Origin: Candidatus Babeliales bacterium
GTDB taxonomy: Bacteria > Babelota > Babeliae > Babelales > RVW-14
Assembly: GCA_041652535.1 (NCBI GenBank)
Contig: JBAZHB010000002.1
Location: forward strand, 1,582-65,581
Reading direction: 5' to 3'
Length of the DNA stretch: 64,000 bases
In this document: one piece after another, positions 1-64,000 of the stretch
Layout of the letters: each line of letters starts with the position of its first letter
Position numbering within the stretch: the first letter of the stretch is position 1
Translations under genes and position numbers: made by a program
Notes under the pieces: model-generated
Told to the model about the DNA's origin: nothing
What the model saw: the letters and a program-made list of their open reading frames with translations, nothing else
Database searches by the model: none

Positions 1-6
1 GATAGG

Positions 7-48
7 AAAAGGCTGCTATCTCGTGTAGGAACGAAACAACAGCCTTTT
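7..48 (-). terminator. putative intrinsic terminator after the last gene of the minus-strand sugar operon
   Basis: AAAAGGCTG (7-15) pairs with CAGCCTTTT (40-48). On the minus strand the stem is followed by TTTTCC. The loop is long (24 nt, with inner TCGT/ACGA pairing). Confidence 0.4.
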
Positions 49-87
49 ACGCTGGCCGGCAACCTATTACTATTTATTTAATCCATT

Positions 88-597
88 TTACTCAGCCCAC
101 TTGCTGACTATAATCTCATCGACATATTCCCCATTACTCAGATACGTCTGCTTGTGTCTGCCTTCTTCCTCATACCCCGCTGCCTGAAACGCCTTTATGC
201 TTCCCGCGTTATTGGCATATATCCCGGCGCTTATCTTATGTAAGCCTATCTTATCAAAGCCATGTTCAGTCAGTAACTTTATTGCCTCAGTCGCATAGCC
301 TTTGCCCCATTGTGCTTTATCTCCAATGATGATGCCTATATCGCCGAGGTTATGATGCTCATTGACATGCAGTTTAATATTGCCGATATGCTCGTTTGTA
401 TATATGCCGTAAAAATAGTCCTGGCTGCTGCCGGATATGTTCTTGACATAACCTTTTACTGATTCCATGGTATGCCTTGTAAATCGGCTTTCTGTGTATT
501 GAGTTACAATAGGGTCATTCATCCAATCAACATATTTTTGGGTTACCATTGCAGGAGTTAGCGTTTTAAGTTGTAGGTGTTCACCTTGTAATATCAT
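88..597 (-). CDS. GNAT-family N-acetyltransferase (RimJ/RimL-like)
   Basis: 169 aa. QWGKGYATEAI acetyl-CoA-binding core and C-terminal NNAGSIKAFQAAGYEEEG, typical of GNAT. Confidence 0.75.
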   Translation of the reverse strand: MILQGEHLQLKTLTPAMVTQKYVDWMNDPIVTQYTESRFTRHTMESVKGYVKNISGSSQDYFYGIYTNEHIGNIKLHVNEHHNLGDIGIIIGDKAQWGKGYATEAIKLLTEHGFDKIGLHKISAGIYANNAGSIKAFQAAGYEEEGRHKQTYLSNGEYVDEIIVSKWAE

Positions 598-889
598 GGC
601 TTAAGCTCACTCTCCTTTTTACCGTTCCTTCTTTAACGTTTTGTCTATATCTTTGCATTTTAAAATTATTATATTTATGCTGGCAATCTTCGCATGTTTT
701 TTGGCTACCATGTTTTGCTTCAAACAAATTCCCACATATTTGGCATTTATTTGGTTGTTTTATGACATTTAATTTAATTAATAGCTTTTCAACGTCTTCC
801 CATTTTACCCATTTGCCGCTATCATCCTTCTGTGGTGTCGTCCCGCCTCCGCTGCCAAAATCATTTTGTATGCTATATCTTTGTATCAT
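581..889 (-). CDS. small zinc-ribbon protein, unknown function
   Basis: 102 aa. CQICG...CEDCQ (two CxxC pairs). Overlaps the downstream GNAT gene, consistent with translational coupling. Confidence 0.45.
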   Translation of the reverse strand: MIQRYSIQNDFGSGGGTTPQKDDSGKWVKWEDVEKLLIKLNVIKQPNKCQICGNLFEAKHGSQKTCEDCQHKYNNFKMQRYRQNVKEGTVKRRVSLSHDITR

Positions 890-1036
890 GTTTTTGCTCC
901 CTGCTTTCTGTCAACTCTTCAGATTTCCACCACATTATCAGTATCAAAATTAAAGACTCGCCATCTGTAATTTTCCATATGAGTTTTACAGTTATAATTA
1001 TAATTAATATTATTGCAAATCTTATCAGAAACATTT

Positions 1037-1681
1037 TCATAAGATTTCCCTCAATTCTTCCGGCGTAATAGCAAACGGTCCGGCATCAAGACCTGTGGAA
1101 TCGGATAGCTTGTAATGCTTCTCCCATATCCGCGGCTGGTATTTTTTGAACAGGTCAAGGCCGACGGTATGATCGGAAATTGAACATGTTTTTAAATGGA
1201 TATTTAGTTTATCATATTCGTCGATAGTCGCGGGATATTTAGAAACACATTGCATTCCTTGAATTATGCCCAGATTTATCTGTTTTGCAAAATTATTAGT
1301 CCACATCCTTGAGATTGATATACTCACGTATATCGGTATCTTCCTCGGTATCTCGCCAATAAGCCAATCTAACGCCCTATCATTAGGTATTTTTACAAAG
1401 CACACATCATATTGCAATAGAAATTTCAAGCTCTCCAAATCCGCCACGGATGAGGTTGTTTTATATCCCAGACTTGCAGCATACCAATATGCACAATCAA
1501 ATACATCGTGGTCAAGTGGGATATTTATTCCATCGTCAAGGGCAAGTTGCCATTTAAAAATAATTTCATGCTTATTAGTATCTATTTCATTTATTGCATC
1601 TATCATGCGCTTAACTATGGCTTTGTCGTTTTTACACGTGTTGCCCGAACTCATATCTAATATTATCTGCATTTCTTCCAC
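1037..1681 (-). CDS. NeuB/PseI/SpsE-family nonulosonic-acid synthase-like protein (short, no SAF domain)
   Basis: 214 aa. C-terminal ISDHTVGLD...WEKHYKLSDSTGLDAGPFAITPEEL resembles the DHT / EKH / 'sl-p-el' signature of sialic-acid synthases. N-terminus is divergent. Confidence 0.55.
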   Translation of the reverse strand: MEEMQIILDMSSGNTCKNDKAIVKRMIDAINEIDTNKHEIIFKWQLALDDGINIPLDHDVFDCAYWYAASLGYKTTSSVADLESLKFLLQYDVCFVKIPNDRALDWLIGEIPRKIPIYVSISISRMWTNNFAKQINLGIIQGMQCVSKYPATIDEYDKLNIHLKTCSISDHTVGLDLFKKYQPRIWEKHYKLSDSTGLDAGPFAITPEELREIL

Positions 1682-2244
1682 TCCTCGCGATTTATATTGA
1701 AATATAGGCTATTGTAATACTTCCCGCCCCAATATTTTCGGTTTGGCAAATAGCAACACCGCGCATTATATTTTCCGCAAGTCTCTTCCCAAATAGATAA
1801 GTATGGAGAGCATTCATAACACTCGCCATATACATTCTCAAGATTAAGATAATCAAATACCTGTTCAAGTATTAGTTCAATCGCCTGTTCTGCCATGTAG
1901 GCATATCCTGGATTCATTATCAGCCCAATTTCCCCTAAACGATTTTCCCACTGGATGTTTGATATTTCACCCATGCCGATAAATTTATCTTCTTTTTGTT
2001 CCTCAACTATCGGATAATTGACGGGTTCGTATGGATCATGTTCGTATTTAAGCTTAAAACCTTTTAAATCAGTCCATATTCCCCAATACCGCGCATTTGC
2101 CTGCCTGTCGCAAACTATTGAACGATAAAATATCTCCTGTTGTTCCTGTGTCAGTAGGTAGGGTGTGCGGTTCATACTCATTGAGTCGTTCCGCCATATG
2201 CAGGCTTGTTCAACATTGGGATAGGATAATGCTTTTAGTTGCAT
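1663..2244 (-). CDS. GNAT-family acetyltransferase (PseH-like position in the operon)
   Basis: 193 aa. ...IGMGEISNIQWENRLGEIGLIMNPGYAYMAEQAIELIL... GNAT beta4-alpha3 core. Overlaps both neighbours. Confidence 0.6.
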   Translation of the reverse strand: MQLKALSYPNVEQACIWRNDSMSMNRTPYLLTQEQQEIFYRSIVCDRQANARYWGIWTDLKGFKLKYEHDPYEPVNYPIVEEQKEDKFIGMGEISNIQWENRLGEIGLIMNPGYAYMAEQAIELILEQVFDYLNLENVYGECYECSPYLSIWEETCGKYNARCCYLPNRKYWGGKYYNSLYFNINREEWKKCR

Positions 2245-3386
2245 GATTCAACGCTCTCCTTTATTTGTTCTATTGTAAGGAATTCCGGATTTGTTCCTGA
2301 ACAATAACTAAAATCTTTGGGTACTTTCTTGCCTTCTGGATATCTTAAATCATCCCTGAATAATATTGACGGCTTGATTATGTAATAGTTTCCCATATCC
2401 TCGGTCAAATGTGATTGTTCCGGCGGTATCATACATTCGTGTAGTTTTTCGCTTGGCCTGATTCCCGTTATCTCATATGGCATATCAAGTGCTTCTGCAA
2501 CCGATACTATTTTAACGCTTGGTATTTTTGGTATAAAGGTTTCAGCACCTTGCATCACCTGAATTGAGTTAATAACAAACTCAACAGCATCATTCATTTT
2601 ATAGAAAAATCTTGTCATTTCAGGGTGTGTTATCGGAAGAACTTTTGCTCCCTCGGCAATTAACCTTTTAAATAATGGAATTATGCTCCCTACACTTCCA
2701 ACAACATTGCCATATCTACATACGGAAAATCTTGAATCACGTTTTCCAGCCAGATTATTACCATTTGTGATAATCTTCTCAGCCATAGCTTTACTTATTC
2801 CATATGTATTTATGGCTTGGCAAGCCTTATCGGTACTAATCAATATTGTCTTTTTAACCCCGCATTTAATAGCTGCGTCAACAACATTTTGAGTACCGTC
2901 ACAGTTTATTGCAAGTGTCTGCCGGGTGTTATATTCGCATTCAACGATATATTTTATGGCTGCGGCGTGAATCACAATATCAACACCGTTAAAAGCATAT
3001 TCAAGCCCTTTTAAATCAGTTACGCTACAAACTATCGTGTTAAATGGGAATTCCGTCTTGCCAAGTTTATCCTTTAATTCATTATGCTTCAACACATCTC
3101 TCGACATCACTATTACTTTTTCAGGATGTATATCGTGCTGTTTAAGGTAAAGGCAAAAGGCAGACCCGAAAGAGCCTGCCCCGCCTGTAATTAGTATTCT
3201 TTTGCCATCAATTTTATTGTCAACTTTTTTGATTCTACTTATTATTGCCTCATTCTGAGCTTTATTGACTCCATCTATAATGTTCTGTTTTGTCTTGCAG
3301 CCCTGATGGTCAATCCCCATACATTCATCCATTACAAAGTAGATACATTTTTCTGTTACCGTACATGTGCTTCCTATTTCAGCCAT
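2235..3386 (-). CDS. NAD(P)-dependent UDP-HexNAc 4,6-dehydratase (PseB/FlaA1/CapD family) with Cys-rich N-terminal extension
   Basis: 383 aa. ILITGGAGSFGS Rossmann motif and YGISK (YxxxK) catalytic motif. About 50 aa Cys-rich leader (CTVTEKC..DECMGIDHQGC). Confidence 0.8.
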   Translation of the reverse strand: MAEIGSTCTVTEKCIYFVMDECMGIDHQGCKTKQNIIDGVNKAQNEAIISRIKKVDNKIDGKRILITGGAGSFGSAFCLYLKQHDIHPEKVIVMSRDVLKHNELKDKLGKTEFPFNTIVCSVTDLKGLEYAFNGVDIVIHAAAIKYIVECEYNTRQTLAINCDGTQNVVDAAIKCGVKKTILISTDKACQAINTYGISKAMAEKIITNGNNLAGKRDSRFSVCRYGNVVGSVGSIIPLFKRLIAEGAKVLPITHPEMTRFFYKMNDAVEFVINSIQVMQGAETFIPKIPSVKIVSVAEALDMPYEITGIRPSEKLHECMIPPEQSHLTEDMGNYYIIKPSILFRDDLRYPEGKKVPKDFSYCSGTNPEFLTIEQIKESVESCN

Positions 3387-3415
3387 ATCAGTACCCCCGA
3401 TTTTTTATGCCGCGA

Positions 3416-3937
3416 TTATTTTGCCTTCATTATGTCGTCAACTTTTTTAAATTTTTCACCCTTATCTTTATCAGACAAATATTCTCTTTTGTAATCTGGA
3501 CAAATTATTTCACTTTCATCAATTATAATTTTCCTTTTATTTTTGCTTATCATATCACCACATTTTTTATTGGTAATCTTACAATAAAGCAAATTTTCTT
3601 CGTCTAGATTTTTACACATTACATAGCCTAAAAAAAGCGTTTCATTCATAAAATATGGGCAATGGGCTATTTCAATGGCTCCTTTAGATATTTCGTTTTC
3701 CTTAAAAGATTCTTCAAAACTTAGATTATTCTGTCCTTCCCTTTTAATTTCCGTAAGAAAATTTTTAGTTTTTTCCGGCAATCCATTCATAATATTATCC
3801 ATTTGTATTGCCCCAGAAACATTCATAGCAGACTTGGAAACATCCTTGTAACTTCTTGTAAGCTTCCGTAAACTTATGCCTAAAATAAGCATCGCAGAAA
3901 TAAGTAATACAATAGATATGAAATTCATGATTAACAT
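3416..3937 (-). CDS. N-terminally membrane-anchored protein, unknown function
   Basis: 173 aa. Hydrophobic N-terminus FISIVLLISAMLILGISL, then a Lys/Glu-rich Cys-containing domain. Confidence 0.5.
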   Translation of the reverse strand: MLIMNFISIVLLISAMLILGISLRKLTRSYKDVSKSAMNVSGAIQMDNIMNGLPEKTKNFLTEIKREGQNNLSFEESFKENEISKGAIEIAHCPYFMNETLFLGYVMCKNLDEENLLYCKITNKKCGDMISKNKRKIIIDESEIICPDYKREYLSDKDKGEKFKKVDDIMKAK

Positions 3938-4019
3938 TTTTTAATCCCCTTATAAAATATTACGGTTTCATTCGGCAACCGCAGCGTTTGTTATGCACTT
4001 TTTAACCTCATAACAAAGG

Positions 4020-5045
4020 TCAGTACCCCCGATTCTTTATCTCGCTTTCGTTTTCTTGCATTGCCCCCAGGAACTGCATTTGTGCATCATGATGCTCCTG
4101 CTCTTTGATGAGGTTGGTATTACGCTGTTGTGCCAAATGATTCTTGCGCGCTTGCATCCTGAGATAGTCGGCGTTTTCTTCCTGTTCCTCAAACCCGTAA
4201 ATAAATTGATTCTGTAGTAACAGGCTTTCTTTTGGCAATGTCCATTTAGTAGGAAATGGAAGCTTGACGGGTGAAAACAGTCCATCCTTCATAAGTCCGG
4301 CGACGAATCCGCAACGCTTGAATATCTCCATTACCTGGCGGTATCCCTCGAATATCCCAAGGTAAAACTCTGCCGAACTTTTTTGATACGAATATTCTGA
4401 ACTATGGGCCATGTCTACGCCCCATACGCCTATTTCGTCAACTTCCCGCCCGCAAACAACGATTTCGTAAGCCAACAAAGCCAACATTTCGCTGATGGAG
4501 TTTGACAGGTTGGGATGCTTCTCCTTTTCTCTGCCGATTGAAAACCATTCGCATATTTCTTTCAAAGGGTACGCTACTGACGTAGGAATTTCGTCGTAAT
4601 GCTGTGTCATATAGACTGGTATTTTCAAACCTTGCAGGAATTTAACATGGTCTGCGCCGCCGCCCTTGCCTTCTCCGAAAACTGATTCCTTCGGGTGGAT
4701 CTGAAACCATCGCGTAATATGGTCAGTCCATTTGATAATCTTATGTAGCCCATTGAGTCCCCATATCTCCCATGTAGGGTCATCCCATGGCGCAAGCCTC
4801 AAGGATGATTCCGCAAAACCCACTATTGCTACCTTGCGGGCTGAAAACGGTACTTTGTCGGCTTCTATGGATTGCTTTTGTGGGACTTCTTCTTTCTCCA
4901 TTACTGCTAATTGACTGTCAATCTGTGCTATTTCTTTGTCGATTTCCTGATTACTGAGTTCTTCTGTTGATTTCAATGTTTCAATGGTAACGAGTGCCGG
5001 ACCGTTTACTGTTATTTCCTTATTGAGTTCATTGACTTCTGACAT
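4020..5045 (-). CDS. hypothetical protein; candidate Rossmann-like sugar transferase (speculative)
   Basis: 341 aa. Acidic coiled N-terminus, then KVAIVGFAESS...EIWGLN and NSISEMLALLAYEI..EIGVWGVDM. This layout is reminiscent of GT42/DUF115(Maf)-type enzymes. No firm motif match. Confidence 0.3.
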   Translation of the reverse strand: MSEVNELNKEITVNGPALVTIETLKSTEELSNQEIDKEIAQIDSQLAVMEKEEVPQKQSIEADKVPFSARKVAIVGFAESSLRLAPWDDPTWEIWGLNGLHKIIKWTDHITRWFQIHPKESVFGEGKGGGADHVKFLQGLKIPVYMTQHYDEIPTSVAYPLKEICEWFSIGREKEKHPNLSNSISEMLALLAYEIVVCGREVDEIGVWGVDMAHSSEYSYQKSSAEFYLGIFEGYRQVMEIFKRCGFVAGLMKDGLFSPVKLPFPTKWTLPKESLLLQNQFIYGFEEQEENADYLRMQARKNHLAQQRNTNLIKEQEHHDAQMQFLGAMQENESEIKNRGY

Positions 5046-5069
5046 TTTTAATCCTCCAATAAATTTATT

Positions 5070-5399
5070 TTAATAATATTTTTTGCCAAACAAAACAAAT
5101 AAAGCATACTGTATATAGCCAATAATCCGTTTAAGATATGATTCTTTTTTTGCATTTTTCCCCCATATATTTTCCTTTTTCCATTGTGCAAATTCTTCAA
5201 TGAATTCCTGCAACGGTGTTTTTAGCTGTTCGGGAATTGTAATTGTGCGGGTTTTGATGAATTCTTTTATGTCAAATTGCCTGAATGTATAGTCTTTTAT
5301 TGTGCCATCAGTAAAGGAATATTCTTCCTGTCCAAACAATCCTTCTTTAAGTTCAGTTGCTTGGCAAATCAAACATTCTCCAGATAAATACATAATCAT
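5070..5399 (-). CDS. hypothetical protein with C-terminal hydrophobic tail
   Basis: 109 aa ORF in operon register. C-terminal IIGYIQYALFVLFG. Confidence 0.4.
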   Translation of the reverse strand: MIMYLSGECLICQATELKEGLFGQEEYSFTDGTIKDYTFRQFDIKEFIKTRTITIPEQLKTPLQEFIEEFAQWKKENIWGKNAKKESYLKRIIGYIQYALFVLFGKKYY

Positions 5400-5429
5400 C
5401 TTCCCTTCATATTTTCTCCAATAATTTAT

Positions 5430-5717
5430 TTAAGCCCATTGGCTTATATACAATTTCCATTCTTTGTAATCGATATCGTAACGCTTAAGTATCCTAGTTG
5501 CTGCCCGTTCCTGCTTTCCGAACGGACTCACATTTTTAGGTTGATTAATCAATGCCATTGCGGTTGGTATAAATTGTCTTTCTTTATCCCCAAATTTCGT
5601 CACCTCAATCACATCTAATGGATATTCTTGAGTGCTCATCGCCATGGACATTCCCTCATACCTTGGAGGAAATACCATCCGTGGAGGTACCCTTGGTTCG
5701 GGTGGATATGTTGCCAT
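5430..5717 (-). CDS. hypothetical protein
   Basis: 95 aa ORF directly abutting the WbqC-like gene (stop/start adjacency at 5717/5718). Confidence 0.4.
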   Translation of the reverse strand: MATYPPEPRVPPRMVFPPRYEGMSMAMSTQEYPLDVIEVTKFGDKERQFIPTAMALINQPKNVSPFGKQERAATRILKRYDIDYKEWKLYISQWA

Positions 5718-6431
5718 TTATAACAACTCCTTCTTGCTTATATTCCCGGACATAATAATCTGTTTTGACTTCTCGGCGTCTACGTTAAAAAGTAAATCAA
5801 TTATGCTCATGTAAGGCACAAACTCGCCCCACAGTTGCGGATATACAGGGTGGTTGTAATTCTGAAAATACAATTTGATTCCTGCCCGCTCGAATGCTTC
5901 CTTGTCCGCATATCCCTCGCCCTGACTGCCGAATATATAAACATCGGCGCCAAGCTTTTTGCACATGTCCAGAACAAGGTCTGACTTCTGTCCCTCAAAA
6001 TTTAAATCTGAGGCGCGGCAATATTCAACGTTGATTTTCAGCAGGTCAAGCACCCACTTCAAAAAGTATTCGTTCAGCTCACACAGATATTGCCATTCAC
6101 GCTGAAAAAGCTCATTAAAAAAGCTCTCATATTCATCGAAATATGGAGCCTTCTTATAAGCATAATATATTGATTTTCTGTGTTTATCCCGCCATCGTTG
6201 AGAGTTGTCGATTTCAAGTTCAAAAAGTTTCTTTTCTCGATAACCCTTTGATTTCAAAGGAATTGTCAACCATATTTCACCGTTTGCGGTTTTGATTCGA
6301 TTTCTGCGCTCATAGTCGTCATTTGACATTTGAACACAATCAAAAAAAACATATTTATCGGCAAGTGAAATTTTGTGTATCAACCCCATCCACGGCAAAT
6401 ATGCGGTTTGATGCGCAGTTAAAATTTTCAT
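5718..6431 (-). CDS. WbqC-family protein (sugar N-acyl/amidino tailoring family)
   Basis: 237 aa. MKILTAHQTAYLPWMGLIHKISLADKYVFFDCVQ...RRNRIKT..G.IWLTIPL matches the WbqC N-terminal pattern. Confidence 0.7.
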   Translation of the reverse strand: MKILTAHQTAYLPWMGLIHKISLADKYVFFDCVQMSNDDYERRNRIKTANGEIWLTIPLKSKGYREKKLFELEIDNSQRWRDKHRKSIYYAYKKAPYFDEYESFFNELFQREWQYLCELNEYFLKWVLDLLKINVEYCRASDLNFEGQKSDLVLDMCKKLGADVYIFGSQGEGYADKEAFERAGIKLYFQNYNHPVYPQLWGEFVPYMSIIDLLFNVDAEKSKQIIMSGNISKKELL

Positions 6432-6432
6432 A

Positions 6433-7461
6433 TCAAAAGCTCCTTAAATAATCTAAAATATGATTGAATTCCTCATCTGTCAGTGCTGGATAAATCGGAA
6501 GTGACAGGCTATGCCCTGCCACCCATTCCGCATTAGGATAATTCTCCGCGCCCAGCCCTAGCATATTATGTAGCATCTCCCGCTGTTCTATTGGTATTAT
6601 TGCTGTGATTCCATTGTCGGCAAGGTGCTGTTTGAGGCGGGAAACACAGTTGTCTTTTACTATATATCGATACCAATTAAGGTCTGAAAATAAACAATTA
6701 ATTGACACTTGATATCTCCATCCCTTTGTTTTGCATATATCTTGATATGCCGTCGCCATTTCTCTTCTTTTCCGCAGAAATTCTGGCAATTTCTTCAATT
6801 GCTCAATCCCCATTGCCGCCTGCAGGTCGTTCATACCGAAATTAAACGCTGGGATGTGCTTATCATAATCGATATACTCCCGCGCCTTGTCTGCCAGAGC
6901 TTTGTTATTTGTGACTATCATCCCGCCCGAGCCGGTTGTTATCATTTTTGACGGGCCGAAGCTGAACGTTGCAATGTCACCCTGCAGGCCGACATGCTTG
7001 CCGTTGATGTATGAGCCAAGAGCCTGGGAGCAGTCCTCAATTATATATTGATTTTCGATTTTGAAATTTTCGACATCAGCAGGAACTCCAAAGGTATAAG
7101 GTATAATATAAACTCCTTGATATGGCCGTAATTTAACCCTTATCTTTTCCATATTGAAATCGTTTTTGTTAATGTCAACTATACATGCTTGCTGATTGCT
7201 CATATCAACTGCATTTAATACAGCAGAACATACGTATGTTGGTATCGCAATGAAAGGCATTCTGCCTAATATCTTTAATGCCACTGTCAGCGCCGCTGTC
7301 CCGCTATTCACGGCAATTGCATATTTTGCCCCGACATAATCAGCAAAGGCTTGTTCAAACTGCTTGACTTTTTCGCCAGGTGCAATCCAACAAGAGGAAA
7401 TGACTTCGGTGATGGCGGCGGATTCTTCGGAGCCGATGGAGGGTTTATTGTGAGGAATCAT
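6433..7461 (-). CDS. DegT/DnrJ/EryC1/StrS-family PLP sugar aminotransferase (PseC/LegC-like)
   Basis: 342 aa. VNSGTAALTVALK, IIEDCSQALGS, and FSFGPSKMITTGSGGMIV carrying the PLP lysine. Confidence 0.85.
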   Translation of the reverse strand: MIPHNKPSIGSEESAAITEVISSCWIAPGEKVKQFEQAFADYVGAKYAIAVNSGTAALTVALKILGRMPFIAIPTYVCSAVLNAVDMSNQQACIVDINKNDFNMEKIRVKLRPYQGVYIIPYTFGVPADVENFKIENQYIIEDCSQALGSYINGKHVGLQGDIATFSFGPSKMITTGSGGMIVTNNKALADKAREYIDYDKHIPAFNFGMNDLQAAMGIEQLKKLPEFLRKRREMATAYQDICKTKGWRYQVSINCLFSDLNWYRYIVKDNCVSRLKQHLADNGITAIIPIEQREMLHNMLGLGAENYPNAEWVAGHSLSLPIYPALTDEEFNHILDYLRSF

Positions 7462-7718
7462 AATAGCCCGCCTTTCATTATCAGCGCAATTATCACAAGT
7501 ATTATTAGTATGGCATTTGGTACTATTATTTTAATTCTGTCCTTTGTAACACATTTCTTACATACAGGGTCTGCCCACTCGTCGCGTGCGCCATGAATTA
7601 TGTAATGGTGTATTTCGTCTGATAAAATTGGTTGTCCACACCAAAAGCATTCGTCCTTTCTCCACTCTTCGCGGTTTTTGCTTTGCCATTTGGTAAATCC
7701 TATCGCATTGCTACTCAT
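7458..7718 (-). CDS. tail-anchored small Cys/His protein, unknown function
   Basis: 86 aa. CFWCG...HHYIIH...CKKC, then C-terminal TM ILIILVIIALIM. Confidence 0.45.
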   Translation of the reverse strand: MSSNAIGFTKWQSKNREEWRKDECFWCGQPILSDEIHHYIIHGARDEWADPVCKKCVTKDRIKIIVPNAILIILVIIALIMKGGLL

Positions 7719-7732
7719 ATCTATATCCTTCC

Positions 7733-8432
7733 TTAATTTATTTTTCTTACCAACTCAAACGCTTCCGCAAGCTTTACCCCTGCCATAACCCCATAAAATT
7801 CGGCATGTGCGCGTAAACCTGCTGCACTTCGTGGATGCGGATATGGTCGTATCTCTGTGGTGTAACATTGCAAAGCCTTTATCTTTGTATCAAGGTCTGG
7901 ATATGTTATTTCAACAAAAACATTCGGTTTAAAGCTGCCGTCGCTCCATTCCGTTGATGATGGCGTTTCAAAGCAGTAGATTTCTTTGACTGTAGAGCAG
8001 TTTGGACGCAATGCCGTTGCAACTGCCTGAAACGTGATTCTGTGGTCAATATTGAGGTCACCGCCATGATGAGTATAGACAATATCGGGCTTCCATAAAT
8101 AAAGGTAAAACTCAATTGATTTAATTATCGATAATAGCGAAACGGTATCAAAAGCATTATCAGGATTTGATAGAAGCTCTATATGTTTAAACCCTATTAT
8201 CTCCGCTGCCGCTTTTGCATCTTTTTGTAACTCGCATAACTCTTGGCTATACGCAAATTGGCTGATAGACAATATATCGCCCTGAATATATTTTTGCATT
8301 CTTGAAGCAATACCTTCGCCCAATATTAAGCAGTATACTTCATCCCCTGCTAAAACGTGTTTGTGGAATGTGGCACCGCCGCCAAGTAACTCATCGTCAA
8401 GGATGGGCACAAATAATTAATATTTTCTGCAC
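7733..8432 (-). pseudogene. PIG-L/LmbE-family deacetylase interrupted by a +1 frame change at codon 11-12
   Basis: GTG at 8432 with RBS GAGGTGG gives VQKILIICAHP then TGA. Skipping one T (CAT CCT T GAC GAT GAG) restores AHPDDE and the 225-aa ORF 7733..8410 (HHGGDLNIDH motif). Confidence 0.7.
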
Positions 8433-8433
8433 C

Positions 8434-9036
8434 CTAAACCACCTCTTTCTTTAAGCTTTTATAGCTTTTAGTATTAATCAAACAGTCGCGCCATTTTTCA
8501 TATTGATATTTCTTTTTAGCTCTTAATGGGTATTCCTCAAAATGCGGAATCACAACATTTATCAAGTCCATTACTGGTTGCACTATATAAACCCATTGAT
8601 TTCTTCTAACTTCTGAAACATATTTAGGGTTCCAGTTATCCATGCTTTTCTTAACATCGCGATAATAAAGTTCACCAACTCCTAAATATTCCCGTATTGT
8701 TTCAAGAATTTCCTTATCGTCTTCTCTTAAAATTATCCTAAAACAAAATCCATGTTTACCATTCCCGTTAAAATTTGCTTCCCCATCAACAAAACCGGAT
8801 AACCAATTGCCAAATTTATCATCTTTTCCACGTTCTTTAAATTGTTTGCTATGTGATTTTAATTGACATGTCCAACAAAGCTTTGTTTTTAATGCACTCT
8901 TTGGGTTTAGTGGTATCCCACATGCACTACAAGATAACGGCTCTTTTCTTGTTCTGCACGAACGACATATTTTTGGTGGTTCCTTTTTGGTATGCATAAG
9001 TGTCTTCCCGCACTTTTCACAAATATAAGTTTTCAT
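8434..9036 (-). CDS. free-standing LAGLIDADG homing endonuclease with N-terminal zinc ribbons
   Basis: LSGFVDGEANF LAGLIDADG motif and FEEYPL..KK..Y..W tail. N-terminal CEKCG..CRSC, CSACG..CWTC. ATG at 9036 is preceded by AAGGAG. Confidence 0.8.
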   Translation of the reverse strand: MKTYICEKCGKTLMHTKKEPPKICRSCRTRKEPLSCSACGIPLNPKSALKTKLCWTCQLKSHSKQFKERGKDDKFGNWLSGFVDGEANFNGNGKHGFCFRIILREDDKEILETIREYLGVGELYYRDVKKSMDNWNPKYVSEVRRNQWVYIVQPVMDLINVVIPHFEEYPLRAKKKYQYEKWRDCLINTKSYKSLKKEVV

Positions 9037-9065
9037 TCGCACTCTCCTTTATTTCGCACCCTGTT

Positions 9066-9135
9066 TTTAAGCATAAGAAAAGGCAGGGAGTGCGTTCCTG
9101 CCTACAGTCTTGCAAAACTGCCTTATGCCAAATTT
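9066..9135 (-). repeat. structured intergenic element E1 upstream of the LAGLIDADG gene (copy 1 of 2)
   Basis: Read on the minus strand: TTTGGCATAAGG, imperfect palindrome CAGTTTTGCAAGACTG, hairpin GGCAGG..CCTGCC, then TTTTCTTATGC. Same architecture as 12061-12130. Confidence 0.7.
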
Positions 9136-9287
9136 ATTTTATTTCAAATCACTAATATCTTTTGCAACCCTTTTCATCTCCTTATTCGTCTTTATTGTCT
9201 GGTTCTATGCCAAATGCATTTAATGGCATACCACTTAATAAATCAATTACAGGCATCAAAAGAATAACTGATATTAAAATAATCCAT

Positions 9288-9725
9288 TCAAGCGTTTCTC
9301 TTTGCATAATACCCCGACTTCACCACAAACGGATTTCCAACTATTAACGAATACGGCGGTATAATCAGTCCATCCGCTATCAGGCATGTGTGTGCTGCCA
9401 CAACCGAATGATGCCCTATTTTTACCCTGCCGCCGATGAATGAATGACTGCCGACAAAAACATTATCCTCCAGGATGATGCAGCCTCTGTCAATTTCGTC
9501 TGCCAGGCCAATACATTTTTTATGACTGTCGGCGCAGTTGATTGAAACAAAGCTTGCTATGTCGCAATTATCGCCTATCTTCACGCTCCCGCCTTTTGCG
9601 TTTATTTCGGAAAAAAGCCCGATATAGGTATTTCTGCCGATATCGGGCGTTCCGTGAATAAAGGTAAGGGGATGGTAGGGATTGGAGGAAATTTGTAAAG
9701 CTTTTAAAATTAATTTTGTTATCAT
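9288..9725 (-). CDS. left-handed beta-helix (hexapeptide-repeat) acyltransferase
   Basis: 145 aa. Repeated [LIV]G-x4 hexapeptides (VKIGDNCDIASFVSI..., ILEDNVFVGSHSFIGGRVKIGHHSVVAAHT). Confidence 0.7.
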   Translation of the reverse strand: MITKLILKALQISSNPYHPLTFIHGTPDIGRNTYIGLFSEINAKGGSVKIGDNCDIASFVSINCADSHKKCIGLADEIDRGCIILEDNVFVGSHSFIGGRVKIGHHSVVAAHTCLIADGLIIPPYSLIVGNPFVVKSGYYAKRNA

Positions 9726-10471
9726 TTTATCACCATAACATCAGGAGTTTTAGCTTTAATAATTTTTACAATATCCAGCAAAGCTTCCTCTGCTTTGCTT
9801 GTTAGCTTATTGTTTTCGATTATATCAGCGAATGCGCGATATCTCTCAGGAACATACATCAATTGTAAAATCAACCCTTCGTCAATCTTGCTTGATACAT
9901 TTAGCACTTTCGATAATAATTCTATTGATTTTACAGCTTCCTCCATTGCTTTTATTGATTCTTCAAATATCTTTGCTGATTCTCTCAATATATCAGGAGT
10001 AATGTCTTTAATTTTATGTTCCTGACTTGTATTTATAGTTTCAGACAATAACCCATAATCACGTTCGTCAATCTTATGATTCTGCTGCATTTTTATTCGC
10101 TCCCTATTTTTAAGATTTTGATAAATGCTATCATCTTGATTTTTTTCATCCAACCATTCATCAAGTTTTTCTTTCATAAAAAATACCCTATTTCCAATTC
10201 TGAAATGAGGTATTTCTCCGTTTCTAACCATTTGCATTAATTTTCCATAACTACATCCGATATGTTCAGCCGCTTCATTTGGCAATAATCTGGATGGACT
10301 TATTCCTGTTTGAATTTTTTCTTGGTTTGTTTGATAACTGCTTTTTCTTCTTTCCTTGCGACACATTCTGCATTTTCCTCTTAACCCTTCCTTTGCAGTT
10401 TTATCTTTTTCAAAATATTCAAGAGTAGCAGGTAATTTTTTACCGCACTCATTGCATGTTTTTGTTTCCAT
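9722..10471 (-). CDS. zinc-ribbon + excisionase/MerR-type HTH DNA-binding protein
   Basis: 249 aa. CNECGKKLPATLEYFEKDK..GLRGKCRMCRKE, then AAEHIGCSYGKLMQMVRNGEIPHFRIGNRVFFMKEKLDEWL. Confidence 0.55.
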   Translation of the reverse strand: METKTCNECGKKLPATLEYFEKDKTAKEGLRGKCRMCRKERRKSSYQTNQEKIQTGISPSRLLPNEAAEHIGCSYGKLMQMVRNGEIPHFRIGNRVFFMKEKLDEWLDEKNQDDSIYQNLKNRERIKMQQNHKIDERDYGLLSETINTSQEHKIKDITPDILRESAKIFEESIKAMEEAVKSIELLSKVLNVSSKIDEGLILQLMYVPERYRAFADIIENNKLTSKAEEALLDIVKIIKAKTPDVMVIK

Positions 10472-10481
10472 AAAAATTCTC

Positions 10482-11165
10482 CTATTTTATTACAAGGTAA
10501 TCCACCATGTGGCTTGACTGCCATATCTGCGGGTTAATCTGTTTTATTAAGCATTCACTGAATCCTGCTTTGAGAGACAAATACATCATTTCCTGCGGAT
10601 TAATCCACAGGCGCGCGTTCTCCTGCTGCAATGATTCTTCTGTCTGCGGCATGCTGGCGATATGGGATTCCTTTTTGCTTAAGTCGGGATTGTGAGTCAG
10701 CAGGCATTTTCCGCCAGGCCTCATGACGTTGTATATATTTTGCAGGGCTGTCTGTACCTCGTCCATATTGGAAAGGTATTGCAGGACGCTTCCGACAAGG
10801 ACTTTAGTAAATATTGGATGTATAGGATCCACTAATTTAAATTGTTGCATTGTTAATATATCATCTTGAAATATAAAAACATTATTGAATGCTTGTGCTT
10901 GTGCTTGTGCTTTTTTAACTAATTCCGGGCTATAATCAAACATCGTCGCATTCCAAACAAATGGTGCCAAATGAAACGTTATCCATCCTGGCCCACCGCC
11001 GCAATCAAGCAATACGTCATTTTTGCACAGTTGGAGCGCGTTTTGCACGTCCTGGATATAAAGCAAAAACTGATACATTGTGAAGCTGTTGCCGCGTCCG
11101 GTTTGGGTAAAGTAGTTTTCAGTTTGGGCTTTAGCATCCCATAATGATTTCCAAAAATTCTCCAT
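10482..11165 (-). CDS. class I SAM-dependent methyltransferase
   Basis: 227 aa. VLLDCGGGPGW motif I, MFDYSPELV motif II. Confidence 0.7.
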   Translation of the reverse strand: MENFWKSLWDAKAQTENYFTQTGRGNSFTMYQFLLYIQDVQNALQLCKNDVLLDCGGGPGWITFHLAPFVWNATMFDYSPELVKKAQAQAQAFNNVFIFQDDILTMQQFKLVDPIHPIFTKVLVGSVLQYLSNMDEVQTALQNIYNVMRPGGKCLLTHNPDLSKKESHIASMPQTEESLQQENARLWINPQEMMYLSLKAGFSECLIKQINPQIWQSSHMVDYLVIK

Positions 11166-11181
11166 ATATGCTCCTTTTAAT

Positions 11182-12024
11182 TTATATTATCAAGCTTAGT
11201 TGTTGTATGGTTCCGTTATAATTAAGAAATTTTAAAATCCGTTTCTCCCTTTTCTTGTTATAAAATGGTTGTCTTTTATACCACTCAAAAAAATCAGCAT
11301 CGTTTTTAGAAGTATTACAGTTTTTACACGCTGTCACAATATTATTATGTGTATACTCGCCGCTCTTTGCAAGTGCGATAAAATGGTCTTGTTGTAATGG
11401 TTTTTCTTCTCCGCAATAAGCACATTTGTTGTTGAAATATTTTAATGTTGCATTCCACATTTCCTCAGAATAATTATCTAGTAATTCTTTTTTTCTAGTT
11501 CTCCGATTTTGTCCGTATATTCGATAATTAATGAGATGATTTTTACGATATTCTGCGCTGTGGCAGTTCGCATAATCTCTTCTTTTCTGTCTATCTCGTT
11601 CTCTATATATTTTTTCTTTTTCTTTACATTTTTCAATATTTCTCAGGCGGTAATTTTTGTGTAGTTCCCTTAATTTTTCGCAATTTTCAACGTTGTATTG
11701 TTTCCCCTTTTCTTTAATTATTTCGAGGTTTTCAATATAGTAATTCTTCCCATACTCTTTTATCCTATCTTTATTTTGTTGTCTCCAGTCATCTTTGTAT
11801 TGTTTTAACTTTTCAACATTTTCTTTATAATATTGTTTCTTTTGTTCTTTTACTTTTTCGGAATTTTCTTCAAACCATTGCTTCAATTTTTCTTTATTTT
11901 TTTCTCGGTATTCCTTCTCACATTCCTTACATTTGGAATATAATCCTAATTTTCCTTTTTTGGCTTTTTTGAAGTTATTGAAAGTAGCTTCTTTTGCAAT
12001 CCCGCATTTTGTACATACTTTAGT
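11182..12024 (-). CDS. free-standing HNH homing endonuclease with zinc ribbon and K-x-Y-x-x-N repeats
   Basis: CAYCG...DHFIALAKSGEYTHNNIVTACKNCNTSK HNH core. N-terminal CTKCG..CKECEKE and about 7 repeats of KxYYxxNxEKxK. ATG 12024 follows GAGGTG; an alternative start is at 12069. Confidence 0.8.
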   Translation of the reverse strand, partial: TKVCTKCGIAKEATFNNFKKAKKGKLGLYSKCKECEKEYREKNKEKLKQWFEENSEKVKEQKKQYYKENVEKLKQYKDDWRQQNKDRIKEYGKNYYIENLEIIKEKGKQYNVENCEKLRELHKNYRLRNIEKCKEKEKIYRERDRQKRRDYANCHSAEYRKNHLINYRIYGQNRRTRKKELLDNYSEEMWNATLKYFNNKCAYCGEEKPLQQDHFIALAKSGEYTHNNIVTACKNCNTSKNDADFFEWYKRQPFYNKKREKRILKFLNYNGTIQQLSLII

Positions 12025-12060
12025 CATAATAAGCACCTCGCATTCATTTAGCACTTTATT

Positions 12061-12130
12061 TAAAGGCATAAGAAAAGGACGTAGGTGCTTCTCACGTCCT
12101 CAATGTTGCAACATTGTCCTATGCCAAATT
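12061..12130 (-). repeat. structured intergenic element E2 upstream of the HNH gene (copy 2 of 2)
   Basis: Read on the minus strand: TTTGGCATAGG, perfect palindrome CAATGTTGCAACATTG, hairpin GGACGT..ACGTCC, then TTTTCTTATGCC. Confidence 0.7.
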
Positions 12131-12132
12131 GC

Positions 12133-12861
12133 TTAAAATATAATATAACTCGCGTTCGGGCTATACTGTGAGTGTATCAACCTATAATTTTCCAATCCAA
12201 GCACTTCCTGAGCCGCCAAACTTTCCCCCGGCCAGTCAGGGTGACATAATTCATCAAAGGCAATTATGCTGCCTTTTGTCAAGTGTCCTTTTAGTGCCAG
12301 TAATGCCGCCTTTGTGGGCTCATAGATATCAAAGTCCATGAAAGCCAATGCTGCGATAGTTTCGGGATGTTTCTCAAAATATGCCGGTACAGTATTGCAT
12401 GCATCCCCTTTGACCAGTTCATACTTTTTTATCTGGCTTAATGGTGACAGATTTTCATGGCATTGCAATAATTCTTCAAGATACTCATCATAGTTATCTG
12501 TAAGCTTCATTTCGTTAAGCTCATGATCGCCATCATTTTTGTGGATGGATGGAAAGCTTTGAAAAGTGTCAAAGCCTATAATCTTCCGGCTATAATTGAA
12601 TGGCTCAAGTGCGCCGCGAAACGATTCATAAAGCGCCATATTGCCGCCCCAGCGCACACCGAATTCCATTATAATTCCGTGTACCGGCAGAATCTTTTGA
12701 TAAATCTCATGTATGAAAAGGAATCGCATCATATGCTGCCGGCTTACGAAAAGTCCCATGTTGTACATTAGTTCGTCAACCGGAATCGGGCAATTTTTGT
12801 AAAGCTGCTGAAATTTTTCTTTATCTGATAATTCCCTTTTGGATGAAATTATTTCGCTCAT
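12133..12861 (-). CDS. TylF/MycF-like (Methyltransf_24) sugar O-methyltransferase family protein
   Basis: 242 aa. IIMEFGVRWGGN, GFDTFQSFP, FMDFDIYEPTKAAL, SIIAFDE resemble macrocin-O-methyltransferase-type proteins. Confidence 0.55.
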   Translation of the reverse strand: MSEIISSKRELSDKEKFQQLYKNCPIPVDELMYNMGLFVSRQHMMRFLFIHEIYQKILPVHGIIMEFGVRWGGNMALYESFRGALEPFNYSRKIIGFDTFQSFPSIHKNDGDHELNEMKLTDNYDEYLEELLQCHENLSPLSQIKKYELVKGDACNTVPAYFEKHPETIAALAFMDFDIYEPTKAALLALKGHLTKGSIIAFDELCHPDWPGESLAAQEVLGLENYRLIHSQYSPNASYIIF

Positions 12862-12886
12862 TTAAAAGCTCCTTTATATTTTATTT

Positions 12887-14113
12887 TTAATGCCTTTTGA
12901 ACACGGGTGAAATTTTACGCCCAAACAATATTCCTTCCGTTGAATCCTGCTCTATCGCCCTGCAAATATCACCCATTGCCTTACCTGCTGATAAAACAAA
13001 ATAATCAATGTCGTCCTTGCTGTGGCTTAAGGATACAAAGCCTGTATCACTGACTATGATTCCTGAGTTCAGCATTTTTTCCTCATAAATGCTTAATAAA
13101 TCGAGGTAATCAAGCTTTCCAATATCGCTAAATTTCAAGCCATTATGAGGCGGCATTCCAATAGTCGATATGCAATCGTTTAGACTGTAAAAGTTAATTG
13201 CCTGCTGTAACCCGTCAAGCATAGTTTGTCCAAGTGACCATATATGCTCATAGGTGCCGGGTTGTTCAAGAATTTCAATTACTGCCAATGCCGCCGCAAT
13301 AGAGAGGCATTCGCCGCCGAATGTCGTGCTGATAAACGCCTCGCCGGTGTCGATGAGGTTTAGTATGTCGCGCCGGCCGCATACTGCACTGATGGGCATT
13401 CCTCCGCCGTAAGCCTTGCCGATACAGGTTAAGTCAGGGGTCACGCCATAGTATTCTGCCGCGCCGCCGAGTGCAAAGCGGGCACCTGTGACAACCTCAT
13501 CAAATATCAATACCGCGCCGTTTTTATGGCACAGTTCTTTTATAGCTAGGAGATATCCATTTTTCGGGCCGTTCTCCATAACGGGTTCAAGAATAACGGC
13601 GGCGATTCTGCCGTTGTAGCCATCAAACCATGACTTCAAATCATCAATGTCATTATATTTAAATTTCTTTGTCAGGTTACTTGTTCCAAACGGTATCCCT
13701 TTGGCGCCCGGTTCAATTCCAATTGTCCAATCGTCCCAGCCATGATACCCTGCCTTTAAAACAATATCTCTGCCTGTGTACGCCCGGGCAAGTTTTACCG
13801 CCGCTGTGGTTACATCTTTTCCGTTTTTCATGAGTTTGCAGGCTTCGCAACCGGGTATAATCTTGGTGAGCTTTCGGCATAAATCCTGCTCAATTTGCGT
13901 GGGCGTGGAAAATGATATTCCTTTTTTGAGCTGCTTTTCAATTGCCGTGTTGATTCTTACGTCATTATGTCCGGTAAGCCCCGGGCCAAGTGCGCACGTG
14001 AAATCGCAATATTCGTTGCCTTCGGTGTCCCATACGCGAGAACCTTTGCCATGGTCAAGCATAATGTCACGGGTAAAATAGCGCATGCCTTTTGAATATG
14101 TCTGATAATGCAT
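12887..14113 (-). CDS. class-III PLP aminotransferase (glutamate-1-semialdehyde aminomutase-like)
   Basis: 408 aa. GYHGWDDW, and DEVVTGARFALGGAAEYYGVTPDLTCIGKAYGGGMPISAV carrying the PLP lysine. Confidence 0.85.
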   Translation of the reverse strand: MHYQTYSKGMRYFTRDIMLDHGKGSRVWDTEGNEYCDFTCALGPGLTGHNDVRINTAIEKQLKKGISFSTPTQIEQDLCRKLTKIIPGCEACKLMKNGKDVTTAAVKLARAYTGRDIVLKAGYHGWDDWTIGIEPGAKGIPFGTSNLTKKFKYNDIDDLKSWFDGYNGRIAAVILEPVMENGPKNGYLLAIKELCHKNGAVLIFDEVVTGARFALGGAAEYYGVTPDLTCIGKAYGGGMPISAVCGRRDILNLIDTGEAFISTTFGGECLSIAAALAVIEILEQPGTYEHIWSLGQTMLDGLQQAINFYSLNDCISTIGMPPHNGLKFSDIGKLDYLDLLSIYEEKMLNSGIIVSDTGFVSLSHSKDDIDYFVLSAGKAMGDICRAIEQDSTEGILFGRKISPVFKRH

Positions 14114-14114
14114 T

Positions 14115-14843
14115 CTATAGCCTCCATTTCCACGGATATTTTATTTCTTCCGGTACTTTCAAATCCAAAATTGCGCTTTCCAATGTCCATGGAATCCCAT
14201 ACCGTGTCAGTCCAATCAATTCCTGCAGCTGCTCAGCTGTGTCCACACCGACAACAACATAATCAATATACGGGTTGCCATATGTGAATAAAAATACCGC
14301 CTCTTTTCGGTTGATTCCGTATGGCTTGATAATGCCGTCCAACCGTTCAATATATTCCTTGCCGATCGGCGGTTCATCCATAAGTAAAAGCCCTTGTAAA
14401 AACACGGATCGGGCAATGGTAGTTATTTTATATTCCTTTGCCAGCTTGAAAAACTTTGTTTTCAAAATATTGTGGTCGAACGCATTATACGGAAATTCAA
14501 TTATGTTCATTTTCAGTTTTGCGGCCTTGACTGCCTCTTCCGGAGTATCAACCGAAACGCCATCCCAATCGCTGTCGTTAATCCTGCTGAATCCGTGTGC
14601 CAACTCCTGGCAACTTCGGTAGTGAAAATAATCCTGAAATTCATTTATTTGCTTGATGAACTTTACAGGGTATGCGGTTGTATCTTCATACGCCGTTGAG
14701 GTGTCGATAAGGTGAATCCCATTGTCAATTGCTGTATGCAGTATTTTTATTCCTTCATCCCGTGGCACCTGACTTTTGCACTTCACACCATACGGCTGAT
14801 AAAAATTTGCTACGCCGAGAATCAGCTTTGTCTTGATAGCCAT
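14115..14843 (-). CDS. aldo/keto reductase family oxidoreductase
   Basis: 242 aa. LILGVANF..YG, GIHLIDTSTAYEDT. Confidence 0.65.
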   Translation of the reverse strand: MAIKTKLILGVANFYQPYGVKCKSQVPRDEGIKILHTAIDNGIHLIDTSTAYEDTTAYPVKFIKQINEFQDYFHYRSCQELAHGFSRINDSDWDGVSVDTPEEAVKAAKLKMNIIEFPYNAFDHNILKTKFFKLAKEYKITTIARSVFLQGLLLMDEPPIGKEYIERLDGIIKPYGINRKEAVFLFTYGNPYIDYVVVGVDTAEQLQELIGLTRYGIPWTLESAILDLKVPEEIKYPWKWRL

Positions 14844-15496
14844 TTTAAAACATCCTCCATCAAAAATATTTTGCCAGGTTTATATAAAGCCTTATAAATC
14901 TGTGTGATAAATTCGTAATCCTGTTGTGTATCAAGCGTCCAGCGCAAACTAGACAAATCTTGCCCTTGCACTATAGCGAGAACTTTAAACCCGCTCCACA
15001 AAAAAAAGATATCATATTCCTTTTCAAAAAAGTTTATCTTATAGAAATCAGGTTGTTTTAATAACCCCGCCTTGAAAACCTCCACGTCCAATCCATCCGG
15101 AAATCTTCGTCCGATGCAGTTTGTTGTCAAATCATTATTTCCGTGATGTGAAATTATCATATCTATCAAATCCGGACAAACTAAGGCGCAATCACCTGTG
15201 ATGCGGACAATTGAATCATTATTCCTTATATTATAATACTCGATAGCTTTAATGTATCTATTTTTTACATCATCCTCTGAGCCACGGAAGCAATTTATTT
15301 GTATCTGCCTGCATAATGATTCTATTACATCGTTTTCCGGATTTGTGCTGGTGACAACTATTATCTTGTCAACCGTTTTGGCAAATCTCACGCGGTCAAT
15401 TATATGTGCCAAAACAGGTTTGCCGCATATCGGCAATAAAACTTTGCCGGGCAAACGTTGGCTTCCCATACGAGCTTGAATGAAACAATACTTCAT
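14822..15496 (-). CDS. SpsF/NeuA-type cytidylyltransferase (CTP_transf_3 family); first gene of the operon
   Basis: 224 aa. CFIQARMGSQRLPGKVLLPICGKPVLAHIIDRV is the family signature. Confidence 0.8.
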   Translation of the reverse strand: MKYCFIQARMGSQRLPGKVLLPICGKPVLAHIIDRVRFAKTVDKIIVVTSTNPENDVIESLCRQIQINCFRGSEDDVKNRYIKAIEYYNIRNNDSIVRITGDCALVCPDLIDMIISHHGNNDLTTNCIGRRFPDGLDVEVFKAGLLKQPDFYKINFFEKEYDIFFLWSGFKVLAIVQGQDLSSLRWTLDTQQDYEFITQIYKALYKPGKIFLMEDVLKWLSRQS

Positions 15497-15650
15497 ATTT
15501 ACCTCACATAAAAATAAGCTCCCCTCCCGGACATCTCCAACTATTTACTATTATAGCAATACAGTATAGTCAATTACTGCAAAGTTTTTGTGCAGTCCAA
15601 TGGCGAATTAAAATAGTCCGTTTGTCCATAAAAACATTATCAAAATAGTG

Positions 15651-15679
15651 TTGACAACGGCGTACAACTGGAGTACAAT
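15651..15679 (+). promoter_or_regulatory. sigma-70-type promoter for the plus-strand SNF2/IbrAB-like module
   Basis: TTGACA (15651-15656), 17-nt spacer, TACAAT (15674-15679). GGGAGG RBS precedes the ATG at 15713. Confidence 0.6.
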
Positions 15680-15712
15680 AGTAATATAATAAGTAGCAGG
15701 GAGGAAAATAAT

Positions 15713-16030
15713 ATGAATGGTTTTAAAATTCTTGTAGAGTCATGTTTTAACACATGGCTCTTGACAAAGGGCGGATGCCCGACAACGCAGTTGGCAACTT
15801 ATGAGCCGTCAATGGCTCATAAGGCAGCGGAATTTATTTATTATTCTTTGCCGTTCGCGTCATGGGATGCTGGCAGGGGTGTAACGCTCTCAATGTCCAT
15901 TAATGGGCTTGAAGAGTTTATCACATCAGCGATGACCGACGTGTCTGATAATGAAACAGGACAATGGCAATGGATGACGCCGGCGACTTGTTTTGTCGCC
16001 GGGTGGTTTACGGTAAAGCCCTCCGGTTAG
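15713..16030 (+). CDS. hypothetical protein
   Basis: 105 aa; strong RBS GGGAGGAAAATAATATG. Confidence 0.5.
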   Translation: MNGFKILVESCFNTWLLTKGGCPTTQLATYEPSMAHKAAEFIYYSLPFASWDAGRGVTLSMSINGLEEFITSAMTDVSDNETGQWQWMTPATCFVAGWFTVKPSG

Positions 16031-16047
16031 AGGACGGGGAGGCAAAG

Positions 16048-17163
16048 ATGGTTAGGAGTTTTATTTGCGAGACTTGCAAAAATGAATATTCTAGGCCGAC
16101 TTATACGGCAACCGCAACCAGACAGACCAAAGAATATTGGAGGGAGCGTGAAGGTACCGAGTTTGGCACCTGTAGTGAGTGCTATAAAAAAGAGCAGGAA
16201 GAAAAGCGGCAAAAGGCAATTTCAGAAGCTGGCCTTCCTGAACTCACTGGTTCCGAAAAGCAAATCGGATGGGCTACAAAAATCCGTTTTGACAAATACG
16301 AAATTTCGAAGGATTATACCAGCAAAATGAGTCCCAAAGGTGCCGAAGTGTACGACAGGCTGTTTGGTACGGTTGAAGCTAAATTTTGGATTGACAACAG
16401 AGACAAGAGTTTCAGAGAATTAGCTACTCTGGTTATGTCTATGGCTCCGGCAGAAGTTGAGGCAGAAATTAAAGCCGAAGAAGAAAAGGAAAGCAAAGCC
16501 AAAATGCAGGTACTCCTGCCTGCAACACCGGTGGATGAAACGCCGGTCGAAATAAAGGTTGCTGACGTAGCCGTTATTGTCAACTCCAAAAAAGATGAGA
16601 AAATTATTGAAGTCTGCAAAAACTCCGGCTATTCATGGAAAGATGGAGCATGGAGAAAAGCGATATCCTTCCGCACCGGCACCGCAATTGATAGAGCAGC
16701 GGATATCGGCAATAAACTTTTGAACGCAGGTTATCCGGTGGCAATTGACAACGCAGATGCGGCACAAAAAGCTGTTAGTGCAGAATTCGAACCCGAATGC
16801 ACCCGGTGGGTGTCGGTTCCAAAGGGAGAAACGGGCAGATTTATGATTTATTGGAGAGGCAAAAATCAGTCCTTGTACGAAACTGCCAGATCGCTTCCAC
16901 ATTCTTCGTATGATAGCCCTGACATCATGGTTCCAATTAAATATTTCCGCGAGGTTGAAGATTTTGCAGGACTGTACGGCTTTAAGTTTAGTCCGGGAGC
17001 AATAAAGGCGATTGCAGAATATAAGGCGAGTTTAGAAGTTAAAAGGGTTGTTCCGGGGAAGGCTCCTAAAGTCGAATGGTCAGATGGACTGAAAAAAATA
17101 TTGGAAAGCAGCAATGATATAATTGAGGATTTAAAGGAGAGCAATCATGAAAAAGCTAAATGA
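16048..17163 (+). CDS. hypothetical protein with N-terminal zinc ribbon
   Basis: 371 aa from the ATG at 16048 (RBS GGGGAGG). CETCK...CSECYKKE, then LPELTGSEKQIGWATKIR. Confidence 0.55.
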   Translation: MVRSFICETCKNEYSRPTYTATATRQTKEYWREREGTEFGTCSECYKKEQEEKRQKAISEAGLPELTGSEKQIGWATKIRFDKYEISKDYTSKMSPKGAEVYDRLFGTVEAKFWIDNRDKSFRELATLVMSMAPAEVEAEIKAEEEKESKAKMQVLLPATPVDETPVEIKVADVAVIVNSKKDEKIIEVCKNSGYSWKDGAWRKAISFRTGTAIDRAADIGNKLLNAGYPVAIDNADAAQKAVSAEFEPECTRWVSVPKGETGRFMIYWRGKNQSLYETARSLPHSSYDSPDIMVPIKYFREVEDFAGLYGFKFSPGAIKAIAEYKASLEVKRVVPGKAPKVEWSDGLKKILESSNDIIEDLKESNHEKAK

Positions 17164-17362
17164 TTTGAGCGACACCGAACTTCTGGACATGATGGATGTG
17201 CCGGAAGAAAAACTTGAAGAAAGTGTATCTTCCAGAGTAATCAACCCGCCGGAATTGGCAGGTTTTAGCGGCGAAATGACAGATATTGTTATGGGCATCT
17301 TCGAAGAGCGCCACGGAGAAGAGCATGCCTATCAACTATGGATGGAGCGGTTCGGAGGGTAG
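17147..17362 (+). CDS. small acidic protein
   Basis: 71 aa. Overlaps the upstream stop and ends 1 nt before the SNF2 start. Confidence 0.45.
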   Translation: MKKLNDLSDTELLDMMDVPEEKLEESVSSRVINPPELAGFSGEMTDIVMGIFEERHGEEHAYQLWMERFGG

Positions 17363-17363
17363 A

Positions 17364-18776
17364 ATGAACTTTAAAACCGCTCTACTCCCACATCAACAAT
17401 CGGCATATGATAAGCTCCGGTGCCTTAAGATTGGTGCCTTATATATGGATATGGGTACTGGCAAAACAAGAACGGCGTTGGAAATCATTGCGCTACGGCT
17501 TGATGCTGGCAAAATAAATCACATCCTATGGCTCTGTCCATGCTCCGTAAAACCAACAATCAAGGCAGAGCTACAGAAGCATATTGACGGCGATTTGTCT
17601 ATGTTCACTATCGAAGGCATAGAAAGCATGTCGCAGTCTGACAGGCTGTATTTGCGGTTGCTTGATTTGGTGGCTAATCAAAAGGTGTTTTTAATTGTTG
17701 ATGAAAGTAACCTCGTTAAGAATCATTTTGCGAAACGCACAAAAAGGATATCGGCGCTAGCAAAGTCTTGCGCTTACAGGCTTATTTTGAACGGTACGCC
17801 GGTCAGCAAGAATGAAGCGGATTTATTTGCACAGTGGTACATTTTAGATGAGCGCATATTGGGCTATCACTCTTTCTGGAGCTTTGCAGCGAATCATCTT
17901 GAATATGACGATTACGGCAAAGTCAGGCGCGTTCTGAATGTGGATTATCTCACTGAAAAAATATCGCCGTACTCATACGGTGTGAAGAAGGAGGAGTGTA
18001 TTGTACTACCACGCAAGCGTTATCGCGAACGTGATTTTGCGTTGACGGAAGAACAGGAATACGCATATTATGACGCAAAGGAAAAGCTGCTGGCTAATGT
18101 TGACGAGTTTGACAGCACGACAATATACAAGCTTTTTACCGGGCTACAGCAGGTCACAAGCGGGCGCGCAATAGTTAGCATATATCCGCTTAAAAGTATA
18201 CCGTTTTTCGATAATCCGCTTGACAATCCGCGCATTAATGCCCTATTGCGAGAGGTTGACGATGTGGAAGAAAAAATCATAATCTGGTGCAAATTCAAGC
18301 ATGAGATAGACGATGTAACGGCGGTATTGCGGGACAGATACGGAGTGGACAGCGTGGCGCAGTTTTACGGCGGCATAAGTCAGAAAAGCCGCATTGCTGA
18401 AATGGAAAGGTTCAGAAACAATGCTCAGTATCTGATAGCGCACAAGGTCTGTGGTGGCTACGGTCTTAACCTGCAATTTTGCTCACGCATGATATATTAT
18501 AACAATGACTTTAACTGGGCGACAAGGGCGCAGTCAGAGGACAGAGTTCACAGGTTGGGACAGACTAAAGAGGTAATTATCGTTGACATATGCGCCGCAA
18601 GTAAAATTGATGACAGGATTATTAATAACCTTAACTGCAAAGGCGTTCTATGTGACAGATTCAAGGATGAACTCAGGAAGAACAGGGATAACAAGGCGGC
18701 ATTATCCGCCTGGATAGATGGAGGTAGGCATGATAAAAATAGGGCTGAACCAGAGGGAGAAGCAGAGGGAAATTGA
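17364..18776 (+). CDS. SNF2/Rad54-family helicase-like ATPase
   Basis: MDMGTGKTRTALE (Walker A), LIVDESNLVKN (DExx), QSEDRVHRLGQ (motif VI). ATG 17364 is preceded by GGAGGG. Confidence 0.8.
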   Translation: MNFKTALLPHQQSAYDKLRCLKIGALYMDMGTGKTRTALEIIALRLDAGKINHILWLCPCSVKPTIKAELQKHIDGDLSMFTIEGIESMSQSDRLYLRLLDLVANQKVFLIVDESNLVKNHFAKRTKRISALAKSCAYRLILNGTPVSKNEADLFAQWYILDERILGYHSFWSFAANHLEYDDYGKVRRVLNVDYLTEKISPYSYGVKKEECIVLPRKRYRERDFALTEEQEYAYYDAKEKLLANVDEFDSTTIYKLFTGLQQVTSGRAIVSIYPLKSIPFFDNPLDNPRINALLREVDDVEEKIIIWCKFKHEIDDVTAVLRDRYGVDSVAQFYGGISQKSRIAEMERFRNNAQYLIAHKVCGGYGLNLQFCSRMIYYNNDFNWATRAQSEDRVHRLGQTKEVIIVDICAASKIDDRIINNLNCKGVLCDRFKDELRKNRDNKAALSAWIDGGRHDKNRAEPEGEAEGN

Positions 18777-19596
18777 CAAGTGTTTAAGCAATATAAAAAA
18801 AGTGTTCTGTTTTTACTACAAGGATTTCCCTGTGAAATATAATGTAAACTGCGAAATCGAGTACGTTGAGTATGCGGACATTGAAATGTATAAGTTTTTT
18901 TACCGGCTTCTGGAAGAGATCGGCAATGATAGTTTAATCGTTATGGACGGATGTATGAGGACGCAGAACCGATCAGAACTTATTTACAATTGCGCTCATC
19001 ATTACCTGAACCAAACGCCGCATAAAATCATATTTGAACACTTTCCCATTATCGATACCAAGGATGATTTCATGATTTTACTGGACTTTGAAAACAAAGG
19101 TAAATACAAAGGCAAATCTTTTGACTATCTGTTTTTGCAGCAGGAAGATATACTGATTAAGCCACATAAAGTTAAAATGGAATTGTTGCCTGCGGAAGTG
19201 TCGGGCAGTGAAAGGGTGCAGTATGACGCTAAAAAGGAAAGCTTGTTTGATAATTTGGGAGGTAAGGATCCGGACACAATCCCGCGAACATTGCAACTGT
19301 TTGCGGGAGATTTGAAAAAGAAGGCCATTCAGCCTGACAAGCTTTATGTGGCAAGAAACAAGCGGTTTAAGTTAGATAATGTGTTGAGCTATGATGAGGC
19401 TAAGAAAGGCGAATACATCATCATAGATACTCATTACCGCCGTCTTAACATGAATGACTTCCTGAAAATTACCGGCATGGAGAAGATAAAATATCTATGT
19501 ACCACGCTGCCAATTGACAATGTAATAATCTCAGAATTTGCGGAATGGAAAGCGAGGTTGGATGCCGTCTATGCTCAATCAAGTTTATATAAATAA
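18730..19596 (+). CDS. hypothetical protein between the helicase and the PAPS-reductase-like gene
   Basis: 288 aa from ATG 18730 (RBS GGAGGTAGG). No motif recognised. Confidence 0.5.
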   Translation: MIKIGLNQREKQREIDKCLSNIKKVFCFYYKDFPVKYNVNCEIEYVEYADIEMYKFFYRLLEEIGNDSLIVMDGCMRTQNRSELIYNCAHHYLNQTPHKIIFEHFPIIDTKDDFMILLDFENKGKYKGKSFDYLFLQQEDILIKPHKVKMELLPAEVSGSERVQYDAKKESLFDNLGGKDPDTIPRTLQLFAGDLKKKAIQPDKLYVARNKRFKLDNVLSYDEAKKGEYIIIDTHYRRLNMNDFLKITGMEKIKYLCTTLPIDNVIISEFAEWKARLDAVYAQSSLYK

Positions 19597-20689
19597 AAAT
19601 GTACTTGAAGCGGCCAGAGAACGTATGAAGTATATTTTTGATGAGTTTGGGAATATATGCGTAAGTGTAAGCGGCGGCAAGGACAGTACTGTTTTGGCTC
19701 ATCTGGCATTGCAGGAGGCGAACCGAAGAGGGCGGAAGATAGGTATATTTTTTCTGGATGAAGAAGTCGTTTATGAAAGCACGGTAAAACAGATAAAATA
19801 TATAATGGACATGTATCCTGAAAACGCCGTCAAGCTGTGGTTTCAAATTGAATTTAACCTCACCAACTCCACATCAATCAAGGATGGACAGTTGAAATGT
19901 TGGGAGCGCGGCAAGCACGAGATATGGATGCGGCCAAAAGAACCGGACAGCATACAATATAAACCGTGGGACAGGGCGAATGAAACGGTCAGGGACAAAA
20001 ACAAGGGCTTCGGATTCTATGACGCGCTGGACAACTTCCAGAACTCCCGGCGGAACACAGCTTTTCTTGTCGGCCTGAGAGCCACAGAAAGTCCTAACAG
20101 GTGGCGGGCGGTATCAAAGAATCCGGGATACAAAGACGTTTGCTGGTGCACAAAAGGCCATAATTGCAATGTTAATTTTTATCCTCTGTATGACTGGAAT
20201 TTCCATGATATCTGGAAGTACATATATGACGAACAGTTGAAGTACAGCAAGATATACGATTACCAGTACAAGAAGGGCATGGGACTACAGGAAATAAGGG
20301 TATCCAGTCTGATACATGAAAAATCATTTAAGGCTCTGGTGGAGTTGCCGGAGTTTGAACCCAAAACATATGACAAGCTACAGAGGCGGATTGGCGGGAT
20401 AGCAGTAGGTCATATCTATGGCAAGGAAAACAAGATGCTCCGTGCCCGGACGTTACCGAAGAATTTCAAAAGCTGGCGGGGGTACCGGGACTTCCTGCTG
20501 GAAACTTATCCGGACGCCAGCAAAAAAGATATTTTTGTTAAGCGTTATGTCCGATACCTGGATAACAATTATGTCGCTCGCCAGGAATGCCGGCAACTTA
20601 TCCTAAATGATTACGAGAATAACCTTCCTGTGGATAATAAACCAGATCCACGGGAGGAAACAATTAAGAAATGGAGAGAATTATTATGA
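19562..20689 (+). CDS. PAPS-reductase/ATP-pyrophosphatase-family protein (IbrA/DndC-like)
   Basis: VSVSGGKDSTVL PP-loop (SGGxDS). Long C-terminal extension resembling DUF3440. Start is ambiguous (TTG 19538, ATG 19562, ATG 19571). Confidence 0.75.
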   Translation: MPSMLNQVYINKNVLEAARERMKYIFDEFGNICVSVSGGKDSTVLAHLALQEANRRGRKIGIFFLDEEVVYESTVKQIKYIMDMYPENAVKLWFQIEFNLTNSTSIKDGQLKCWERGKHEIWMRPKEPDSIQYKPWDRANETVRDKNKGFGFYDALDNFQNSRRNTAFLVGLRATESPNRWRAVSKNPGYKDVCWCTKGHNCNVNFYPLYDWNFHDIWKYIYDEQLKYSKIYDYQYKKGMGLQEIRVSSLIHEKSFKALVELPEFEPKTYDKLQRRIGGIAVGHIYGKENKMLRARTLPKNFKSWRGYRDFLLETYPDASKKDIFVKRYVRYLDNNYVARQECRQLILNDYENNLPVDNKPDPREETIKKWRELL

Positions 20690-21270
20690 GAGAGATAAAA
20701 ACAGAAGAATACGGAACGTTTATAATACCGGAGGCTCCTATTATCAATACAAAGTTCGGCCCAATTAAATTAATATCCCAAACAGCTATAATAGCACCAA
20801 TAGAGTTAGTACAAGCCAATAATTATAACCCAAACAGCGTGGACAGTAAAAATATGGAGCTGCTGAGGCAGTCAATCATTGATAATGGTTTTTGTTATGG
20901 GGTTGTTACGATCTGGGACGAAGATCTGCAAAAATTTATTATAGTAGACGGATACCATAGATATGATGAATTCAAAAATACTTTACAGGCTGTCGAAATT
21001 CCGATTTATGTACTTGAACAAACCCCAGCACAAAGGATGGCTGCTACAGTCCAGTTTAACCGTGCCCGGGGAGTTCACCAAGTTGATCTCATGGGTGATC
21101 TAGTTAAAGCTTTATTTGAGCAAGGCGAAGATGATGAGGCTATCGCAAAGCACCTAGGCATGGAGCTTGAGGAAGTATTCAGGCTTAAACAAATAACCGG
21201 CATTGCGGAGTTATTTAAGAATCAGACATATTCCCGCTCATGGGAAATGCAGGAGGTAGAAAATGGCTGA
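20686..21270 (+). CDS. ParB-like nuclease-domain protein (IbrB-like)
   Basis: 194 aa. ..NPNSVD.., IIVDGYHRY, QFNRARG, typical of the ParB/Srx N-terminal domain. Confidence 0.7.
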   Translation: MREIKTEEYGTFIIPEAPIINTKFGPIKLISQTAIIAPIELVQANNYNPNSVDSKNMELLRQSIIDNGFCYGVVTIWDEDLQKFIIVDGYHRYDEFKNTLQAVEIPIYVLEQTPAQRMAATVQFNRARGVHQVDLMGDLVKALFEQGEDDEAIAKHLGMELEEVFRLKQITGIAELFKNQTYSRSWEMQEVENG

Positions 21271-21892
21271 ATACAATTATGGTAATGCTTATCTGAGACA
21301 TCCATTGAGCAAAGAGCCTTATGTTTTTGGTGATGGCAGCATAGTCCAAGTGCATGACATATTTGATCCGTTGCCTGAGTTTATGAGGTTGGCAGACATG
21401 GTATTCGTAGATCCACCGTGGAATCTGGGCAACATTAATACGTTTTATATGAAAGCTGAGAAGTATGAACGGGTGGACAGTTTTGAACGATTTTATAAGC
21501 GGTTGTTTGAGTGTATTGGGACAATAGGATCACAAGTCTGTTATGTGGAAGTGGGAAAAGAACACCTTGCGGATTTTATCATGGAAATGCAGAGGCTTTA
21601 TAAATATGTGACATTTTACAACAGCACCTATTATCACAGTAAAGATAAGTTATGTTATGTAATTAGAGGAAGCAAAAAATTTAAGAAGCCCACATTGGAT
21701 GGTATGGATGAGGAAGACATTATTGAGTGGATATGTGCAAACGAGGATTATAATATTATTGGTGATCTCTGCATGGGATGTGGGCTTGTTGGCCTGAATG
21801 CTTACCGGAATGGAAAACGGTTTGTAGGGACGGAATTGAACCATAAAAGGCTATCTGTATTGATAGAGAAAGTAGAGGGTGACAATGAATAA
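21263..21892 (+). CDS. DNA methyltransferase (beta-class N6A/N4C type, DPPW motif)
   Basis: 209 aa. FVDPPWN (motif IV) lies N-terminal of GDLCMGCGLVGLNAYRNGKRFVGTELN (motif I). Confidence 0.7.
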   Translation: MAEYNYGNAYLRHPLSKEPYVFGDGSIVQVHDIFDPLPEFMRLADMVFVDPPWNLGNINTFYMKAEKYERVDSFERFYKRLFECIGTIGSQVCYVEVGKEHLADFIMEMQRLYKYVTFYNSTYYHSKDKLCYVIRGSKKFKKPTLDGMDEEDIIEWICANEDYNIIGDLCMGCGLVGLNAYRNGKRFVGTELNHKRLSVLIEKVEGDNE

Positions 21893-22043
21893 TAGATTTC
21901 AAGTAAGGGATACAGAGGAAGAACTTAAAAAATTAGACGAGGCTATCACAAAACTTGGATATAAAGACCGGGCTGATTGGTATCGTGATGCAAAAAGAGA
22001 TACAATGAAAAAGGCACAAAAAATAAACCCCCAGATTAAATAA
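21885..22043 (+). CDS. small ribbon-helix-helix-like protein
   Basis: 52 aa. MNNRFQVRDTEEELKKLDEAITKLGYKDRADWYRDA. Overlaps the methylase stop. Confidence 0.4.
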   Translation: MNNRFQVRDTEEELKKLDEAITKLGYKDRADWYRDAKRDTMKKAQKINPQIK

Positions 22044-22062
22044 CTGGGGTTTATTTTATTTC
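22026..22062. terminator. convergent (bidirectional) intrinsic terminator
   Basis: CCCCAG/CTGGGG stem flanked by an A-run and TTTATTTTATTT. Lies between the plus block and the minus early operon. Confidence 0.7.
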
Positions 22063-22083
22063 AATTTAAAAAACTGTTTCGAA

Positions 22084-22509
22084 TTAAATTCGCAGTCCTC
22101 TCTCTCTTGCAAACTCTTGGCAAGATTTATTCAGCCAATAATATATCTGCCTGATACTTGCGGGGATATGTATTTCTGCATAATGTACGCGTGTTTCAAT
22201 ATCACCCCATTCAAGTTCTTGCCAACAGTCTTTTTGATATACCATTTCAACTGCTTTACGTGGGTCTCTGCCGCATATAATCAATGCCTTTTCCGCCGCG
22301 TCCAGATCGGCAAGTTCGGCAGCATGTTCGCTCAATATTCTCTCTTTGTGCATCAGTGCAGCCTCAGTAGGATTGCTTACCCCATCAGACTTAGCTTGGC
22401 GTTTGTAATCATCCACAAGTTTATTAATATATTTGTCTGCGCTGCCTTCCCTGGCGAGAAAACGAAACGCCTGAGTGGCATACTCGCGATATGGCTGTCT
22501 TTTGTTCAT
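22084..22509 (-). CDS. putative phage late-gene transcriptional regulator (sigma region-4-like C-terminal HTH)
   Basis: 141 aa. Last gene of the early operon. C-terminal SIRQIYYWLNKSCQEFARERGL looks like an HTH. Confidence 0.35.
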   Translation of the reverse strand: MNKRQPYREYATQAFRFLAREGSADKYINKLVDDYKRQAKSDGVSNPTEAALMHKERILSEHAAELADLDAAEKALIICGRDPRKAVEMVYQKDCWQELEWGDIETRVHYAEIHIPASIRQIYYWLNKSCQEFARERGLRI

Positions 22510-22518
22510 TGGATTACC

Positions 22519-22872
22519 TCACCCCTCCGTCATATACCCCACAATAACTTTAACCGCCTCGCCCCATCCATAGCACACATCTACCTTGTGCCCTTGTTTT
22601 CGTAACTGTTCAATCCACCACAGTTGATTTTCTGTCGGTTTGTTCTTACCAACTTTCATTTCGATAAACAGCCCGTGATACTCACCGCACGGAACCGGAA
22701 GGCAGATGTCCGGTACACCTGATTTTACGCCCTCTTTTTTCAGCCTTGCCGCCGTTGTAATATTGCGCTTACCGCCGTTCGGCACCGCGAACAGTAGCTT
22801 TAGTTCCGGCGTTTTCTTTGCGGCGAATTCAGCCCATTCAAATAAGGCTTGCTGTTCAGTGGATTCGCTCAT
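22519..22872 (-). CDS. VRR-NUC domain nuclease
   Basis: QQALFEW..., GVPDICLPVP...GLFIEMKVGKNKPTENQLWW matches VRR-NUC (D..E.K). ATG 22872 follows GGAGGG. Confidence 0.75.
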   Translation of the reverse strand: MSESTEQQALFEWAEFAAKKTPELKLLFAVPNGGKRNITTAARLKKEGVKSGVPDICLPVPCGEYHGLFIEMKVGKNKPTENQLWWIEQLRKQGHKVDVCYGWGEAVKVIVGYMTEG

Positions 22873-22873
22873 C

Positions 22874-23218
22874 TTAGTCCCTCCTGCAATAGTCACAATG
22901 CAAGTCATTGCCTTCGTTTTTTGAGTCGTACAAGCAGCCGCATGTCTTGCATCTCTCAATATGATCGGGCAGAACGCAAGTTTGTTCTTGTAAAAACCAA
23001 ATTATTCTAAATGCCATCTGCTCTGATAAATGCGGTGGGCGTTTCATGTGGATACCGTCCGGCAACTCGCCTTGAAGAAATTTATAGAATTCTTCAATCT
23101 TTTCAATTGGCATTTCGCTGATAAAATGGCGGATAAATTGTTTCTCTCTTGGGCAGCAATCGTAGCATTTAATCGTTTCATCAATTGATAATAATTCTTT
23201 TTTTTCATCTCTAAGCAT
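22874..23218 (-). CDS. hypothetical Cys-rich protein
   Basis: About 114 aa from ATG 23218 (RBS GGGAGG). C-terminal CKTCGC...CDYC. Confidence 0.4.
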   Translation of the reverse strand: MLRDEKKELLSIDETIKCYDCCPREKQFIRHFISEMPIEKIEEFYKFLQGELPDGIHMKRPPHLSEQMAFRIIWFLQEQTCVLPDHIERCKTCGCLYDSKNEGNDLHCDYCRRD

Positions 23219-23402
23219 CTTTCCCGCCTCCCACCTTATTGCAATAATATGTCCGTGCATACATGCAGGATGGTATTCTGTCCATGGTTCCTTTGTCCCT
23301 GTTGTACTTGTTGATTATTTCTTTGTCCAGGCAAAGGCACCAATCGGCATTTTTGCGGATTGATTCCGACCTATCAAGACACCCTATACATTTTTTATCC
23401 AT
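23211..23402 (-). CDS. small Cys-rich protein
   Basis: 63 aa; CIGC...CLC. Confidence 0.35.
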   Translation of the reverse strand: MDKKCIGCLDRSESIRKNADWCLCLDKEIINKYNRDKGTMDRIPSCMYARTYYCNKVGGGKDA

Positions 23403-23964
23403 CCTGACCGCCTCCTGCCTTGTCTATTGCTGCAAGGGCTTCTCTTATCTCAACTTTAGCCTGCTCCATTGGCTTATTAGGAACAAACATTTCAAAAGCT
23501 TCCATACATGTATCTAGCGCTTTCCTAGCCTTTGCAAGTATTACCAAATAGTCAACTATATTCCTGCAATACTCCTTTAGCATCATGTCGGACGCAACTA
23601 TTTGCTTTGTGAGTTGCTCATTCGCCTTGACAAGCCGACTTACGCGGTCATTGTATAATCCGTCGTTGTGCGCTTCAAGTTTCAGTTGCTCAACCTCCTG
23701 CTGTGCCCTAATCCAATTATTTCGTGTAAACTCATATTTATTTTCATTTTTGTCACATTCTTCACTTTTGCGCCTAAGCATGTCAATTTGTCTTTCGTTT
23801 TTCTGTTTCCACTGCTCATTCTCTTCCTTCATTTTGCAAAAATCCTTGAACAGTTTGCTATGCCCTGTGTCCAGTTCCTCGTATCGTTGCTGCCAGCCGG
23901 TTATCTCCTGCCGCTGTGCCTTTATGGTTTTTTCTGCATCATCAAGCTGTGCTAAAATGCTCAT
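23395..23964 (-). CDS. coiled-coil protein, unknown function
   Basis: 189 aa; heptad-rich, Q/E/K-rich sequence. Confidence 0.45.
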   Translation of the reverse strand: MSILAQLDDAEKTIKAQRQEITGWQQRYEELDTGHSKLFKDFCKMKEENEQWKQKNERQIDMLRRKSEECDKNENKYEFTRNNWIRAQQEVEQLKLEAHNDGLYNDRVSRLVKANEQLTKQIVASDMMLKEYCRNIVDYLVILAKARKALDTCMEAFEMFVPNKPMEQAKVEIREALAAIDKAGGGQDG

Positions 23965-23967
23965 CTC

Positions 23968-24306
23968 TCACCCCTCCAATCCTTTTAGTGATGCCGCATC
24001 CCTTTTTATCACCGCAATCTTGCGTCTTAATTCCTCGCCTAACATGCCGCGCTTTGAATGCCATCCATGTGCATAAGCAAGCCCTGTAGTCTCGCTCAGT
24101 TCGTCCGTAAGTGCCTTAACGTATTCGTCATATGCCAGTGTTATCTCTTCCAGTATTGCCCTGTACACCTTATTTCGATGATATAATTCCTCACACGTTT
24201 TAAACACTTTTGTTATATCTTTCCATACTTCCGGCGATGGTGTATTCGTGTCTTGGGTACAGCGTTTCTTTTTCCATATATCCTCAAATTCCTCATATCT
24301 CAACAT
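23968..24306 (-). CDS. hypothetical protein
   Basis: 112 aa ORF in operon register. Confidence 0.4.
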   Translation of the reverse strand: MLRYEEFEDIWKKKRCTQDTNTPSPEVWKDITKVFKTCEELYHRNKVYRAILEEITLAYDEYVKALTDELSETTGLAYAHGWHSKRGMLGEELRRKIAVIKRDAASLKGLEG

Positions 24307-24804
24307 TTAACCCTCTCCCTTCTCGTTCTTATTCCACCGTGTGCCATATCTATCTTCCACTTCCCGCCGCAAGTCCCAATACATTTGTCTGTAATTATCC
24401 CTCTCTTTTTCAGCTTGCTTTGTAATTGAGTACAATCGGTCTACTTCGTGGGGAATACTACTTTTAATCTGCTTATTAACATCCCTTGAAAGCGACCGTA
24501 TAAGCGAGTTCTTTAATATTTGCTCATCTTCCCATAAAGGTTGTCGTTTAGCCCTTTTCTCACACCACCCACCGCAATATACGCCTATGTGCGCTGGTAT
24601 CTCATCCTTGACCTGCTCATATAATTCTTTTGGCATGACGTAGTAATTAAAATGCCCCAGGAAGGTATTATGTGCATTGCTGTGGAAGTCTGACTTTGAC
24701 ATTTTAATCTCATAGCACCGGAACACGCCTTTGCAGTCATAAGTCATGTAGTCAACTCGCTCACTGCCGAACCAGCCGATTGTGACCTCAAAGCATCCGA
24801 ACAC
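24307..24804 (-). CDS. PD-(D/E)xK nuclease-fold protein (MmcB-like)
   Basis: ERVDYMTY...FRCYEIKMSKSDF fits the D...E.K motif. The N-terminus may extend upstream. Confidence 0.45.
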   Translation of the reverse strand: MFGCFEVTIGWFGSERVDYMTYDCKGVFRCYEIKMSKSDFHSNAHNTFLGHFNYYVMPKELYEQVKDEIPAHIGVYCGGWCEKRAKRQPLWEDEQILKNSLIRSLSRDVNKQIKSSIPHEVDRLYSITKQAEKERDNYRQMYWDLRREVEDRYGTRWNKNEKGEG

Positions 24805-24903
24805 GCCCTGCTTGTGCGTTGCCTTCCATATCTGCCGTTCAAGCTGTATTGTGGCTTCTGTTTTAGCCGTTCTGACCCTCTCCCTTCTCGCAAAATATCC
24901 TGA

Positions 24904-25140
24904 TTATGTGCAATTGTTTTTATCGTTTCCACAACCTACGAGCCATTCTTTCCCTGTCCATGTTGCAGAAGAATAATCACCTTCTACTAAATTTTCACTG
25001 TTTAATGCTACTTCCATTTTTCCGTCTTCCTTAGGTATCAGGAACAAAACAGCGCCACCCATATCCATACGAAGTGATTTTTTATTAGTACCTGTTATGC
25101 TTATTCTTGCTCCTCTAAGACACTTGTTGCACTTGGCCAT
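24904..25140 (-). CDS. hypothetical protein
   Basis: 78 aa from ATG 25140 (RBS GAAGGAGG). Confidence 0.4.
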   Translation of the reverse strand: MAKCNKCLRGARISITGTNKKSLRMDMGGAVLFLIPKEDGKMEVALNSENLVEGDYSSATWTGKEWLVGCGNDKNNCT

Positions 25141-25178
25141 ATCAATAAGCCTCCTTCTCCCTCTTTTTAAATTCCGCC

Positions 25179-25544
25179 CTATTCCATCACAACAACTTTC
25201 CATTTTGGTATTCTTTCATAGTTTTGGCTCTCATCGCGATGAAATTTAGATCCGTTTCCAAAATCCTCTATGCATTTTTCGCATCCTATGTAAGTCATTA
25301 TTGGACAGTGTATGTACCCGTCCTGATATACTTCCACCGTCGCACATAAGCACTGCCGCACTGTAGAGCCTGTATATTCTTCGTAGTGTAATCCATCAGG
25401 ACATACTTTCTCATTTCTGCATCTATAAGATTCATGTTTAACGCAATGGTAACAGCGCATTGACTTTTCGTAAGCTAATTGCCGTTGAATTCTTTCGTTT
25501 GTCATTTCTTCGTCAAAGAATGTAATTTGAATATAGTTATTCAC
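25179..25544 (-). CDS. Cys/His-rich protein, unknown function
   Basis: 121 aa; GTG start after GGAGGGG; multiple C/H clusters. Confidence 0.4.
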   Translation of the reverse strand: MNNYIQITFFDEEMTNERIQRQLAYEKSMRCYHCVKHESYRCRNEKVCPDGLHYEEYTGSTVRQCLCATVEVYQDGYIHCPIMTYIGCEKCIEDFGNGSKFHRDESQNYERIPKWKVVVME

Positions 25545-25547
25545 GCT

Positions 25548-26192
25548 TTACCCCTCCGCAAAGAATCTATGCCCACCTACCTCAAGAATAAACCGTTGCC
25601 GCTCATGAAATGCGCTCTCCACCAACGCAGGAGCATAAAAGTATATTACCTGTTCATCCGTCACTGTCTCACCCTTGTCAAATACTGCTGATACCGCCTC
25701 TTTGACATTTTTTGACGGGTTCGGCCGACGTTTGGCATATGCATACTGCATGACTATCTCTGCCGGACGCTTATTGTTCATGCGGCAGGCGTTTAGAATG
25801 CACTGACAGACAAGCATTTTACCTGTGTACGGTTCATCTTCTGCTTCTGCCATAACGACACGCTCAACGAGGTCACGCTCTGCCGTTGATAGCTCATAGC
25901 GCGGACGTTCCCCGCCCCTGCTTTTCTTGTCTATAGGCTTATCCTGCTTGCGGCCTATCTCTTCCTGCAATGCGCTGATTTGCTGCGTCAGGGCGTCGAG
26001 TTGTGCCTTATACTGTTCAATTTCTTTGCTGCTATTGACAATTTGCAATGACAAGCCACTTATTTGCCATTTTAAGGCGGTCGTTTCTGTCAAACGTGTC
26101 TTTACCCGTTTAACACTTGTTCCGACGGCGTACCCCATAAAAACAAGCGCACAGATATAAGATATAAGCAGTACATATGTTCTAGGTTTCAT
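25548..26192 (-). CDS. membrane-anchored SleB/CwlJ-type cell-wall hydrolase
   Basis: N-terminal TM VLLISYICALVFMGYAV, a coiled coil, then ERDLVERVVMAEAEDEPYTGKMLVCQCILNA (Hydrolase_2 signature). Confidence 0.65.
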   Translation of the reverse strand: MKPRTYVLLISYICALVFMGYAVGTSVKRVKTRLTETTALKWQISGLSLQIVNSSKEIEQYKAQLDALTQQISALQEEIGRKQDKPIDKKSRGGERPRYELSTAERDLVERVVMAEAEDEPYTGKMLVCQCILNACRMNNKRPAEIVMQYAYAKRRPNPSKNVKEAVSAVFDKGETVTDEQVIYFYAPALVESAFHERQRFILEVGGHRFFAEG

Positions 26193-26865
26193 ATTTCACC
26201 TTCTCGAATTCGGTCACGAACACCCACGGGTTAGCCGGTCTGCCATATAAAGTAAAATCCTTTGCCTTTATGGTGTTGTGCCATACCTCATAAAACCACG
26301 CAAGGGGCTGTGTTTCGTACTTTTCAGGGCATCCTTCGGCATAGCAACCACCTAAAGTTATGTCCTGTAATCTCTCCACCCTGACGTTTGTCACCTTTAA
26401 AAAGATTCTTGCAGCGGCACGGGGCATGAAGATTGAAGGGTGCCATTTGACACCATAATCCAATCGTGCCCTGTCGCTTTCACTCCCGGGTTTTATATCA
26501 GCCCGGTATGAGAAATTCCACGGTTTGTCTGTTAGCGGATCATTACCAAAACCCATGCCGCGTAAATCTGTCCATGTTTCCCTTACCCATAAAACCATTT
26601 CAACTTCCCACGGGCATTTGATATCCCGGTAAACTTCGCCATATTCATTATTTTCAAAAGTAGCAATCAGACCTCTTTTCACTTTCGGATACGCATTTCC
26701 GTTTTTGTCGTACGCCGTAAGTTCAGGGTCTTTCTCAAAGCTTTGCAGATTCCATTGGTCAGGATTCAAATTGATTTTATCTAATCCCCTCACTCGCCTC
26801 GTCATGCTCTTCCTACCGTCCTGTATCGCCTGTATCATAGGTGTTGAAAATAATATTGGTTTCAT
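26182..26865 (-). CDS. ASCH-like phage protein
   Basis: MKPILFSTPMIQAIQDGRKSMTRR...LWVRETW...PSIFMPRAAARIFLKVTNVRVERLQDI, a pattern seen in prophage ASCH-domain proteins. Confidence 0.55.
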   Translation of the reverse strand: MKPILFSTPMIQAIQDGRKSMTRRVRGLDKINLNPDQWNLQSFEKDPELTAYDKNGNAYPKVKRGLIATFENNEYGEVYRDIKCPWEVEMVLWVRETWTDLRGMGFGNDPLTDKPWNFSYRADIKPGSESDRARLDYGVKWHPSIFMPRAAARIFLKVTNVRVERLQDITLGGCYAEGCPEKYETQPLAWFYEVWHNTIKAKDFTLYGRPANPWVFVTEFEKVKYET

Positions 26866-27218
26866 TTGGTGACCTCCTGTAAAAGATTTCTCTCATACCT
26901 GTCACACCTTACCCGGTGTGTCATTCCTTCTTCACACTCATAATGCGTGCAGGTCGGACATATTTTCTCTTGGTGAAATTCCATTAGTGTTTCGTTGTCA
27001 AAGCCATCACTGCAAACATAATCCCTATAATCCTTATCGCCGGACATTACATTTATCAGGTTGTGACATTTCAGACATTCCTTGCGGTTCTGTATGTCAC
27101 CCTGCCAGAAGCCGAATCCTTTTATATACCTTTCACCAACCTCAACAATCCTGCGGCACCAGAAACATTTATGCTGTTTCCGCGCTTTATGTTCGGTTTC
27201 AATATAAAAATCACTCAT
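26862..27218 (-). CDS. Cys-rich protein, unknown function
   Basis: 118 aa; CFWC, CLKC, CPTC, C..C clusters. Confidence 0.4.
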   Translation of the reverse strand: MSDFYIETEHKARKQHKCFWCRRIVEVGERYIKGFGFWQGDIQNRKECLKCHNLINVMSGDKDYRDYVCSDGFDNETLMEFHQEKICPTCTHYECEEGMTHRVRCDRYERNLLQEVTK

Positions 27219-27580
27219 TTTGCAACCTCCTGTAAAAGTTCTGGATTATCCCACACATTACCAATTACCTCAATAAATTCATGTTCGCCCATCATAAAGC
27301 AATCGTTAATCATGTTTTTTATTGTTATTTTGCTGTCGTGCTCCCAATAGCCTTGACAATGTTCTCCGCCCCAACAATGAACAATATACCCCTCATATAT
27401 CTCTTTTCCGTTGCGGTCGTGGAGGCCTGTGTATTGTCCAACCTGCCAAACTTCGTGATATTCCCTACCACCAATAGTGTCAAATTCAATTCCAACAAAC
27501 CCTTCTTTGTGAACAAGGTCACCATAAACCCATTGACCGCTGGCTTTGCTTTTACCCCTAAACTTGTACTCTCTTTCCAT
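27215..27580 (-). CDS. YopX-family protein
   Basis: YKFRGKSKASGQWVYGDL...QYTGLHDRNGKEIYEGYIV...EVIGNVWDNPELL. Confidence 0.8.
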   Translation of the reverse strand: MEREYKFRGKSKASGQWVYGDLVHKEGFVGIEFDTIGGREYHEVWQVGQYTGLHDRNGKEIYEGYIVHCWGGEHCQGYWEHDSKITIKNMINDCFMMGEHEFIEVIGNVWDNPELLQEVAK

Positions 27581-27682
27581 TTCTCTCCCCCCCTTCTGCG
27601 GATGAAGGCTATCCGCGTATCTGCCAGGATATTAATATAGCTCGCCTTGTTATATTCTCAGCCTGCTTCCCCGGCGTGAGTT

Positions 27683-28114
27683 TCAAACTCTAAAAATGAC
27701 GATCATACTTGGGAATGGTGCGCCATGCTTTGCTCCTACAAATTTGATCCGCCCTTTTAAAAGTGAAAAGGCATAGTTTTTATAAACATATTTGTGAAAC
27801 CAGATTGTATCAGTTCGGGCAGGTAGTAAAGCAAAGACAACGCAATTTCCTGTTTGACATTCTTCGTGTGCCTTTTTAATCCACTTTCCGGTTTCTGTTC
27901 TGCTGTAAGGCGGATTCATCCAACATATTTCACCCTGCCATGACTGTTTCAGTCCGTCCTGCTCTTTAGTAAAATACCGTTCGCACTTAGCATTTTCAAT
28001 GGAAGCACACACATCAAGCGTAAATTTTCCATATTCATTTTCAAGATCCTGAATTAGTTTTCTCGGCGTTTCCCATTCATCCGTTTTACTGCTGAACATT
28101 AATTCTGTATTCAC
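27683..28114 (-). CDS. phage N6-adenine DNA methyltransferase (Dam, PF05869-like)
   Basis: FSSKTDEWETP...LDVCAS...CWMNPPYSR (NPPY motif). Confidence 0.75.
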   Translation of the reverse strand: MNTELMFSSKTDEWETPRKLIQDLENEYGKFTLDVCASIENAKCERYFTKEQDGLKQSWQGEICWMNPPYSRTETGKWIKKAHEECQTGNCVVFALLPARTDTIWFHKYVYKNYAFSLLKGRIKFVGAKHGAPFPSMIVIFRV

Positions 28115-28292
28115 TGCCTCACACCCCTTTCTAATCCCATAACTCCTGCCCCTCCCACTTCACGTACTTGCATGGCGCCTTCCACAGACTACACCTTTTA
28201 CAGCAATCCTTACATATATGGCAGTTGCATGGCGCGCGTTCGGTTGGAGTCTTACAGTTGCGGCAAGGGTCGATTTGTTTCATGTCGTTACC

Positions 28293-28574
28293 TCACAAAT
28301 AAATTACTGTCATTTTCTTGCCTATTTTTTCAAGGTCAGAAACCTTTATAAAAAAATGTTCATGCTTAAATGGGTTCATGCCTTTTCTGTAGAATGGGAA
28401 ACTCCGGTGTGTTTTTTCTAATTCCTCTTTTGTGAATTTTTCACAGTAATTTATATCCCTGTAGTATCCTGACTCGCTTCGTTCTTTTGCATCATCAGGC
28501 GTATATTTGCCCCAAAATTCAAGAAACCCATGTGTCATATGTTTTGTTGATGCTATAACATAATTTCTTTCCAT
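28293..28574 (-). CDS. hypothetical protein
   Basis: 93 aa from ATG 28574 (RBS GAGGTG). Confidence 0.4.
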   Translation of the reverse strand: MERNYVIASTKHMTHGFLEFWGKYTPDDAKERSESGYYRDINYCEKFTKEELEKTHRSFPFYRKGMNPFKHEHFFIKVSDLEKIGKKMTVIYL

Positions 28575-28582
28575 TTCACACC

Positions 28583-29350
28583 TCACACTTCTTTAAACAT
28601 TTTGTCGAAATCGCTGTCCGTGTAATTGCGCTGGTCAAAGTTGCCTTTGTTTGGGACTCTGGATTGCTGCTGTGCTTGATTTTCATGTTCCCAAGTCCTA
28701 ACTGCAGCTTTCCAATCTTTCATCTTGTTTTTGCCTATCATCCAGTTTTTTGATGTATAAAAATCGTGCCATTTTTCAGCGTCAACTTGGTTTTTTCGTT
28801 CAGTGCAATATTCTTTAACCTGTTCAATAGTGGGTGGAATAAATTTGTGTGTGTGCGGTTCATCCGCACATATATCTTTTAATTCTTTATTCTTATCATT
28901 CTTTACATTCTTGTTTATATTGTCCCCCTGCTGTTCCCTTCGCGTCTCCTTCGTAAAACCTTCGCTGTTACCTTCGTAATTGTTTAAATCTTGATAGTAG
29001 CTGTATTTAACTACTTCATAGACAAAACCATGTGTTACCTTCGTTGTTACCATCATGTGACCTTCATTGACCCTTTCGTGCGGATTTCGTAGCCAGTCAA
29101 TTATTCCAAATATTTCTTTCTTTGTCGGTTTCTCTTTCCGGTATCCAACTTTATAGGCCATAGCCTCAATAATTTCATTTATTGAAGTCTTGTATTGCCC
29201 TCTTTTTAACCCCTTGAAGTCCGTATGTTGGGCTTTCAAAAGCAACCATATCCAGACCTTTAAATACAAGGGAGGCTTTGACATAATTTCACTTTCTATT
29301 AATTTTCTGCTTAATAAAATACAGCCACCTGGTATTTTAGGTTCTGACAT
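28583..29350 (-). CDS. phage replication/replisome-organiser-like protein (conserved phage C-terminus type)
   Basis: 255 aa. N-terminal winged-helix-like region. C-terminal PPTIEQVKEYC...WHDFYTSKNWMIGKNKMKDWKAAVRTWE. Confidence 0.5.
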   Translation of the reverse strand: MSEPKIPGGCILLSRKLIESEIMSKPPLYLKVWIWLLLKAQHTDFKGLKRGQYKTSINEIIEAMAYKVGYRKEKPTKKEIFGIIDWLRNPHERVNEGHMMVTTKVTHGFVYEVVKYSYYQDLNNYEGNSEGFTKETRREQQGDNINKNVKNDKNKELKDICADEPHTHKFIPPTIEQVKEYCTERKNQVDAEKWHDFYTSKNWMIGKNKMKDWKAAVRTWEHENQAQQQSRVPNKGNFDQRNYTDSDFDKMFKEV

Positions 29351-29826
29351 TAACCCACCCCTTTGCCCATATTACAATCAGTACATAAGGTTCTTAAATT
29401 ATCTTTTGTACTCGTGCCACCTTTAGCTACTGGTTTTATATGGTCGATACATAATTCAACGTCTGGTGGCCTTCTACCGCATACAGTACAACGAAAATTG
29501 TCTCTTTTTAAAATTTCATAGCGAAGTTTTAATGTCATTTCGGAACGAGTCTTTTTTTTAGTTTCCTTTTTGGTTTTGAAGTTAATGTCTGTTACACTAC
29601 ACGCCAACAAATATTTATCATCGTATATGCACAACATCTCCTCAAATAGTTTATGAAAACAATTATTGCAGCCAAATCTAATATCGTTTTTATTTTGCTT
29701 TGAATAAAATACGGTTACCCTTTCTGTTCGCTTATTGCACACACTACAAATTAAATTATCAATTGTAGTATGACAACTATTGTTATTTGAAAAATTAACC
29801 CTTACATTGTTTATTGTTTTTATCAT
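29350..29826 (-). CDS. HNH endonuclease
   Basis: CTVCGRRPPDVELCIDHIKPVAKGGTSTKDNLRTLCTDCNMGK. Confidence 0.85.
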   Translation of the reverse strand: MIKTINNVRVNFSNNNSCHTTIDNLICSVCNKRTERVTVFYSKQNKNDIRFGCNNCFHKLFEEMLCIYDDKYLLACSVTDINFKTKKETKKKTRSEMTLKLRYEILKRDNFRCTVCGRRPPDVELCIDHIKPVAKGGTSTKDNLRTLCTDCNMGKGVG

Positions 29827-29964
29827 ATCTACGCCCCCACCTTTATTACGTTCTACATATATTATACATCATTTTGTATCATAATGCAACACTTTACAAA
29901 CAAATGTTCCCTATTGCATTACTTTGTATAATAGTGTTACAATACATTCAAGGAGGTGTTTTGT

Positions 29965-30108
29965 GTGTCTAATAAGCGGGTAATGGTATCTCTCCCTGAT
30001 GGCATTTATGATAAACTTCAAAAGCAAGCAGACAGTGAAAAACGGTCTTTGTCAAATTTAATCAGGCTAGCTGTTGAGAAGTACCTGGAGGAAGCCGCCC
30101 GCAAATGA
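29965..30108 (+). CDS. CopG/Arc-type ribbon-helix-helix protein
   Basis: 47 aa. GTG start after AAGGAGG. KRVMVSLPDGIYDKLQKQADSEKRSLSNLIRLAVEKYL. Followed by GCCGC/GCGGC hairpin + TTTTCTT. Confidence 0.6.
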   Translation: MSNKRVMVSLPDGIYDKLQKQADSEKRSLSNLIRLAVEKYLEEAARK

Positions 30109-30156
30109 GCGGCTTTTCTTATATCTCTATAAAGCTTTATATAGCCAGGCATCTAA

Positions 30157-30687
30157 TCACCTGCCCCACTCATCTTTTAACCCTGCCAACTCCGCAGGTG
30201 TCATAGTCTCTATTCCCAATTCCTTTGCCTCACTTACAACCCCATCTATCAGTACAGACATTTCCTTTGTGTCGTAGGTTGAGGATCCAAAGAAACATTG
30301 TAGTTGTATCCCCTTCTGGCCGTTTATCGTGACCTCCCCCAGTTCCCTAACAGTGCGCCATTCAGCTTTTACCCTGTCTACTACATTTGGCTTAACTACA
30401 ACATGGGTAAATACTCCATATCTCTCAAGCGCGACAAGGTATAGTTCGTCCTTGGTTGTATGTAGAACCTCAGCCATTTTAGAGAGCAGCACCCACATAT
30501 AAGCGTTAGCATCAAGGCTGCGCTTGTAGCGGTATTGCTTTATTTCAACAAGCAGTTCTTTGCCCTTTAATACAATTTCCTTTAATTCTGCAACCTCGGC
30601 CTGTATCTTGCTTTTGGTCGTCAGGACAACCTCTGTATTGCCGGATTCGTCAAATTGCAGCTTAATTTTCTGAAATACTGCCCTCAC
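30157..30687 (-). CDS. phage recombination-module protein (HNHc_6-like; uncertain)
   Basis: GTG 30687 follows GGGAGG. KRSLDANAYMWVLLSKMAEVL motif recalled from phage 'putative HNHc nuclease' proteins. Confidence 0.35.
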   Translation of the reverse strand: MRAVFQKIKLQFDESGNTEVVLTTKSKIQAEVAELKEIVLKGKELLVEIKQYRYKRSLDANAYMWVLLSKMAEVLHTTKDELYLVALERYGVFTHVVVKPNVVDRVKAEWRTVRELGEVTINGQKGIQLQCFFGSSTYDTKEMSVLIDGVVSEAKELGIETMTPAELAGLKDEWGR

Positions 30688-31009
30688 AATAATTCCTCCC
30701 AAACTGCCGCATGAATTCGCTGTGTCCGTGAACGCCCTCAAACCGTTTCTGTCCCTCTTGCTTTAGTTGAGCGATTAAACCTCTGTCCAGTTCATCTGTT
30801 GTGTTCCTGTGGCATTGTGTACACAGTGAGACGTATAAACCATATCGTTCACTGTGCTGCCTGTCAGGATTGCCACCATATATGTGGTGACGTTCGAGGT
30901 CTACGGTACGGTGACAATTCCAGCAGTAGCCGAGCTCAAATAAACAAGGATACTTCTTCTTGCACGTCTTTTTGTATATTGGTTTAGGATATTGCTGTAC
31001 CTCAAACAT
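30662..31009 (-). CDS. Cys/His-box phage protein (NinG/DUF968-like; uncertain)
   Basis: CWNCH...HHIYGGNPDRQHSERYGLYVSLCTQCH. Confidence 0.35.
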   Translation of the reverse strand: MFEVQQYPKPIYKKTCKKKYPCLFELGYCWNCHRTVDLERHHIYGGNPDRQHSERYGLYVSLCTQCHRNTTDELDRGLIAQLKQEGQKRFEGVHGHSEFMRQFGRNYCEGSISEN

Positions 31010-31682
31010 CGGGGTGAGCCGCCTTGTATCTGATGTTTAAGCAGGGCTGGCACAATTCCAACTTATGGTATTTAATTCCGTCCGCAAGAATTTGTTCACA
31101 GGTCTTTTTCTTCGTTTCCTTTATTTCATTTCCGCAATCATGACAAAGGTGTACAGAATCATCTTTGTCGTCTCGTTCAGGTTTTCCACTCAAACATTCG
31201 GAATAATCAGGTTTATCTTTTTGCGTTGGCTTGCCCAGTTTGCCTGATGTATCCTTTAGATCGGGGTCGTCCTCATCTGTGGCAATCAGAAAGGACATTT
31301 TCAAGAAATACCTTTGTGAATATGTCAACCCACTTCCCAGTGACTTTGACGCCTCATCCTGCTGCCCGAAAAAGTACCAGGGTACATATTCGCGGTCTGC
31401 CGGTTCCTCTGCGTTTATCCATGTAAAGCCCATTGTTCCCTGGGTGATGAAGTCTGTCTTATCCTTGCCGGATGAATTGGTATAGTTGAATTCTTTAAGG
31501 GTACATTCTGACAGGGTAGGGATGAGTAAGACTTTAAGCTCATTCATTTTTTCCATGATTGCGGATAAGATATTGTCAGTGCTTATGTATGGGTAATCCT
31601 TAAAACCCACCTTACCTACCGTATCCTTTTTGAGTGCCTTGACGAGTTTGCGGATTTCTACCAGTTTTTCATGTAGAATCAT
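31002..31682 (-). CDS. ERF-family single-strand annealing protein
   Basis: KLVEIRKLVKALKKD...YPYISTDNILSAI...GSGLTYSQRYFLKMSFLIATDEDDPD. Confidence 0.7.
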   Translation of the reverse strand: MILHEKLVEIRKLVKALKKDTVGKVGFKDYPYISTDNILSAIMEKMNELKVLLIPTLSECTLKEFNYTNSSGKDKTDFITQGTMGFTWINAEEPADREYVPWYFFGQQDEASKSLGSGLTYSQRYFLKMSFLIATDEDDPDLKDTSGKLGKPTQKDKPDYSECLSGKPERDDKDDSVHLCHDCGNEIKETKKKTCEQILADGIKYHKLELCQPCLNIRYKAAHPDV

Positions 31683-32236
31683 AATTCTACCTCAAATATG
31701 TTCGGCCTTTCGTTCGCGGTCACACCCTCCACAACCTCACCGTCAGCCGTCAAGACCTTGCCGGACTGCACAATTACACCTTTCTTAAATTCTGCCCAAT
31801 CCGCCTTTTCCTCAACTTTTACCTTGTCCTCATATCCATTTGCCTTGAGCCATTTTACAAGGTTTTTCTCGTCCCTGATAAACTCCGGCGTTCCGTATTT
31901 CAGCTTCAATGTACCGGAAGGCAGTTTATAGGTTTCCTGCGTTTTAGTGGCTTTGTGCGGCACGGATTCAAAGTAATTCTGCAACTGCTGTTTCAGATAT
32001 GCTGTCTTGGTTTCAAACCGTTCTTGCGCCTTCTGTGCCTTCATGTTGTATTCGCCCACAAATGTTTTGCAGACATTTATGTATCTCTGTGTTTCTGCTG
32101 TTTCTTCGGTAATGATTTTCAACGCCCACTCTGCAAGGTTGTCGTTGTCGATTTTAAAGCCTTCCTGTACATCTTCCTCAATGATTTCCAGCGCCAGATT
32201 ATCCATTACTTCTTCCCCTCCCATTCCTTTAGCCAT
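31679..32236 (-). CDS. Gam-like host-nuclease inhibitor family protein
   Basis: 185 aa. NLAEWALKII..., coiled N-terminal half, position directly upstream of ERF. Confidence 0.5.
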   Translation of the reverse strand: MAKGMGGEEVMDNLALEIIEEDVQEGFKIDNDNLAEWALKIITEETAETQRYINVCKTFVGEYNMKAQKAQERFETKTAYLKQQLQNYFESVPHKATKTQETYKLPSGTLKLKYGTPEFIRDEKNLVKWLKANGYEDKVKVEEKADWAEFKKGVIVQSGKVLTADGEVVEGVTANERPNIFEVEL

Positions 32237-32379
32237 GGCTTAACCGCCTCGTGACTTTCCTTCACACCCACGCCCATTATTGCCCTATACGCCGCATATG
32301 CACTCTCATTGTCACCTTTGATGTATGCGCTGCGTACGCGCTTCTTGGTGTTCACCAGTTCAAAGCATAGAAATTTCAT
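32206..32379 (-). CDS. hypothetical small protein
   Basis: 57 aa from ATG 32379 (RBS GAGGGAGG). Confidence 0.35.
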   Translation of the reverse strand: MKFLCFELVNTKKRVRSAYIKGDNESAYAAYRAIMGVGVKESHEAVKPWLKEWEGKK

Positions 32380-32392
32380 ACATTTACCTCCC

Positions 32393-32596
32393 TCAAAATT
32401 TATTTGGACACCCATTATGATAATTTGTCAGACACAGCCAGCGTGGTTTATTGCTTTCAGAATATCCATGCCCCACGCCGCAGGCAGACCGTACAGGGCA
32501 GTTGTGCGGATGAAAACATTCCCGCGATGGACATTCCTTGCTAATAACCTCCACCAGTCTTGTTGAGCCTGCAAATTTAACTTTTACCTTCATCAC
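32393..32596 (-). CDS. small Cys-rich protein
   Basis: 67 aa; RBS GAGGGAAG. Confidence 0.35.
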   Translation of the reverse strand: MMKVKVKFAGSTRLVEVISKECPSRECFHPHNCPVRSACGVGHGYSESNKPRWLCLTNYHNGCPNKF

Positions 32597-32621
32597 ACCA
32601 CTTCCCTCAAAATTAATTGAT

Positions 32622-32834
32622 TTATTGGGGCGCGTTCGGCAGATTCATCCAATGTGTAACACCCTGCGAAACATACCATTTTGTATACCGTTGTATTCCG
32701 TCTTTGATACCGGCCGTAATATCTTTAAAATAATCCTCTACATGGACCATATCCATACCGCCGTGATTGAAATAAACAAATACGGAATAATCACCCAAAG
32801 GCGGCAAACTGTCGTTTACGCTTATCCATTCCAT
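32622..32834 (-). CDS. DUF551-family protein
   Basis: MEWISVNDSLPP...VTHWMNLPNAP. Confidence 0.75.
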   Translation of the reverse strand: MEWISVNDSLPPLGDYSVFVYFNHGGMDMVHVEDYFKDITAGIKDGIQRYTKWYVSQGVTHWMNLPNAPQ

Positions 32835-32943
32835 TCCTTCAACCCTCCCTCTAAAATTAATTTGCCCCCGACAGTCTAAACCCGCTGAGCTGCCAGGCCG
32901 CTTTTGACAGTAAAGGAAAGCGGGGGCAAAAGGTTAACTATCC

Positions 32944-33213
32944 CTATGGCAACTTCGCAACCCCTTTGTTAGTAGCTACTGCATATATCTTTAATTCCGG
33001 TATTGATACTTTCCATGGGAATTCTACGTCATTACGCTTATCAACATTAAGTTTCAAACTGTATTTTTCTGACAGACTTATGAGATCATCAATCATTAAT
33101 TGCAAATGCCCCATGCCACTATCATGAGTGATATCACACATTCCAACTGTAACTAGCTCCTTGTTGATGTCTAAAAAAGTATCTATTTTCTGTTTCAATT
33201 CCTCTAATTCCAT
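32944..33213 (-). CDS. hypothetical protein
   Basis: 89 aa; RBS AAGGGGG. Confidence 0.4.
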   Translation of the reverse strand: MELEELKQKIDTFLDINKELVTVGMCDITHDSGMGHLQLMIDDLISLSEKYSLKLNVDKRNDVEFPWKVSIPELKIYAVATNKGVAKLP

Positions 33214-33274
33214 ACCTCTAACCCCCTTTCTGCATATTTATACATCCCACCGCATAATAACGGCGGTTTACCAG

Positions 33275-33496
33275 CTAATACAAATCTCCTACCAATTCCT
33301 TAACCTTCTCTTTAATATCCTCAATCTCAGTCAAACCGGATATTTCATCTAGCATATCTTTGATGCCATCTACTCTCTGCTCAAGACCGTCCTTCATACT
33401 ATTAACAGCATCTATCAACATAAAAACTGTGTTATTTTCAATGTCTGTCTGCTCTGCAACTACGGTGTTCTTTTCTATAAAATCACGATATTTCAT
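33275..33496 (-). CDS. small acidic protein (paralog of 34838-35058)
   Basis: 73 aa; ...AEQTDIENNTVFMLIDAVNSMKDGLEQRVDGIKDMLDEISGLTEIEDIKEKVKELVGDLY. Confidence 0.5.
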   Translation of the reverse strand: MKYRDFIEKNTVVAEQTDIENNTVFMLIDAVNSMKDGLEQRVDGIKDMLDEISGLTEIEDIKEKVKELVGDLY

Positions 33497-33771
33497 ACCT
33501 TTATCACCTCTCTTTACTTTTCCTGTACCGCATGGTACAATGTGTATAGTTGTTGACCTCGCCGCCTTGAGCGGTATTTTTTTATTTCGAAAAGAATCCG
33601 CCCCAGTATAGCAAACCTAATGTAAGTAATGCTTCCACAAGCCATGCCCCTAAACTATACTTGCCGGTTCTAGGACGTCCATCAAGAATCACGTATAACA
33701 CAAACGTTATTGCTATCAGGACAAGATAAATTATCTGTGGCGCTCCATAATACAAATCTCACCCCCCCCTT

Positions 33772-34473
33772 TCACTGAACCGTCCACATGCCATCCAGCA
33801 TACCGGTGGAAATGCTGTATGTTATGTTATTTCCAGATTTAACCTTTAACCAATAACCATTGACGTCATACAAGCCTTTGTCAGCAATCAGAGTGTACTT
33901 GATATTATCCAATACGATAAACGGTCTCTTGCCCTCTATAGCCGCCTTCCTAGCCTCCATGAAGCTGACAGGCTGGGGCTCCGGCTTGATTTCTTCAAAC
34001 GTAGTTTTAGAGGTTATATAAGCACTCGTGCAATCAGGGAATATAAGACTGCCTTCTCTAACTAAAGCCACAGGACGCGCCTTGCCACTGCCATCCAAAG
34101 CGAAATATTCTACCGTCTTGTACCGTTTCCCCTCATACCTCTGCGGATTCTCTGCCGCAAGTTTCATTAAATCGTAAGCTTTCAACTTCTTCTCCCCTTC
34201 CTCAATAAGTGTTAAATGTCTGTAGAGATTAGTCGCAATGTGTATTTTGCCGCGTTCACTGCGTAGCAAGTAAAGCGTGCCATAATAGCTAGCATGATGC
34301 TTCCCTATTGCAGCAACGGTATAATCGCCTATTGGAATAATTTCGCCATGCACCCAATCCTTCTTGAAATACTCAAGCCCATTCCTCTTGAAAAATTCGC
34401 TATAAGTTGTGAATGAGCATCCGTTGTTTGACACGTGAACCCTGTCACCAATCTTAAAATCCATAACCTTCAC
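33772..34473 (-). CDS. hypothetical protein
   Basis: 233 aa; RBS GAAGGGGTGAAGG; no motif recognised. Confidence 0.5.
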   Translation of the reverse strand: MKVMDFKIGDRVHVSNNGCSFTTYSEFFKRNGLEYFKKDWVHGEIIPIGDYTVAAIGKHHASYYGTLYLLRSERGKIHIATNLYRHLTLIEEGEKKLKAYDLMKLAAENPQRYEGKRYKTVEYFALDGSGKARPVALVREGSLIFPDCTSAYITSKTTFEEIKPEPQPVSFMEARKAAIEGKRPFIVLDNIKYTLIADKGLYDVNGYWLKVKSGNNITYSISTGMLDGMWTVQ

Positions 34474-34837
34474 CCCTTCAAATTAATGTGCCTCTCCGAG
34501 CTCCCTAGCACCTTCTGCCGCTTCATTTCCTCAAGCTTTCTTGCCTCCTGCTTCCTGCATTCCGTTTTCGCCCAATCCCACATGCCGACAATGATGAGAG
34601 CGCAGACGATTAGTACACCTACCCAAATTGATTCATCCATGGCGTGTACCTCCCCTACCTTGTAGAATTTGCAATCTGTTCGATCCTCTGCTGCATGTTG
34701 GATGCCGGTAATTTATTTGCTCTAATGCGCGCCTCACGAAAAATGTCGAGCGAGATTGTTCGCCTTAGATAGTTCTCTACTGCCTGCCGTTGATAACCTT
34801 CAAATGCCTTTTGGTTTTTGTTCATAGCTTAACCTCC

Positions 34838-35058
34838 CTAATACAAATCCTTTGAAAGCTGTTGGGCTTTAGCCTTGATTTCATCAATCTCAGCAAGTCC
34901 AGTGATTTCATCCAGCATATCGCTGATTCCGTCAACCCTATTTTCAATATCATCTATCATTGACTTAACATCAACCAGCAGCATAAACTCTGTTTCTTCC
35001 TCAATGTCGCTTTGTTCCGCCTCAACAGTGTGTCGATAATGTACTTTCTGTAATCCAT
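34838..35058 (-). pseudogene. frameshifted paralog of 33275..33496
   Basis: MDYRKYIID (frame 0), then the -1 frame reads HTVEAEQSDIEEETEFMLLVDVKSMIDDIENRVDGISDMLDEITGLAEIDEIKAKAQQLSKDLY. The junction is at GAC|AC within ACACAC. Confidence 0.6.
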
Positions 35059-35072
35059 GGTAAAACCTCCCC

Positions 35073-35357
35073 TTATGCGTACATCTTGACCGGATGCCGC
35101 AGATTATAGTAATAGATAGTCCTGCGCTTCGACCTGCTCAATTTGCTGAGCTTAGTTGCCTTCCTGCGGCGTTCAATTGCAGCCTTCCTGATTGAGTCCT
35201 TTGGATTACGGATACCTGGAATGATTTTGCAACCCTCAAACTTACTGGTATGAACCGGATTTGCATACCTGTTGAAACCTGCTGTCATTGCGAAGATTGC
35301 CGCAAGCAGACTTTTGCCCTGTTCGTGCCCTGATACGCCTACATTTGATTTGTCCAT
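35073..35357 (-). CDS. hypothetical basic protein
   Basis: 94 aa; Arg/Lys-rich C-terminus. Confidence 0.4.
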   Translation of the reverse strand: MDKSNVGVSGHEQGKSLLAAIFAMTAGFNRYANPVHTSKFEGCKIIPGIRNPKDSIRKAAIERRRKATKLSKLSRSKRRTIYYYNLRHPVKMYA

Positions 35358-35377
35358 AGACTTGACCCCTCCATTCC

Positions 35378-35593
35378 CTATATAACCTTCTTCCGTGGGT
35401 CAGTTTCCCACGGCTGAACTTTGCCTAGCTTCCAGCGTATTACATCAACGTAGTACTTTGCATCTTTCAAGCTTTTGTGCTTGACTTCCCTAACGAGTTT
35501 TATTGCCTTAATTGGTTCATTTTCAAGTACCAGGTCTTTGACTTTGCGCTTTAAACTAAGCAGTTTTATTTCTACAAAATTGAAAAATACCAT
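35378..35593 (-). CDS. small protein with ribosomal L7/L12 C-terminal-domain-like motif
   Basis: PIKAIKLVREVKHKSLKDAKYYVD parallels L7/L12 [24 protein letters not shown]. ATG 35593 follows AGGAGGGG. Confidence 0.45.
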   Translation of the reverse strand: MVFFNFVEIKLLSLKRKVKDLVLENEPIKAIKLVREVKHKSLKDAKYYVDVIRWKLGKVQPWETDPRKKVI

Positions 35594-35606
35594 CGACTTT
35601 CCCCTC

Positions 35607-35819
35607 CTATAATTTAGTTTCATTGAGAATTTTGATTAACTGCGCTTGAATTCTGGCAATACAGAAGCTTAACTCCATAGGACTCATGCAACTAATTACG
35701 GTTTTAAGGTTGTTTTCTTCAAGTGCTACTAGTAAAAACTTTTCATAAATTTTCTGTTCTTCGCCAGGATCGTTAAAAATTACAATTACACTTGCAGATT
35801 CCATATCCTTGACCTCCAT
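35607..35819 (-). CDS. hypothetical small protein
   Basis: 70 aa ORF in operon register. Confidence 0.35.
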   Translation of the reverse strand: MEVKDMESASVIVIFNDPGEEQKIYEKFLLVALEENNLKTVISCMSPMELSFCIARIQAQLIKILNETKL

Positions 35820-35889
35820 TTCATTTAGTTTCGGAGAGGAAGCTACAGACTTACCTCTCCACTGTTTGATCGTGCTGCCCGGCTGATGG

Positions 35890-36138
35890 TTATACCTTTG
35901 CCTGTACGGTTTCTAGCGTGTCACCAATTTCTTTTACCTGGCTTCTTATACAAATTAGCCTTTCTCTTAAGTTTGCTGGCGGTTCTTTCTTGTCGCACGG
36001 CGGTTGAGGACTTGAACCGTACATTCTGTTATCAATGACATTAGCAAGACTGTTTACCTTGTCAAGTATGTCAATGATTTCCTGTGCTATGTCGTTTAAT
36101 AATTCGATCGGTGCTACTGCACATTTTGCCTCGTTCAT
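35890..36138 (-). CDS. hypothetical small protein
   Basis: 82 aa from ATG 36138 (RBS GGAAGGAGG), immediately downstream of tRNA-like gene A. Confidence 0.45.
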   Translation of the reverse strand: MNEAKCAVAPIELLNDIAQEIIDILDKVNSLANVIDNRMYGSSPQPPCDKKEPPANLRERLICIRSQVKEIGDTLETVQAKV

Positions 36139-36176
36139 ACATTTACCTCCTTCCGTAAATTTTGCCTTTCGGCTTG

Positions 36177-36295
36177 TGGGAAAGGTGAGAGTCGAACTCA
36201 CAATACCTGTTTCCCTTGGTCTAGCAAATACGCACAATCGTCATTGTGTAGTTTGCTATTCCGCACCAGTGCGTTACCAATTTCGCTACTTCCCC
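36177..36295 (-). tRNA. tRNA-like gene A (119 nt): class-II-type body, no canonical anticodon arm, 37-nt hairpin insertion
   Basis: Acceptor GGGGAAG/CTTTCCC (7 bp, one G-U). D-arm GCG-AAATTGGTAA-CGC. T-arm GTGAG-TTCGACT-CTCAC. Discriminator A. The central 44 nt between CTGGT and ACCAA contains a TAGCAAA/TTTGCTA + CACAAT/ATTGTG hairpin. Confidence 0.5.
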
Positions 36296-36310
36296 ATATT
36301 GGCGGATATT

Positions 36311-36631
36311 TCAGTCCGCCGTTTTTGTCATAATCGCAACATACATTTCCCCCGAAAGCACCTCTGTCCCTTGACAGTCTATTTCTATCCTGCAATGCGG
36401 GTTAAAGTTAGCCATTAACCAATCCTGCAACGGTTTTGCCAGCGCTCCCAATTCGTCATATTTTTCCTGTCCCTTTGCTTCTTCGTTCCAGCATTTTTCA
36501 CAATTATGTGGCGTATAAATATCTTTAGGTGTAGGGCATCGCACATTTGGAGGGCATTCTTCCAGCATAATTGCATCTTTAACCGGGACTTGTTTCGGAT
36601 TATTTTGCAGATATAACTCTATCCTTGTCAT
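36311..36631 (-). CDS. hypothetical Cys-containing protein lying between the tRNA-like genes
   Basis: 106 aa from ATG 36631 (RBS AAGGA). Confidence 0.45.
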   Translation of the reverse strand: MTRIELYLQNNPKQVPVKDAIMLEECPPNVRCPTPKDIYTPHNCEKCWNEEAKGQEKYDELGALAKPLQDWLMANFNPHCRIEIDCQGTEVLSGEMYVAIMTKTAD

Positions 36632-36748
36632 TTTTGCACATCCTTTATTTTTTATTTGCCTTTCGGCTTGCCGGATACGCTCCGGCGGGCGGCATGTGCT
36701 CACCTGATTTATACTCTCAGTCGGTACATGCTTCGTGTGTGGAGCTTG

Positions 36749-36782
36749 CGGGAAAGGTGAGGCTGGTTACTCACTCTCTCCC
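36749..36782 (-). ncRNA. tRNA minihelix-like element (acceptor stem + T-arm only)
   Basis: GGGAGAG-A-GTGAG-TAACCAGC-CTCAC-CTTTCCC-G. The 3' half is near-identical to the 3' end of tRNA-like A. Lies 6 nt after tRNA-like B. Confidence 0.4.
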
Positions 36783-36788
36783 ATATAG

Positions 36789-36888
36789 TGGACGGAGCAG
36801 GATTTGAACCTGCACGATTGCCTACTCTTTCGTTCGGAACTTTCACCGGATTAAGATTCCGGCGCGGCTACCATTTCGCCATCCGTCC
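36789..36888 (-). tRNA. tRNA-like gene B (100 nt): Leu-type (class II) body, CUU in the anticodon position, 32-nt variable region
   Basis: Acceptor GGACGGA/TCCGTCC (perfect). TG + GCG-AAATGGTAGC-CGC D-arm. CCGGA-ATCTTAA-TCCGG anticodon arm. T-arm GCAGG-TTCAAAT-CCTGC. Discriminator A. Confidence 0.55.
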
Positions 36889-36927
36889 ATATTAGCGGGC
36901 ATCCTCGCCCGCTTTGCTTAGTGCGAA

Positions 36928-37230
36928 CTATTTTGCAAGAAAATGGCCGTCTTTCACAACTTCAAAATTGCCCTTTTTAACATACATCAGCATGCCGTCT
37001 CCGCCTTCTTCCCACCATTCCTTCACATCTTCAACAGTTTGCCATCCCTGAACCGGATCAGTCTTATCCATGTTAAAAAGCCCTTCGTAAAATCTCGGCT
37101 GGTCAGCATCCTTGCATCCGTATACAATCAAGTCACCTACGACACCGACACGTCCAACGATGTCGATATTCTTTAAGTAATCATATGTGTCGCCGCCCGT
37201 AACCCTTGCGAATACTATTTTATCTGCCAT
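36928..37230 (-). CDS. hypothetical protein
   Basis: 100 aa from ATG 37230 (RBS GGAGGG). Confidence 0.45.
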   Translation of the reverse strand: MADKIVFARVTGGDTYDYLKNIDIVGRVGVVGDLIVYGCKDADQPRFYEGLFNMDKTDPVQGWQTVEDVKEWWEEGGDGMLMYVKKGNFEVVKDGHFLAK

Positions 37231-37256
37231 TAAAATCCCTCCACTCATTTACAAAT

Positions 37257-37436
37257 TCATTTCAACTCTCTTTCCCCCGCCCCCATTTCCCTCACCTGCA
37301 CCCATTTCGCAACCCTCAGGCATTGCAGGAATATCTCCCGTGCATCTGCCAGCGTTGTCCGGGTGCGAAACGGCAGGCGGTTGGCGCGTATGTCTGCTGT
37401 TGCCATATCGAGGGCTGTTTTGGTTAGATTAGTCAT
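37257..37436 (-). CDS. possible small protein
   Basis: 59 aa from ATG 37436; weak RBS spacing. Confidence 0.25.
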   Translation of the reverse strand: MTNLTKTALDMATADIRANRLPFRTRTTLADAREIFLQCLRVAKWVQVREMGAGERELK

Positions 37437-37506
37437 TATGGGTGAGCCTCCAGTTTCCAAATTTCTGATTATGTGGTAAAATTGTGTCGAAAGGGGGTGA
37501 ATATAT

Positions 37507-37668
37507 ATGCCTAAAAAATCGCCTTGGCACTCAATCAAGCAACCTGTACATCACGACAACACCAACTGCAACACCGGTAACAACATTGAAAAGGAAAACC
37601 TGAGACAAGGAACCGGCGGAAAACCTCTCTGTCAAGAATGCGCAGGACTAGACAAACAAGGGAAATAG
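37507..37668 (+). CDS. small His/Cys protein on the opposite strand
   Basis: 53 aa. RBS AAGGGGGTGA. MPKKSPWHSIKQPVHHDNTNCNTGNNIEKENLRQGTGGKPLCQEC. Convergent with 37669..37956, zero-nt gap. Confidence 0.5.
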   Translation: MPKKSPWHSIKQPVHHDNTNCNTGNNIEKENLRQGTGGKPLCQECAGLDKQGK

Positions 37669-37956
37669 TCATTTGCCAGGGTGGTAAAATGTCATTTCCC
37701 AATCGGGGCCGACAGGCTCACCGTCGATGATGGGCCATATACGCCTGAGATTTGAGGGTTTTAAATCATTTTGCAACGCGATTGCAAGTGCTTTGAAGCC
37801 CTCGCTTCTTTCCCCGTGGAATCGTACAGTAGGTTCCGGATAACAATGTCCTGGTCCGCTCTCACATGATTCATAAGTTTCTATGCCTCCTTCAGCAAGA
37901 ATCTCAACTTCGCGTTCAATACCTTTGTCCAATGGCGGCGAATATTCTTTCTTCAT
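37669..37956 (-). CDS. hypothetical protein
   Basis: 95 aa; RBS AAAGGAGG. Confidence 0.5.
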   Translation of the reverse strand: MKKEYSPPLDKGIEREVEILAEGGIETYESCESGPGHCYPEPTVRFHGERSEGFKALAIALQNDLKPSNLRRIWPIIDGEPVGPDWEMTFYHPGK

Positions 37957-38045
37957 GGTGTTTCCTCCTTTGCTTACTCCTTGACCTCGCCTATGTACTC
38001 ATAAAACAATTTAGGCGATATGTGATATGTCTACACTGATATGGA

Positions 38046-38771
38046 TTAGGCCGATAATGCTTTTTGTCTATCCAGTACTTTCCTGATATAGTCAAGTCCC
38101 TTCTGGTAGACTAACGTTTTAATACTGATGCAGGTTGTTCCGTCCGGCTTCGTGTACTTCTGTTCAACTACTCTGAAATAGCCACGGTCAACATATTCCT
38201 GATAAGGCTCGTTATTATCTCTCAATATGCCTTCTGACCGGAGAATCCTGAATAATACATTCCTGCCCTTGCCATAGTTCAGTACTTTTGCAGCCTGTGA
38301 CATTTCAATAGCATCTTTACTGTTGGCTACTGCATCAAAGAATTCAGCTTTGGGCTTCATAAGGGCTATCACTTCATCTTTGGATTCAATGAGCTTCTGA
38401 GCTTCGATGAGTGCGGTTGCTATGAGTAGTTGTGGGGTCATTTTCTGATGAAAGTAATTTTCAACCAGCATTTCATAAACTTCCCACGCCTTGTCTGTAT
38501 TGAGTGATTTGGCATGAAGCAATGTGCCCTTTTCTGTCCAGAGCATGAATTTATTGATGTTTGGCGCAAGGTAGCAATTTGATACTTCGCCCTTAAAGGC
38601 TTGTAATTCCTCGCCCTCAAGAATGAAATAATGTATGCCTAGAATGTACCTATCCTGATTCCGCATAAAGTTCTGTCTTATGCGCTCGGTCTCGGTTTCG
38701 TAACCATCTGCCAGTTGCTGAGTAGTCAATACTCTCTGATTTTTGTGTTCGATTGGTACAAGACTGTTCAT
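38046..38771 (-). CDS. phage antirepressor (ORF6N/KilA-N-like N-domain + KilAC/ANT C-domain)
   Basis: NQRVLTTQQLADGYETETERIRQNFMRNQDRYILGIHYF, and C-terminal AEFFDAVANSKDAIEMSQAAKVL...YFRVVEQKY. Confidence 0.8.
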   Translation of the reverse strand: MNSLVPIEHKNQRVLTTQQLADGYETETERIRQNFMRNQDRYILGIHYFILEGEELQAFKGEVSNCYLAPNINKFMLWTEKGTLLHAKSLNTDKAWEVYEMLVENYFHQKMTPQLLIATALIEAQKLIESKDEVIALMKPKAEFFDAVANSKDAIEMSQAAKVLNYGKGRNVLFRILRSEGILRDNNEPYQEYVDRGYFRVVEQKYTKPDGTTCISIKTLVYQKGLDYIRKVLDRQKALSA

Positions 38772-38816
38772 AGCGTTCCTCGCTTCCTATCCTTGTAAAA
38801 CTTTGATATACTCCCA

Positions 38817-39029
38817 TTGAAGGGAGGCGATTCCGTGGATCCTAATTTTTGTCCATTTGCCAACGCAATGTGTAGAAAAGATTGCGTATTGTACAAAGAT
38901 ATTATGGTTGCTGACCCTTGCGGGAAAGCTTCGCATTGCTGGTTGTCTATTAAAATCAAGGATATTAATGAGTACCAGCATGATGATTTAACGCTAATTC
39001 TAAATACTATGAAGAGCAAAAAGCGTTAA
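38817..39029 (+). CDS. possible small Cys-rich protein on the plus strand
   Basis: Fills an otherwise empty 255-nt gap. Likely GTG start near 38835 after AAGGGAGG. CPF..C..C...C..HC. Confidence 0.3.
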   Translation: MKGGDSVDPNFCPFANAMCRKDCVLYKDIMVADPCGKASHCWLSIKIKDINEYQHDDLTLILNTMKSKKR

Positions 39030-39199
39030 TTTTCACAATCAAATAACTTTTCTTCGGCTCTTTGTACGGTAGCTTTTTGAGATATAGAATGTTTCAGATA
39101 AATCAATATCTCCTCAGCTTCATTTACCGTGCATTTTTTTTCGGCTAATAGGTTGATAATTTCTCTTACAATTGCCTCATTCTTTGCAGTAGCATCCAT
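39026..39199 (-). CDS. hypothetical small protein
   Basis: 57 aa from ATG 39199 (RBS AAAGGAGG). Confidence 0.4.
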   Translation of the reverse strand: MDATAKNEAIVREIINLLAEKKCTVNEAEEILIYLKHSISQKATVQRAEEKLFDCEN

Positions 39200-39281
39200 T
39201 ATGTGGTTCCTCCTTTCCTTAAGACTCACTTGCGTTTCCTCCGATAGGCAAGCGAACATTAGCCCCCTGTGGAGCATGGTA

Positions 39282-39506
39282 TTACGCTGGCTTCTCTCCA
39301 CCAATATCAGAGCCTTTCATGTAAAGCAAGAATCTTTCTGTATTTATGTAGAAAGCCCATCTTTCCATTTCAACGCCTGTACCGAACGGAAATCTTCCCT
39401 GCTGCAATGCGAGTTGTAAAAACCTCGGGGTAACATCCATAATCGCCGCAGCATCTTGAACAGTTATTGTATAAGGCCGTTTTTGTTCCAGCTCTAGAAG
39501 GGTCAT
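39282..39506 (-). CDS. small HTH DNA-binding protein (excisionase/AlpA-like fold)
   Basis: 74 aa; YTITVQDAAAIMDVTPRFLQLALQQGRFPFG. Confidence 0.5.
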   Translation of the reverse strand: MTLLELEQKRPYTITVQDAAAIMDVTPRFLQLALQQGRFPFGTGVEMERWAFYINTERFLLYMKGSDIGGEKPA

Positions 39507-39508
39507 AA

Positions 39509-39667
39509 CTATTCCTCCCTTGTATTGGAATCGGCAATCATGACGGCGCCACGTAAGGTTGCTAGGACAAGTTCCTTTTGTTTATCATTTAGTTTTCCAA
39601 TAAGAGAAATAACTTCTTGAAAGTCTCTTATATTGATGCTGTCGTTTACAGAATTGCTTTCTAACAT
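39509..39667 (-). CDS. first gene of the lytic (cro-position) transcript, unknown fold
   Basis: 52 aa from ATG 39667 (RBS GGTGAGGTGG). Divergent from the repressor gene. Confidence 0.45.
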   Translation of the reverse strand: MLESNSVNDSINIRDFQEVISLIGKLNDKQKELVLATLRGAVMIADSNTREE

Positions 39668-39802
39668 TTTGACCACCTCACCTTTAAATATCCAGCGATA
39701 ATTTAAGACTATCTTAATATTAATATAGATTATCCTTAAAGTCAAGGCGTTTTTAAAAATACTTATAGACAATCTATAAAAATAAATATATAATAATGTA
39801 AA
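39668..39802. promoter_or_regulatory. lysogeny switch region with palindromic operators
   Basis: AT-rich 135-nt divergent region. TTAAGActatCTTAA (39703-39717), TATAGAcaaTCTATA (39764-39778), and an extra TATAGA half-site at 39724. Confidence 0.6.
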
Positions 39803-40177
39803 ATGGAGGTGGATGAATTGAGTATAGGTGAAAGAATAAAGAGTATAAGAATGGGACAAAAAATTAAGCAAGGAGATGCGGCTGTCAAGATTGGAATTAA
39901 ACAGGGAAGCCTTTCTGATATTGAAAGAGGAAAAGTTAATATAGTAACAGATAGGGTAATAAAAGATGTTTGCCGCGAATTTAATGTGAATGAAGAATGG
40001 CTTAGGACTGGCATTGGAGAAGTGTATAACAGTTTCAATATTGACTTTGAAGAGTTCTTATTAACGAATGCTAGTCAACTTGACGAACTCGATAGAAAGA
40101 TAATACAAGAGTATATTAAATTAAAACCTAACCAAAGAAATGTTATTAAGGAATATATTAGCAAATTGACGATTTGA
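39803..40177 (+). CDS. XRE/cI-type HTH repressor
   Basis: IGERIKSIRMGQKIKQGDAAVKIGIKQGSLSDIERGK. The true start may be TTG at 39818 after GGAGGTGG. Confidence 0.75.
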   Translation: MEVDELSIGERIKSIRMGQKIKQGDAAVKIGIKQGSLSDIERGKVNIVTDRVIKDVCREFNVNEEWLRTGIGEVYNSFNIDFEEFLLTNASQLDELDRKIIQEYIKLKPNQRNVIKEYISKLTI

Positions 40178-40187
40178 AGGTGACTAG

Positions 40188-41213
40188 ATGAAACTCCCGA
40201 ACGGATATGGCACCATATATCGATTACCCGGAAACCGCAGAAGGCCTTACATGACTCGCAAGACTATCGGCAAAACAGATACTGGAAAGCCGATTTATGA
40301 AACGATAGGGTACTTTGAAGACAAGGAACTGGCGTTGAATGCGTTAGTAAAAAGTCACACAGAACCCATAATACCAAAAGCAGATATAACCCTAAAAGAT
40401 TTATATGATGAATGGTATCCCGATAAATATGAGTATATTTCAAAGCAAACAGAGGATTGCTATAGAGCTGCATGGAATCGCTTATCTGTATATGGCAAGG
40501 TCGAATTTAAAGAACTAAGGACAGGTCACATTCAATCGGTCGTCAATAAGTGTCATAAGGAAGGCAAAAGCATTTCAACTATAAAAAATATTAAAATATT
40601 GGCTTCAATGCTTTACGATTATGCCCTGCAAAATGATGTGGTCAATAAAAATTATGCTGAATTTGTCAGACTTCCTAAAGTTGAAAAAGAAGAAAAAGAA
40701 ATATTTACCGACTTAGAAATACAGAAACTAGAAAAGGCAGAGGGCGAACCATGGGTTGATACAATACTCATACTGATATATACAGGGTTGAGGATAAATG
40801 AACTTTTAAGTCTTACAAAATTCAGTATAAACTTTGAAAACCAAACAATAACCGGAGGACTTAAAACCGAAGCTGGTAAGAACAGGATAATACCCATACA
40901 CCCAAAGATATTAAAATATATAAAAACATGGTATGACAAAAATGGTGAATATCTTATATGCAATGAAAAAGGCAAGCATTTGTCGGACAGGGTATACCGT
41001 GATACGCTTTACCTTCCGGCACTTGATGCCCATGGGGTGAGAAAACTTAATCCTCATAGTTGCCGTCATACCTGCGCCAGCTTATTGGCGAAAGCCGGAG
41101 CCGACACTCTATATATTCAGAGGATACTCGGTCATGCTAAGTATTCTTTTACTGCCGACACTTATACTCGCACCGATATTGAGGAACTCAGGAAAGCCAT
41201 TTTGAAAATTTGA
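40188..41213 (+). CDS. int: tyrosine-type site-specific integrase
   Basis: 341 aa. TGLRINELLSL (Arg box), HSCRHTCASLL, LGHAKYSFTADTYT (catalytic Tyr region). Confidence 0.9.
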   Translation: MKLPNGYGTIYRLPGNRRRPYMTRKTIGKTDTGKPIYETIGYFEDKELALNALVKSHTEPIIPKADITLKDLYDEWYPDKYEYISKQTEDCYRAAWNRLSVYGKVEFKELRTGHIQSVVNKCHKEGKSISTIKNIKILASMLYDYALQNDVVNKNYAEFVRLPKVEKEEKEIFTDLEIQKLEKAEGEPWVDTILILIYTGLRINELLSLTKFSINFENQTITGGLKTEAGKNRIIPIHPKILKYIKTWYDKNGEYLICNEKGKHLSDRVYRDTLYLPALDAHGVRKLNPHSCRHTCASLLAKAGADTLYIQRILGHAKYSFTADTYTRTDIEELRKAILKI

Positions 41214-41227
41214 TGTTTGCATAAGGC

Positions 41228-41248
41228 TTGTTAGTAATTTGTTAGTAA
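41228..41248 (+). repeat. arm-type repeat pair, P arm (2 x TTGTTAGTAA, 11-bp period)
   Basis: TTGTTAGTAA at 41228-41237 and 41239-41248. Same 8-mer and orientation as the pair at 41437-41456. Confidence 0.6.
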
Positions 41249-41311
41249 CGGAAACGATTTGCCATAGCTTACCGATACTTACTTATTGCCCATCTATTTT
41301 AATTAGATATT

Positions 41312-41347
41312 AAAAAGCCGCTCAATCCTTACAGACAAGCGGTTTTT
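41312..41347 (+). terminator. intrinsic terminator after int
   Basis: CCGCT/AGCGG stem flanked by AAAAA and TTTTT. Confidence 0.5.
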
Positions 41348-41350
41348 CCT

Positions 41351-41400
41351 TGGTGAGCCATTGCGGATTCGAACCGCAGACACCTTGATTAAAAGTCAAG
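41351..41400 (-). other. attP-like core: 3' 50 nt of a tRNA-Lys(UUU) gene (anticodon stem to CCA)
   Basis: Minus strand reads CTTGA-CTTTTAA-TCAAG GTGTC TGCGG-TTCGAAT-CCGCA ATGGCTC A CCA. There is no D-arm or proper 5' acceptor upstream. Confidence 0.7.
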
Positions 41401-41436
41401 TGACGGATGGCTATTTTAATGGAGTCAAAGGGTGCT

Positions 41437-41456
41437 TTGTTAGTTTTTTGTTAGTT
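41437..41456 (+). repeat. arm-type repeat pair, P' arm (2 x TTGTTAGTT, 11-bp period)
   Basis: TTGTTAGTT at 41437-41445 and 41448-41456. Confidence 0.6.
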
Positions 41457-41607
41457 TTTGTGATTTGATAAGTCCTCTTGCACATCCCAGAAGACTATAC
41501 AGGTTTTTAAGGGTCAATTTCCCCGTTATATTGTTAATTTCACTTAATGCTTTATCATAAGTAAATTCTTGGGATTCCGATTTTGGGTTACTCGTTAAGT
41601 TCGCCAT
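41440..41607 (-). CDS. possible small protein
   Basis: 55 aa from ATG 41607 (RBS AGGGAGAA). Its 3' end overlaps the arm repeats. Confidence 0.3.
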   Translation of the reverse strand: MANLTSNPKSESQEFTYDKALSEINNITGKLTLKNLYSLLGCARGLIKSQKLTKN

Positions 41608-41852
41608 TTATCATTCTCCCTTTACTATTTATTCCCGCCGCCATCCGTACAAGCCATATTATATACTTTATGTCTACCTATTTCAACAAAATCGTTCGAC
41701 AAACTGTGCGTTATTTTGCATTATTTTGTCGGAATTTGCCGAATTAGAACGGCATGGGTACAAAATAGGACGATGGGACTAGAAGGCGGGTATGGGGGTA
41801 TTGCATAGTGAAAAATTATGTTATATGATGGTAGCAAAATGGAGGTGTTTGC

Positions 41853-42431
41853 ATGATATGTCCAAGATGTAACAATACTATCCCGAATAATTCTGCGTTT
41901 TGTAATATGTGTGGGTTACAGTTTACCCCAGTTATAAAACAAAAGAAAAAGAATTCTGCTGCTGGTTGCCTTGTATTATTCGCGGCCATAGTTTTTATAA
42001 TTGTTATAATTAACGCTGTAAACGGAGGTGACAAAGAAGACATAGCAGTAAACGATACCACGGTTGTCAAATCAACTGCAAACCTATCAGCAACACCAGG
42101 GCCAACACTATCCCCTGAAGAAATTGAACAAAAATTACATGATGAATGGGTAATTTCACAATTCAGGTTATGGGATGGCTCCCATTCGAGGTTAGTTAAA
42201 TTTGTTAAGGAAAATATGAATGATCCGAAAAGCTTTGAGCATGTTGAAACAACATATCTTGTAATAAGCACTCAGGAACAATTGGATTTAATAGGTAAGG
42301 GCAAGATTGGCGATTTATATGTTCATATGAAATTTAGAGGTGCAAATGCATTTGGAGGAACTATTTTATCAGAGGTTGAGGCGATTGTTGAATATGAAAA
42401 TAACACATTGACAGTATTGAATGATTTTTAA
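41853..42431 (+). CDS. zinc-ribbon / single-pass membrane protein with extracytoplasmic domain (moron)
   Basis: MICPRCNNTIPNNSAFCNMCG, TM AAGCLVLFAAIVFIIVIINAV, about 130-aa outer domain. RBS GGAGGTG. Confidence 0.6.
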   Translation: MICPRCNNTIPNNSAFCNMCGLQFTPVIKQKKKNSAAGCLVLFAAIVFIIVIINAVNGGDKEDIAVNDTTVVKSTANLSATPGPTLSPEEIEQKLHDEWVISQFRLWDGSHSRLVKFVKENMNDPKSFEHVETTYLVISTQEQLDLIGKGKIGDLYVHMKFRGANAFGGTILSEVEAIVEYENNTLTVLNDF

Positions 42432-42435
42432 GGGA

Positions 42436-42461
42436 CAAAAATAAAAGCCCCGGTGTGGGGC
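42436..42461 (-). terminator. intrinsic terminator of the minus-strand RHH/Cys-rich operon
   Basis: GCCCC/GGGGC stem followed on the minus strand by TTTTATTTTTGT. Confidence 0.6.
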
Positions 42462-42478
42462 GTGAAGGGTGATAGGCA

Positions 42479-42637
42479 TCAAAAATAATAGGTGTCGCAA
42501 TGCTCACAATCCTTATCTTTACAATGCTTGCATTCGTTTTCAGCCCAACAAGAGTTACATTCATCCTGCAAAGGGTTATCAAATTCATCAGTATCAGAAT
42601 TAAAAGACATTCCGCATGTTTTGCATATTGTTATCAT
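42479..42637 (-). CDS. small Cys-rich protein
   Basis: 52 aa. RBS AAGGAG. CKTCG...CNSC..ECKHC..DCEHC. Confidence 0.45.
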   Translation of the reverse strand: MITICKTCGMSFNSDTDEFDNPLQDECNSCWAENECKHCKDKDCEHCDTYYF

Positions 42638-42641
42638 GGTA

Positions 42642-42755
42642 TCACTCCTTTACTGGTTCAAAATCAGGACAACACCAATAATCATTTCCTTCTACCTTGC
42701 ATTCTTCATTGTCACAGATTATACACTTCCCATCAACTTTGTTTTTACACTTCAT
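42642..42755 (-). CDS. small Cys-rich protein
   Basis: 37 aa. RBS AGGAAGGAG. MKCKNKVDGKCIICDNEECK...WCC. Confidence 0.4.
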   Translation of the reverse strand: MKCKNKVDGKCIICDNEECKVEGNDYWCCPDFEPVKE

Positions 42756-42769
42756 CCCCTCACTCCTTC

Positions 42770-42982
42770 CTAATCCGTAAACCCCTTGTAATGTACAACC
42801 ATGCACAGATCATTAGAGGTCTTATTCATGCGTTTAGACAGTTCCCTTCCTGTGTCAGGCCTCAGTCTTTCGCTGAATCTGCCGCCTTCTTGGGTAACAT
42901 GGTAAATCATAAGCGTTTTGTCGTGTGACAGATAATAGTCGTTTTGTTTTAGTAGTTTTATTGCCTCTGCTTTGCTAATCAT
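42770..42982 (-). CDS. hypothetical protein (possible partner of the upstream RHH protein)
   Basis: 70 aa. Start overlaps the RHH stop (TAATG). Confidence 0.45.
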   Translation of the reverse strand: MISKAEAIKLLKQNDYYLSHDKTLMIYHVTQEGGRFSERLRPDTGRELSKRMNKTSNDLCMVVHYKGFTD

Positions 42983-43143
42983 TATTCCTTTCCCCCTTCC
43001 AACTCTTTTACCCGTCTTTCCAATTCCCCAAGCCTTATGTCCTGTTCGACTAGTCGGCTAATATATGCCCCTTTTTTCTTATCCAATGATACAAGCTTAT
43101 TAATTACAGCCTTGTTATGGATTGTTATAGTAAATATTTGCAT
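42982..43143 (-). CDS. ribbon-helix-helix-like small protein
   Basis: 53 aa. RBS GGAGGTGG. MQIFTITIHNKAVINKLVSLDKKKGAYISRLVEQDIR. Confidence 0.45.
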   Translation of the reverse strand: MQIFTITIHNKAVINKLVSLDKKKGAYISRLVEQDIRLGELERRVKELEGGKE

Positions 43144-43161
43144 GCGTCCACCTCCACTATA

Positions 43162-43190
43162 ATTATATCACGCATCCTTAGAATAAGCAA
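43162..43190 (-). promoter_or_regulatory. sigma-70-type promoter of the RHH operon
   Basis: Minus strand: TTGCTT (43190-43185), 17 nt, TATAAT (43167-43162). Confidence 0.55.
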
Positions 43191-43221
43191 TACTTTATAT
43201 CAGGATATTGCATATTTATCC

Positions 43222-43249
43222 TTGACATTCCCCCACAAAGTGATATACT
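43222..43249 (+). promoter_or_regulatory. sigma-70-type promoter of the plus-strand small-gene operon
   Basis: TTGACA (43222-43227), 16 nt, TATACT (43244-43249). Confidence 0.6.
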
Positions 43250-43257
43250 GTATATGT

Positions 43258-43486
43258 GTTTAGCAATTATGTTATCGGGTGGTAGTGGCGGAATAAAACG
43301 CACATTTATAGAACGAGCCGAGCGGGTCTTGCTGGAAACTCATGAAACAGCGGAGTAGGCCGAATGGCTCCAATGAGTTAGAGGGAACATTATACTTTCT
43401 TAGTCTATAAATGAACAGCTTGCAGGATGAAATTTCCTGCCTACCACCTAAAACTTACACCAACTGCCTACCCCTAAATATTCGGA
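43258..43486 (+). ncRNA. unassigned structured 5' leader / possible cis-regulatory RNA
   Basis: About 230 nt without an ORF. Long-range helix GGTGGTAG (43278-43285) / CTACCACC (43441-43448). Nested helices AACTCAT/ATGAGTT and GCAGGA/TCCTGC. Confidence 0.35.
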
Positions 43487-43507
43487 ATGGGAAAGAGGGA
43501 GAAGGAT

Positions 43508-43774
43508 ATGGATGAAATTAGTAGACTAAAACAATACCAGTCAAAAGGATTACCGGATTGCCCTCTTTGTGTGAACTGGTTTTTAGGATGTCTAAATGGA
43601 CGTAACAGGTGGACGGATAAATCCGTAAAGCCTGGATTTTGCTACACAGGGCAGAGTGGCAAGGAATATATTTCATGCGCAGATATACCGTCAGCCGAAT
43701 TCCCTTTACGGATGCATTGCAAGGCTTTTATTTGGGACCCCAATCCGGAAAGATTAGGTAGGGTAGTTCTTTAG
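43508..43774 (+). CDS. small Cys-rich protein
   Basis: 88 aa from ATG 43508 (RBS GAGGGAGAAGG). Confidence 0.45.
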   Translation: MDEISRLKQYQSKGLPDCPLCVNWFLGCLNGRNRWTDKSVKPGFCYTGQSGKEYISCADIPSAEFPLRMHCKAFIWDPNPERLGRVVL

Positions 43775-43807
43775 TTTGCACAATAGCAGGAAAGGTGGAG
43801 GGAGGTA

Positions 43808-44014
43808 ATGGGGATGTCAAGAAAGAAATATCCTACTGATCAAACGAAATGTATAGATGATATTATTTGTCCTCATTGTGGGCATAAATTTGAAGGCCAA
43901 CGTGCTCTTAACTACGATATGTGTTGTATGTTGAATGTATTTTGCCCTGAATGTAATAGAGAAATGGAAATAATGATCAGTGTTGAATATATGGCAACAG
44001 CCGTTGAAGATTAA
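43808..44014 (+). CDS. small zinc-ribbon protein
   Basis: CPHCG...CPECN. Confidence 0.45.
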   Translation: MGMSRKKYPTDQTKCIDDIICPHCGHKFEGQRALNYDMCCMLNVFCPECNREMEIMISVEYMATAVED

Positions 44015-44029
44015 AAGGGAGGTAAAATC

Positions 44030-44365
44030 ATGAAAATAAAATTTACCGGTACAGAAGACAATATATTAGAAATCATAAACGCCTTGCCGGGCAAAGCGAA
44101 AGCCATTAAAGCCTGCGGTAAGTCAATTACAATACCGACTAGCAAAGGTGCAAAACAGGTGTTTGTTGGCGATGTAGTGGTCGTTGAGGGTGAAAACGTG
44201 AGGGTGGAGGTAACGGGGATGAAAAGTTTAAAAATTACTGAGGTAGATAAAAGATTTCATGTAGGACAGGATTGCCCTTTCTGCGATGGTAAACTGGTCG
44301 AGGTTGAAGGAAAGTTACAATGCTATCATGAGGATTGTTATTTTAATAAAGTAGAATGGAGGTAA
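44030..44365 (+). CDS. hypothetical protein with C-terminal zinc ribbon
   Basis: 111 aa. RBS AGGGAGG. CPFCDG...CYHEDC. Confidence 0.45.
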   Translation: MKIKFTGTEDNILEIINALPGKAKAIKACGKSITIPTSKGAKQVFVGDVVVVEGENVRVEVTGMKSLKITEVDKRFHVGQDCPFCDGKLVEVEGKLQCYHEDCYFNKVEWR

Positions 44366-44370
44366 TAGGG

Positions 44371-44520
44371 ATGAAAATTATTGAAAAAGAGTGTGTAACT
44401 TGTGATAAAAAAGAGACATGTACAACATGCAAAATTCCATATACAAAAGGTTGCGTAAATTTCATCAGTATGCGTGGGAGATCAATAAAAAGAATTGACC
44501 GAGCGCATGAAAGGAAGTAA
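44371..44520 (+). CDS. small Cys-rich protein
   Basis: 49 aa. RBS GGAGG. CVTCDKKETCTTC. Confidence 0.4.
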   Translation: MKIIEKECVTCDKKETCTTCKIPYTKGCVNFISMRGRSIKRIDRAHERK

Positions 44521-44617
44521 GAGGGTAACAATTATGTAAACAGCAAAAAGTATAATGTTAACGCAAAGGAGAAAAACACCCGAATTTGTCAACGCAATAG
44601 AGAAAGGAAGTGATAAG

Positions 44618-44797
44618 GTGACAAAGGGTGAATTGGAAAATCTTTCAGAATTATCGCTTGATGATTTGCTGAACATATCAGAAATGCTTGATAAATATAT
44701 GAAACTGTATAACATTATACAGGGAACAAAGAAAAATTTCACTGAGGATAGGCAAGTGATAAATAAATTCAATAGGTGTATAACGAAGGGTTTATAA
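44618..44797 (+). CDS. small protein, N-terminus paralogous to 44833..45036
   Basis: GTG start after GAAAGGAAG. VTKGELENL versus MTKGELVKT in the next gene. Confidence 0.35.
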   Translation: MTKGELENLSELSLDDLLNISEMLDKYMKLYNIIQGTKKNFTEDRQVINKFNRCITKGL

Positions 44798-44832
44798 AGG
44801 CTCCCACATAAGCAGGAAAGGAAGGTGAGAGG

Positions 44833-45036
44833 GTGACAAAAGGTGAATTGGTAAAGACGGCTGTAAAAATGCTCTATCAACTAGGAAGGGAAGAGGAGCA
44901 AGACGGATTTAATGAGTTTCCGCAATTTTGCGAAGATTATTTAAGGGAATCAATACCAAAAATGACTAGCGTCCAATTGCATGAACTGATAAAAGAAATC
45001 AAAACCACTTCGGTAATTGGAATAAAATCCCCCTAA
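44833..45036 (+). CDS. small protein
   Basis: 67 aa. RBS GGAAGGTGAGAGG. Followed by a terminator. Confidence 0.4.
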   Translation: MTKGELVKTAVKMLYQLGREEEQDGFNEFPQFCEDYLRESIPKMTSVQLHELIKEIKTTSVIGIKSP

Positions 45037-45062
45037 TCCATGAGGACTAAGGGGATTTTTTG
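45027..45062 (+). terminator. intrinsic terminator
   Basis: ATCCCC/GGGGAT stem followed by TTTTTTG. Confidence 0.7.
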
Positions 45063-45073
45063 TTAATGTATTT

Positions 45074-45247
45074 TCATAACTCAGGCTTTTTATCCTTGTT
45101 GAAAAAGTATGTAAGTATCATGCCGCCGAACAGCACAATGTCCTTCGGCTCAATAGTACCTTTGATGGACAGGAAAATTATATCTGCCACTACTGCAAAG
45201 GTTACTATAGTTTTCACATCAATGAGTTTTGAAAAGCGTTCTTTCAT
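45074..45247 (-). CDS. putative holin (small two-TM protein)
   Basis: 57 aa, not in the ORF track. RBS AAGGAGAG. TIVTFAVVADIIFLSI and IVLFGGMILTYFF hydrophobic segments. Directly downstream of the endolysin. Confidence 0.5.
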   Translation of the reverse strand: MKERFSKLIDVKTIVTFAVVADIIFLSIKGTIEPKDIVLFGGMILTYFFNKDKKPEL

Positions 45248-45263
45248 ATCAATTTCTCTCCTT

Positions 45264-45815
45264 TCATATACAAATTCGCACTGGTAAAGTTTTACTTATC
45301 AGTGCTTGTACTTCGTTCATTTTTGCCTTTGTCAACTTACCTGCAATGCCGTCAGCCTCCAACCCAAACGCCTTCTGAAATTCCTTGACTGTCATTTCCA
45401 GCGGATTTTCCGGTCGTTTGCCTTTGAGTAAATCGGCTGTGGTAAGCCCCCCGGTCCATTGAAAATGAGGACGGTCTACAAAGGGTACAAGCTTTCCGTT
45501 CTTTCTGACCTTAAAATCTCCGCCCCAAGTTAAACCGAGCTTTTTGCCAATTGCTGCAGCTTTTTTGTAATCCACATTGTGCGGGAATGAACAGTCCCAA
45601 GCCAGGCCATAGTTGTGCATGGAATAGCCAGCTTTTGTGTAGCTCAATATCGCTCCCGGCTTTGTCCTGCCAATAGCGTATATATCGGTTTGCTCCTGCA
45701 TGGTGCGCAGTGTGCTGGTGATAACAGGTTCCAGCCCTTTCGCCCTGCATTCTGCGGTAAACTTTTCCGCAAGGTACTTGACATACGGGTGCAGGTCGTT
45801 TAGATTTTTACTCAA
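45264..45815 (-). CDS. endolysin: peptidase M15 (D-Ala-D-Ala carboxypeptidase-like) + PG_binding_1 domain
   Basis: SMHNYGLAWD, WGGDF...DRPHFQ (M15 metal ligands). C-terminal FQKAFGLEADGIAGKLT. Confidence 0.8.
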   Translation of the reverse strand: MSKNLNDLHPYVKYLAEKFTAECRAKGLEPVITSTLRTMQEQTDIYAIGRTKPGAILSYTKAGYSMHNYGLAWDCSFPHNVDYKKAAAIGKKLGLTWGGDFKVRKNGKLVPFVDRPHFQWTGGLTTADLLKGKRPENPLEMTVKEFQKAFGLEADGIAGKLTKAKMNEVQALISKTLPVRICI

Positions 45816-46065
45816 CTTGTTCTACCTCCTTCTTCTCTAAATCGTCTATCCGGTGATTTGCCACTTTCATTTTTTCGTCGAACACTTCGCACCGTTCCTC
45901 AAGCCTATACGTTCGCTCAATAAGGTTGTTGTGCCTGTTAACTTTGTTTTCCAATTGCTCAAGCCGATAGGCAATCAGCGCCGTACTTCTCCGTTGTGCG
46001 AAAAAGCTTCCCGATAATGTGCCTGCAAAGGCAATTAACGCTACTATAATGCTGCCTATTTCCAT
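45808..46065 (-). CDS. XhlA-like lysis-associated membrane protein
   Basis: 85 aa. N-terminal TM IIVALIAFAGTLSGSFF followed by a coiled coil. Confidence 0.5.
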   Translation of the reverse strand: MEIGSIIVALIAFAGTLSGSFFAQRRSTALIAYRLEQLENKVNRHNNLIERTYRLEERCEVFDEKMKVANHRIDDLEKKEVEQVE

Positions 46066-46137
46066 CTTGCACCGCCCTTCTTTTTATGTAATAATATAAA
46101 GACCTTCCTTTGTCAGCACCGCCGACACTGGAAGGCA

Positions 46138-46176
46138 GTAAAAAGCCGGTTGGTGTTTGCGCACCTTCCGGCCTTT
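46138..46176 (-). terminator. intrinsic terminator closing the pilin island
   Basis: GCCGG/CCGGC stem with T-runs on both strands. Confidence 0.5.
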
Positions 46177-46284
46177 TGGGTTCTGCGGGTTATTTATTTA
46201 TGTTTCACAGTTGCCTTGCATACAAGCCATTTTACACCGTGTATCGAAAGCCCTATTGCAACGCCTACCAAGAATGATTTCATA

Positions 46285-46647
46285 TCAATTCACCTCATTT
46301 TCCACAGCAAGGTATGTGTGACCGGTCGGAAAGTATATCACTGCCTTATCGTCCAGCAACCCTTTATCCTGTAAAAACTGGACTATTGTTTCCGCGCTGT
46401 CACCGTCTTTGATGGGACGGTAAACATTGATTGAAGTCTGTCCTAAAAGATTTTCGTGGTCGTTGATAGTGCAGTACATTGCTATACAGGTATTGATGCT
46501 GCGTATGCTTGTGGTATCGCTTGCTATTTTAATCTGGTCTTGTGCACCCTCCATTTTGGGTATAGTGATTAAACCGATGATACCGATGATTGAAACGACG
46601 CAAACGAGCTCTAAAATTGTAAATCCTTTCTTGCTTTTCTTTAACAT
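46285..46647 (-). CDS. prepilin-type (type IV pilin-like) protein 3
   Basis: MLKKSKKGFTILELVCVVSIIGIIGLI: class III signal (G-1, F+1, E+5). RBS AGGAGGAAG. Confidence 0.75.
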   Translation of the reverse strand: MLKKSKKGFTILELVCVVSIIGIIGLITIPKMEGAQDQIKIASDTTSIRSINTCIAMYCTINDHENLLGQTSINVYRPIKDGDSAETIVQFLQDKGLLDDKAVIYFPTGHTYLAVENEVN

Positions 46648-46766
46648 ATAACTTCCTCCTAAATAATATTTGATGCTGTAAGTATAACACTAAATGTAAC
46701 ATAAAGTCAATATTGATTTGTGTTATATTTTGTGATATACTATTATCAAAGGAGGTGATATAAAAT

Positions 46767-46958
46767 ATGTTTACTATGGATGATAAATTTATTGTTAAAC
46801 CTAACACAACCGAATCAACCACTCTCACTATCCGCATTGATAAAGATGTTATTGCAAGGTTTGACGATTTGGCAATCAAGTCAGGCCATTCCCGTAATTC
46901 GCTCATTAACATGGCACTTCATTATGCCTTGGAAAATCTTAAGTTTGAGGGCAAGTAA
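46767..46958 (+). CDS. CopG/Arc-type ribbon-helix-helix protein
   Basis: TLTIRIDKDVIARFDDLAIKSGHSRNSLINMALHYAL. RBS AAGGAGGTG. Confidence 0.6.
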   Translation: MFTMDDKFIVKPNTTESTTLTIRIDKDVIARFDDLAIKSGHSRNSLINMALHYALENLKFEGK

Positions 46959-46990
46959 ACAATTTAAAGCACACAGGAGGCGATTATATT

Positions 46991-47314
46991 TTGTGTATCG
47001 TTTACCGTCACTTAAACAACCAAGGTGAAGTTATTTATGTTGGTCAAACTAATAGCTTGTATACGAGGCAAGAAGGCCACAAAAATGGTCTTTCTCATAT
47101 ATCAGAGGAACATCGAAATAGTATTGCAAAAATTGAGCAGTTTGAAACAACCTCGCAGGCTGATTCCGATTTATTAGAAATTTACTATATCAACAAATAT
47201 CAGCCGAAATACAATAAATCTTGGAAACATGAAAAACCTATGTCTCTTACGATAACCCATCCATTCATATGGGAAGAATATATTCCAAGAATCAAAAGAC
47301 ACAAAAATCATTAA
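46991..47314 (+). CDS. GIY-YIG nuclease-domain protein
   Basis: TTG start after AGGAGG. VYRHLNNQGEVIYVGQTNSLYTRQEGH...LEIYYINKYQPKYN. Confidence 0.7.
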   Translation: MCIVYRHLNNQGEVIYVGQTNSLYTRQEGHKNGLSHISEEHRNSIAKIEQFETTSQADSDLLEIYYINKYQPKYNKSWKHEKPMSLTITHPFIWEEYIPRIKRHKNH

Positions 47315-47344
47315 CTGAATACATTGCAAAGAAAAGAGCGCCGA

Positions 47345-47635
47345 TTAAAGCGCTCTTACCATTTCTATTATCCACCAGCTGTGACTTAACACAATAATCC
47401 CTTCCCCAATCAGCGCCATCCGCAAGAGCCGTTTGTACCTGTCTTTCTTGCGGAATATCAGCCAGAAGGGTATCAGTATAACCGCCATCATAACCAGTCT
47501 CGCCAACAGACTCCACCCGAATGGCAAGTTGAATAGCCACGCCATAAGCGAGTTAGCTTCATAAGCATACTGTGCGGTTACTGATATATAGGTTAGTACA
47601 AAGTCTGTAAGCATGAGGATAATTAATACTGGCAT
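47345..47635 (-). CDS. small polytopic membrane protein (DUF5658-like)
   Basis: 96 aa, 3-4 hydrophobic segments. Sits between pilin genes. Confidence 0.5.
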   Translation of the reverse strand: MPVLIILMLTDFVLTYISVTAQYAYEANSLMAWLFNLPFGWSLLARLVMMAVILIPFWLIFRKKDRYKRLLRMALIGEGIIVLSHSWWIIEMVRAL

Positions 47636-47644
47636 GTTGCCTCC

Positions 47645-48667
47645 TTAATTAGCAACTATTGTTACTGCGCCATATGGTGCAATATATCCACCATACCAAG
47701 GCGTTCCGGTATTTTGTGCTGGAATAGTAATGGTATATGTCCATGTATTGGAATCTTTTGTTAAGGTAAATATTGCTGTTTTGCTAGCACTGGTATCTCT
47801 CGATGTTATATGTATTTGGCTATTACCAGGACCACCTATATGAATATCCCCACTGACAACTGCAAATGTATATGTATCGTCCGGCCTGTTTATCTTTGGC
47901 AATAAATCTGTTGCAGTTTCTCCATAGGTGGTGCTAAAACTCAACGAAGGTGCCGGTAATGCTATTGCTGGAAATACTGCAGTAACTACTCCTGAATTAA
48001 TGGGATTTGTTGCAGTCGCTCCGGATACAGTAAAGGAATTCGCGGTTACACCTGCAAATGTAAAACCAGATTTTACAGTAAGGGTAATAGTTGCTGTATA
48101 GGTTTTGCCTGCGATAAAATGGCTATCAGCAGGTGCCCAAGATACACTACCGGTATATTGTGCAGTCTCTGGGATGGATGTTACCGGTGTTGCATCAGCT
48201 ACAGGCGGGATTACGCCAGAGATTGCGAGTAAGGTTACTACGCCGCTCGGCGTTGATGTAGATTGTTCTTGTACTGTTACGTCACCATTTGTACCAACAT
48301 CAATATCATAATGGCTGGCAGGAACTTGTAAATCCCGGCCATTCAACGATACCAAGGGGTCAATTGCAGCCTCTATTTCAGGCTCTGTATATGTGTGTCC
48401 ATCCCCATTTGTCCATCCGGTAGGTGTTAAATTGCCATTCTCATCCAGCACAAGTGCCGCAGGATTGATTGGAGCTTTTAAATCACCTGAGGCAATCGCC
48501 ATTTCAAGTGACCTAGCTACAACATGAGCCGCTTCCTTATCAGCCGCCCTTCTCGCTGCATCAGTAAAACCGCCTAATCTTGGAACTGCAATTATCGCAA
48601 GTATGCCAAGTATTGCTATAACAACTATCAATTCTATAAGGGTAAAGCCTTTTTTATTCTTAAACAT
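47645..48667 (-). CDS. large prepilin-type protein 1 with Ig-like C-terminal domains
   Basis: MFKNKKGFTLIELIVVIAILGILAIIAVPRLGGF. C-terminal YTGSVSWAP...KTYTATITLTVKSGFTFAG... beta-rich repeats. Confidence 0.8.
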   Translation of the reverse strand: MFKNKKGFTLIELIVVIAILGILAIIAVPRLGGFTDAARRAADKEAAHVVARSLEMAIASGDLKAPINPAALVLDENGNLTPTGWTNGDGHTYTEPEIEAAIDPLVSLNGRDLQVPASHYDIDVGTNGDVTVQEQSTSTPSGVVTLLAISGVIPPVADATPVTSIPETAQYTGSVSWAPADSHFIAGKTYTATITLTVKSGFTFAGVTANSFTVSGATATNPINSGVVTAVFPAIALPAPSLSFSTTYGETATDLLPKINRPDDTYTFAVVSGDIHIGGPGNSQIHITSRDTSASKTAIFTLTKDSNTWTYTITIPAQNTGTPWYGGYIAPYGAVTIVAN

Positions 48668-48681
48668 TTCGATATTCCTCC

Positions 48682-49101
48682 TTACTTTTTAATTTGGTAA
48701 TCGTATGCCGGGCCAATTGGATTAGTTGATGTCAATGTTACAGTTACTTCGCCATTAGGCGCGATAACAATGTTTCCATCAACTATTGCTGCTCCACCGT
48801 ATTTTGCAGAAGTCAAATCCAAATCCCTGTCAAGTATCAAATTTTCTGCTTTCAATGCGGTTATCAAGCCAGTTGTGCTTGTATCAAAAGTAAATGTTGA
48901 ATCTGTCTGATGTTCTGCTACATATATAGCCGTTGCATTCGCAGTCACCGCAGCCGCTTCCTTATCTGTTGCTATTTTTGCATTCTCGCTAAACCCGCCT
49001 AAACGCGGCACTGCTATAATAGCCAGTATCCCCAAAATTGCGATAACCACGATGAGTTCTATCAGCGTGAACCCTTTCCTACCTCTTAACCTCTTAAACA
49101 T
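48682..49101 (-). CDS. prepilin-type protein 2
   Basis: ATG 49101 after AGGAGGA. MFKRLRGRKGFTLIELIVVIAILGILAIIAVPRLGGF. The 27-residue block KGFTLIELIVVIAILGILAIIAVPRLGGF is identical to pilin 1, with synonymous DNA differences. Confidence 0.8.
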   Translation of the reverse strand: MFKRLRGRKGFTLIELIVVIAILGILAIIAVPRLGGFSENAKIATDKEAAAVTANATAIYVAEHQTDSTFTFDTSTTGLITALKAENLILDRDLDLTSAKYGGAAIVDGNIVIAPNGEVTVTLTSTNPIGPAYDYQIKK

Positions 49102-49303
49102 GGTACATCCTCCTAAAATTATTGTCAGGTTTTTCCCCTGCATATAGGTTATACCATGCAAAATTATTCTTAGACACTTTTAAAAAAATATTTTTATTTT
49201 GTACGGCAATCTGCTATAATGTGATTGCGAACATACAAATTTTACTTTTCTTTAGTCCCCTCGTTGGAGGGGATTTTTGTTATGTTGCCGTTGTTTTTAA
49301 TAG

Positions 49304-49585
49304 TTATGCTGTTGTGCCGTCTGCATCTACCCATCCGCCAGTAGTTGTATACCATATCGGACGGCCAAGTGTGGTGTCAAAATACATGCTGCCATCTGAT
49401 AAAGAAGTTGACCGGTCTGTTGAGACTCCTGATAAATTATAAGACACTTCTGCCGCCGCGCCTGCTGAATTGAGTACATACATTTTTTCGCCTGACAAAA
49501 GATAAAGTCTTGCATCTCCCGAATCAGGATTAGCCGGGCTTGATGATTGCTCAAGAAACGTTAATTGAATAATTTGTTGTGCCAT
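49304..49585 (-). CDS. tail-fibre tip / receptor-binding-associated small protein
   Basis: 93 aa. MYFDTTLGRPIWYTTTGGWVDADG motif, recalled from phage fibre/depolymerase termini. Confidence 0.4.
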   Translation of the reverse strand: MAQQIIQLTFLEQSSSPANPDSGDARLYLLSGEKMYVLNSAGAAAEVSYNLSGVSTDRSTSLSDGSMYFDTTLGRPIWYTTTGGWVDADGTTA

Positions 49586-50413
49586 TTAAGCCACCTCCAC
49601 CATAATTATATCCCCGTCAATGTCAAAGACTATTTCGGGGCTTGTTGTACTACCGTTTACCAAGGGTTTGAGTTTTGTTTCTCTGTGGTCATTCTGATGA
49701 TTGAATGCAAGGGTTGTTTTAGTTGAATTTGTATATATATCATAGTTTGAGGCATAAATAATAAATGGAGGAACTGATATCTCTCCACCTGTGTGTATCA
49801 TTGTTTGCCATTGCCCATTATTAGTGAAAAGATATAAAGAATATATATTATAAGTATTTTCACTGACGTATACTTCCTTTTCAGTTGTAAAAAGAGCAGT
49901 GCCATAACCAGGATATAAGAAAATAATTTGATATTTTTCACCTGGATACGTTGGCGGTGTATCGGGATAATACCGCCATGTCTGTATTTGTGTCTTGTGA
50001 TAATGGCTTGATATTTCGCCTGTCAAAACCGCTTCAATATTAACTTTTGTTACCAGACTTGCATGAGTGTGTGAGGTCAATTCTCCTGTCAGTACCGCCT
50101 CAATTTCAGCCTTTGTCATTGCTGGACTAGCCGCAACATGCCAACTTGTACCGCCATCACAGCTTATTTGCCCGAAACAATTCTGTTTTATCGCCGTACT
50201 GTTTGCTGTGACTGTTCCTGCGCCATAGTTGACAATAATAGAATCAGCGAATGTATATACCGCCGCCGCTGCCGGAAAGGTTAGCGTTATCGGCGTAGCA
50301 GAGGTACATTTTATTATTGTGTCGAACAGGTCGATATCATCTAGGGTGACAGACGATGTGACTACTTTTTGCTTCATAAGTTTATCCTCCTGTTGCTTGC
50401 TCCGTCTTTCCAA
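49586..50413 (-). CDS. tail fibre protein with tandem IEAVLTGE-x-SH-x-H motif
   Basis: AEIEAVLTGELTSHTHA and VNIEAVLTGEISSHYHK, 20 aa apart. Confidence 0.5.
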   Translation of the reverse strand: MERRSKQQEDKLMKQKVVTSSVTLDDIDLFDTIIKCTSATPITLTFPAAAAVYTFADSIIVNYGAGTVTANSTAIKQNCFGQISCDGGTSWHVAASPAMTKAEIEAVLTGELTSHTHASLVTKVNIEAVLTGEISSHYHKTQIQTWRYYPDTPPTYPGEKYQIIFLYPGYGTALFTTEKEVYVSENTYNIYSLYLFTNNGQWQTMIHTGGEISVPPFIIYASNYDIYTNSTKTTLAFNHQNDHRETKLKPLVNGSTTSPEIVFDIDGDIIMVEVA

Positions 50414-51753
50414 TATGCCGCTTCTACTCTCTTACCCGTCAGCGTCCCCGCGTCCGTCGTTGTCTTTGCAAAAAATACCGTTGTCAGGCTTGAACTATCA
50501 TACACATCTGCATTAGCCTGCAATAGTGTCGTATATGAGTAGTTGTCTGCATCGCTAATGTATTCCCACACGCCCGTATTAAGCTGGTATAATTTGCCTA
50601 CACTTGCTGATTTGACCTGCGTATCGCCTGAAAAGTTGTAGTACCATGGTGCGGAGTTGACAACAAGGCGAATGTTTGCCCCTGCTGAAAATATGACTTG
50701 ATAGGGGTATAGCGAAGTCAAAACAGGCGAATCGGGGTAGGTTGTCCATGGCTGATAGTCGGGTGCGGATAGGGTCAGATATGAGGCGTCAAGGATGCGG
50801 GTGGGGGCTAATGTTAAACCTGTTTTAATTAGCCTTGAACTAGCCGTAGCATACAGAACATCGCCTAAGCAAACCATAGAATACGAATTATTTGTAAGCC
50901 CATATTCAGATGCTCCCACAATAATCCATGAATCTACATTATCGTATTTATACAGTGCTCCGCTTTGCCCTTCTACTCCGTATAACTCATTTTTACAAAC
51001 AGTAAGAGAAAACATTTCGCCACTCGGTAAGGGATTTGAAATTACTTCTATCCAAGAAGAAGTACCATCCCATTTATATAGTTGCTTGCCAAGATTAATT
51101 GTTGCATATACGGTTCCATTGAATTCTGCCGCACTATTAACCCAATTGCTACCTTGAGCGGAAACAATTACTACCCATGTATATATTCCATCCCAAAACA
51201 AGATTTTCCCCTTGGTTGTAACTGCATAAATACTATTATTTTTTACAAATAGTAATTTTATTATATCTTGATATTCTATATAAGGAGCCATTTCTACAAA
51301 TTCATTGTTAACTACTTTTACCAAATATCCTACACTTAATGCTAAATAAATTTCGCTATTGTAAACTATCCCCGCCGTTATACTCTCTTCAAACCATCCT
51401 ATGCTATTTACGTCAATCCAGCCATTTACCCCATCCCACTTTTTTAAATATGCAGAACTCATATATGTTTGCGAACCGTAAATAGCATTGTTGTATACCA
51501 AAATAGGTACAACATAATCGTAGTTTGGCGTGATTGCTATTTGTTCCCACGCATCTATACCGTTATATTTAAGTAGTCCGTAAATGTCCGTACCTGCGTG
51601 TATCTCTCCGTTTAACACTATCGAAATATTCGCAGGGATACTGTCTAATTGTGGTGCAGCCAACGACCACCCGTATGGAGCCGTATCCATCCTAAACGCC
51701 GCACACCCTCCCCTTGCCATCATTGCACTTGCACCCATCAGACCACCTCCCAA
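50374..51753 (-). CDS. tail-associated beta-propeller-like repeat protein (candidate receptor-binding protein)
   Basis: At least 6 repeats of roughly 45 aa with ..IY(A/G)....G.L.K(W/Y)DG...W..V pattern. Confidence 0.4.
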   Translation of the reverse strand: MGGGLMGASAMMARGGCAAFRMDTAPYGWSLAAPQLDSIPANISIVLNGEIHAGTDIYGLLKYNGIDAWEQIAITPNYDYVVPILVYNNAIYGSQTYMSSAYLKKWDGVNGWIDVNSIGWFEESITAGIVYNSEIYLALSVGYLVKVVNNEFVEMAPYIEYQDIIKLLFVKNNSIYAVTTKGKILFWDGIYTWVVIVSAQGSNWVNSAAEFNGTVYATINLGKQLYKWDGTSSWIEVISNPLPSGEMFSLTVCKNELYGVEGQSGALYKYDNVDSWIIVGASEYGLTNNSYSMVCLGDVLYATASSRLIKTGLTLAPTRILDASYLTLSAPDYQPWTTYPDSPVLTSLYPYQVIFSAGANIRLVVNSAPWYYNFSGDTQVKSASVGKLYQLNTGVWEYISDADNYSYTTLLQANADVYDSSSLTTVFFAKTTTDAGTLTGKRVEAAYWKDGASNRRINL

Positions 51754-53264
51754 GCTGTTGTAACACCTGTGCGCACCGTGACACTCTCCTGTGGGTATAG
51801 GTATTTTGTCAACGTACCGTCCGTCACCGTCACCATGCCGTTTGCTGCGTTTGCATTATGGATACAAAACATTACAATGCCATCGTGGTCTACTGCGCTG
51901 CCTGCAATGTTTTTATCTGTGGTAGGGTCGGGCAGGGTAATTATGGTTGTGCCGGTGACATTGACTTGCCTTGCGCTCGCCCAGGTGAGAGTTGTGGCGG
52001 TGGTTATGGCGCTGCCATCGTCTATAGTGGGGTCGTCGGTGTCAACTAAAACACTTTTAGCCTTTGCTCCTGCCGGCCAATCAATGTCCACATATAAATT
52101 TGTCTGTGTTATCGCGCCCGTGCTGTCGATATAGGTATTGCTGATTCCTCCGCTTTCTTTTGCCTTTGAGACTACCTTTTCTAAATACTCCATGCCCGTC
52201 TGGTTGCCCTGAGTAGAAAAATTGTCAGACTTTCTCACGGAGCATTGAAGGGTACAATGCAGGTTCTGGTTGCCGTTGTCCTGCAAGGTGACTTCTTCAA
52301 TGAGGTAGTATGTATCCGAGCTTATCCCGAATGTCGGTAGATTGACTTTCAGTTTTGTTCCGGCAATCCAGTCGAGCGTCCATGATTTGATTGTCAGTGT
52401 TCGGGGAATTATGCCGAACTTTTTCAGTGCATTTGTTGCCGCTGTTGTAGCATCTGCCAGGAGGTCAATATTGCCATCATTTATTACTGTGCCATATACG
52501 CCCGTGCCGCCCTCTATTGCCGCCCGTGCCGTCTGTTCTGTGGTGTCCTCCTCATACGTTTGTATTGCATACCCATCGTCGCCAATGCCGCCGCGGACAA
52601 ATACCTTATTCGCATATCCGTCGAGTGACTTTTCATACGATTCAATCTCAAAGTCGGTAAACGCGCCGCCCTCAACAATGTCATGCGCTGCGGCTACCTC
52701 TGCATCATCGGCAACAAAGTATAATGCTTTGCTGTCGTCGATATACCATTTATATCCGGAGGCTGCCGCCATTTCGTTTAGGATTTCACCGCACGATTTG
52801 CACACCGCGTCATATTCACCATCGCCCACAGGGTCAGCTCCTGTGGAGATAGTGCCTGCCGTAATACCTTCTGAGCTTAATACGGGGGTATAGGGTGTTA
52901 CCTGACTGGCTATCAAGTCTGTTACAACATAGCCTGCCGATTTTTGGTCATAGGGGTTTGTTATTGTCCTCCTTGACGGTATACTGCCATAGCCATTTGA
53001 GGTGATACTGAGTTGTATCTTTTTTCCTGCGCCATATCCCGCCTCCAGCTTTTCATGCTGGATTGACTGAATAACGCCGCCGAATATGACTGTAGCGCCA
53101 TCTAAAACTTGCACATCCTGTCCCACATCCGGAAGGTATGCGGAGGTAGTGACAACGGAGAATGAGCAGTCGTTTTTGTGCCCTGTCCTGCGCGTGACAG
53201 ATAAAGAGCCTGCTAATAACAGGCTCGTTTTATCTATTGTTGCAATTTTTAGTGTATATGCCAT
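51738..53264 (-). CDS. distal tail / baseplate-hub-like structural protein
   Basis: 508 aa. First large gene after the tape measure. MAYTLKIATIDKTSLLLAGSLSVTRRTGH... as in siphovirus tail components. Confidence 0.45.
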   Translation of the reverse strand: MAYTLKIATIDKTSLLLAGSLSVTRRTGHKNDCSFSVVTTSAYLPDVGQDVQVLDGATVIFGGVIQSIQHEKLEAGYGAGKKIQLSITSNGYGSIPSRRTITNPYDQKSAGYVVTDLIASQVTPYTPVLSSEGITAGTISTGADPVGDGEYDAVCKSCGEILNEMAAASGYKWYIDDSKALYFVADDAEVAAAHDIVEGGAFTDFEIESYEKSLDGYANKVFVRGGIGDDGYAIQTYEEDTTEQTARAAIEGGTGVYGTVINDGNIDLLADATTAATNALKKFGIIPRTLTIKSWTLDWIAGTKLKVNLPTFGISSDTYYLIEEVTLQDNGNQNLHCTLQCSVRKSDNFSTQGNQTGMEYLEKVVSKAKESGGISNTYIDSTGAITQTNLYVDIDWPAGAKAKSVLVDTDDPTIDDGSAITTATTLTWASARQVNVTGTTIITLPDPTTDKNIAGSAVDHDGIVMFCIHNANAANGMVTVTDGTLTKYLYPQESVTVRTGVTTAWEVV

Positions 53265-53278
53265 ATGGTATCACCACC

Positions 53279-53479
53279 TTAAAATGCGAATCCGGCTAAT
53301 TTGAGTTTTTCAACTATTAATGCTGCAATTGTTTCAGTGTCACTTACAGTGGAAATACTGGTAATCAATTCTGTTGCCACAGGTTTGCTTGAATTAAGTT
53401 TTTTCAATTCTCCAGCAATTTCTTCTATTCGCCATAACAATTCTTTTTCAATCCCAATCGTTACTTTTATTTCTTCCAT
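53279..53479 (-). CDS. small structural-module protein
   Basis: 66 aa; RBS AAAGGAGAA. Confidence 0.4.
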   Translation of the reverse strand: MEEIKVTIGIEKELLWRIEEIAGELKKLNSSKPVATELITSISTVSDTETIAALIVEKLKLAGFAF

Positions 53480-53494
53480 CTCGTTTCTCCTTTC

Positions 53495-55822
53495 CTAGAA
53501 GGCATATCCTGCCGCCCTCAATTTCTTTACTATCGTGTTGGCTATTGCCTCTGCATCGCCCTTGCTGCCGGTCACATTCAGGATAAGCTGCTTTTCAATG
53601 ACTGTTTCCGCTTTCTGATTAGCCGTGAACATTTTGGAGGACTCGCCGCCGGCAATGGAATACTTCTGATTGTATAATTTTTGATATTCCTGTAACTGTG
53701 CGCCGGACATTTTAGCAAGAGCTTTGACGGAGTCCACAGAGCCTGCGCCCATGCTTCGGAGGTCACTGATTAAGTCTGCGCTTACGCCGCGCTTTTCAAG
53801 TGTAGCCAATGAGCTGCGCCATTCACCCATGGCTTTGACTTGCGCTTTTAGGCGGGTAAGCAACCTCTCTCCCGAGACTGATTTACGCTCAAACACATCA
53901 AACAATCCGACGAAATTTGCAAAGGCTGTGGTTTGCTGTTTTATAGCGTCAATCATTGACTTGATGCTGTTTCTAAAGGTATCAACACCTTTTTCCGCTG
54001 TGTCTGCGCTTTTCGTGATTTCCTCAAGAAGCTTCTTATAATCGGCTGCTGCTTTTTTAGCCTCTTCGGATCCTGCTGCTGCTCCGTCTAATATTTTAGG
54101 CAGTTTTACATCGCCCATTGCTTTTTGAATGGCATTGCTAAAATCCGTTCCGATGCTCTTGCCGTAGTCCGGATTTTTATTTATATAGTCTAGAGTGACT
54201 TCGGCTTGAGCGCCTACACCAAAATTCTTTTTGAATCTATCTGTGTATTCCTGTATTTTGGATTCGCTCATACTGATAGAACCGGCAGCAACGCCAGGTA
54301 TTTTTTCCATCAGTTTTAGTATCGAATTAACAAAATTCAAATATTTGGTATATAATCCTGTCCAAAAGTTTGCCCACCACACCTCAAGAGGCAAAAAGGT
54401 TTTAGGTATATCCACAGCAAGGAGTTTCCACCCTGCATCCATAGCGCCTCTGACATTCTCATCCGTGTTGTACAAATAGATAAGCCCTGCAACCAATCCG
54501 GCTATTGCGATAATTACCAGTCCCGCCGGAGTCACCAAAAAACTGAGCATACTCATTAGTCCACTGATGCCTATTGCCACCTGTCCGGCTATTATCAGGA
54601 GCGGACCGAGAGCCGCAACTATACCAAACACGGCTGCAATAAAACCTTGAGTACTTGCAGGTAAGGCCAAAAACTTGTCAACCAAACCGACAACAAAATC
54701 GATAAACTTTTTAATGGCCGGAATTACTCTATCCTCAACAATCTTTACTATCTTTTCCATCACAGGAAGAAATTTCACCGCAATATCTGAACCTAATTTT
54801 GCAAATATCTGCTTGATTTCGTCAAATTTATCACCCATTGCATCTAGTGCGTCAAGTTCAGTTTGTGACAATACTAAATTTAAATCTTTAGCCCGTTTGA
54901 GGTATTTATCCATTTCATCGGCGTTGGCACGGATAAGAGGAATTAAATCTTGAAAACTTTTTCCGAATATCTTACTTGCAACTTCTGCCTGCAAGGTTTC
55001 GTCACTTATTCCACCAAGTTTTTTAATTGTTTCGAAAAACGTCTCGTTTATAGGGCGTAATGTTCCATCAGTTTCTTTCAAACTTACTTTGAGTGCTGAG
55101 AATATTTTTGCCATCTCGCTTTTTGAGTCGTTTGCGGTTGTAAGCGCACGTGTAAACTTGGAGAAACTACCCGTTATGGTTTCAAAGGAAACGTCAACCT
55201 GTGTTGCGGCATACTTCAATTGCTGTAAATATTCTGTGCTCATGCCCGTTGTTACTGACAGAATATTTATACTTTCAGCATATTCAGCGGCTTTTGCCGT
55301 TAATGCCACCATTGCGGTTGTTGCTGCAACCATCGAGCCGGTCACATACATAGACATTGACCTGCCCATGGAAGTCATTTTTTCGCCCGCGGTTTTTAGT
55401 TGACCGCTTACTGCAGTAAGACCGTTTTTGAAGTTCTGTAGCGGTGTGAGACCGCCGCCGATTTCCTTATTGAGTTTGGCTTGCTGGATTTGCAGGTCAA
55501 GAAGCTTGTTTTTGTAAGTCATCGCTTCTTTTGACGCCGCGCCCTTTGCTGTCGTGACTTCCTGCATCTTCTTCTTGGTAATATCTATTTGTGCCGACAA
55601 TGCCGCCTGAGTGCTTGAGTTGGCTTTTGCCTGTTGTGCCAATCCCTTTAAGCTGTTACTTGCTGCATTGTTTTTGACTTTCCATAATTCAAGTTCCTTG
55701 TTGATTGAGGCGGTTGCCTGTTTGGCAATATCTATGCCCTGTTTGTAACTGGATGCGTCAAGTATCAATTTTGAAACTAATGTTTTATCTGCCAATTTAA
55801 CCACCTCACTTTTTAAAGGCAC
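53495..55822 (-). CDS. tail tape measure protein
   Basis: 775 aa. Long coiled-coil N-terminus, central hydrophobic glycine-zipper-like block (AAVFGIVAALGPLLIIAGQVAIGISGL...), position after the chaperone genes. Confidence 0.85.
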   Translation of the reverse strand: MPLKSEVVKLADKTLVSKLILDASSYKQGIDIAKQATASINKELELWKVKNNAASNSLKGLAQQAKANSSTQAALSAQIDITKKKMQEVTTAKGAASKEAMTYKNKLLDLQIQQAKLNKEIGGGLTPLQNFKNGLTAVSGQLKTAGEKMTSMGRSMSMYVTGSMVAATTAMVALTAKAAEYAESINILSVTTGMSTEYLQQLKYAATQVDVSFETITGSFSKFTRALTTANDSKSEMAKIFSALKVSLKETDGTLRPINETFFETIKKLGGISDETLQAEVASKIFGKSFQDLIPLIRANADEMDKYLKRAKDLNLVLSQTELDALDAMGDKFDEIKQIFAKLGSDIAVKFLPVMEKIVKIVEDRVIPAIKKFIDFVVGLVDKFLALPASTQGFIAAVFGIVAALGPLLIIAGQVAIGISGLMSMLSFLVTPAGLVIIAIAGLVAGLIYLYNTDENVRGAMDAGWKLLAVDIPKTFLPLEVWWANFWTGLYTKYLNFVNSILKLMEKIPGVAAGSISMSESKIQEYTDRFKKNFGVGAQAEVTLDYINKNPDYGKSIGTDFSNAIQKAMGDVKLPKILDGAAAGSEEAKKAAADYKKLLEEITKSADTAEKGVDTFRNSIKSMIDAIKQQTTAFANFVGLFDVFERKSVSGERLLTRLKAQVKAMGEWRSSLATLEKRGVSADLISDLRSMGAGSVDSVKALAKMSGAQLQEYQKLYNQKYSIAGGESSKMFTANQKAETVIEKQLILNVTGSKGDAEAIANTIVKKLRAAGYAF

Positions 55823-56216
55823 TTTCTATCCCATTGAATACAACTTCCTCTATCTTTTGATATGCCTCGTCTTTGGACTCATCGAAGGCAGGGCGAATCC
55901 AAGGACGGGCAGGTTCATGGGAAGATCCGTATTCCGAGAACTTGCCATAAAATGCCTTAGTTATATCACCTTTTGAAATACCCACTATCTGCGAATACAC
56001 CCCGCTTTTGAGTTTGCGGACAGTGCCTATTTTTATATTTCGCTGCAATTCACCTGTTCTTTTATGTAGCACTGAATAAACCTTGCGTTTCATGGCATCT
56101 AGAACAGGCTTTGCACCTTCATTAAGCGCCTTTTTAAAAACTGTTTCGCCTTCCTTGCCCATGTTGTCGAGGGCGTCTATCATTTCCTGGAAGCCATCTG
56201 TTTCAAGTTCAATCAT
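55806..56216 (-). CDS. HK97 gp10-family head-tail component (in an unusual position)
   Basis: MIELETDGFQEMIDALDNMGKEGE...HKRTGELQRNIKIG...KFSEYGSSHEPARPWIRPAF. ATG overlaps the T-frame stop (ATGA). Confidence 0.6.
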   Translation of the reverse strand: MIELETDGFQEMIDALDNMGKEGETVFKKALNEGAKPVLDAMKRKVYSVLHKRTGELQRNIKIGTVRKLKSGVYSQIVGISKGDITKAFYGKFSEYGSSHEPARPWIRPAFDESKDEAYQKIEEVVFNGIESAFKK

Positions 56217-56760
56217 AATCGCACACCCTCTTTCATAGCCATCAAGGACTTTTCCCATGCCCTTTCCTCTTCTGTTAACAGGCAATAGGCTTTCCATTCC
56301 GTGACTTCTGCTGATGACATTCTTTCTAAAACCTCATCCCGCGTCATACAGAGCGCAAGAGCTAGACCGAAATAGAATCGCTCTTCGGGTTGCTCTCTGA
56401 GTTTTTTGCCGCTTCCTCAACCGACTTTTCAGCCAATCCATTGAGTTTGAATACTTCCTCGCAAAGTTTTTGAATCACATCCCCATTTTTAGCAGCAAGA
56501 AGGTCTATTTCATCATCTGTAAAAAGTCTCTTTCCTTCTTCGTCGCATAGGCTCATTGCTACCGCCCATACCTGACCGTCAAAAATGGTCTCATAATTGA
56601 CATGCCCGCCGCCTTCGTCGATATTCACGGATTTACTGATATACGCGCTTCTGTCCTTCGCTGACCATTTTCTCAGATAGACTGTCCCGCCCCACTCAGG
56701 GACTTCGACTTCTTTTAAGCCAAAGTCCCTTGCGTTTAAAATTGAATCTCTGTTTAACAT
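56213..56760 (-). CDS. tail assembly chaperone -1 frameshift fusion product (G-T-like)
   Basis: The -1 frame is open from the slippery A-AAA-AAC and reads LREQPEERFYFGLALALCMTRDEVLERMSSAEVTEWKAYCLLTEEERAWEKSLMAMKEGVRL*. Confidence 0.6.
56362..56760 (-). CDS. tail assembly chaperone (G-like, zero frame)
   Basis: 132 aa from ATG 56760 (RBS AAGGGAGG). Located between the tail tube genes and the tape measure. Confidence 0.65.
   Translation of the reverse strand: MLNRDSILNARDFGLKEVEVPEWGGTVYLRKWSAKDRSAYISKSVNIDEGGGHVNYETIFDGQVWAVAMSLCDEEGKRLFTDDEIDLLAAKNGDVIQKLCEEVFKLNGLAEKSVEEAAKNSESNPKSDSISV
56401..56407 (-). promoter_or_regulatory. -1 programmed ribosomal frameshift heptamer A AAA AAC
   Basis: Zero frame GCA AAA AAC, 13 codons before the G stop. 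The -1 frame is open across the site. Confidence 0.6.
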
Positions 56761-56773
56761 AAAAATCCTCCCT

Positions 56774-57187
56774 TTATGCTGCAACGGTCGATAATACACT
56801 ACCGCTGACAATCAAATTTGCTGAATAAGTTATTTGCCCGCCTATAGGCGCCTTGACATCATAGGATGTTACAAAGCACTCACCTTTTTTCAACACTGCA
56901 CCTGTGCCGGTCGAATACGGATAGTATTCAAAAGACTTTGTATCCGAACTCCCGGCAATCCCGGCCAATACCGTGTCAACCGTGGTTGAATATTGCCCGG
57001 ATATTGAACCGTTTGCGGATGGTAAACCCATTACATAATTTTTTGCCGTGTCCGTGAATCCGGTTACCTCTACTGTATCAGCAGATATTGGAAGTGATAC
57101 GTCCGTCATGCCTGTAGAAATATCCGTTAGACTTCCCGCAGCGTTGTCGATGAAAAACCTTGCTGATTTGCCATGATAAAAACTCAT
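56774..57187 (-). CDS. tail tube protein paralog 2 (short)
   Basis: 137 aa. MSFYHGKSARFFIDN...VTGFTDTAKNYVMGL parallels the N-terminus of 57204..57902. Confidence 0.5.
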   Translation of the reverse strand: MSFYHGKSARFFIDNAAGSLTDISTGMTDVSLPISADTVEVTGFTDTAKNYVMGLPSANGSISGQYSTTVDTVLAGIAGSSDTKSFEYYPYSTGTGAVLKKGECFVTSYDVKAPIGGQITYSANLIVSGSVLSTVAA

Positions 57188-57203
57188 AAAATCATCTCCC
57201 TTT

Positions 57204-57902
57204 TTAATTTCGATTTAGCGCCACACCAAAAGTGCAGCTCGCTGTTAACGTACATGAAGCCTTGACATACCGTCTGATTTCGCCGTCGATAGCCACCCTT
57301 TGAGCCGATGCCCCCGCAGGTGCCGTATCAAACGTTGCGACTGTAGCCCAGCTGGAACCGTCGCTTGAGTGGTCGATTACGATTGCCGCGTCGGATGTAG
57401 CCGTTGCCGTGACCTGTAAATATCCTGCGCCGCCATTTGTGGATTTGGCAGTATTGTCCAGAGCTGCACCTGAACTGGAAGCTGTTGCCGCTGCTACCGC
57501 ACGAACGCATTTGACGGGCTCCTTGCCGACATTGGACTGACATACGGTTGCCACCCTGACAGCGCCGGAAATCGACGCCTTGACGTCATACTGTGTGTTG
57601 TAACCCTTCATCCCGTAGCCAGGCATTCCCGCAGACTCGCGCGGATACCATGTCCACACGTTGGCGTCAGTAGATATCGCATCATCAAGGTATTGGTCGA
57701 TTTCACCTGTTGAACCTGTACCGAATCCCTCCGCGTTTAGCGTCGCGCTTTTTATTCCCATGACATATTTTTTGGCTGTATCGGTGAAAACTGTTGTTTC
57801 GGCGGTATCAGCCGCCATGCTGACATTTACAGTGTCCATGTAGCTCGACATGGGATTGCCGTTTAGATAAACTTTTGAACCTTTGCCATGATAAAAACTC
57901 AT
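57204..57902 (-). CDS. major tail (tube) protein paralog 1 with C-terminal extra domain
   Basis: 232 aa. MSFYHGKGSKVYLNG...TVFTDTAKKYVMGI. C-terminal VIDHSSDGSSWATVATF..RRYVKA domain. Confidence 0.55.
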   Translation of the reverse strand: MSFYHGKGSKVYLNGNPMSSYMDTVNVSMAADTAETTVFTDTAKKYVMGIKSATLNAEGFGTGSTGEIDQYLDDAISTDANVWTWYPRESAGMPGYGMKGYNTQYDVKASISGAVRVATVCQSNVGKEPVKCVRAVAAATASSSGAALDNTAKSTNGGAGYLQVTATATSDAAIVIDHSSDGSSWATVATFDTAPAGASAQRVAIDGEIRRYVKASCTLTASCTFGVALNRN

Positions 57903-58033
57903 TCAATCACCTCCTTGACATAAAAATAACGTCCTAGTGGACGTCCATGCGCCAGAACCTATGTTTACTGCGCTTGACTCTCAAGTGCTTCTTTTGACAC
58001 TGTTTGTAAACTTCTTTGATTATTTGTTTCATT

Positions 58034-58438
58034 TCACGCCTCCGTATGGTAAATTAGTAAGTCGATTACCTTCCCGAATCTTCCGGTATCATCCTCGTAA
58101 CTGTCCGGGCCCTCGTCCAGCTCAATGTTTTTCACAGGCACCCCGCCAGTGCTGCCCATCGTTTGATTCATGTAGTTTTGTGTCGCTGCCCTGATTTGCT
58201 CCTGTACTGCCGATACTCCTGTATAAGTTAAAGCCCAGGAAGTCGTTTGAATCCGCGTCATGGCTCCGATGTCTGCCGAAAATCCAGGTATTTTGGTAGA
58301 GTCTATTTTTTGCAGCGTAACTGCCGGAAGTGTCGGGGTTTGTGGCAGCTTTAAAAAATGAATCCGGTTTGAGACTAATGCAGTCAAGCCGGATTGTGCT
58401 AAAAGATAAGCCAATAATGCTTCTTCTATTACCATCAA
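58034..58438 (-). CDS. DUF3168-like tail completion/terminator protein
   Basis: IEEALLAYLLAQSGLTALVSNRIHFLKLPQTPTLPAVT. Confidence 0.55.
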   Translation of the reverse strand: MMVIEEALLAYLLAQSGLTALVSNRIHFLKLPQTPTLPAVTLQKIDSTKIPGFSADIGAMTRIQTTSWALTYTGVSAVQEQIRAATQNYMNQTMGSTGGVPVKNIELDEGPDSYEDDTGRFGKVIDLLIYHTEA

Positions 58439-58782
58439 ATCACTTCCTTTGCCATTATTGCGAGTTCTTTATTAGCCTCGTTCCAGTTTGAAATTCCAAG
58501 AAATTGCAGATATCGATTTTTGTATTTTAGTCTCATTGTTGTACTGATTCCCGAACGATATCTCATTCGAATTTTATAACGCGTTTCGCTGATTCTTTCC
58601 TGTGGTGTCCACTTTTCATCACCTGCAACTGCATCTTCATTACTTCTTGAAACGTTAATACTGCACCATATAGTAACAAGGTCAGTCCATGTTTCTATAT
58701 CTTCATTAAAGCTATTTTTTGACTTCGCGGGGTATTGTATTGTACCTCTTTTGTCCAAATCTCCTGCTCTCATTAAAACCAC
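58435..58782 (-). CDS. head closure / head-tail adaptor protein
   Basis: AGDLDKRGTIQ...WTDLVTIWCSI...YKIRMRYRSGI...LKYKNRYLQFLGISN. Confidence 0.65.
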   Translation of the reverse strand: MVLMRAGDLDKRGTIQYPAKSKNSFNEDIETWTDLVTIWCSINVSRSNEDAVAGDEKWTPQERISETRYKIRMRYRSGISTTMRLKYKNRYLQFLGISNWNEANKELAIMAKEVI

Positions 58783-59714
58783 ACCCTTTTATTCGCCAGC
58801 AATCTTTTAGCGGCCAATGGTATTTCTTTGAGCTCGCCGTATTTCGTATCCCGTGAGTTTTCGCGGTTTTCGTAAAGGTCACCGACAATAAGTTTCATGG
58901 CCTGCTTTATGATTTTTGGTATGTTCGTTGACGTTCCATAACCTGCCACATATTCAATGTTAATCGGATTCACTGGATACAAAGTGTCGGAAGGCCAGCT
59001 TCCGTCGTACGGTAAAACTATTCTGCCAGGCTCTGAGTTTGTATCGACAATGTAATCGTCTGTGCTCATGGTATTAACTGTCCCGTCGCAGTCGGTATAT
59101 TTTACTGAGGCAACAGAAACTAATGGCGCATAAGGTATTTTGATATGGTCTTTGCAAGGGAATTCATCAATATAATAATTCCAAGTCTGGTTTATAAGCC
59201 TGCGGCCAATATGTCCCTCAACGGCATCCCTTGCAACTGTTATAAAACTTTCGATATCTGCATCCTCTGCTGATTCCGGCGCAACCTCAACAATATTCAC
59301 ACCGTACACCGCGTCGCCTGCAACAGTCGCACATGCGCGTATATATTGTTTTGTTCCGCTGTACTCAGTTTCAACAACCGAATTTTGTGTTGCTGTTGAC
59401 AGGGTGGAGGTTGAGCCCACAACATCTGAATAGGTTACATTATCGTCCGATTCCTCCAGGTGGATGGTAACTGTCGCGCCTGCGTTAACTACACCTGCTA
59501 TGGCATTGGCTACAACGGAATTGCCCATTACGTCTATACCTGTACCTGTAGACGTTCCTGTTGAATATGCAGCCACATTGATTGACGGCGTTTCGGTTAT
59601 CGAATCAGCGACAGTGCCCGAATCTATCCGAAGATGGTTTTTAATGTCAGTGACGCTTACCGGTTCCTCTGTCGGCTCGGTTTTAATTTTCAATGCCCAT
59701 CTGTCAGGGAACAT
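58773..59714 (-). CDS. gp6-like head-tail connector with an inserted N-proximal beta-rich domain
   Basis: C-terminal half FITVARDAVEGHIGRRLINQTW...INIEYVAGYG...AMKLIVGDLYENRE. N-half has TVTIHLEESDDNVTYSDV..KQYIRA. Confidence 0.6.
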   Translation of the reverse strand: MFPDRWALKIKTEPTEEPVSVTDIKNHLRIDSGTVADSITETPSINVAAYSTGTSTGTGIDVMGNSVVANAIAGVVNAGATVTIHLEESDDNVTYSDVVGSTSTLSTATQNSVVETEYSGTKQYIRACATVAGDAVYGVNIVEVAPESAEDADIESFITVARDAVEGHIGRRLINQTWNYYIDEFPCKDHIKIPYAPLVSVASVKYTDCDGTVNTMSTDDYIVDTNSEPGRIVLPYDGSWPSDTLYPVNPINIEYVAGYGTSTNIPKIIKQAMKLIVGDLYENRENSRDTKYGELKEIPLAAKRLLANKRVWF

Positions 59715-59718
59715 ATAA

Positions 59719-59952
59719 TCACCTCTTTCTGGTTACCGGTTTTCTTGCCGGACTCCTTGCAACTGGTTTCGGCATCATGGCGTTTTCAGGAGCACGTACC
59801 ATCTGCGTTTCAATTTTTGACATGCTGATTAATTCCGCACATCCTGATTCAATCAACTGTCTGCCTACGGAATCCTCGACATCCATAGCAGTTCCTGGCG
59901 CGCATGATATCTCTGGACTCATCCATCTTGTTTTCATTCTCACTTTGTACAT
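59719..59952 (-). CDS. small basic head-module protein
   Basis: 77 aa; RBS GGTAGGTGG. Confidence 0.4.
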   Translation of the reverse strand: MYKVRMKTRWMSPEISCAPGTAMDVEDSVGRQLIESGCAELISMSKIETQMVRAPENAMMPKPVARSPARKPVTRKR

Positions 59953-59954
59953 TT

Positions 59955-60386
59955 TTAACCACCTACCAATACATGAAATGTGCCTACGCCTGTGTTATCG
60001 CCGGTGCTTGACGAGGTTGTAACCTCAAACTTGATTCTCTCCGCGCACAAAGCCACCCGATCTTTTACGCGCCGCGTTTCCATAGTTGAGGTATCGTCAT
60101 AGATATTAAAATCACCTGACGAATTGCACACATCAACACGCGGATAATAGGTTTTGCTTTCACCTGTACCGGTAAAATCAGGGACAACGCCAACGACAGG
60201 AATGCCGGAGTTTTCGCCGCTAACCTGCAAATGACAGGTAGTGGATAACCCGCCGGATGTGCTATGGATGTATCTGATTGCATGGACATAGCCATTGACA
60301 GGCTCATCGGTGTATGCCGCCGCCGTTCCTGCGGTTGAGGTATCCATTGCCAAGTTAACAACATGCCTTGTAAAATATGACATCAA
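59955..60386 (-). CDS. head-module structural protein, unknown
   Basis: 143 aa; followed by a GGGACGG/CCGTCCC hairpin. Confidence 0.45.
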   Translation of the reverse strand: MMSYFTRHVVNLAMDTSTAGTAAAYTDEPVNGYVHAIRYIHSTSGGLSTTCHLQVSGENSGIPVVGVVPDFTGTGESKTYYPRVDVCNSSGDFNIYDDTSTMETRRVKDRVALCAERIKFEVTTSSSTGDNTGVGTFHVLVGG

Positions 60387-60454
60387 AAATCACTCTCCTT
60401 CTATAAAAAATTGAATTGTTTTCATAGGGAATGGGACGGTTGCCCGTCCCTATG

Positions 60455-60967
60455 TTACGAAATTACAAATTCACTGGATTTGAATAGTGCTATCCACTGT
60501 GTTGATGTCTGTGCTATGAGTTTTACGACTCCGCCGTTATAAGTACTGGCGGTGAGCGTCACGTATGCAAGTGCAGTGCTGTAGCCTATCTGGCAACCAG
60601 TACATGTTACTATTACCCCACCGGTTGCAAGCCCATTTGTGACAATTGTCTTTTCGATGTTTGCAATACCCGTTGGTAAATAATATGTAGCATTCGCAGC
60701 CGCGGTTGAACCTGTAACATAACTCACGCCATATGCGGTAAGCGTGGCGCTGGCATCTGCTGTTGTTTTTGATTCATATTGCTGAACTATGCGCCCGCCT
60801 GTATCGATATAGTTTGTTCCATTTATTGCCAGTACTCCACCGGACTCAACGTTAAACACACCACCGCTTTCAACAACTCCTGTACATCCAGTGGGGATTA
60901 CGAACAATTTGCCGTTCAGCCTTTTATGTACGACGTTCTGATATGATTCATCTGCCACTTTAATCAT
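60455..60967 (-). CDS. Gly/Thr-rich beta-type head-module protein (possible decoration protein)
   Basis: 170 aa; GVVESGGVFNVESGGVLAINGTNY repeats. Confidence 0.4.
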   Translation of the reverse strand: MIKVADESYQNVVHKRLNGKLFVIPTGCTGVVESGGVFNVESGGVLAINGTNYIDTGGRIVQQYESKTTADASATLTAYGVSYVTGSTAAANATYYLPTGIANIEKTIVTNGLATGGVIVTCTGCQIGYSTALAYVTLTASTYNGGVVKLIAQTSTQWIALFKSSEFVIS

Positions 60968-61040
60968 TCCTTTCTCAATGGTGTCTATCGCACCCTTAAT
61001 GAGTAGAGGACGGTTTCCCGCCCTCTTTAATCAATTGTCG

Positions 61041-61457
61041 TTAAACTGTGCCGCTGGTTCCTACATTGACTTCATCTGCCGTTATATCCGTGGACTGGCT
61101 TACAGGCAGCACCCTTGCGCCATACTGTAAAGCCAAAACACTGTAAGCGGATTCAGTCGTTGCTATAACTACAGGTACAACATACCTGTAAGGCGGCTTA
61201 ATCAAGTCGCTGGCTACCGCTGAACGGCCTGTTGATGTGGAGATTATCTCCGTATCAGTCAGGTCAACTGCGTCACCGCCGCCGCTGGATGAACCGGATT
61301 CTATGTGCATTGCAACATTTGTGCTGCCGGATGTTCCCATTTGCAAAACAAAGCAAACGGATTCATAGCCCGCCATGTCAACCACTGCCGACGTGCTGGA
61401 CGTCTCAGTATTGTACAAAACAGGCAGGGACATTTTTACATTTTTAATAAGATTCAT
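61041..61457 (-). CDS. head-module protein sharing the 'xVxIxxESxS..' domain (possible decoration protein)
   Basis: 138 aa. Directly downstream of the capsid gene. VCFVLQMGTSGSTNVAMHIESGSSSGGGDAVDL...YRYVVP. Confidence 0.4.
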   Translation of the reverse strand: MNLIKNVKMSLPVLYNTETSSTSAVVDMAGYESVCFVLQMGTSGSTNVAMHIESGSSSGGGDAVDLTDTEIISTSTGRSAVASDLIKPPYRYVVPVVIATTESAYSVLALQYGARVLPVSQSTDITADEVNVGTSGTV

Positions 61458-61472
61458 ATTAACACCCCTTCC

Positions 61473-62708
61473 TTAAGATGCAGCAAGCTTAACGCGGGCA
61501 AATGCTTCGGATTTCTTCGGCATTCCGTCCACTTCAAGTCTTGCAAGGAATACAGTCAGGTCGTTGAGCGCTTTGAGTTCACTCAACCTCTTTATTTCAA
61601 GTGCTAACCCGTCGGCTATCAGGTAATTGCTGAAATCACCCAGTATACCGACATAAGATGATGCTGTGAATGTCGAAGGAGCCCACGAACTTGTATAAAC
61701 AGGGAATCCGATAAGTGTAGGTATTCCGCTTGTCTGAATATTTTCATTCCAGACATAACGGCCTTCACCGTCTTTGAGTTTGTCTATCTGAGCTACAGCA
61801 TCCATGTGGAACATCCAAACTGCTCTAGCCCAGTAACCCTGTTTAATTGCATATTTGGCAGCTTTCAAACCATCAAACTGAATTGATGTTGCAGTGTTGC
61901 CGGTTGAAACGTCTCTGTCGGTGTCAATGCCTTTACTGGATGCCACGAAAACACCCAAAGACATGTTGACACCGGTGCCGGTCATAAAATCTTCTTCCTC
62001 AGTCTCTGAGAATACCCTGACAATCTCTTCTTTCAGAAGGGTTTCAGGGTCAATTGCCGCTTTTCTCATAAGTGTATTGGAAAGCATGGTATAACCTGTT
62101 ATCGGGTGCGGGAACCATTCCCTGCGTCCGAATAAAGGCTCGGTCATCTGCGGGATGTCGCCGATTTCAGTACCATGTACAGCTCCGCTCATTTTTGTCG
62201 TGATAGTCGGATAGCCAAGGCTTCCGGCCTGTCCGACAGGTCTCACGGTTGAAAGTCTGCGGATTGCCACTGCCTCATCCATATCTTTGATAATTTCAGG
62301 AATAAATTCCGCCGGTGCCGTAATGTAACCGCCTGATATGTCGAGTCCTACCTGTAGAGTCGTCCTCATTTCGGGGACTGCCTGACGGTATTCGTCGTCC
62401 CTGCCGGTTACAATGTACTTCCTAAAGGCTAATTTCCTCGCTTCCCTTTTGACTTTTTCCTCGTCCTCGGGTTTTACCGGTGCCATAGGCGGGATGGGAG
62501 CATTTTTGAATTCCAGTTCTGCTGCCTGGAGGTCTTCTTCTCTCTTGATGTCGTCCTTAATTGCCCTTGCATCTGCCATGAGCTTGTCAAACTGTATTAT
62601 TTCCTCCGGTGTCATTGCTCTTTTTGCATTGTCGGCTGTATCCTTAACGGCATGTGCCTGTTCAATGCTTCTCATGGCTTTGTCTTTCAACTCAGCTATA
62701 TTTTTCAT
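61473..62708 (-). CDS. HK97-family major capsid protein
   Basis: About 411 aa. Coiled delta-domain (MKNIAELKDKAMRSIEQ...), then GGYITAPAEFIPEIIKDMDEAVAIRRLSTV. Confidence 0.85.
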   Translation of the reverse strand: MKNIAELKDKAMRSIEQAHAVKDTADNAKRAMTPEEIIQFDKLMADARAIKDDIKREEDLQAAELEFKNAPIPPMAPVKPEDEEKVKREARKLAFRKYIVTGRDDEYRQAVPEMRTTLQVGLDISGGYITAPAEFIPEIIKDMDEAVAIRRLSTVRPVGQAGSLGYPTITTKMSGAVHGTEIGDIPQMTEPLFGRREWFPHPITGYTMLSNTLMRKAAIDPETLLKEEIVRVFSETEEEDFMTGTGVNMSLGVFVASSKGIDTDRDVSTGNTATSIQFDGLKAAKYAIKQGYWARAVWMFHMDAVAQIDKLKDGEGRYVWNENIQTSGIPTLIGFPVYTSSWAPSTFTASSYVGILGDFSNYLIADGLALEIKRLSELKALNDLTVFLARLEVDGMPKKSEAFARVKLAAS

Positions 62709-62722
62709 ATAGTCACGTCCTT

Positions 62723-63454
62723 TCACATTAATTCGAGTTCTAATTTGACTAATTCCAGACTTTGGACAATATTAAACCGCTGCGGCTCATTGTCTTTGGT
62801 CTCTGGCGCTGCGCTTGGAATATAGCCTTTTAAAACGTCGATACTGGCATTTATTAAATCCAGGTCTGACTTTTGTATTGACAGGCCTTGTTTAGCCCTG
62901 AACATTAAACCGGAAAGCTCATCATAATTGATGCCGGATTTTGTGATTATGTCCCTCACTTTTGCGTCAGTAGTCGGATAAGCTGGGAACGTCACGACCG
63001 ATACATCAAATAACGGGTCAACTTCTTTTATGGTTCGGATAGGCAATTCGCCTTTCTTTTCTTCCCATTCCTCGTCAATTACCATGAACGCAAACGACAT
63101 CTGATTGAGGTCTCCGCGTTCCATCGGAGTCATAACCATATCCCTAATTAGCTGAGTGTCAGGCGGGGAGATTTCCACAGCGAGTCCGGTATCATCTTCG
63201 CTAAGAGTTAGCGTCTTGCTTGTGTTCCTTCCAAGAATCCAGTTGGAATCATGGTTGAACAAAGCGCGTACATCGGATGTTTTTAGGGTTTTCGTGAATG
63301 CGCCGGCGGCAATTTTCTCGCGATACCACCACATATCCGTTAATACATCAAATACTGCTGCATGGCCTGATATGATAGGCTGATTTGAGTCGCCGCGTTT
63401 TTCTATTTTGATTTCTGATAAGGTAAAAAGTCTTTTTTCCATTTCCTTACTCAT
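62723..63454 (-). CDS. HK97-family prohead protease
   Basis: ISGHAAVFDVLTDMWWYREKIAAGAFTKTLKTSDVRALFNHDSNWILGR. Confidence 0.85.
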   Translation of the reverse strand: MSKEMEKRLFTLSEIKIEKRGDSNQPIISGHAAVFDVLTDMWWYREKIAAGAFTKTLKTSDVRALFNHDSNWILGRNTSKTLTLSEDDTGLAVEISPPDTQLIRDMVMTPMERGDLNQMSFAFMVIDEEWEEKKGELPIRTIKEVDPLFDVSVVTFPAYPTTDAKVRDIITKSGINYDELSGLMFRAKQGLSIQKSDLDLINASIDVLKGYIPSAAPETKDNEPQRFNIVQSLELVKLELELM

Positions 63455-64000
63455 AATTCATCAACTCCTTAATTTCGTCCCGAATTCGTTCATCAGGCCA
63501 TTTATCCGGCTGTTTTTCAGCCGTTTTCAATATTTCAATTGAGTTTTTAACATGTTTTTGTGCAAAATCTTTCAAAAATGCCCTTGTTTTAGCCTCAAAA
63601 TCCTCATTTATAGGCTTTTGAGCCTCATTCCAGCTTACAATCAGTGAAAATAGACTGCTTTCCATGTACTCAGGCATGTTTTTGTAATGTTTTTCAAGCC
63701 AATTTTCAGCCTCCGGACTGTCCTTTTTAACCTCAAAACCGTCAATTTCGCGCTTGAAAATGCGGTCAAAGGCATCAAAAAACAGCCTTTCATATGCTTT
63801 TTTCAGGCTGTTTGTCTGGTTCGCGTCTGTTTTTGGCTTGTTTCCAGCCCCTCCCGGATTCTCAACTAGATATTCAAGTGACTGCATGTTGGATTCGACA
63901 ATGTAAATCCCGCCGATTTTCCCTGGCATTGGATTCTTATTTTCTATTTCGCACCAGTCATCCCCATTGATAATTCCGTTCCGTCTTTGTATCTGTAACC
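63447..64000 (-). CDS. portal protein, C-terminal part (5' end beyond the window)
   Basis: The frame is open to position 64000 (…LQIQRRNGIINGDDWCEIENKNPMPGKIGGIYIVESN), matching the portal G..t..E.R....l.p..GG region. Sits upstream of the protease. Confidence 0.6.
   Translation of the reverse strand, partial: LQIQRRNGIINGDDWCEIENKNPMPGKIGGIYIVESNMQSLEYLVENPGGAGNKPKTDANQTNSLKKAYERLFFDAFDRIFKREIDGFEVKKDSPEAENWLEKHYKNMPEYMESSLFSLIVSWNEAQKPINEDFEAKTRAFLKDFAQKHVKNSIEILKTAEKQPDKWPDERIRDEIKELMNYE

Follow-up and report, generated by a model that had tools for sequence, protein, structure and literature searches.

tRNA-derived elements in an early operon of a temperate phage as candidate intercistronic processing signals

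The punctuation of messages by tRNA-processing enzymes is a principle known from mitochondrial transcripts and from a few eukaryotic long non-coding RNAs, such as MALAT1 with its mascRNA. In plant mitochondria, mRNA 5' and 3' ends are made by RNase P and RNase Z at t-elements, and in some cases at stem-loops that only resemble an acceptor; the ends of these structures coincide with those of the mRNAs, and an excised t-element can receive C or CA additions (PMC1920247, Forner et al. 2007). In the optimal substrate of bacterial RNase P, a stem of 12 bp carries a T-loop and ends in a 3' RCCA, and the cleavage site is flanked by A(-2)U(-1)/G(+1) (PMC10731613, JBC review). The enzyme also cuts RNAs other than tRNA precursors, including the C4 RNA of phages P1 and P7, the tmRNA and 4.5S precursors and some operon mRNAs, and in some of these an extended stem replaces the T-loop (PMC10731613).

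tRNA-shaped RNAs have been put to other uses as well. When tRNAs were grafted upstream of the epsilon enhancer and an SD, translation in vitro rose 2- to 6.3-fold; the effect needed the elbow (G19/G20) and hardly the ACCA, and the acceptor contributed only ~25% (Trachman et al. 2022, PMC9142559). The yjdF RNA is a tRNA-Lys relative turned cis-regulator (PMC9142559). Phage tRNAs can counter host defences, the tRNA-Tyr of T5 acting against retron-Eco7 PtuAB and tRNA-Lys against PrrC (PMC11555353), and phage tRNAs bear anticodon-loop changes that evade such nucleases (PMC10264068). Finally, manA (RF01745) is a structured RNA known from marine cyanophages, in which a variety of genes have it in their 5' UTRs (Weinberg et al. 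2010, PMC2864571). Here we compare these systems with a locus in a 64,000-nucleotide stretch of DNA, which we call the window.

Three tRNA-like elements at one locus

The setting is the early (leftward) operon of a temperate phage. Rightward there are a phage integrase (40188-41213) and an HTH repressor, and leftward, on the strand of the elements, an antirepressor, Erf and small ORFs. In the NCBI record the contig is binned as a Candidatus Babeliales MAG; a large structural protein, searched as a clue to the host, has only a distant match, in a Methanosarcinales virus. The elements lie on the strand of the flanking ORFs, with 5-6 nt between hairpin and element, and are presumably co-transcribed with these ORFs. 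Between 36142 and 36927 no minus-strand terminator was found, and the sole sigma-70-like match lies inside an ORF start. We rejected the (A/T)ATAT leaders as -10 boxes, given that they lie 0-5 nt from the 5' end of an element and that no -35 partner was called. An attP site or integration scar was set aside, the elements being 3-4 kb from the integrase, inside the operon, and recurring with RNA-level pairing.

Table 1. Features of the locus, in order of transcription (window coordinates)
Feature	Position	Strand	Basis or remark
GC hairpin AGCGGGC-GAGGAU-GCCCGCU	36894..36913	-	read from sequence; family feature
Leader AAUAU, single-stranded, 5' of B	36889..36893	-	family consensus (U/A)A(U/C)AU
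Element B, full-size tRNA-like, 100 nt	36789..36888	-	RF00005 and MFE fold
Spacer CUAUAU, 3' trailer of B and 5' leader of minihelix	36783..36788	-	
Minihelix, 34 nt	36749..36782	-	fold z -6.4; best match of core model R1
78-nt spacer module between minihelix and second GNRA-hairpin motif	36671..36748	-	
16-mer CAAGCCGAAAGGCAAA, copy 2	36655..36670	-	exact repeat
GC hairpin GGCGGA-CUGAAAUA-UCCGCC ahead of A	36301..36320	-	family feature
Leader AAUAU 5' of A	36296..36300	-	
Element A, tRNA-like, 119 nt	36177..36295	-	RF00005 with 57 nt skipped
16-mer CAAGCCGAAAGGCAAA, copy 1	36161..36176	-	exact repeat
AU-rich tract, SD GGAGG (36146-36150), ATG (36136-36138) of ORF 35890-36138	36136..36160	-	

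All of the sequence features listed in an initial annotation of this DNA can be read on the minus strand, with coordinates that agree exactly or to within 2-3 nt (Table 1). These include the (A/T)ATAT leaders ahead of all three elements and the GC hairpins ahead of A and B. A repeated segment had been placed at 36163 and 36658; the repeat is real, exact and found exactly twice in the form of the 16-mer, and those two positions were 2-3 nt off.

The first hairpin lies 14 nt past the stop codon of ORF 36928-37248 and 5 nt ahead of B; it has no U-tract after it, and no minus-strand terminator is called there. A GGCGGG...CCCGCC-type hairpin stands at the equivalent place in nearly all of the curated relatives described below. 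The second hairpin encloses the TGA stop of ORF 36311-36631. The six nucleotides leading into the elements read UAAUAU (B), CUAUAU (minihelix) and CAAUAU (A), and one relative, L158, has tandem degenerate tRNA-likes separated by similar CUAAAUAU spacers. The 78-nt module consists of a GCAUGU...ACAUGC hairpin and a GCCGGA-GCGUA-UCCGGC hairpin, and the same module occurs in L106 and L090, after a tRNA-like element or ahead of a GNRA motif. Both copies of the 16-mer hold a GCC-GAAA-GGC tetraloop hairpin (36164-36173 and 36658-36667), a motif kept in more than 90 metagenomic contexts, and the CAA of copy 1 supplies positions 74-76 of A. Copy 2 is followed by an AU-rich tract, a weak SD and the ATG (36629-36631) of ORF 36311-36631. 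The string GGAGGUAAAUGUAUG, from the region that follows copy 1, is common to L038, L057, L071, L093 and others, and the ORFs after it are unrelated.

Element B matches the Rfam tRNA model RF00005 above threshold (54.8 bits, E 4.9e-9 in the 64-kb window). It forms a full cloverleaf, with a 7-bp acceptor paired 7/7, a T stem paired 5/5 under the loop UUCAAAU, a Leu/Tyr-type (class II) D-arm with GG, and A73. The good CUU anticodon arm and the 32-nt variable region described in the initial annotation are both seen in the Rfam alignment: the arm, CCGGA-AUCUUAA-UCCGG, has a 5-bp stem and a 7-nt loop with U33, A37 and an unusual A32, and the variable region is weakly paired; canonical tRNAs have 4-5 nt there, or a paired arm of about 10-24 nt. 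Energy minimisation returns this same cloverleaf, at -37.5 kcal/mol (z -3.1), and 0/200 shuffles are as stable. B may be the least decayed member; none of the fetched loci holds a homologue of its middle.

It is conceivable, although we consider it unlikely, that B is a working tRNA or an anticodon-arm decoy and that A and the minihelix are its dead relatives. A working B would read AAG and would be charged either by LysRS, which would see U35, U36 and A73, or by LeuRS, which would see the Leu-type body; made early, a tRNA or decoy of this kind would replace or shield a host tRNA-Lys targeted by an anticodon nuclease. The complete set of cloverleaf elements, with U33, A37, A73 and the unusual A32, the cloverleaf as MFE fold, the known action of phage tRNA-Lys and tRNA-Tyr against PrrC and retron-Eco7 PtuAB, the anticodon-loop changes by which phage tRNAs evade such nucleases and a canonical tRNA-Lys(CUU) in the equivalent slot of L154 all agree with this. 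The variable region, however, is beyond ARAGORN's limit and folds weakly, the anticodon arm is kept in no relative (the contig of L111 ends within the one element whose 3' end is identical), and elsewhere in the family shells of this type enclose no anticodon arm. Nor does codon usage for AAG, to which the initial annotation had pointed, indicate a marked demand: its share of Lys codons is an unremarkable 39% in the phage part of the window vs 33% in the left part.

Element A also scores above threshold with RF00005 (45.1 bits, E 2.3e-6), with a 57-nt stretch in place of the anticodon loop. It has a Tyr-type acceptor, GGGGAAG/CUUUCCC, with 7/7 pairs, a T stem paired 5/5 with the loop UUCGACU, GG in the D-arm, and A73. 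The place of the anticodon loop is taken by GCGGAA, a 37-nt two-tier hairpin and a G, and a 14-nt variable region follows. The two-tier hairpin is present in the MFE fold, and the fold of A is not better than those of shuffles (z -1.5). The acceptor recurs in a canonical tRNA-Tyr(GUA) in the equivalent slot of L101, and the middle has no homologue among the fetched elements. The earlier description of A and B as tRNA-like with abnormal middles is upheld: RF00005 accepts both by skipping the middles, and ARAGORN rejects both, calling 0 tRNAs and no tmRNA in the whole 64-kb window. For A in particular, no standard cloverleaf was found, 57 nt being skipped and a 7-nt anticodon loop being absent.

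Several candidate identities for the insert in A were rejected. Without the 37-nt hairpin the loop would be GCGGAAG, which lacks U33, so that removal of an intron would not restore an anticodon loop. The inserts measure 37-57 nt and have no RF00028 match, which speaks against a group I intron; the geometry of a bulge-helix-bulge intron is absent by inspection. A K-turn in the GCGGAA bulge fails, also by inspection, on the opposing strand, which is AG and not GA. Interrupted tRNA-Leu(UAA) genes do occur in L037 and L049, and these are unrelated to the family of tRNA-derived elements.

The minihelix, as had been noted, begins 6 nt past B, and it has the same 3' strand, CUCACCUUUCCC, as A. It consists of an acceptor, GGGAGAG/CUUUCCC, one linker nucleotide, and a T-stem, GUGAG/CUCAC, closed by the non-canonical 8-nt loop UAACCAGC; it has no anticodon arm, and its discriminator is G, followed by CAA. 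Its fold of -18.5 kcal/mol is far beyond those of shuffles. Homologous minihelices, with the loop UARYCARN, occur in L071/L100, L081 and L121.

When a core covariance model of the 12-bp acceptor/T helix is run over the 64 kb with filters off, the three sites rank at the top and nothing else is comparable. The search of Rfam 15 at E up to 10 gave, beyond RF00005, weak, tRNA-derived or chance matches, and no tmRNA match for the window elements. All three elements have U(-1) and G(+1); A and B have A73 and the minihelix G73, and positions 74-76 are CAA (A), CUA (B) and CAA (minihelix), none of them CCA. The A(-2)U(-1)G(+1) also begins mini-ORFs: that of A reads M-G-K-stop, and those of the minihelix and of B have 5 and 15 codons. 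We judged them to be by-products of the RNase P consensus because no SD lies upstream, only the hairpin, and because their lengths vary. Gene callers draw spurious ORFs across the elements at 36198-36395 and 36709-36846.

The initial annotation had offered three readings: odd-decoding or mis-charging tRNAs, disrupted tRNA pseudogenes, and mimics or decoys. Processing signals in mRNA were not among them. The first does not hold for A and the minihelix, which have no anticodon loop, and could apply only to B; the third gained no supporting evidence here and likewise is left to B. The second is taken up with the relatives.

A recurring family in uncultivated phages

Ordinary homology searches returned little. 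In a blastn search of 35500-37500 against 50,697 phage records there was no match, ORF 36311-36631 has no homologue but itself among 5.8 billion proteins and none in IMG/VR, and ORF 36928-37248 has one relative, at 54% (L001), with no tRNA-like element alongside. Exact-protein look-ups with the flanking proteins found only two short contigs, identical to the window. The D-arm plus CUU-loop pattern of B found nothing in IMG/VR, and its matches in one-genome-per-species bacteria were set aside as unrelated (Bacteroidota tRNA arrays, a Paenibacillus oddity and chance matches). Matches to the T-arm/acceptor pattern of A were ordinary phage tRNA-Tyr genes and unrelated hairpins. Loose structural scans being swamped by false positives, we used scans anchored on the flanks instead.

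Pattern scans of IMG/VR and of JGI/ENA metagenomes found the module in many phage contigs. Its order is a GC hairpin, a (U/A)A(U/C)AU leader, the element, A73, CCA or CAA, the GCCGAAAGGC hairpin, an AU-rich tract, an SD and an ATG. The repeated GCCGAAAGGC segment and the upstream hairpins of the window are parts of one conserved module; L038 (IMG/VR) shares both flanks with the module of the window. The GNRA-hairpin/RBS motif was found at 19 IMG/VR loci and 91 metagenome loci, about 1/3 of which have a tRNA, a tRNA-like element or a minihelix directly upstream, and many contexts of the motif are without any tRNA-like element. The three elements of the window belong to a recurring tRNA-derived family of uncultivated temperate phages.

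The curated set comprises 31 distinct elements of 33-187 nt. At one extreme are canonical tRNAs (Tyr-GUA, Thr-UGU, Lys-CUU), at the other bare minihelices, and between them lie cloverleaves that are scrambled or expanded. ARAGORN's canonical calls in the slot are limited to Tyr-GUA in L101, Thr-UGU in L082/L157 and Lys-CUU in L154, with an odd call in L149; every other element is rejected. A 'tmRNA' call over the element of L057 appears to be spurious, prompted by the tRNA-like 3' half of that element. The GNRA/RBS motif lies immediately 3' of 21/31 elements. In full-size members U8, the GG of the D-loop, a canonical T-loop and the U before the T-stem are retained, T-loops are degenerate in many members, and minihelices or plain hairpins without a D-arm or canonical T-loop also occupy the slot.

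The outer helix is kept. The 12-bp acceptor/T helix is paired in 97.3% of 336 cells, a figure that is inflated because elements were partly ascertained by their pairing, and slid controls give 47-60%. Changes on both sides are seen at 10/12 helix pairs, and the covariation score is 0.80 vs 0.29 in shuffles, none of 500 of which reaches 0.80; kinship among members inflates these shuffle tests too. When elements are defined by their flanks alone, 19/24 keep at least 6/7 acceptor pairs, in a smaller sample and against a null that is high because many members share acceptors.

The ends are equally regular. In the leader, position -4 is A in 27/29, -2 is A in 29/29 and -1 is U in 28/29, and +1 is G in 31/31; at the 3' end A73 is present in 27/31, with CCA in 19/31 and CAA in 8/31. 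These flanks match the bacterial RNase P consensus of PMC10731613. The middles, in contrast, are essentially unique to each element, the exceptions being the shared D-arm, the near-identical duplicates L056/L060 and L136/L146, and the pair L068/L093a. In that pair a 155-nt middle is 92% identical, yet between the two acceptors there are two compensatory changes and a wobble change; the shell of L093a matches L038 and its middle matches L068, a mosaic that indicates frequent recombination. Acceptor/T helix, leader and A73-CCA/CAA tail are thus under constraint at the RNA level, and the middles are replaced wholesale.

Neutral decay would give a simpler account, in which the elements are tRNA pseudogenes at various stages of erosion, alike only as recent copies recombined among mosaic phages, and the shell has no function. 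It can draw on the canonical tRNAs in the slot, on the loss of acceptor pairs in some members (5/7 in L136; 6/7 in L056, L060, L090, L102 and L146), on the many degenerate T-loops, on the mosaic of shell and middle in L093a, and on the identical 3' strand of A and the minihelix, which fits a recent partial duplication. Yet erosion should strike stems as it strikes middles, whereas we see 97% stem pairing with many compensatory changes beside middles that cannot be aligned; deletions have repeatedly given precise minihelices (window, L071, L081, L121) and not random fragments, and the leader and A73 are nearly invariant. Moreover, non-canonical forms outnumber canonical ones about 8:1 (27 vs 4 canonical or near-canonical, counting L149), so that the gutted state must be long-lived. 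We regard neutral decay as quite improbable. Of the pseudogene reading in the initial annotation, the origin stands, since canonical tRNAs fill the slot in relatives; plain decay does not suffice, because shell, leader and tail are constrained across 31 relatives as the middles turn over.

The turnover of the middles raises another question, whether the middle is cargo: the shell would then be a scaffold for processing and stability, and the middle a functional part released with tRNA-like ends, for example a small RNA, an aptamer, a riboswitch-like domain or a protein decoy. Middles reach ~155 nt, and one is kept between L068 and L093a despite differing shells; L132 aligns end to end with the manA riboswitch-candidate model (31.4 bits, E 4.6e-6), manA itself sits in 5' UTRs of diverse cyanophage genes, and the tRNA-Lys-related yjdF provides a precedent among riboswitches. 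But nothing homologous to the middles of A and B was found anywhere, nor do they have an Rfam match at E up to 10, the minihelices carry no cargo, the fold of A is no better than shuffles, and the manA score belongs to a single relative and lies below the gathering score of 55.2 bits. The middles of A and B and the 78-nt spacer find antisense targets within the window at chance level only. We consider this explanation very improbable. A broader form of it, a natural expression scaffold from which stable small RNAs with tRNA-like ends and interchangeable, active middles are freed by RNase P and RNase Z, phages swapping the cargo within a fixed processing cassette between early genes, is a long shot. 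If it were true, the active part of B would be a copy of the tRNA-Lys(CUU) anticodon stem-loop, serving as decoy or resistant substitute against an anticodon nuclease, the middles of relatives would be riboswitch-like or protein-binding domains, and manA would be the catalogued tip of such a class.

A possible role in message processing

The reading we prefer, to which we give about an even chance, is that the elements are tRNA-derived intercistronic processing signals in phage mRNA, like the t-elements of plant mitochondria. The decoding middle has been lost and the RNase P-recognised outer helix and flanks have been kept, which suggests cut-here signals rather than working tRNAs. Host RNase P would cut the polycistronic transcript 5' of each element, at 36889|36888, 36783|36782 and 36296|36295, and RNase Z would cut past the discriminator where positions 74-76 are CAA or CUA, as in all three window elements. 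The upstream message would be left with a terminal GC hairpin that blocks 3' exonucleases and so protects its 3' end, and the downstream message would start at or near the GNRA hairpin just ahead of a strong RBS, by which its 5' end would be stabilised. The excised tRNA-like RNAs, of 33-119 nt, would be by-products, or small RNAs with a second role. As to history, an early-expressed tRNA gene may at first have been useful as a tRNA (the canonical cargoes seen are Tyr, Thr and Lys); once that use lapsed, the anticodon domain would have decayed, expanded or been deleted, and the shell would have persisted because maturation of the operon's mRNA had come to depend on it.

Several considerations weigh against processing. 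The proposed mechanism draws on a match to a recognition consensus that every genuine tRNA gene fits too. The stable hairpin 5-6 nt upstream falls in the leader region bound by the RNase P protein, and structure in the leader can slow cleavage about 10-fold (PMC10731613). The flawless anticodon arm of B is superfluous for a pure processing signal. Cleavage at the 3' end, moreover, could not be uniform across the family. Encoded CCA blocks RNase Z in Bacillus subtilis, and the 19/31 members with CCA would have to use another 3' pathway. The downstream half of the module works alone, since many GNRA/RBS contexts are without a tRNA-like element.

A different mechanism would be enhancement of translation in cis, in which the tRNA-like fold would stay on as a 5' leader, its L-shape would contact the ribosome and expression of the downstream ORF would be boosted. 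The succession of tRNA-like element, AU-rich tract, SD and ATG resembles the cis-tRNA constructs of PMC9142559, the GNRA/RBS motif follows most elements immediately, and the full-size members keep U8, the D-loop GG and the canonical T-loop. However, minihelices and plain hairpins that lack the D-arm or the canonical T-loop sit in the same slot, the features best kept are the acceptor helix and, in the leader, A(-2)U(-1)G(+1) (a leader not assayed in PMC9142559), B precedes another element and not an RBS, and in vivo a leader of this kind should be cut away by RNase P. Enhancement in cis seems to us an unlikely explanation.

If the processing reading is correct, phages punctuate operons with the tRNA-processing enzymes of their hosts, and the literature we searched holds no description of tRNA punctuation as a conserved, evolving phage module. 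It would account for the lone, aberrant or 'pseudo' tRNAs in phage genomes that are a common annotation puzzle, and would tie them to the origin of phage tRNAs as counter-defence tools, with a shell later kept for RNA maturation. For annotation, the family is of consequence in that tRNA finders miss its elements and spurious ORFs get drawn across them. The family also offers a natural deletion series for the requirements of bacterial RNase P in vivo. For engineering, a compact portable module of hairpin, leader, 33-nt minihelix, GNRA hairpin and RBS could serve synthetic operons, much as synthetic tRNA-gRNA arrays are used.

Comparison with known systems

Nematode nev-tRNAs combine a class-II body with a non-cognate anticodon. 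Bacterial allo-tRNAs do likewise (PMC5389517). B, comparably, joins a Leu/Tyr-type D-arm, A73 and a long extra region to a Lys anticodon; unlike both the nev- and the allo-tRNAs, it has the standard 7/5 split of acceptor and T stems, not 8/4 or 9/3, and its extra region is longer and poorly paired. Phage genomes express single tRNAs for Tyr, Lys and Thr. With the anti-defence tRNAs of phages the family shares anticodons, its canonical members being Tyr, Lys and Thr and B carrying CUU, but A and the minihelix cannot decode and the body of B is abnormal.

As in the cis-tRNA leaders and yjdF (PMC9142559), a tRNA-shaped element lies directly upstream of an enhancer, an SD and an ORF. The phage family differs in that it tolerates loss of the elbow, which that mechanism needs, and yjdF gave no Rfam match in the window region at E up to 10. 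Like manA (PMC2864571), the family consists of structured RNAs that phages carry in 5' UTRs, ahead of diverse genes, and the layouts run parallel: manA has a 5' hairpin, a closing stem and several hairpins, the last abutting the closing stem, and then ACC. In L132 the upstream hairpin, the closing stem and the last hairpin of manA align to the hairpin, the acceptor and the T-arm of the module, at a score below threshold; the window region has no manA match at E up to 10. manA may itself be tRNA-like, which is our own reading of the Rfam consensus line and for which we found no published claim.

The non-tRNA substrates of RNase P come closer, for they share with the phage family a minimal consensus of a 12-bp helix, U(-1)/G(+1) and a 3' RCCA (PMC10731613). 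They are single, specific RNAs, whereas the phage elements form an evolving family at gene boundaries, derived from several tRNA species. From plant t-elements, with which it has no sequence relationship, the family differs in belonging to a phage operon in a bacterium or archaeon, in having fixed flanking hairpins and a ribosome-binding region, and in that processing, mapped in mitochondria, is deduced here. Like them, it places non-canonical tRNA-likes in intercistronic positions, in a graded series from tRNA to tRNA-like to stem-loop.

Three tRNA-shaped elements in a leftward phage operon

The window contains the control region of a temperate phage, and its leftward early operon carries on the coding strand, between small genes, three tRNA-shaped elements, which we call A, B and the minihelix. 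Re-reading of the sequence, Rfam alignment and folding all bore out the coordinates and sequence details with which the initial annotation had described them; a repeated 16-mer that it reported is likewise present, two to three nt away from the positions assigned to it.

Positions of the elements and of neighbouring features in the window
Feature	Position	Strand	Details
Three tRNA-shaped elements in two intergenic regions	36136-36930	minus	gene-dense stretch
B	36789-36888	minus	Rfam tRNA model, 54.8 bits (gathering score 29)
A	36177-36295	minus	Rfam tRNA model, 45.1 bits
Minihelix	36749-36782	minus	7-bp acceptor-like stem stacked on 5-bp stem, 8-nt loop
UARYCARN loop of the minihelix	36759-36766		
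Conserved 78-nt spacer	36671-36748		CAAGC at both ends
GNRA ribosome-binding module, two sites	36161-36176; 36655-36670		
Hairpin upstream of A	36300-36321		followed by TTTTTGT in plus-strand reading
ORFs crossing elements	36709-36846, 36198-36395, 35890-36237 (-); 36625-36807 (+)		45-115 aa, mechanical calls
ORF with extended call	36311-36631		stretched to 130 aa
Tyrosine integrase	40188-41213	plus	
HTH repressor	39803-40177	plus	
KilAC/ORF6N antirepressor	38046-38771	minus	
Erf recombinase	31002-31682	minus	
Cro/Xis-like ORF and many small ORFs		minus	
Polysaccharide-biosynthesis enzymes	1-15500		left 15 kb

When aligned to the Rfam tRNA model, B forms a complete cloverleaf, with a 7-bp acceptor, a D-arm GCG-AAAUGGUAGC-CGC, an anticodon arm CCGGA-AUCUUAA-UCCGG (anticodon CUU), a variable region of 32 nt, a T-arm GCAGG-UUCAAAU-CCUGC and discriminator A. 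In A, the same model skips 57 nt at the position of the anticodon loop. The minihelix has a folding energy of -18.5 kcal/mol, 6.4 sd better than shuffles. ARAGORN, which the initial annotation had proposed to run alongside Rfam, reports no tRNA and no tmRNA over the whole window, and an Rfam search of the element region with E up to 10 returns no family besides tRNA. As canonical tRNAs, A and the minihelix fail outright, and B fails on its variable region and on acceptance by the finder; the elements also fail as tmRNA, manA, yjdF and intron-containing tRNA. It is nevertheless conceivable that B is a working or decoy tRNA-Lys(CUU), since its anticodon arm is flawless and a canonical tRNA-Lys(CUU) occurs in a related locus. 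We consider this unlikely, given the length of the variable region, an anticodon arm without conserved relative, and AAG usage that proved unremarkable in the codon comparison suggested at the outset.

A GC hairpin lies ahead of each full-size element, abutting or containing the upstream stop codon, and is followed by the 5-nt leader AAUAU. On the 3' side of A and of the minihelix we find C-A-A, a GCC-GAAA-GGC hairpin, an AU-rich tract, an SD and the next start codon, with a 78-nt spacer between the minihelix C-A-A and its hairpin. Consensus scans of the element region found no minus-strand terminator, and the sole minus-strand promoter-like match falls within the start of an ORF. In plus-strand reading, the hairpin upstream of A is terminator-like, and could halt antisense transcripts that run into the early operon. 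The ORFs that run through the elements are likely annotation artefacts, and so is the extension of a further ORF across the spacer by one metagenome gene caller.

Identical DNA (100%) occurs in two short metagenome contigs and in an NCBI contig assigned to a Candidatus Babeliales MAG, a binning that is unreliable for a phage contig and should not be trusted. Polysaccharide-biosynthesis enzymes (Polysacc_synt_2, DegT aminotransferase, class III aminotransferase) occupy the left of the window, the integrase lies mid-window and tail genes lie to its right, which leaves it uncertain where the prophage begins and ends and whether the assignment of the NCBI contig to Candidatus Babeliales holds.

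Relatives and a graded series of elements

Protein- and DNA-similarity searches did not reach any relatives of the elements. Relatives were found by two degenerate DNA patterns, one describing the leader and D-arm, which is the part common to A and B, and the other the GNRA-hairpin/RBS motif. The first pattern led to an IMG/VR locus, L038, with an upstream hairpin and AAUAU leader as in the window, a tRNA-like element 110 nt long, B-type in its shell and followed by A-CCA-GCCGAAAGGC, and the window's own start region, GGAGGUAAAUGUAUG, ahead of an unrelated ORF. The second matched 19 IMG/VR loci and 91 metagenome loci, mostly from landfill, digester, bioreactor, fermentation and termite-gut samples, and about one third of some 90 distinct contexts have a tRNA, a tRNA-like element or a minihelix immediately 5' of the motif. 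Homologous loci, for which the initial annotation had suggested a search, do exist: the same module (GC hairpin, leader, element, A73, CCA or CAA, GNRA hairpin, AU-rich tract, SD, ATG) recurs in phage and metagenome contigs, and its acceptor/T helix covaries.

The GNRA ribosome-binding module itself, C(A/C)AGCCGAAAGGC-(U/A)AAUAAAUUU-AGGAGG, is present in more than 90 distinct metagenomic contexts (L038 and L055-L163, besides the window), often joined to unrelated ORFs, and in one termite-gut group it has no upstream tRNA-like element. It resembles an independent cassette, portable between contexts, for translation initiation or as a mosaic junction.

We curated 31 distinct elements of 33-187 nt in five groups. 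Canonical tRNAs, as called by ARAGORN, occupy the slot in only a few loci, the other elements being rejected: tRNA-Tyr(GUA) in L101, which shares the acceptor GGGGAAG with window A, tRNA-Thr(UGU) in L082/L157 and tRNA-Lys(CUU) in L154, together with an odd call in L149. In full-size elements (window A and B, L038, L057, L067, L068, L093a/b, L143) the D-arm has GG and the T-loop is canonical, but the middle is scrambled or greatly expanded. Reduced elements lack the D-arm (L056/L060, L058, L066, L070, L073, L090 and others). Exact minihelices occur in the window and in L071/L100, L081 and L121, and further contexts hold plain hairpins followed by CCA or CAA. By inspection, remnants of the Tyr anticodon loop, CUGUAAA and CGUAAAU, persist in broken stems of L143 and L057. 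In L158, degenerate elements form a tandem array spaced by CUAAAUAU, echoing the B-CUAUAU-minihelix layout of the window.

Several features of these loci deserve mention in their own right. An 8-nt loop, UARYCARN, replaces the canonical T-loop where the D-loop has no GG or is absent (the window minihelix, L071, L081, L108, L121, L132, L136/L146, L158; for example UAACCAGC, UAGCCAAC, UAGUCAAU, UAGCCAAU, UAACCAAU and UAGUCAAG); its conservation on stems that differ makes a role probable. The 78-nt spacer between tRNA-like element and GNRA motif is conserved in L106 (~2680-2760) and L090 (~440-524), as a GCAUGU...ACAUGC hairpin enclosing ACUGAG-R-G-KAUAAAU-YAGG and then a GCCGGA-GCGUA-UCCGGC hairpin. 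ARAGORN's 'tmRNA' in L057 (7769-7994, minus; tag ETDRFNKAG*) overlaps the slot element; this call is probably spurious, prompted by the acceptor/T half.

Other tRNA-like sequences were judged unrelated to the window family. Bacteroidota contigs (L005, L014, L015, L007, L006, L010) carry, beside long tRNA arrays, Leu-type 5' halves with a stem-loop CUCUUAA and then long non-tRNA sequence, and L004 (Paenibacillus rhizophilus) carries an aberrant tRNA-like element that combines a perfect acceptor with a 6-bp stem closing an 18-nt loop; none of these is called by ARAGORN, and most fall under the Rfam threshold. Two large IMG/VR phage contigs (L037, L049) have a tRNA-Leu(UAA) split exactly 3' of CUU, where group I introns classically lie, and a third IMG/VR contig (L048) has the uninterrupted version. 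Apart from these, L036 (1731-2159, minus) encodes a GOLLD RNA (234.9 bits) among phage tRNA genes, and L038 (1-495) holds eight tandem 60-nt repeats (ACCAGCTTACCAGCCTGCCGGATAACCTTAC...) in an apparent coding region upstream of a PAPS-reductase-like gene.

A conserved shell around unique middles

In an all-against-all comparison, the middles are unique to each element, with the exception of the common D-arm, the near-identical duplicates (L056/L060, L136/L146) and the pair L068/L093a; those of A and B have zero matches in any fetched locus. The shell behaves differently. Across 28 cores, the 12-bp acceptor/T helix is paired in 97.3% of 336 cells, compared with 47-60% in controls whose partner was slid by 1-3 columns, both sides have changed at 10 of its 12 pairs, and its covariation score is 0.80 versus 0.29 in shuffles (0 of 500 reach 0.80); relatedness among sequences inflates such tests, and some of the elements had been picked out by their pairing. 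When elements are defined by their flanks alone, 19 of 24 have at least 6 of 7 acceptor pairs, and the exceptions are compound loci or false leader matches. L068 and L093a have in common a 155-nt middle (92% identity); between their acceptor stems, two differences are fully compensatory and one is compatible with wobble pairing. The shell of L093a equals that of L038. Thus, recombination shuffles shells and middles, and the shell is preserved at the level of the RNA.

The flanks hardly vary: A at -4 (27/29), A at -2 (29/29), U at -1 (28/29), G at +1 (31/31) and A at 73 (27/31), followed at 74-76 by CCA (19/31), CAA (8/31) or CUA (2/31). U8 is retained in the full-size forms, and B-type members retain a U immediately ahead of the T-stem, as needed for the A15-U48 Levitt pair of Leu-type tRNAs.

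Neutral decay of tRNA genes would agree with the origin of the elements, but it is at odds with this contrast between stem and middle, and we think it quite improbable. The shell might instead be a scaffold whose middle is a functional cargo, as the conserved middle of L068/L093a would allow, and as would the slot element of L132 (884-1035, minus), which matches the manA riboswitch candidate end to end below threshold (31.4 versus 55.2 bits, E 4.6e-6). The middles of A and B, however, have neither relatives nor, within the window, complementary targets beyond chance, nor a match to an Rfam family, which makes such a cargo very improbable. We read in the manA consensus line a tRNA-style closing stem, a terminal hairpin, an ACC tail and a hairpin in front; given this layout and the L132 match, manA RNAs may be tRNA-derived too.

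A proposed role in RNA processing

At the level of the family, we are confident that these are genuine elements of tRNA origin, belonging to a conserved phage module. The initial annotation, which offered odd-decoding tRNAs, pseudogenes or decoys as possible readings, was right as to tRNA derivation; the module's pattern of constraint points to RNA processing. The optimum for bacterial RNase P combines an acceptor/T stem of 12 bp and contact with the T-loop, the cleavage site being marked by A(-2)U(-1)/G(+1) and the 3' RCCA pairing with L15; in phage C4 RNA, a non-tRNA substrate, an extended stem replaces the T-loop (PMC10731613). Judged by sequence, the features that the family retains are those of this optimum; what is directly observed is the anatomy, the pattern of conservation and the agreement with the recognition consensus. 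This agreement, together with the precedent of plant-mitochondrial t-elements, leads us to propose that the elements punctuate the early transcript, a mechanism for and against which we find the case evenly balanced.

We infer co-transcription, cleavage and stabilisation as follows. RNase P would cut the transcript between 36889 and 36888, 36783 and 36782, and 36296 and 36295, and RNase Z would cut after the discriminators. Encoded CCA is absent from all three window elements, as it is from the tRNAs on which RNase Z acts in Firmicutes. The upstream GC hairpins would then cap the new 3' ends, and the downstream GNRA hairpins the new 5' ends, of the flanking messages. Historically, the slot may first have held a useful early tRNA, whose shell outlived its decoding function; phage tRNA-Tyr and tRNA-Lys counter tRNA-cleaving defences (PMC11555353; PMC10264068).

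Alternatively, the elements could act as cis-tRNA translation enhancers. In vitro, translation rises 2- to 6.3-fold when authentic tRNAs precede an epsilon-SD leader, an effect exerted via the elbow (PMC9142559), and the natural layout of the module is strikingly similar to that grafted leader. Yet minihelices without an elbow occupy the same slot, and the 5' leader consensus is irrelevant to enhancement, so that we regard this explanation as doubtful.

'tRNA or tRNA-like' candidate structures have been noted in phages in general terms (PMC10690425); in the literature searched, we came across neither this module nor a series from tRNA to minihelix at phage gene boundaries. The closest functional precedent for punctuation is the plant-mitochondrial t-element, in which non-canonical tRNA-like structures, even acceptor-like stem-loops, direct RNase P and RNase Z to make mRNA 3' and 5' ends (PMC1920247). 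We liken the window elements to these and to RNase P model substrates, with the difference that cleavage was mapped there, whereas here it is predicted from sequence.

Follow-up and report, generated by a model that had tools for sequence, protein, structure and literature searches.

The window analysed here, the whole 64-kb stretch of DNA, is a temperate siphophage with genes for an integrase, an Ant anti-repressor, a tape measure protein, a capsid and lysis. Its MAG carries the NCBI label 'Candidatus Babeliales'. The nearest genomic relatives are from Bacillota in every case, and the host is likely a Clostridia-like, anaerobic Firmicute of this phylum. An island with three pilin genes lies between tail-fibre-like genes (49304-53264) on one side and XhlA-like/M15 endolysin genes (45264-46065) on the other, which is the site between tail fibres and lysis cassette that an initial annotation of this DNA had given. 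The GC content of the cassette is ordinary and shows no anomaly.

The class III signal peptide of type IV pilins was defined as a short basic leader with Gly(-1), Phe(+1) and Glu(+5), followed by about 21 hydrophobic residues. A regular expression for this motif, run over the 64-kb window, matched exactly three ORFs, pilin1 (48682..49101), pilin2 (47645..48667) and pilin3 (46285..46647), all on the minus strand at the coordinates first assigned to them. The leaders are MFKRLRGRKG, MFKNKKG and MLKKSKKG, each followed by F at the cleavage site and by E at +5. All three proteins passed the gathering score of Pfam N_methyl (PF07963; E = 3.7e-9, 2.2e-9 and 1.7e-5 for pilin1, pilin2 and pilin3, respectively) as well as the cut-off of TIGR02532. 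The prepilin signals proposed by the initial annotation, together with the HMM check that it suggested, are in agreement with these results. A long N-terminal alpha-helix of about 50 residues followed by a globular head was found in the AF2 model of pilin2; pilin1 and pilin3 can be aligned from end to end with pilins of bacterial T4P loci, and sequence-search matches to solved pilins span the helix. The N-terminal 60-70 residues of all three proteins also matched phrog_3433, the PHROGs family 'pilin', with E values of 1e-8 to 1e-11. Pilin1 and pilin2 have in common a block of 29 identical residues in the N-terminal helix, which also agrees with the consensus of the bacterial pilin family. Within the DNA of this block 22 of the 87 nucleotides differ, all of them synonymously (pS 0.81, synonymous sites saturated); the identical protein and the purely synonymous differences had been described correctly, but the block had been given as 27 residues. 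The selection claimed for the pilins is purifying, with dN/dS of 0.12-0.28.

Pilin1 (139 aa) is a homologue of the major pilin PilA. It shares 55% identity over its full length with the pilin that immediately follows PilB-PilT-PilC in bacterial locus L003, and also 55% with a pilin inside the T4P locus L005; its dN/dS is 0.12. Its gene is preceded by a conserved, non-coding operon leader (49102..49281, minus strand) with an AGGAGG ribosome-binding site. This leader is near-invariant in four cassette variants, whereas the pilin1 coding sequence has a dS of 0.59. The sequence TGgTATAAC in the leader, read by eye and unlisted by the promoter scan, is a candidate extended -10 box and may serve as a promoter. 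A GC-rich hairpin at 49254..49275 (TCCCCTC-CAAC-GAGGGGA; dG -12.4, z -4.9), invariant across the four variants, marks the left border of the cassette. Because a U-run follows it on the plus strand only, this hairpin is oriented to stop antisense, plus-strand transcription.

Pilin2 (340 aa) consists of a pilin module (residues 1 to ~140), a beta-rich region (~141-235) and a C-terminal domain (~240-340), and is thus a modular pilin in which independent modules are grafted onto a pilin module. The AF2 model has a helix at residues 10-59 followed by beta elements; the pLDDT of the head is only 55-80 and that of residues 141-240 is above 93. The initial annotation had described Ig-like repeats in this protein. 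We found instead a single beta-rich module of about 90 aa, for which the fold search did not confirm 'Ig-like'; it has neither a Pfam family nor a significant fold match in the PDB. This middle module occurs at about 60% identity in hundreds of surface proteins, which carry DUF1566, FGE-sulfatase, LCP or Listeria-Bacteroides-repeat domains, and in the phage contigs L088 and L089 a Thr/Pro linker takes its place. The dN/dS of pilin2 is 0.28. Among the phage lineages, pilin2 is limited to the window's own cassette family.

The gene after pilin2 (47345..47635, minus strand) encodes a protein of 96 aa with three predicted helices, and its match to PF18902 (E = 8e-13) bears out the DUF5658-like membrane protein reported beside the pilins. 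Residues D11, T15, E26, N28, H85 and W88 are invariant, and the dN/dS is 0.11-0.15. Seven divergent phage lineages have DUF5658 beside a pilin gene, namely that of the window and six further contigs, in which the pair sits at moron positions. In L008, L010, L024 and L032 these are tail/lysis or lysis/integrase junctions, the integrase being the neighbour of the pair in L010 and L032, and two of the six contigs also carry an RHH gene and a pilin3 homologue. The heads of the partner pilins are only 17-35% identical across lineages. DUF5658 was found in none of 80 bacterial pilin loci. No PADLOC match and no structural match were obtained for it, the latter with an AF2 model of low confidence (pLDDT 64.7), and no paper in the literature searched mentions the name. 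An identity as prepilin peptidase (Peptidase_A24) was considered and rejected, as hhalign against the PilD profile gave a probability of 0.2% and there was no Pfam A24 match. As read from these gene neighbourhoods, the link between DUF5658 and pilins is a new element of the locus.

Hairpin, leader, pilin1, pilin2, DUF5658 and terminator form a portable unit (49281-47328) with sharp borders. The right border is a terminator-like hairpin with a U-rich tract (47334..47357, minus strand; dG -14.6, z -3.8). Homology with L001, L006, L088 and L089 starts at 49281, homology with L006, L087, L088 and L089 stops at 47328, and the genes that flank the unit differ in L001, L006 and L087-L089, all of which are other phage contigs. 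In L088 and L089 the unit retains its leader, its N-terminal helices and DUF5658 (81-86% nucleotide identity), and the heads of both pilins, including the globular head of pilin1, are replaced, so that a diverse surface is carried on a conserved core behind a conserved upstream region. With these borders, varied flanks and terminator hairpins the unit is a moron in the sense of Hendrix, its promoters being consensus matches or readings by eye. No sequence match to the cassette was found in GenBank phage records. The gene combination is previously undescribed, and it recurs in several uncultured phages.

Pilin3 (120 aa) belongs to a second, better conserved major-pilin family, 'pilinC'. It is 50-56% identical to phage copies in L176, L008 and L177, and about 41% and 35% identical to the pilins in the major-pilin slot of the bacterial T4P loci L178 and L179, respectively. 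Apart from the cut-offs that it passed, its best NCBIfam match was ComGC, at a sub-threshold score. An RHH (CopG/Arc-like) gene (46767..46958, plus strand; PF01402, E = 1.1e-5) is divergent from pilin3, and its product is a candidate repressor of the pilin3 unit. L176 has an RHH gene (PF12651) at the equivalent position and orientation, and L008 has a similar-looking ORF there with no family match. The region between the two genes (46648..46766) would be a divergent promoter/operator region, judging from consensus matches to TTGACT-N18-TATACT (with TG) facing pilin3 and TTGATT-N17-TATACT facing the RHH gene. It contains a 25-nt inverted repeat covering both -10 boxes and tandem TTTGTG(T/A)TATA repeats; the equivalent intergenic regions of L176, L008 and L177 contain repeats of other sequence. 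Downstream of the RHH gene, the plus strand encodes a GIY-YIG nuclease of 107 aa (46991..47314; PF01541, E = 2.4e-9). An identity as homing endonuclease was considered; the protein consists of the GIY-YIG catalytic domain only, and 107 aa leave no room for a DNA-binding domain. This gene is missing at the equivalent site of L176 and L008 and is probably a secondary insertion. Neither of these two plus-strand genes had been noticed in the initial annotation, which had also overlooked three system-like features: the pairing of pilin and DUF5658 that recurs among phages, the unit formed by pilin3 and the divergent RHH gene, and the sharply bounded cassette.

The 29-aa transmembrane peptide that had been reported next to pilin3 corresponds to a hydrophobic ORF (46194..46283, minus strand) with a GAGGTG ribosome-binding site, which overlaps the pilin3 stop codon and is translationally coupled. 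Since pilin3 relatives elsewhere are followed by no homologue of it, it is uncertain whether this ORF is a gene. An interrupted terminator-like hairpin with U5 (46140..46172, minus strand; dG -20.1, z -4.3) ends the pilin3 unit before the XhlA-like gene. The island therefore has two terminator-like hairpins with U-tracts (47357-47334 and 46172-46140), as had been claimed for it.

We searched the 64-kb window by tblastn with PilB, PilT, PilC, PilD, PilM and PilN queries from two bacterial loci and found none of them, which confirms the reported lack of a prepilin peptidase and an assembly ATPase. Because peptidase, ATPase and platform genes are absent from the window, host enzymes would be required, and the dependence of the phage pilin genes on host machinery is supported. 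Orphan pilins were found in 77 of 80 IMG/VR loci fetched with the pilin pattern, 22 of which encode at least three pilins; homologues of PilB/C/D/T/M/N were present in none of the 80 viral loci versus 53 of 80 bacterial pilin loci. Pilin genes found on viral contigs are thus orphan subunits rather than contamination from host flanks. Given these loci and the existence of phrog_3433, the novelty ascribed to phage-encoded pilins as such had been overstated. The bacterial homologues of pilin1 and pilin3, from pilus loci of Bacillota, are located directly after PilC in L003, L178 and L179 and inside the locus in L005. The phage thus encodes proteins similar to a T4P structural component of bacterial loci and carries no assembly genes. 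A tail-fibre C-terminal domain is common to the cassette-bearing phages, which is only a hint that the pilus may be their receptor.

We give an even chance to the explanation that the island is a regulated moron which supplies alternative subunits to the type IV pilus machine of the host, likely for superinfection exclusion. Pilin1, pilin2 and DUF5658 would be made as one transcript that starts from the conserved leader and stops at the terminator. For pilin3 the promoter would be of the sigma-70 type, and the divergent RHH gene would have the operator-like inverted repeat in common with it. The prepilins would enter the membrane, where the host prepilin peptidase would cut them behind Gly-1. 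Their N-terminal helices agree with those of the host pilin family, for which reason we propose that the host PilB/PilC platform may polymerise the phage pilins alongside or in place of host PilA. Pili of monoderms can be built from two major pilins as heteropolymers (PMC10628169). Pilin1 and pilin3 would then alter the surface of the shaft, and pilin2, bulky and modular, would take the tip position. DUF5658 may be an accessory factor that works on the pool of pilins in the membrane and favours those of the phage. Lysogens or infected cells would escape pilus-binding phages, that is, superinfection would be excluded by receptor replacement. Host-pilus remodelling and superinfection exclusion had already been suggested for the island; this suggestion has one recent and direct precedent by experiment, in Pseudomonas prophages (PMC12952977), and agrees with the combination of kept helices and swapped heads. 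Since the cassette lies inside the late region, its expression could be limited to lytic growth.

A more specific reading, which we hold tentatively and at less than even chance, is that DUF5658, with its invariant D...T...E-x-N...H..W signature, is a hitherto unrecognised, phage-borne pilin partner that helps foreign pilins to win the host machine, and that together with the RHH-controlled second pilin it forms a portable pilus serotype-conversion system. Such a system would be the pilus counterpart, in temperate phages of Bacillota, of O-antigen seroconversion.

The main rival to superinfection exclusion is lysogenic conversion for adhesion or colonisation, in which pilin2 would be a tip adhesin, the swapped heads would offer different surfaces for binding ligands, and the lysogen would gain a niche together with its prophage. 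The surface module of pilin2 is typical of adhesins, and therefore indicates adhesion as readily. The architecture of pilin2 is that of a modular pilin like the S. sanguinis adhesin PilB (PMC8179133), its middle module recurs at about 60% identity in those hundreds of surface proteins, and large pilins with Big_4 or VWA modules are also encoded in the bacterial T4P loci L003 and L005. However, across phage lineages it is the small pilin with DUF5658 that recurs as a core, and pilin2 is confined to the family of the window. The replacement of the head of a major-pilin homologue between near-identical cassettes bears more resemblance to receptor or antigen escape, and a ligand can be inferred for none of the domains. 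We consider adhesion rather unlikely as the main function. It is more doubtful still that the phage pilins, DUF5658 or both act as dominant-negative inhibitors which jam or titrate assembly, so that pili are lost, pilus-dependent phages are likewise kept out and DNA uptake is perhaps blocked, in functional likeness to the phage proteins Tip, Aqs1 and PfsE. Overexpression of a single minor pilin does disrupt assembly, and the same has been suggested for truncated phage PilA-like proteins (PMC12952977); DUF5658, a small membrane protein, has invariant polar residues and no counterpart in the 80 bacterial pilin loci, and the sub-threshold match of pilin3 to ComGC points in the same direction. But complete, conserved heads under purifying selection, and the swapping of heads, would be needless for a mere plug, and the full-length similarity to functional major pilins argues for subunits competent for assembly.

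The position of the island between tail-fibre and lysis genes could suggest a role in the virion or in lysis, or a passive capture of host DNA without function. We regard this as very improbable, because class III signal peptides direct proteins to the membrane and the prepilin peptidase rather than to virions, because terminators and borders of its own set the island apart, and because several phage lineages carry the cassette elsewhere in the genome, e.g. by the integrase in L010 and L032. A dN/dS of 0.11-0.28, the conserved leader and the ordinary GC content argue against this reading as well. Least probable of all is the proposal that the pilins are acceptors for a nonulosonate-type sugar which phage genes at 0-15 kb make, so that the pili would be glycosylated. 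This link had been drawn in the initial annotation, and a sugar cluster does exist there, its products including NeuB, a PseB-like dehydratase, a DegT aminotransferase, a CMP-transferase, GNATs, PIG-L and WbqC. Pilin glycosylation is a known means of phage evasion in P. aeruginosa (PMC11841053), and the pilin2 variants of L088 and L089 have Thr/Pro-rich linkers. Yet a glycosyl- or oligosaccharyl-transferase was recognised in none of the window ORFs tested, the sugar and pilin loci are 31 kb apart in different modules, and the other cassette-bearing contigs lack sugar genes within the sequence examined.

Receptor replacement by phage pilus subunits has only recently been shown, in one Gram-negative model. 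The locus suggests that this use of pilins is widespread among uncultured phages infecting Gram-positive anaerobes, and that such a system can comprise several genes and be regulated and modular. It gives a first functional lead for DUF5658, and the natural head-swap variants can be used for mapping phage-pilus recognition. The orphan status of pilins on viral contigs matters for the annotation 'pilin' in viromes. If the host pili are indeed serotype-converted, the exchangeable heads would record a competition of phage against phage for the pilus receptor in Gram-positive anaerobes.

The closest known systems are P-FimU, which is built into pili and keeps out phages that bind the tip (Sztanko et al., Cell Rep 2026; PMC12952977), and P-PilA, whose genes are found in Xylella prophages and lytic phages (PMC12952977). 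As in the window, these are pilin genes carried by phages without machinery and resembling host T4P subunits, with surface parts that are diverse between phages and upstream regions that are conserved (the p-fimU promoters; PMC12952977). However, P-FimU and P-PilA are single genes from phages of Gram-negative hosts (Pseudomonas, Xylella), and the tested case is a minor tip pilin, whereas the cassette of the window has two major-pilin homologues and a modular pilin with DUF5658 and an RHH gene, likely in a Bacillota host. In those systems receptor replacement, with a block of pilus-binding phages, is the suggested role and, for P-FimU, the one demonstrated. The match to phrog_3433, classed under moron, auxiliary metabolic gene and host takeover, is limited to the shared pilin helix, and this family says nothing on cassettes, DUF5658 or function. 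Pilin2 resembles PilB and PilC of S. sanguinis (Raynaud et al. 2021, PMC8179133) in carrying grafts C-terminal to a small pilin module, and by this analogy only the pilus tip would accommodate it; unlike theirs, its graft is neither vWA nor lectin, and it is encoded by a phage. For DUF5658 we use TfpY as a working analogy, drawn from gene position alone. The TfpY/TfpZ/TfpO/TfpW genes of P. aeruginosa lie just downstream of a mobile pilin allele and travel with it, and TfpY promotes pilus assembly, probably contacts pilins and is not part of the pilus (Qaderi et al. 2025, PMC11841053). DUF5658 may be a TfpY-like accessory protein, although it differs from the products of TfpY-type genes in having only about 96 aa and three helices. 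Tip, Aqs1 and PfsE are likewise encoded by phages, target T4P and exclude other phages, but they are non-pilin proteins that shut off the pilus via PilB or PilC, whereas the phage of the window encodes complete structural subunits.

The three minus-strand ORFs that the initial annotation had named as prepilin genes, pilin1 (48682-49101, 139 aa), pilin2 (47645-48667, 340 aa) and pilin3 (46285-46647, 120 aa), are all present. They carry the class III signals MFKRLRGRKG/FTLIE, MFKNKKG/FTLIE and MLKKSKKG/FTILE, respectively, and exceed the curated thresholds of both Pfam N_methyl (E = 3.7e-9, 2.2e-9 and 1.7e-5, respectively) and TIGR02532. When all ORFs of the 64 kb were scanned with a class III motif, exactly these three were matched. 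Pilin1 and pilin2 share a block that had been described as identical in protein with synonymous differences in DNA. This description holds, and the block is longer than the 27 residues first given, at 29 identical residues in a row (KGFTLIELIVVIAILGILAIIAVPRLGGF); its DNA differs at 22 of 87 nucleotides, every change is synonymous and the synonymous sites are saturated. The membrane protein noted beside the pilins is a 96-aa ORF (47345-47635, minus strand) which matches DUF5658 (PF18902) with E = 8e-13. Two plus-strand genes within the island had been overlooked, a ribbon-helix-helix (RHH) gene at 46767-46958 and a GIY-YIG nuclease gene at 46991-47314.

The island is sharply bordered and made up of two linked transcription units, and it has its own terminators, as proposed (hairpins with U-tracts at 47357-47334 and 46172-46140). 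Unit 1 (49281 to 47328) comprises a border hairpin (49275-49254), a 180-nt leader upstream of pilin1, the pilin1, pilin2 and DUF5658 genes separated by 14 and 9 nt, and the first of these terminators. Exactly this segment is shared with contig L006 at 89% nucleotide identity, and the flanks of L006 differ from the window, both upstream, where its tail-fibre genes are others, and downstream, where a different gene lies. Contig L001 is 99.97% identical leftwards from 49281 and different upstream of it. Contigs L088 and L089 have the same end points and keep the leader, both N-terminal helices and DUF5658 (81-82% nucleotide identity); unrelated sequence replaces the globular parts of their pilin1 and pilin2, and their pilin2 acquires a Thr/Pro linker. 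The leader is nearly invariant across the four variants, though pilin1 dS between the window and L006 is 0.59. The dN/dS ratios are 0.12 for pilin1, 0.28 for pilin2 and 0.11-0.15 for DUF5658. These ratios, the GC content, the conserved leader and the recurrence in several lineages rule out a recent capture of host DNA. No RNA family was found in the island by Rfam search, and no island protein was matched by PADLOC.

A conserved 458-579-aa protein is encoded after the terminator in L006 (4727-), L087 (530-5020), L088 (1886-), L089 (1883-) and L176 (2372-). Its N-terminus in L176 resembles a peptidoglycan-binding domain by eye, and the next gene in L087 encodes more than 913 aa. The window has neither gene; at this place it has the RHH/pilin3 unit and the lysis genes.

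Unit 2 contains pilin3 and a coupled 29-aa ORF behind a promoter-like site, TTGACT-N18-(TG)TATACT, and ends at 46172-46140 in an interrupted hairpin with U5 (dG -20.1). It is divergent from the RHH gene, and a 25-nt inverted repeat covers both -10 boxes; tandem TTTGTG(T/A)TATA repeats lie over the predicted RHH promoter. The GIY-YIG gene begins 32 nt after the RHH gene and encodes a catalytic domain only (107 aa). The stretch 46767-47314 has the lowest GC content in the island (34.7%). Because L176 and L008, two divergent phage contigs, have an RHH-like gene at the equivalent site with no nuclease behind it, the GIY-YIG gene looks like a later insertion, possibly a homing endonuclease that lacks a DNA-binding domain of its own, or else a toxin-like partner of the RHH protein.

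The DUF5658 HMM was run on every ORF of 174 fetched loci, and it matched only genes adjoining a pilin gene in phage contigs. Outside the contigs with the unit 1 cassette or its variants, the gene was found in L008, L010, L011, L024 and L032 (Pfam E = 1e-11 to 1e-18) and in L176; it was absent by HMM from 80 bacterial pilin loci and from the bacterial pilus loci L003 and L005. Between lineages the DUF5658 proteins are 20-52% identical, with D11, T15, E26, N28, H85 and W88 invariant. The partner pilins have the helix GFTLIELIVVIA in common and heads that are merely 17-35% identical. The pair occupies sites typical of morons, after tail and before lysis genes in L008 and L024, in the integrase-lysis gap in L010 and in the lysis-integrase gap in L032. 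In L176 and L008 the full order is pilin, DUF5658, an RHH-like gene on the opposite strand and a pilin3 homologue (52-56% identical); the RHH assignment in L008 is by eye, with no family match. The RHH gene and pilin3 therefore belong to the system, and the GIY-YIG gene, seen in the window alone, and pilin2, confined to the window family, are additions to it. Pattern scans of IMG/VR (pilin2, pilin3 and DUF5658) and of JGI metagenomes (DUF5658) returned known contigs and nothing else; an alignment of 8 DUF5658 sequences was so divergent that it could not serve for pattern scanning. Searches of GenBank phage records (INPHARED; blastn with 45000-52900, tblastn with pilin1-3 and two DUF5658 proteins) and of PLSDB plasmids (tblastn with DUF5658) gave no match, with a low-complexity filter that may mask hydrophobic helices in both.

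Pilin2 had been said to contain Ig-like repeats. The structural model shows instead an N-terminal helix of 50 residues, a head that is only weakly defined, a single confident beta-rich module of about 90 aa (within residues 141-240, pLDDT >93) and a poorly modelled C-terminus. The module has no Pfam family, and since Foldseek found nothing significant in the PDB (top matches Fab fragments, E = 0.56), "Ig-like" remains a loose description. It is common to hundreds of surface proteins at about 60% identity, and the layout corresponds to what Raynaud et al. (PMC8179133) describe as modular pilins. The module consensus (pilin2 residues about 141-235, window 47963-48247) is I.GVT.PV.GATPVT.ITET.QYTGTV.WSP...F...TVYTATITLTAK.GYTL.GV.ANFFTV.GA. 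In the surface proteins (including P0002-P0120, from Spirochaetota, Bacillota and others) it is repeated, and DUF1566, FGE-sulfatase, LCP or Listeria-Bacteroides-repeat domains are also borne.

Overall, the window resembles the genome of a temperate siphophage. Genes for the capsid, protease, adaptor, major tail protein and tape measure occupy 63.9 to 53.5 kb on the minus strand, tail-fibre-like genes extend down to 49304, and the window also encodes an XhlA-like protein and M15 endolysin (45264-46065), an integrase (40188-41213) and an Ant-like anti-repressor (38046-38771). In agreement with the initial annotation, which had seen no prepilin peptidase or assembly ATPase, tblastn with PilB, PilT, PilC, PilD, PilM and PilN queries taken from two bacterial loci matched only the three pilins in the window.

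Several other genes deserve mention. Residues 319-450 of a 459-aa tail-fibre-like protein (50374-51753) form a C-terminal domain 57% identical to one that occurs twice (8112-8513, 9492-9797) in an L008 tail protein (963 aa), and 34% identical to part of an L032 tail protein (2445-2792). L008 and L032 are both phages with the pilin-DUF5658 pair, and the domain may be a shared receptor-binding module. A W..YPD.P...YQ[VI]IF-like motif was seen by eye in a 275-aa window protein (49586-50413) as well. Two Rfam tRNA matches on the minus strand, at 36177-36295 (45 bits, 119 nt) and 36789-36888 (55 bits, 100 nt), may represent tRNA genes that contain insertions or introns; ARAGORN reported zero tRNAs over the window. 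A plus-strand block (15964-21892) encodes a SNF2-type helicase (17286-18776), a PAPS-reductase/DUF3440 protein (19538-20689) and a ParB-like nuclease-domain protein (20671-21270), a set which in phages is frequently linked to DNA modification.

Pilin1 can be aligned over its whole length with a pilin family of 125-140 aa (about 55% identity). A member lies directly 3' of PilB-PilT-PilC in L003 and another within a complete pilus locus in L005; both loci also contain PilD, PilM, PilN and large minor pilins. Pilin3 is a member of a second, small pilin family, whose bacterial members directly follow PilC in L178 (complete genome CP042243.1) and L179. Among 185,579 species genomes the best relatives are from Bacillota only (Clostridiaceae, Anaerosolibacter, Tepidibacter, Thermoanaerobacterium and Bacillota MAGs), and the GC contents of L003 (42.0%) and L005 (39.6%) match that of the window (41.4%). 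The most likely host is therefore a bacterium of the Clostridia type that has type IV pili, at odds with the MAG label. The exact island proteins occur in a 70,494-bp NCBI "Candidatus Babeliales" MAG contig and two short metagenome contigs. This contig is probably mis-binned, because the pilin relatives, the XhlA-type lysis gene and related integrases point to a Bacillota phage. Eight stretches of a 2783-aa protein (P0254) match pilin3 residues 48-81, the conserved head motif of the pilinC family; thus the motif also occurs as a repeat unit of a very large protein.

Among 80 IMG/VR loci fetched by pilin pattern, 47 have at least two class III ORFs and 22 at least three. Homologues of PilB/C/D/T/M were found in none of these 80 as compared to 53 of 80 bacterial loci, which rules out contamination by host flanks as the source of pilins on viral contigs. 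Many marine IMG/VR contigs have two or three tandem pilin ORFs of about 140-150 aa (for example L044 9301-11362, L021 2930-4527, L051 9323-10876) among phage-like genes without pilus machinery, preceded by a protein of about 220 aa with an N-terminal "GNSLAEFAVTTAMMA" segment. Such loci represent another type of viral pilin cassette, unrelated to the one in the window.

The nonulosonate-type pathway at 0-15.5 kb (minus strand) is real and includes NeuB, a PseB-like dehydratase, DegT, a class III aminotransferase and a CMP-transferase, with two GNATs, a hexapeptide transferase, PIG-L, WbqC and two methyltransferases. LAGLIDADG (8434-9042) and HNH (11182-12069) genes break it up, and two of its ORFs (3416-3937 and 4020-5045) have no family match. 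The suggestion that the pilins are its acceptors did not fare as well: no transferase for putting sugar on protein was recognised in the window, no sugar genes were seen in the covered sequence of the other cassette-bearing contigs, and a pilin-sugar link is speculation.

On this phage are complete pilin genes under selection, belonging to two major-pilin families, and the gene of one modular pilin. Their helices agree with the pilin family of the inferred host, and the units are insulated, with a candidate repressor and no machinery genes. From this gene content we consider it quite probable that the island supplies subunits to the host pilus. Host PilD would process the prepilins and the host machine would build them into its own pili, where pilin1 and pilin3 would change the shaft and pilin2 the tip. 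As the benefit to the phage, superinfection exclusion, suggested by analogy, has about an even chance overall. Adhesion conferred by the phage pilins is a rather unlikely benefit, and that the phage proteins act as dominant-negative inhibitors of the host pilus seems quite improbable. For DUF5658, a miniature prepilin peptidase was ruled out by hhalign (probability 0.2%), and its low-confidence model (pLDDT 64.7) had no match in BFVD. It would most economically be read as a pilin accessory factor, by analogy with TfpY-type genes, which travel with pilin alleles (PMC11841053); the likeness lies in the gene position beside the pilin.

Pilin1, pilin2, pilin3 and DUF5658 have no detectable relative in GenBank phage records. 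We found no description of a cassette with DUF5658 and a second pilin under predicted RHH control or of pilin-head exchange between near-identical cassettes, nor the term DUF5658 in the literature searched. Phage pilins as a class are already known (phrog_3433; PMC12952977), and PilA-like genes are recorded in Xylella prophages and lytic phages (PMC12952977). The prophage protein P-FimU enters P. aeruginosa pili and blocks tip-binding phages (PMC12952977), and it is paralleled here by head swaps on a constant core and by a conserved leader.
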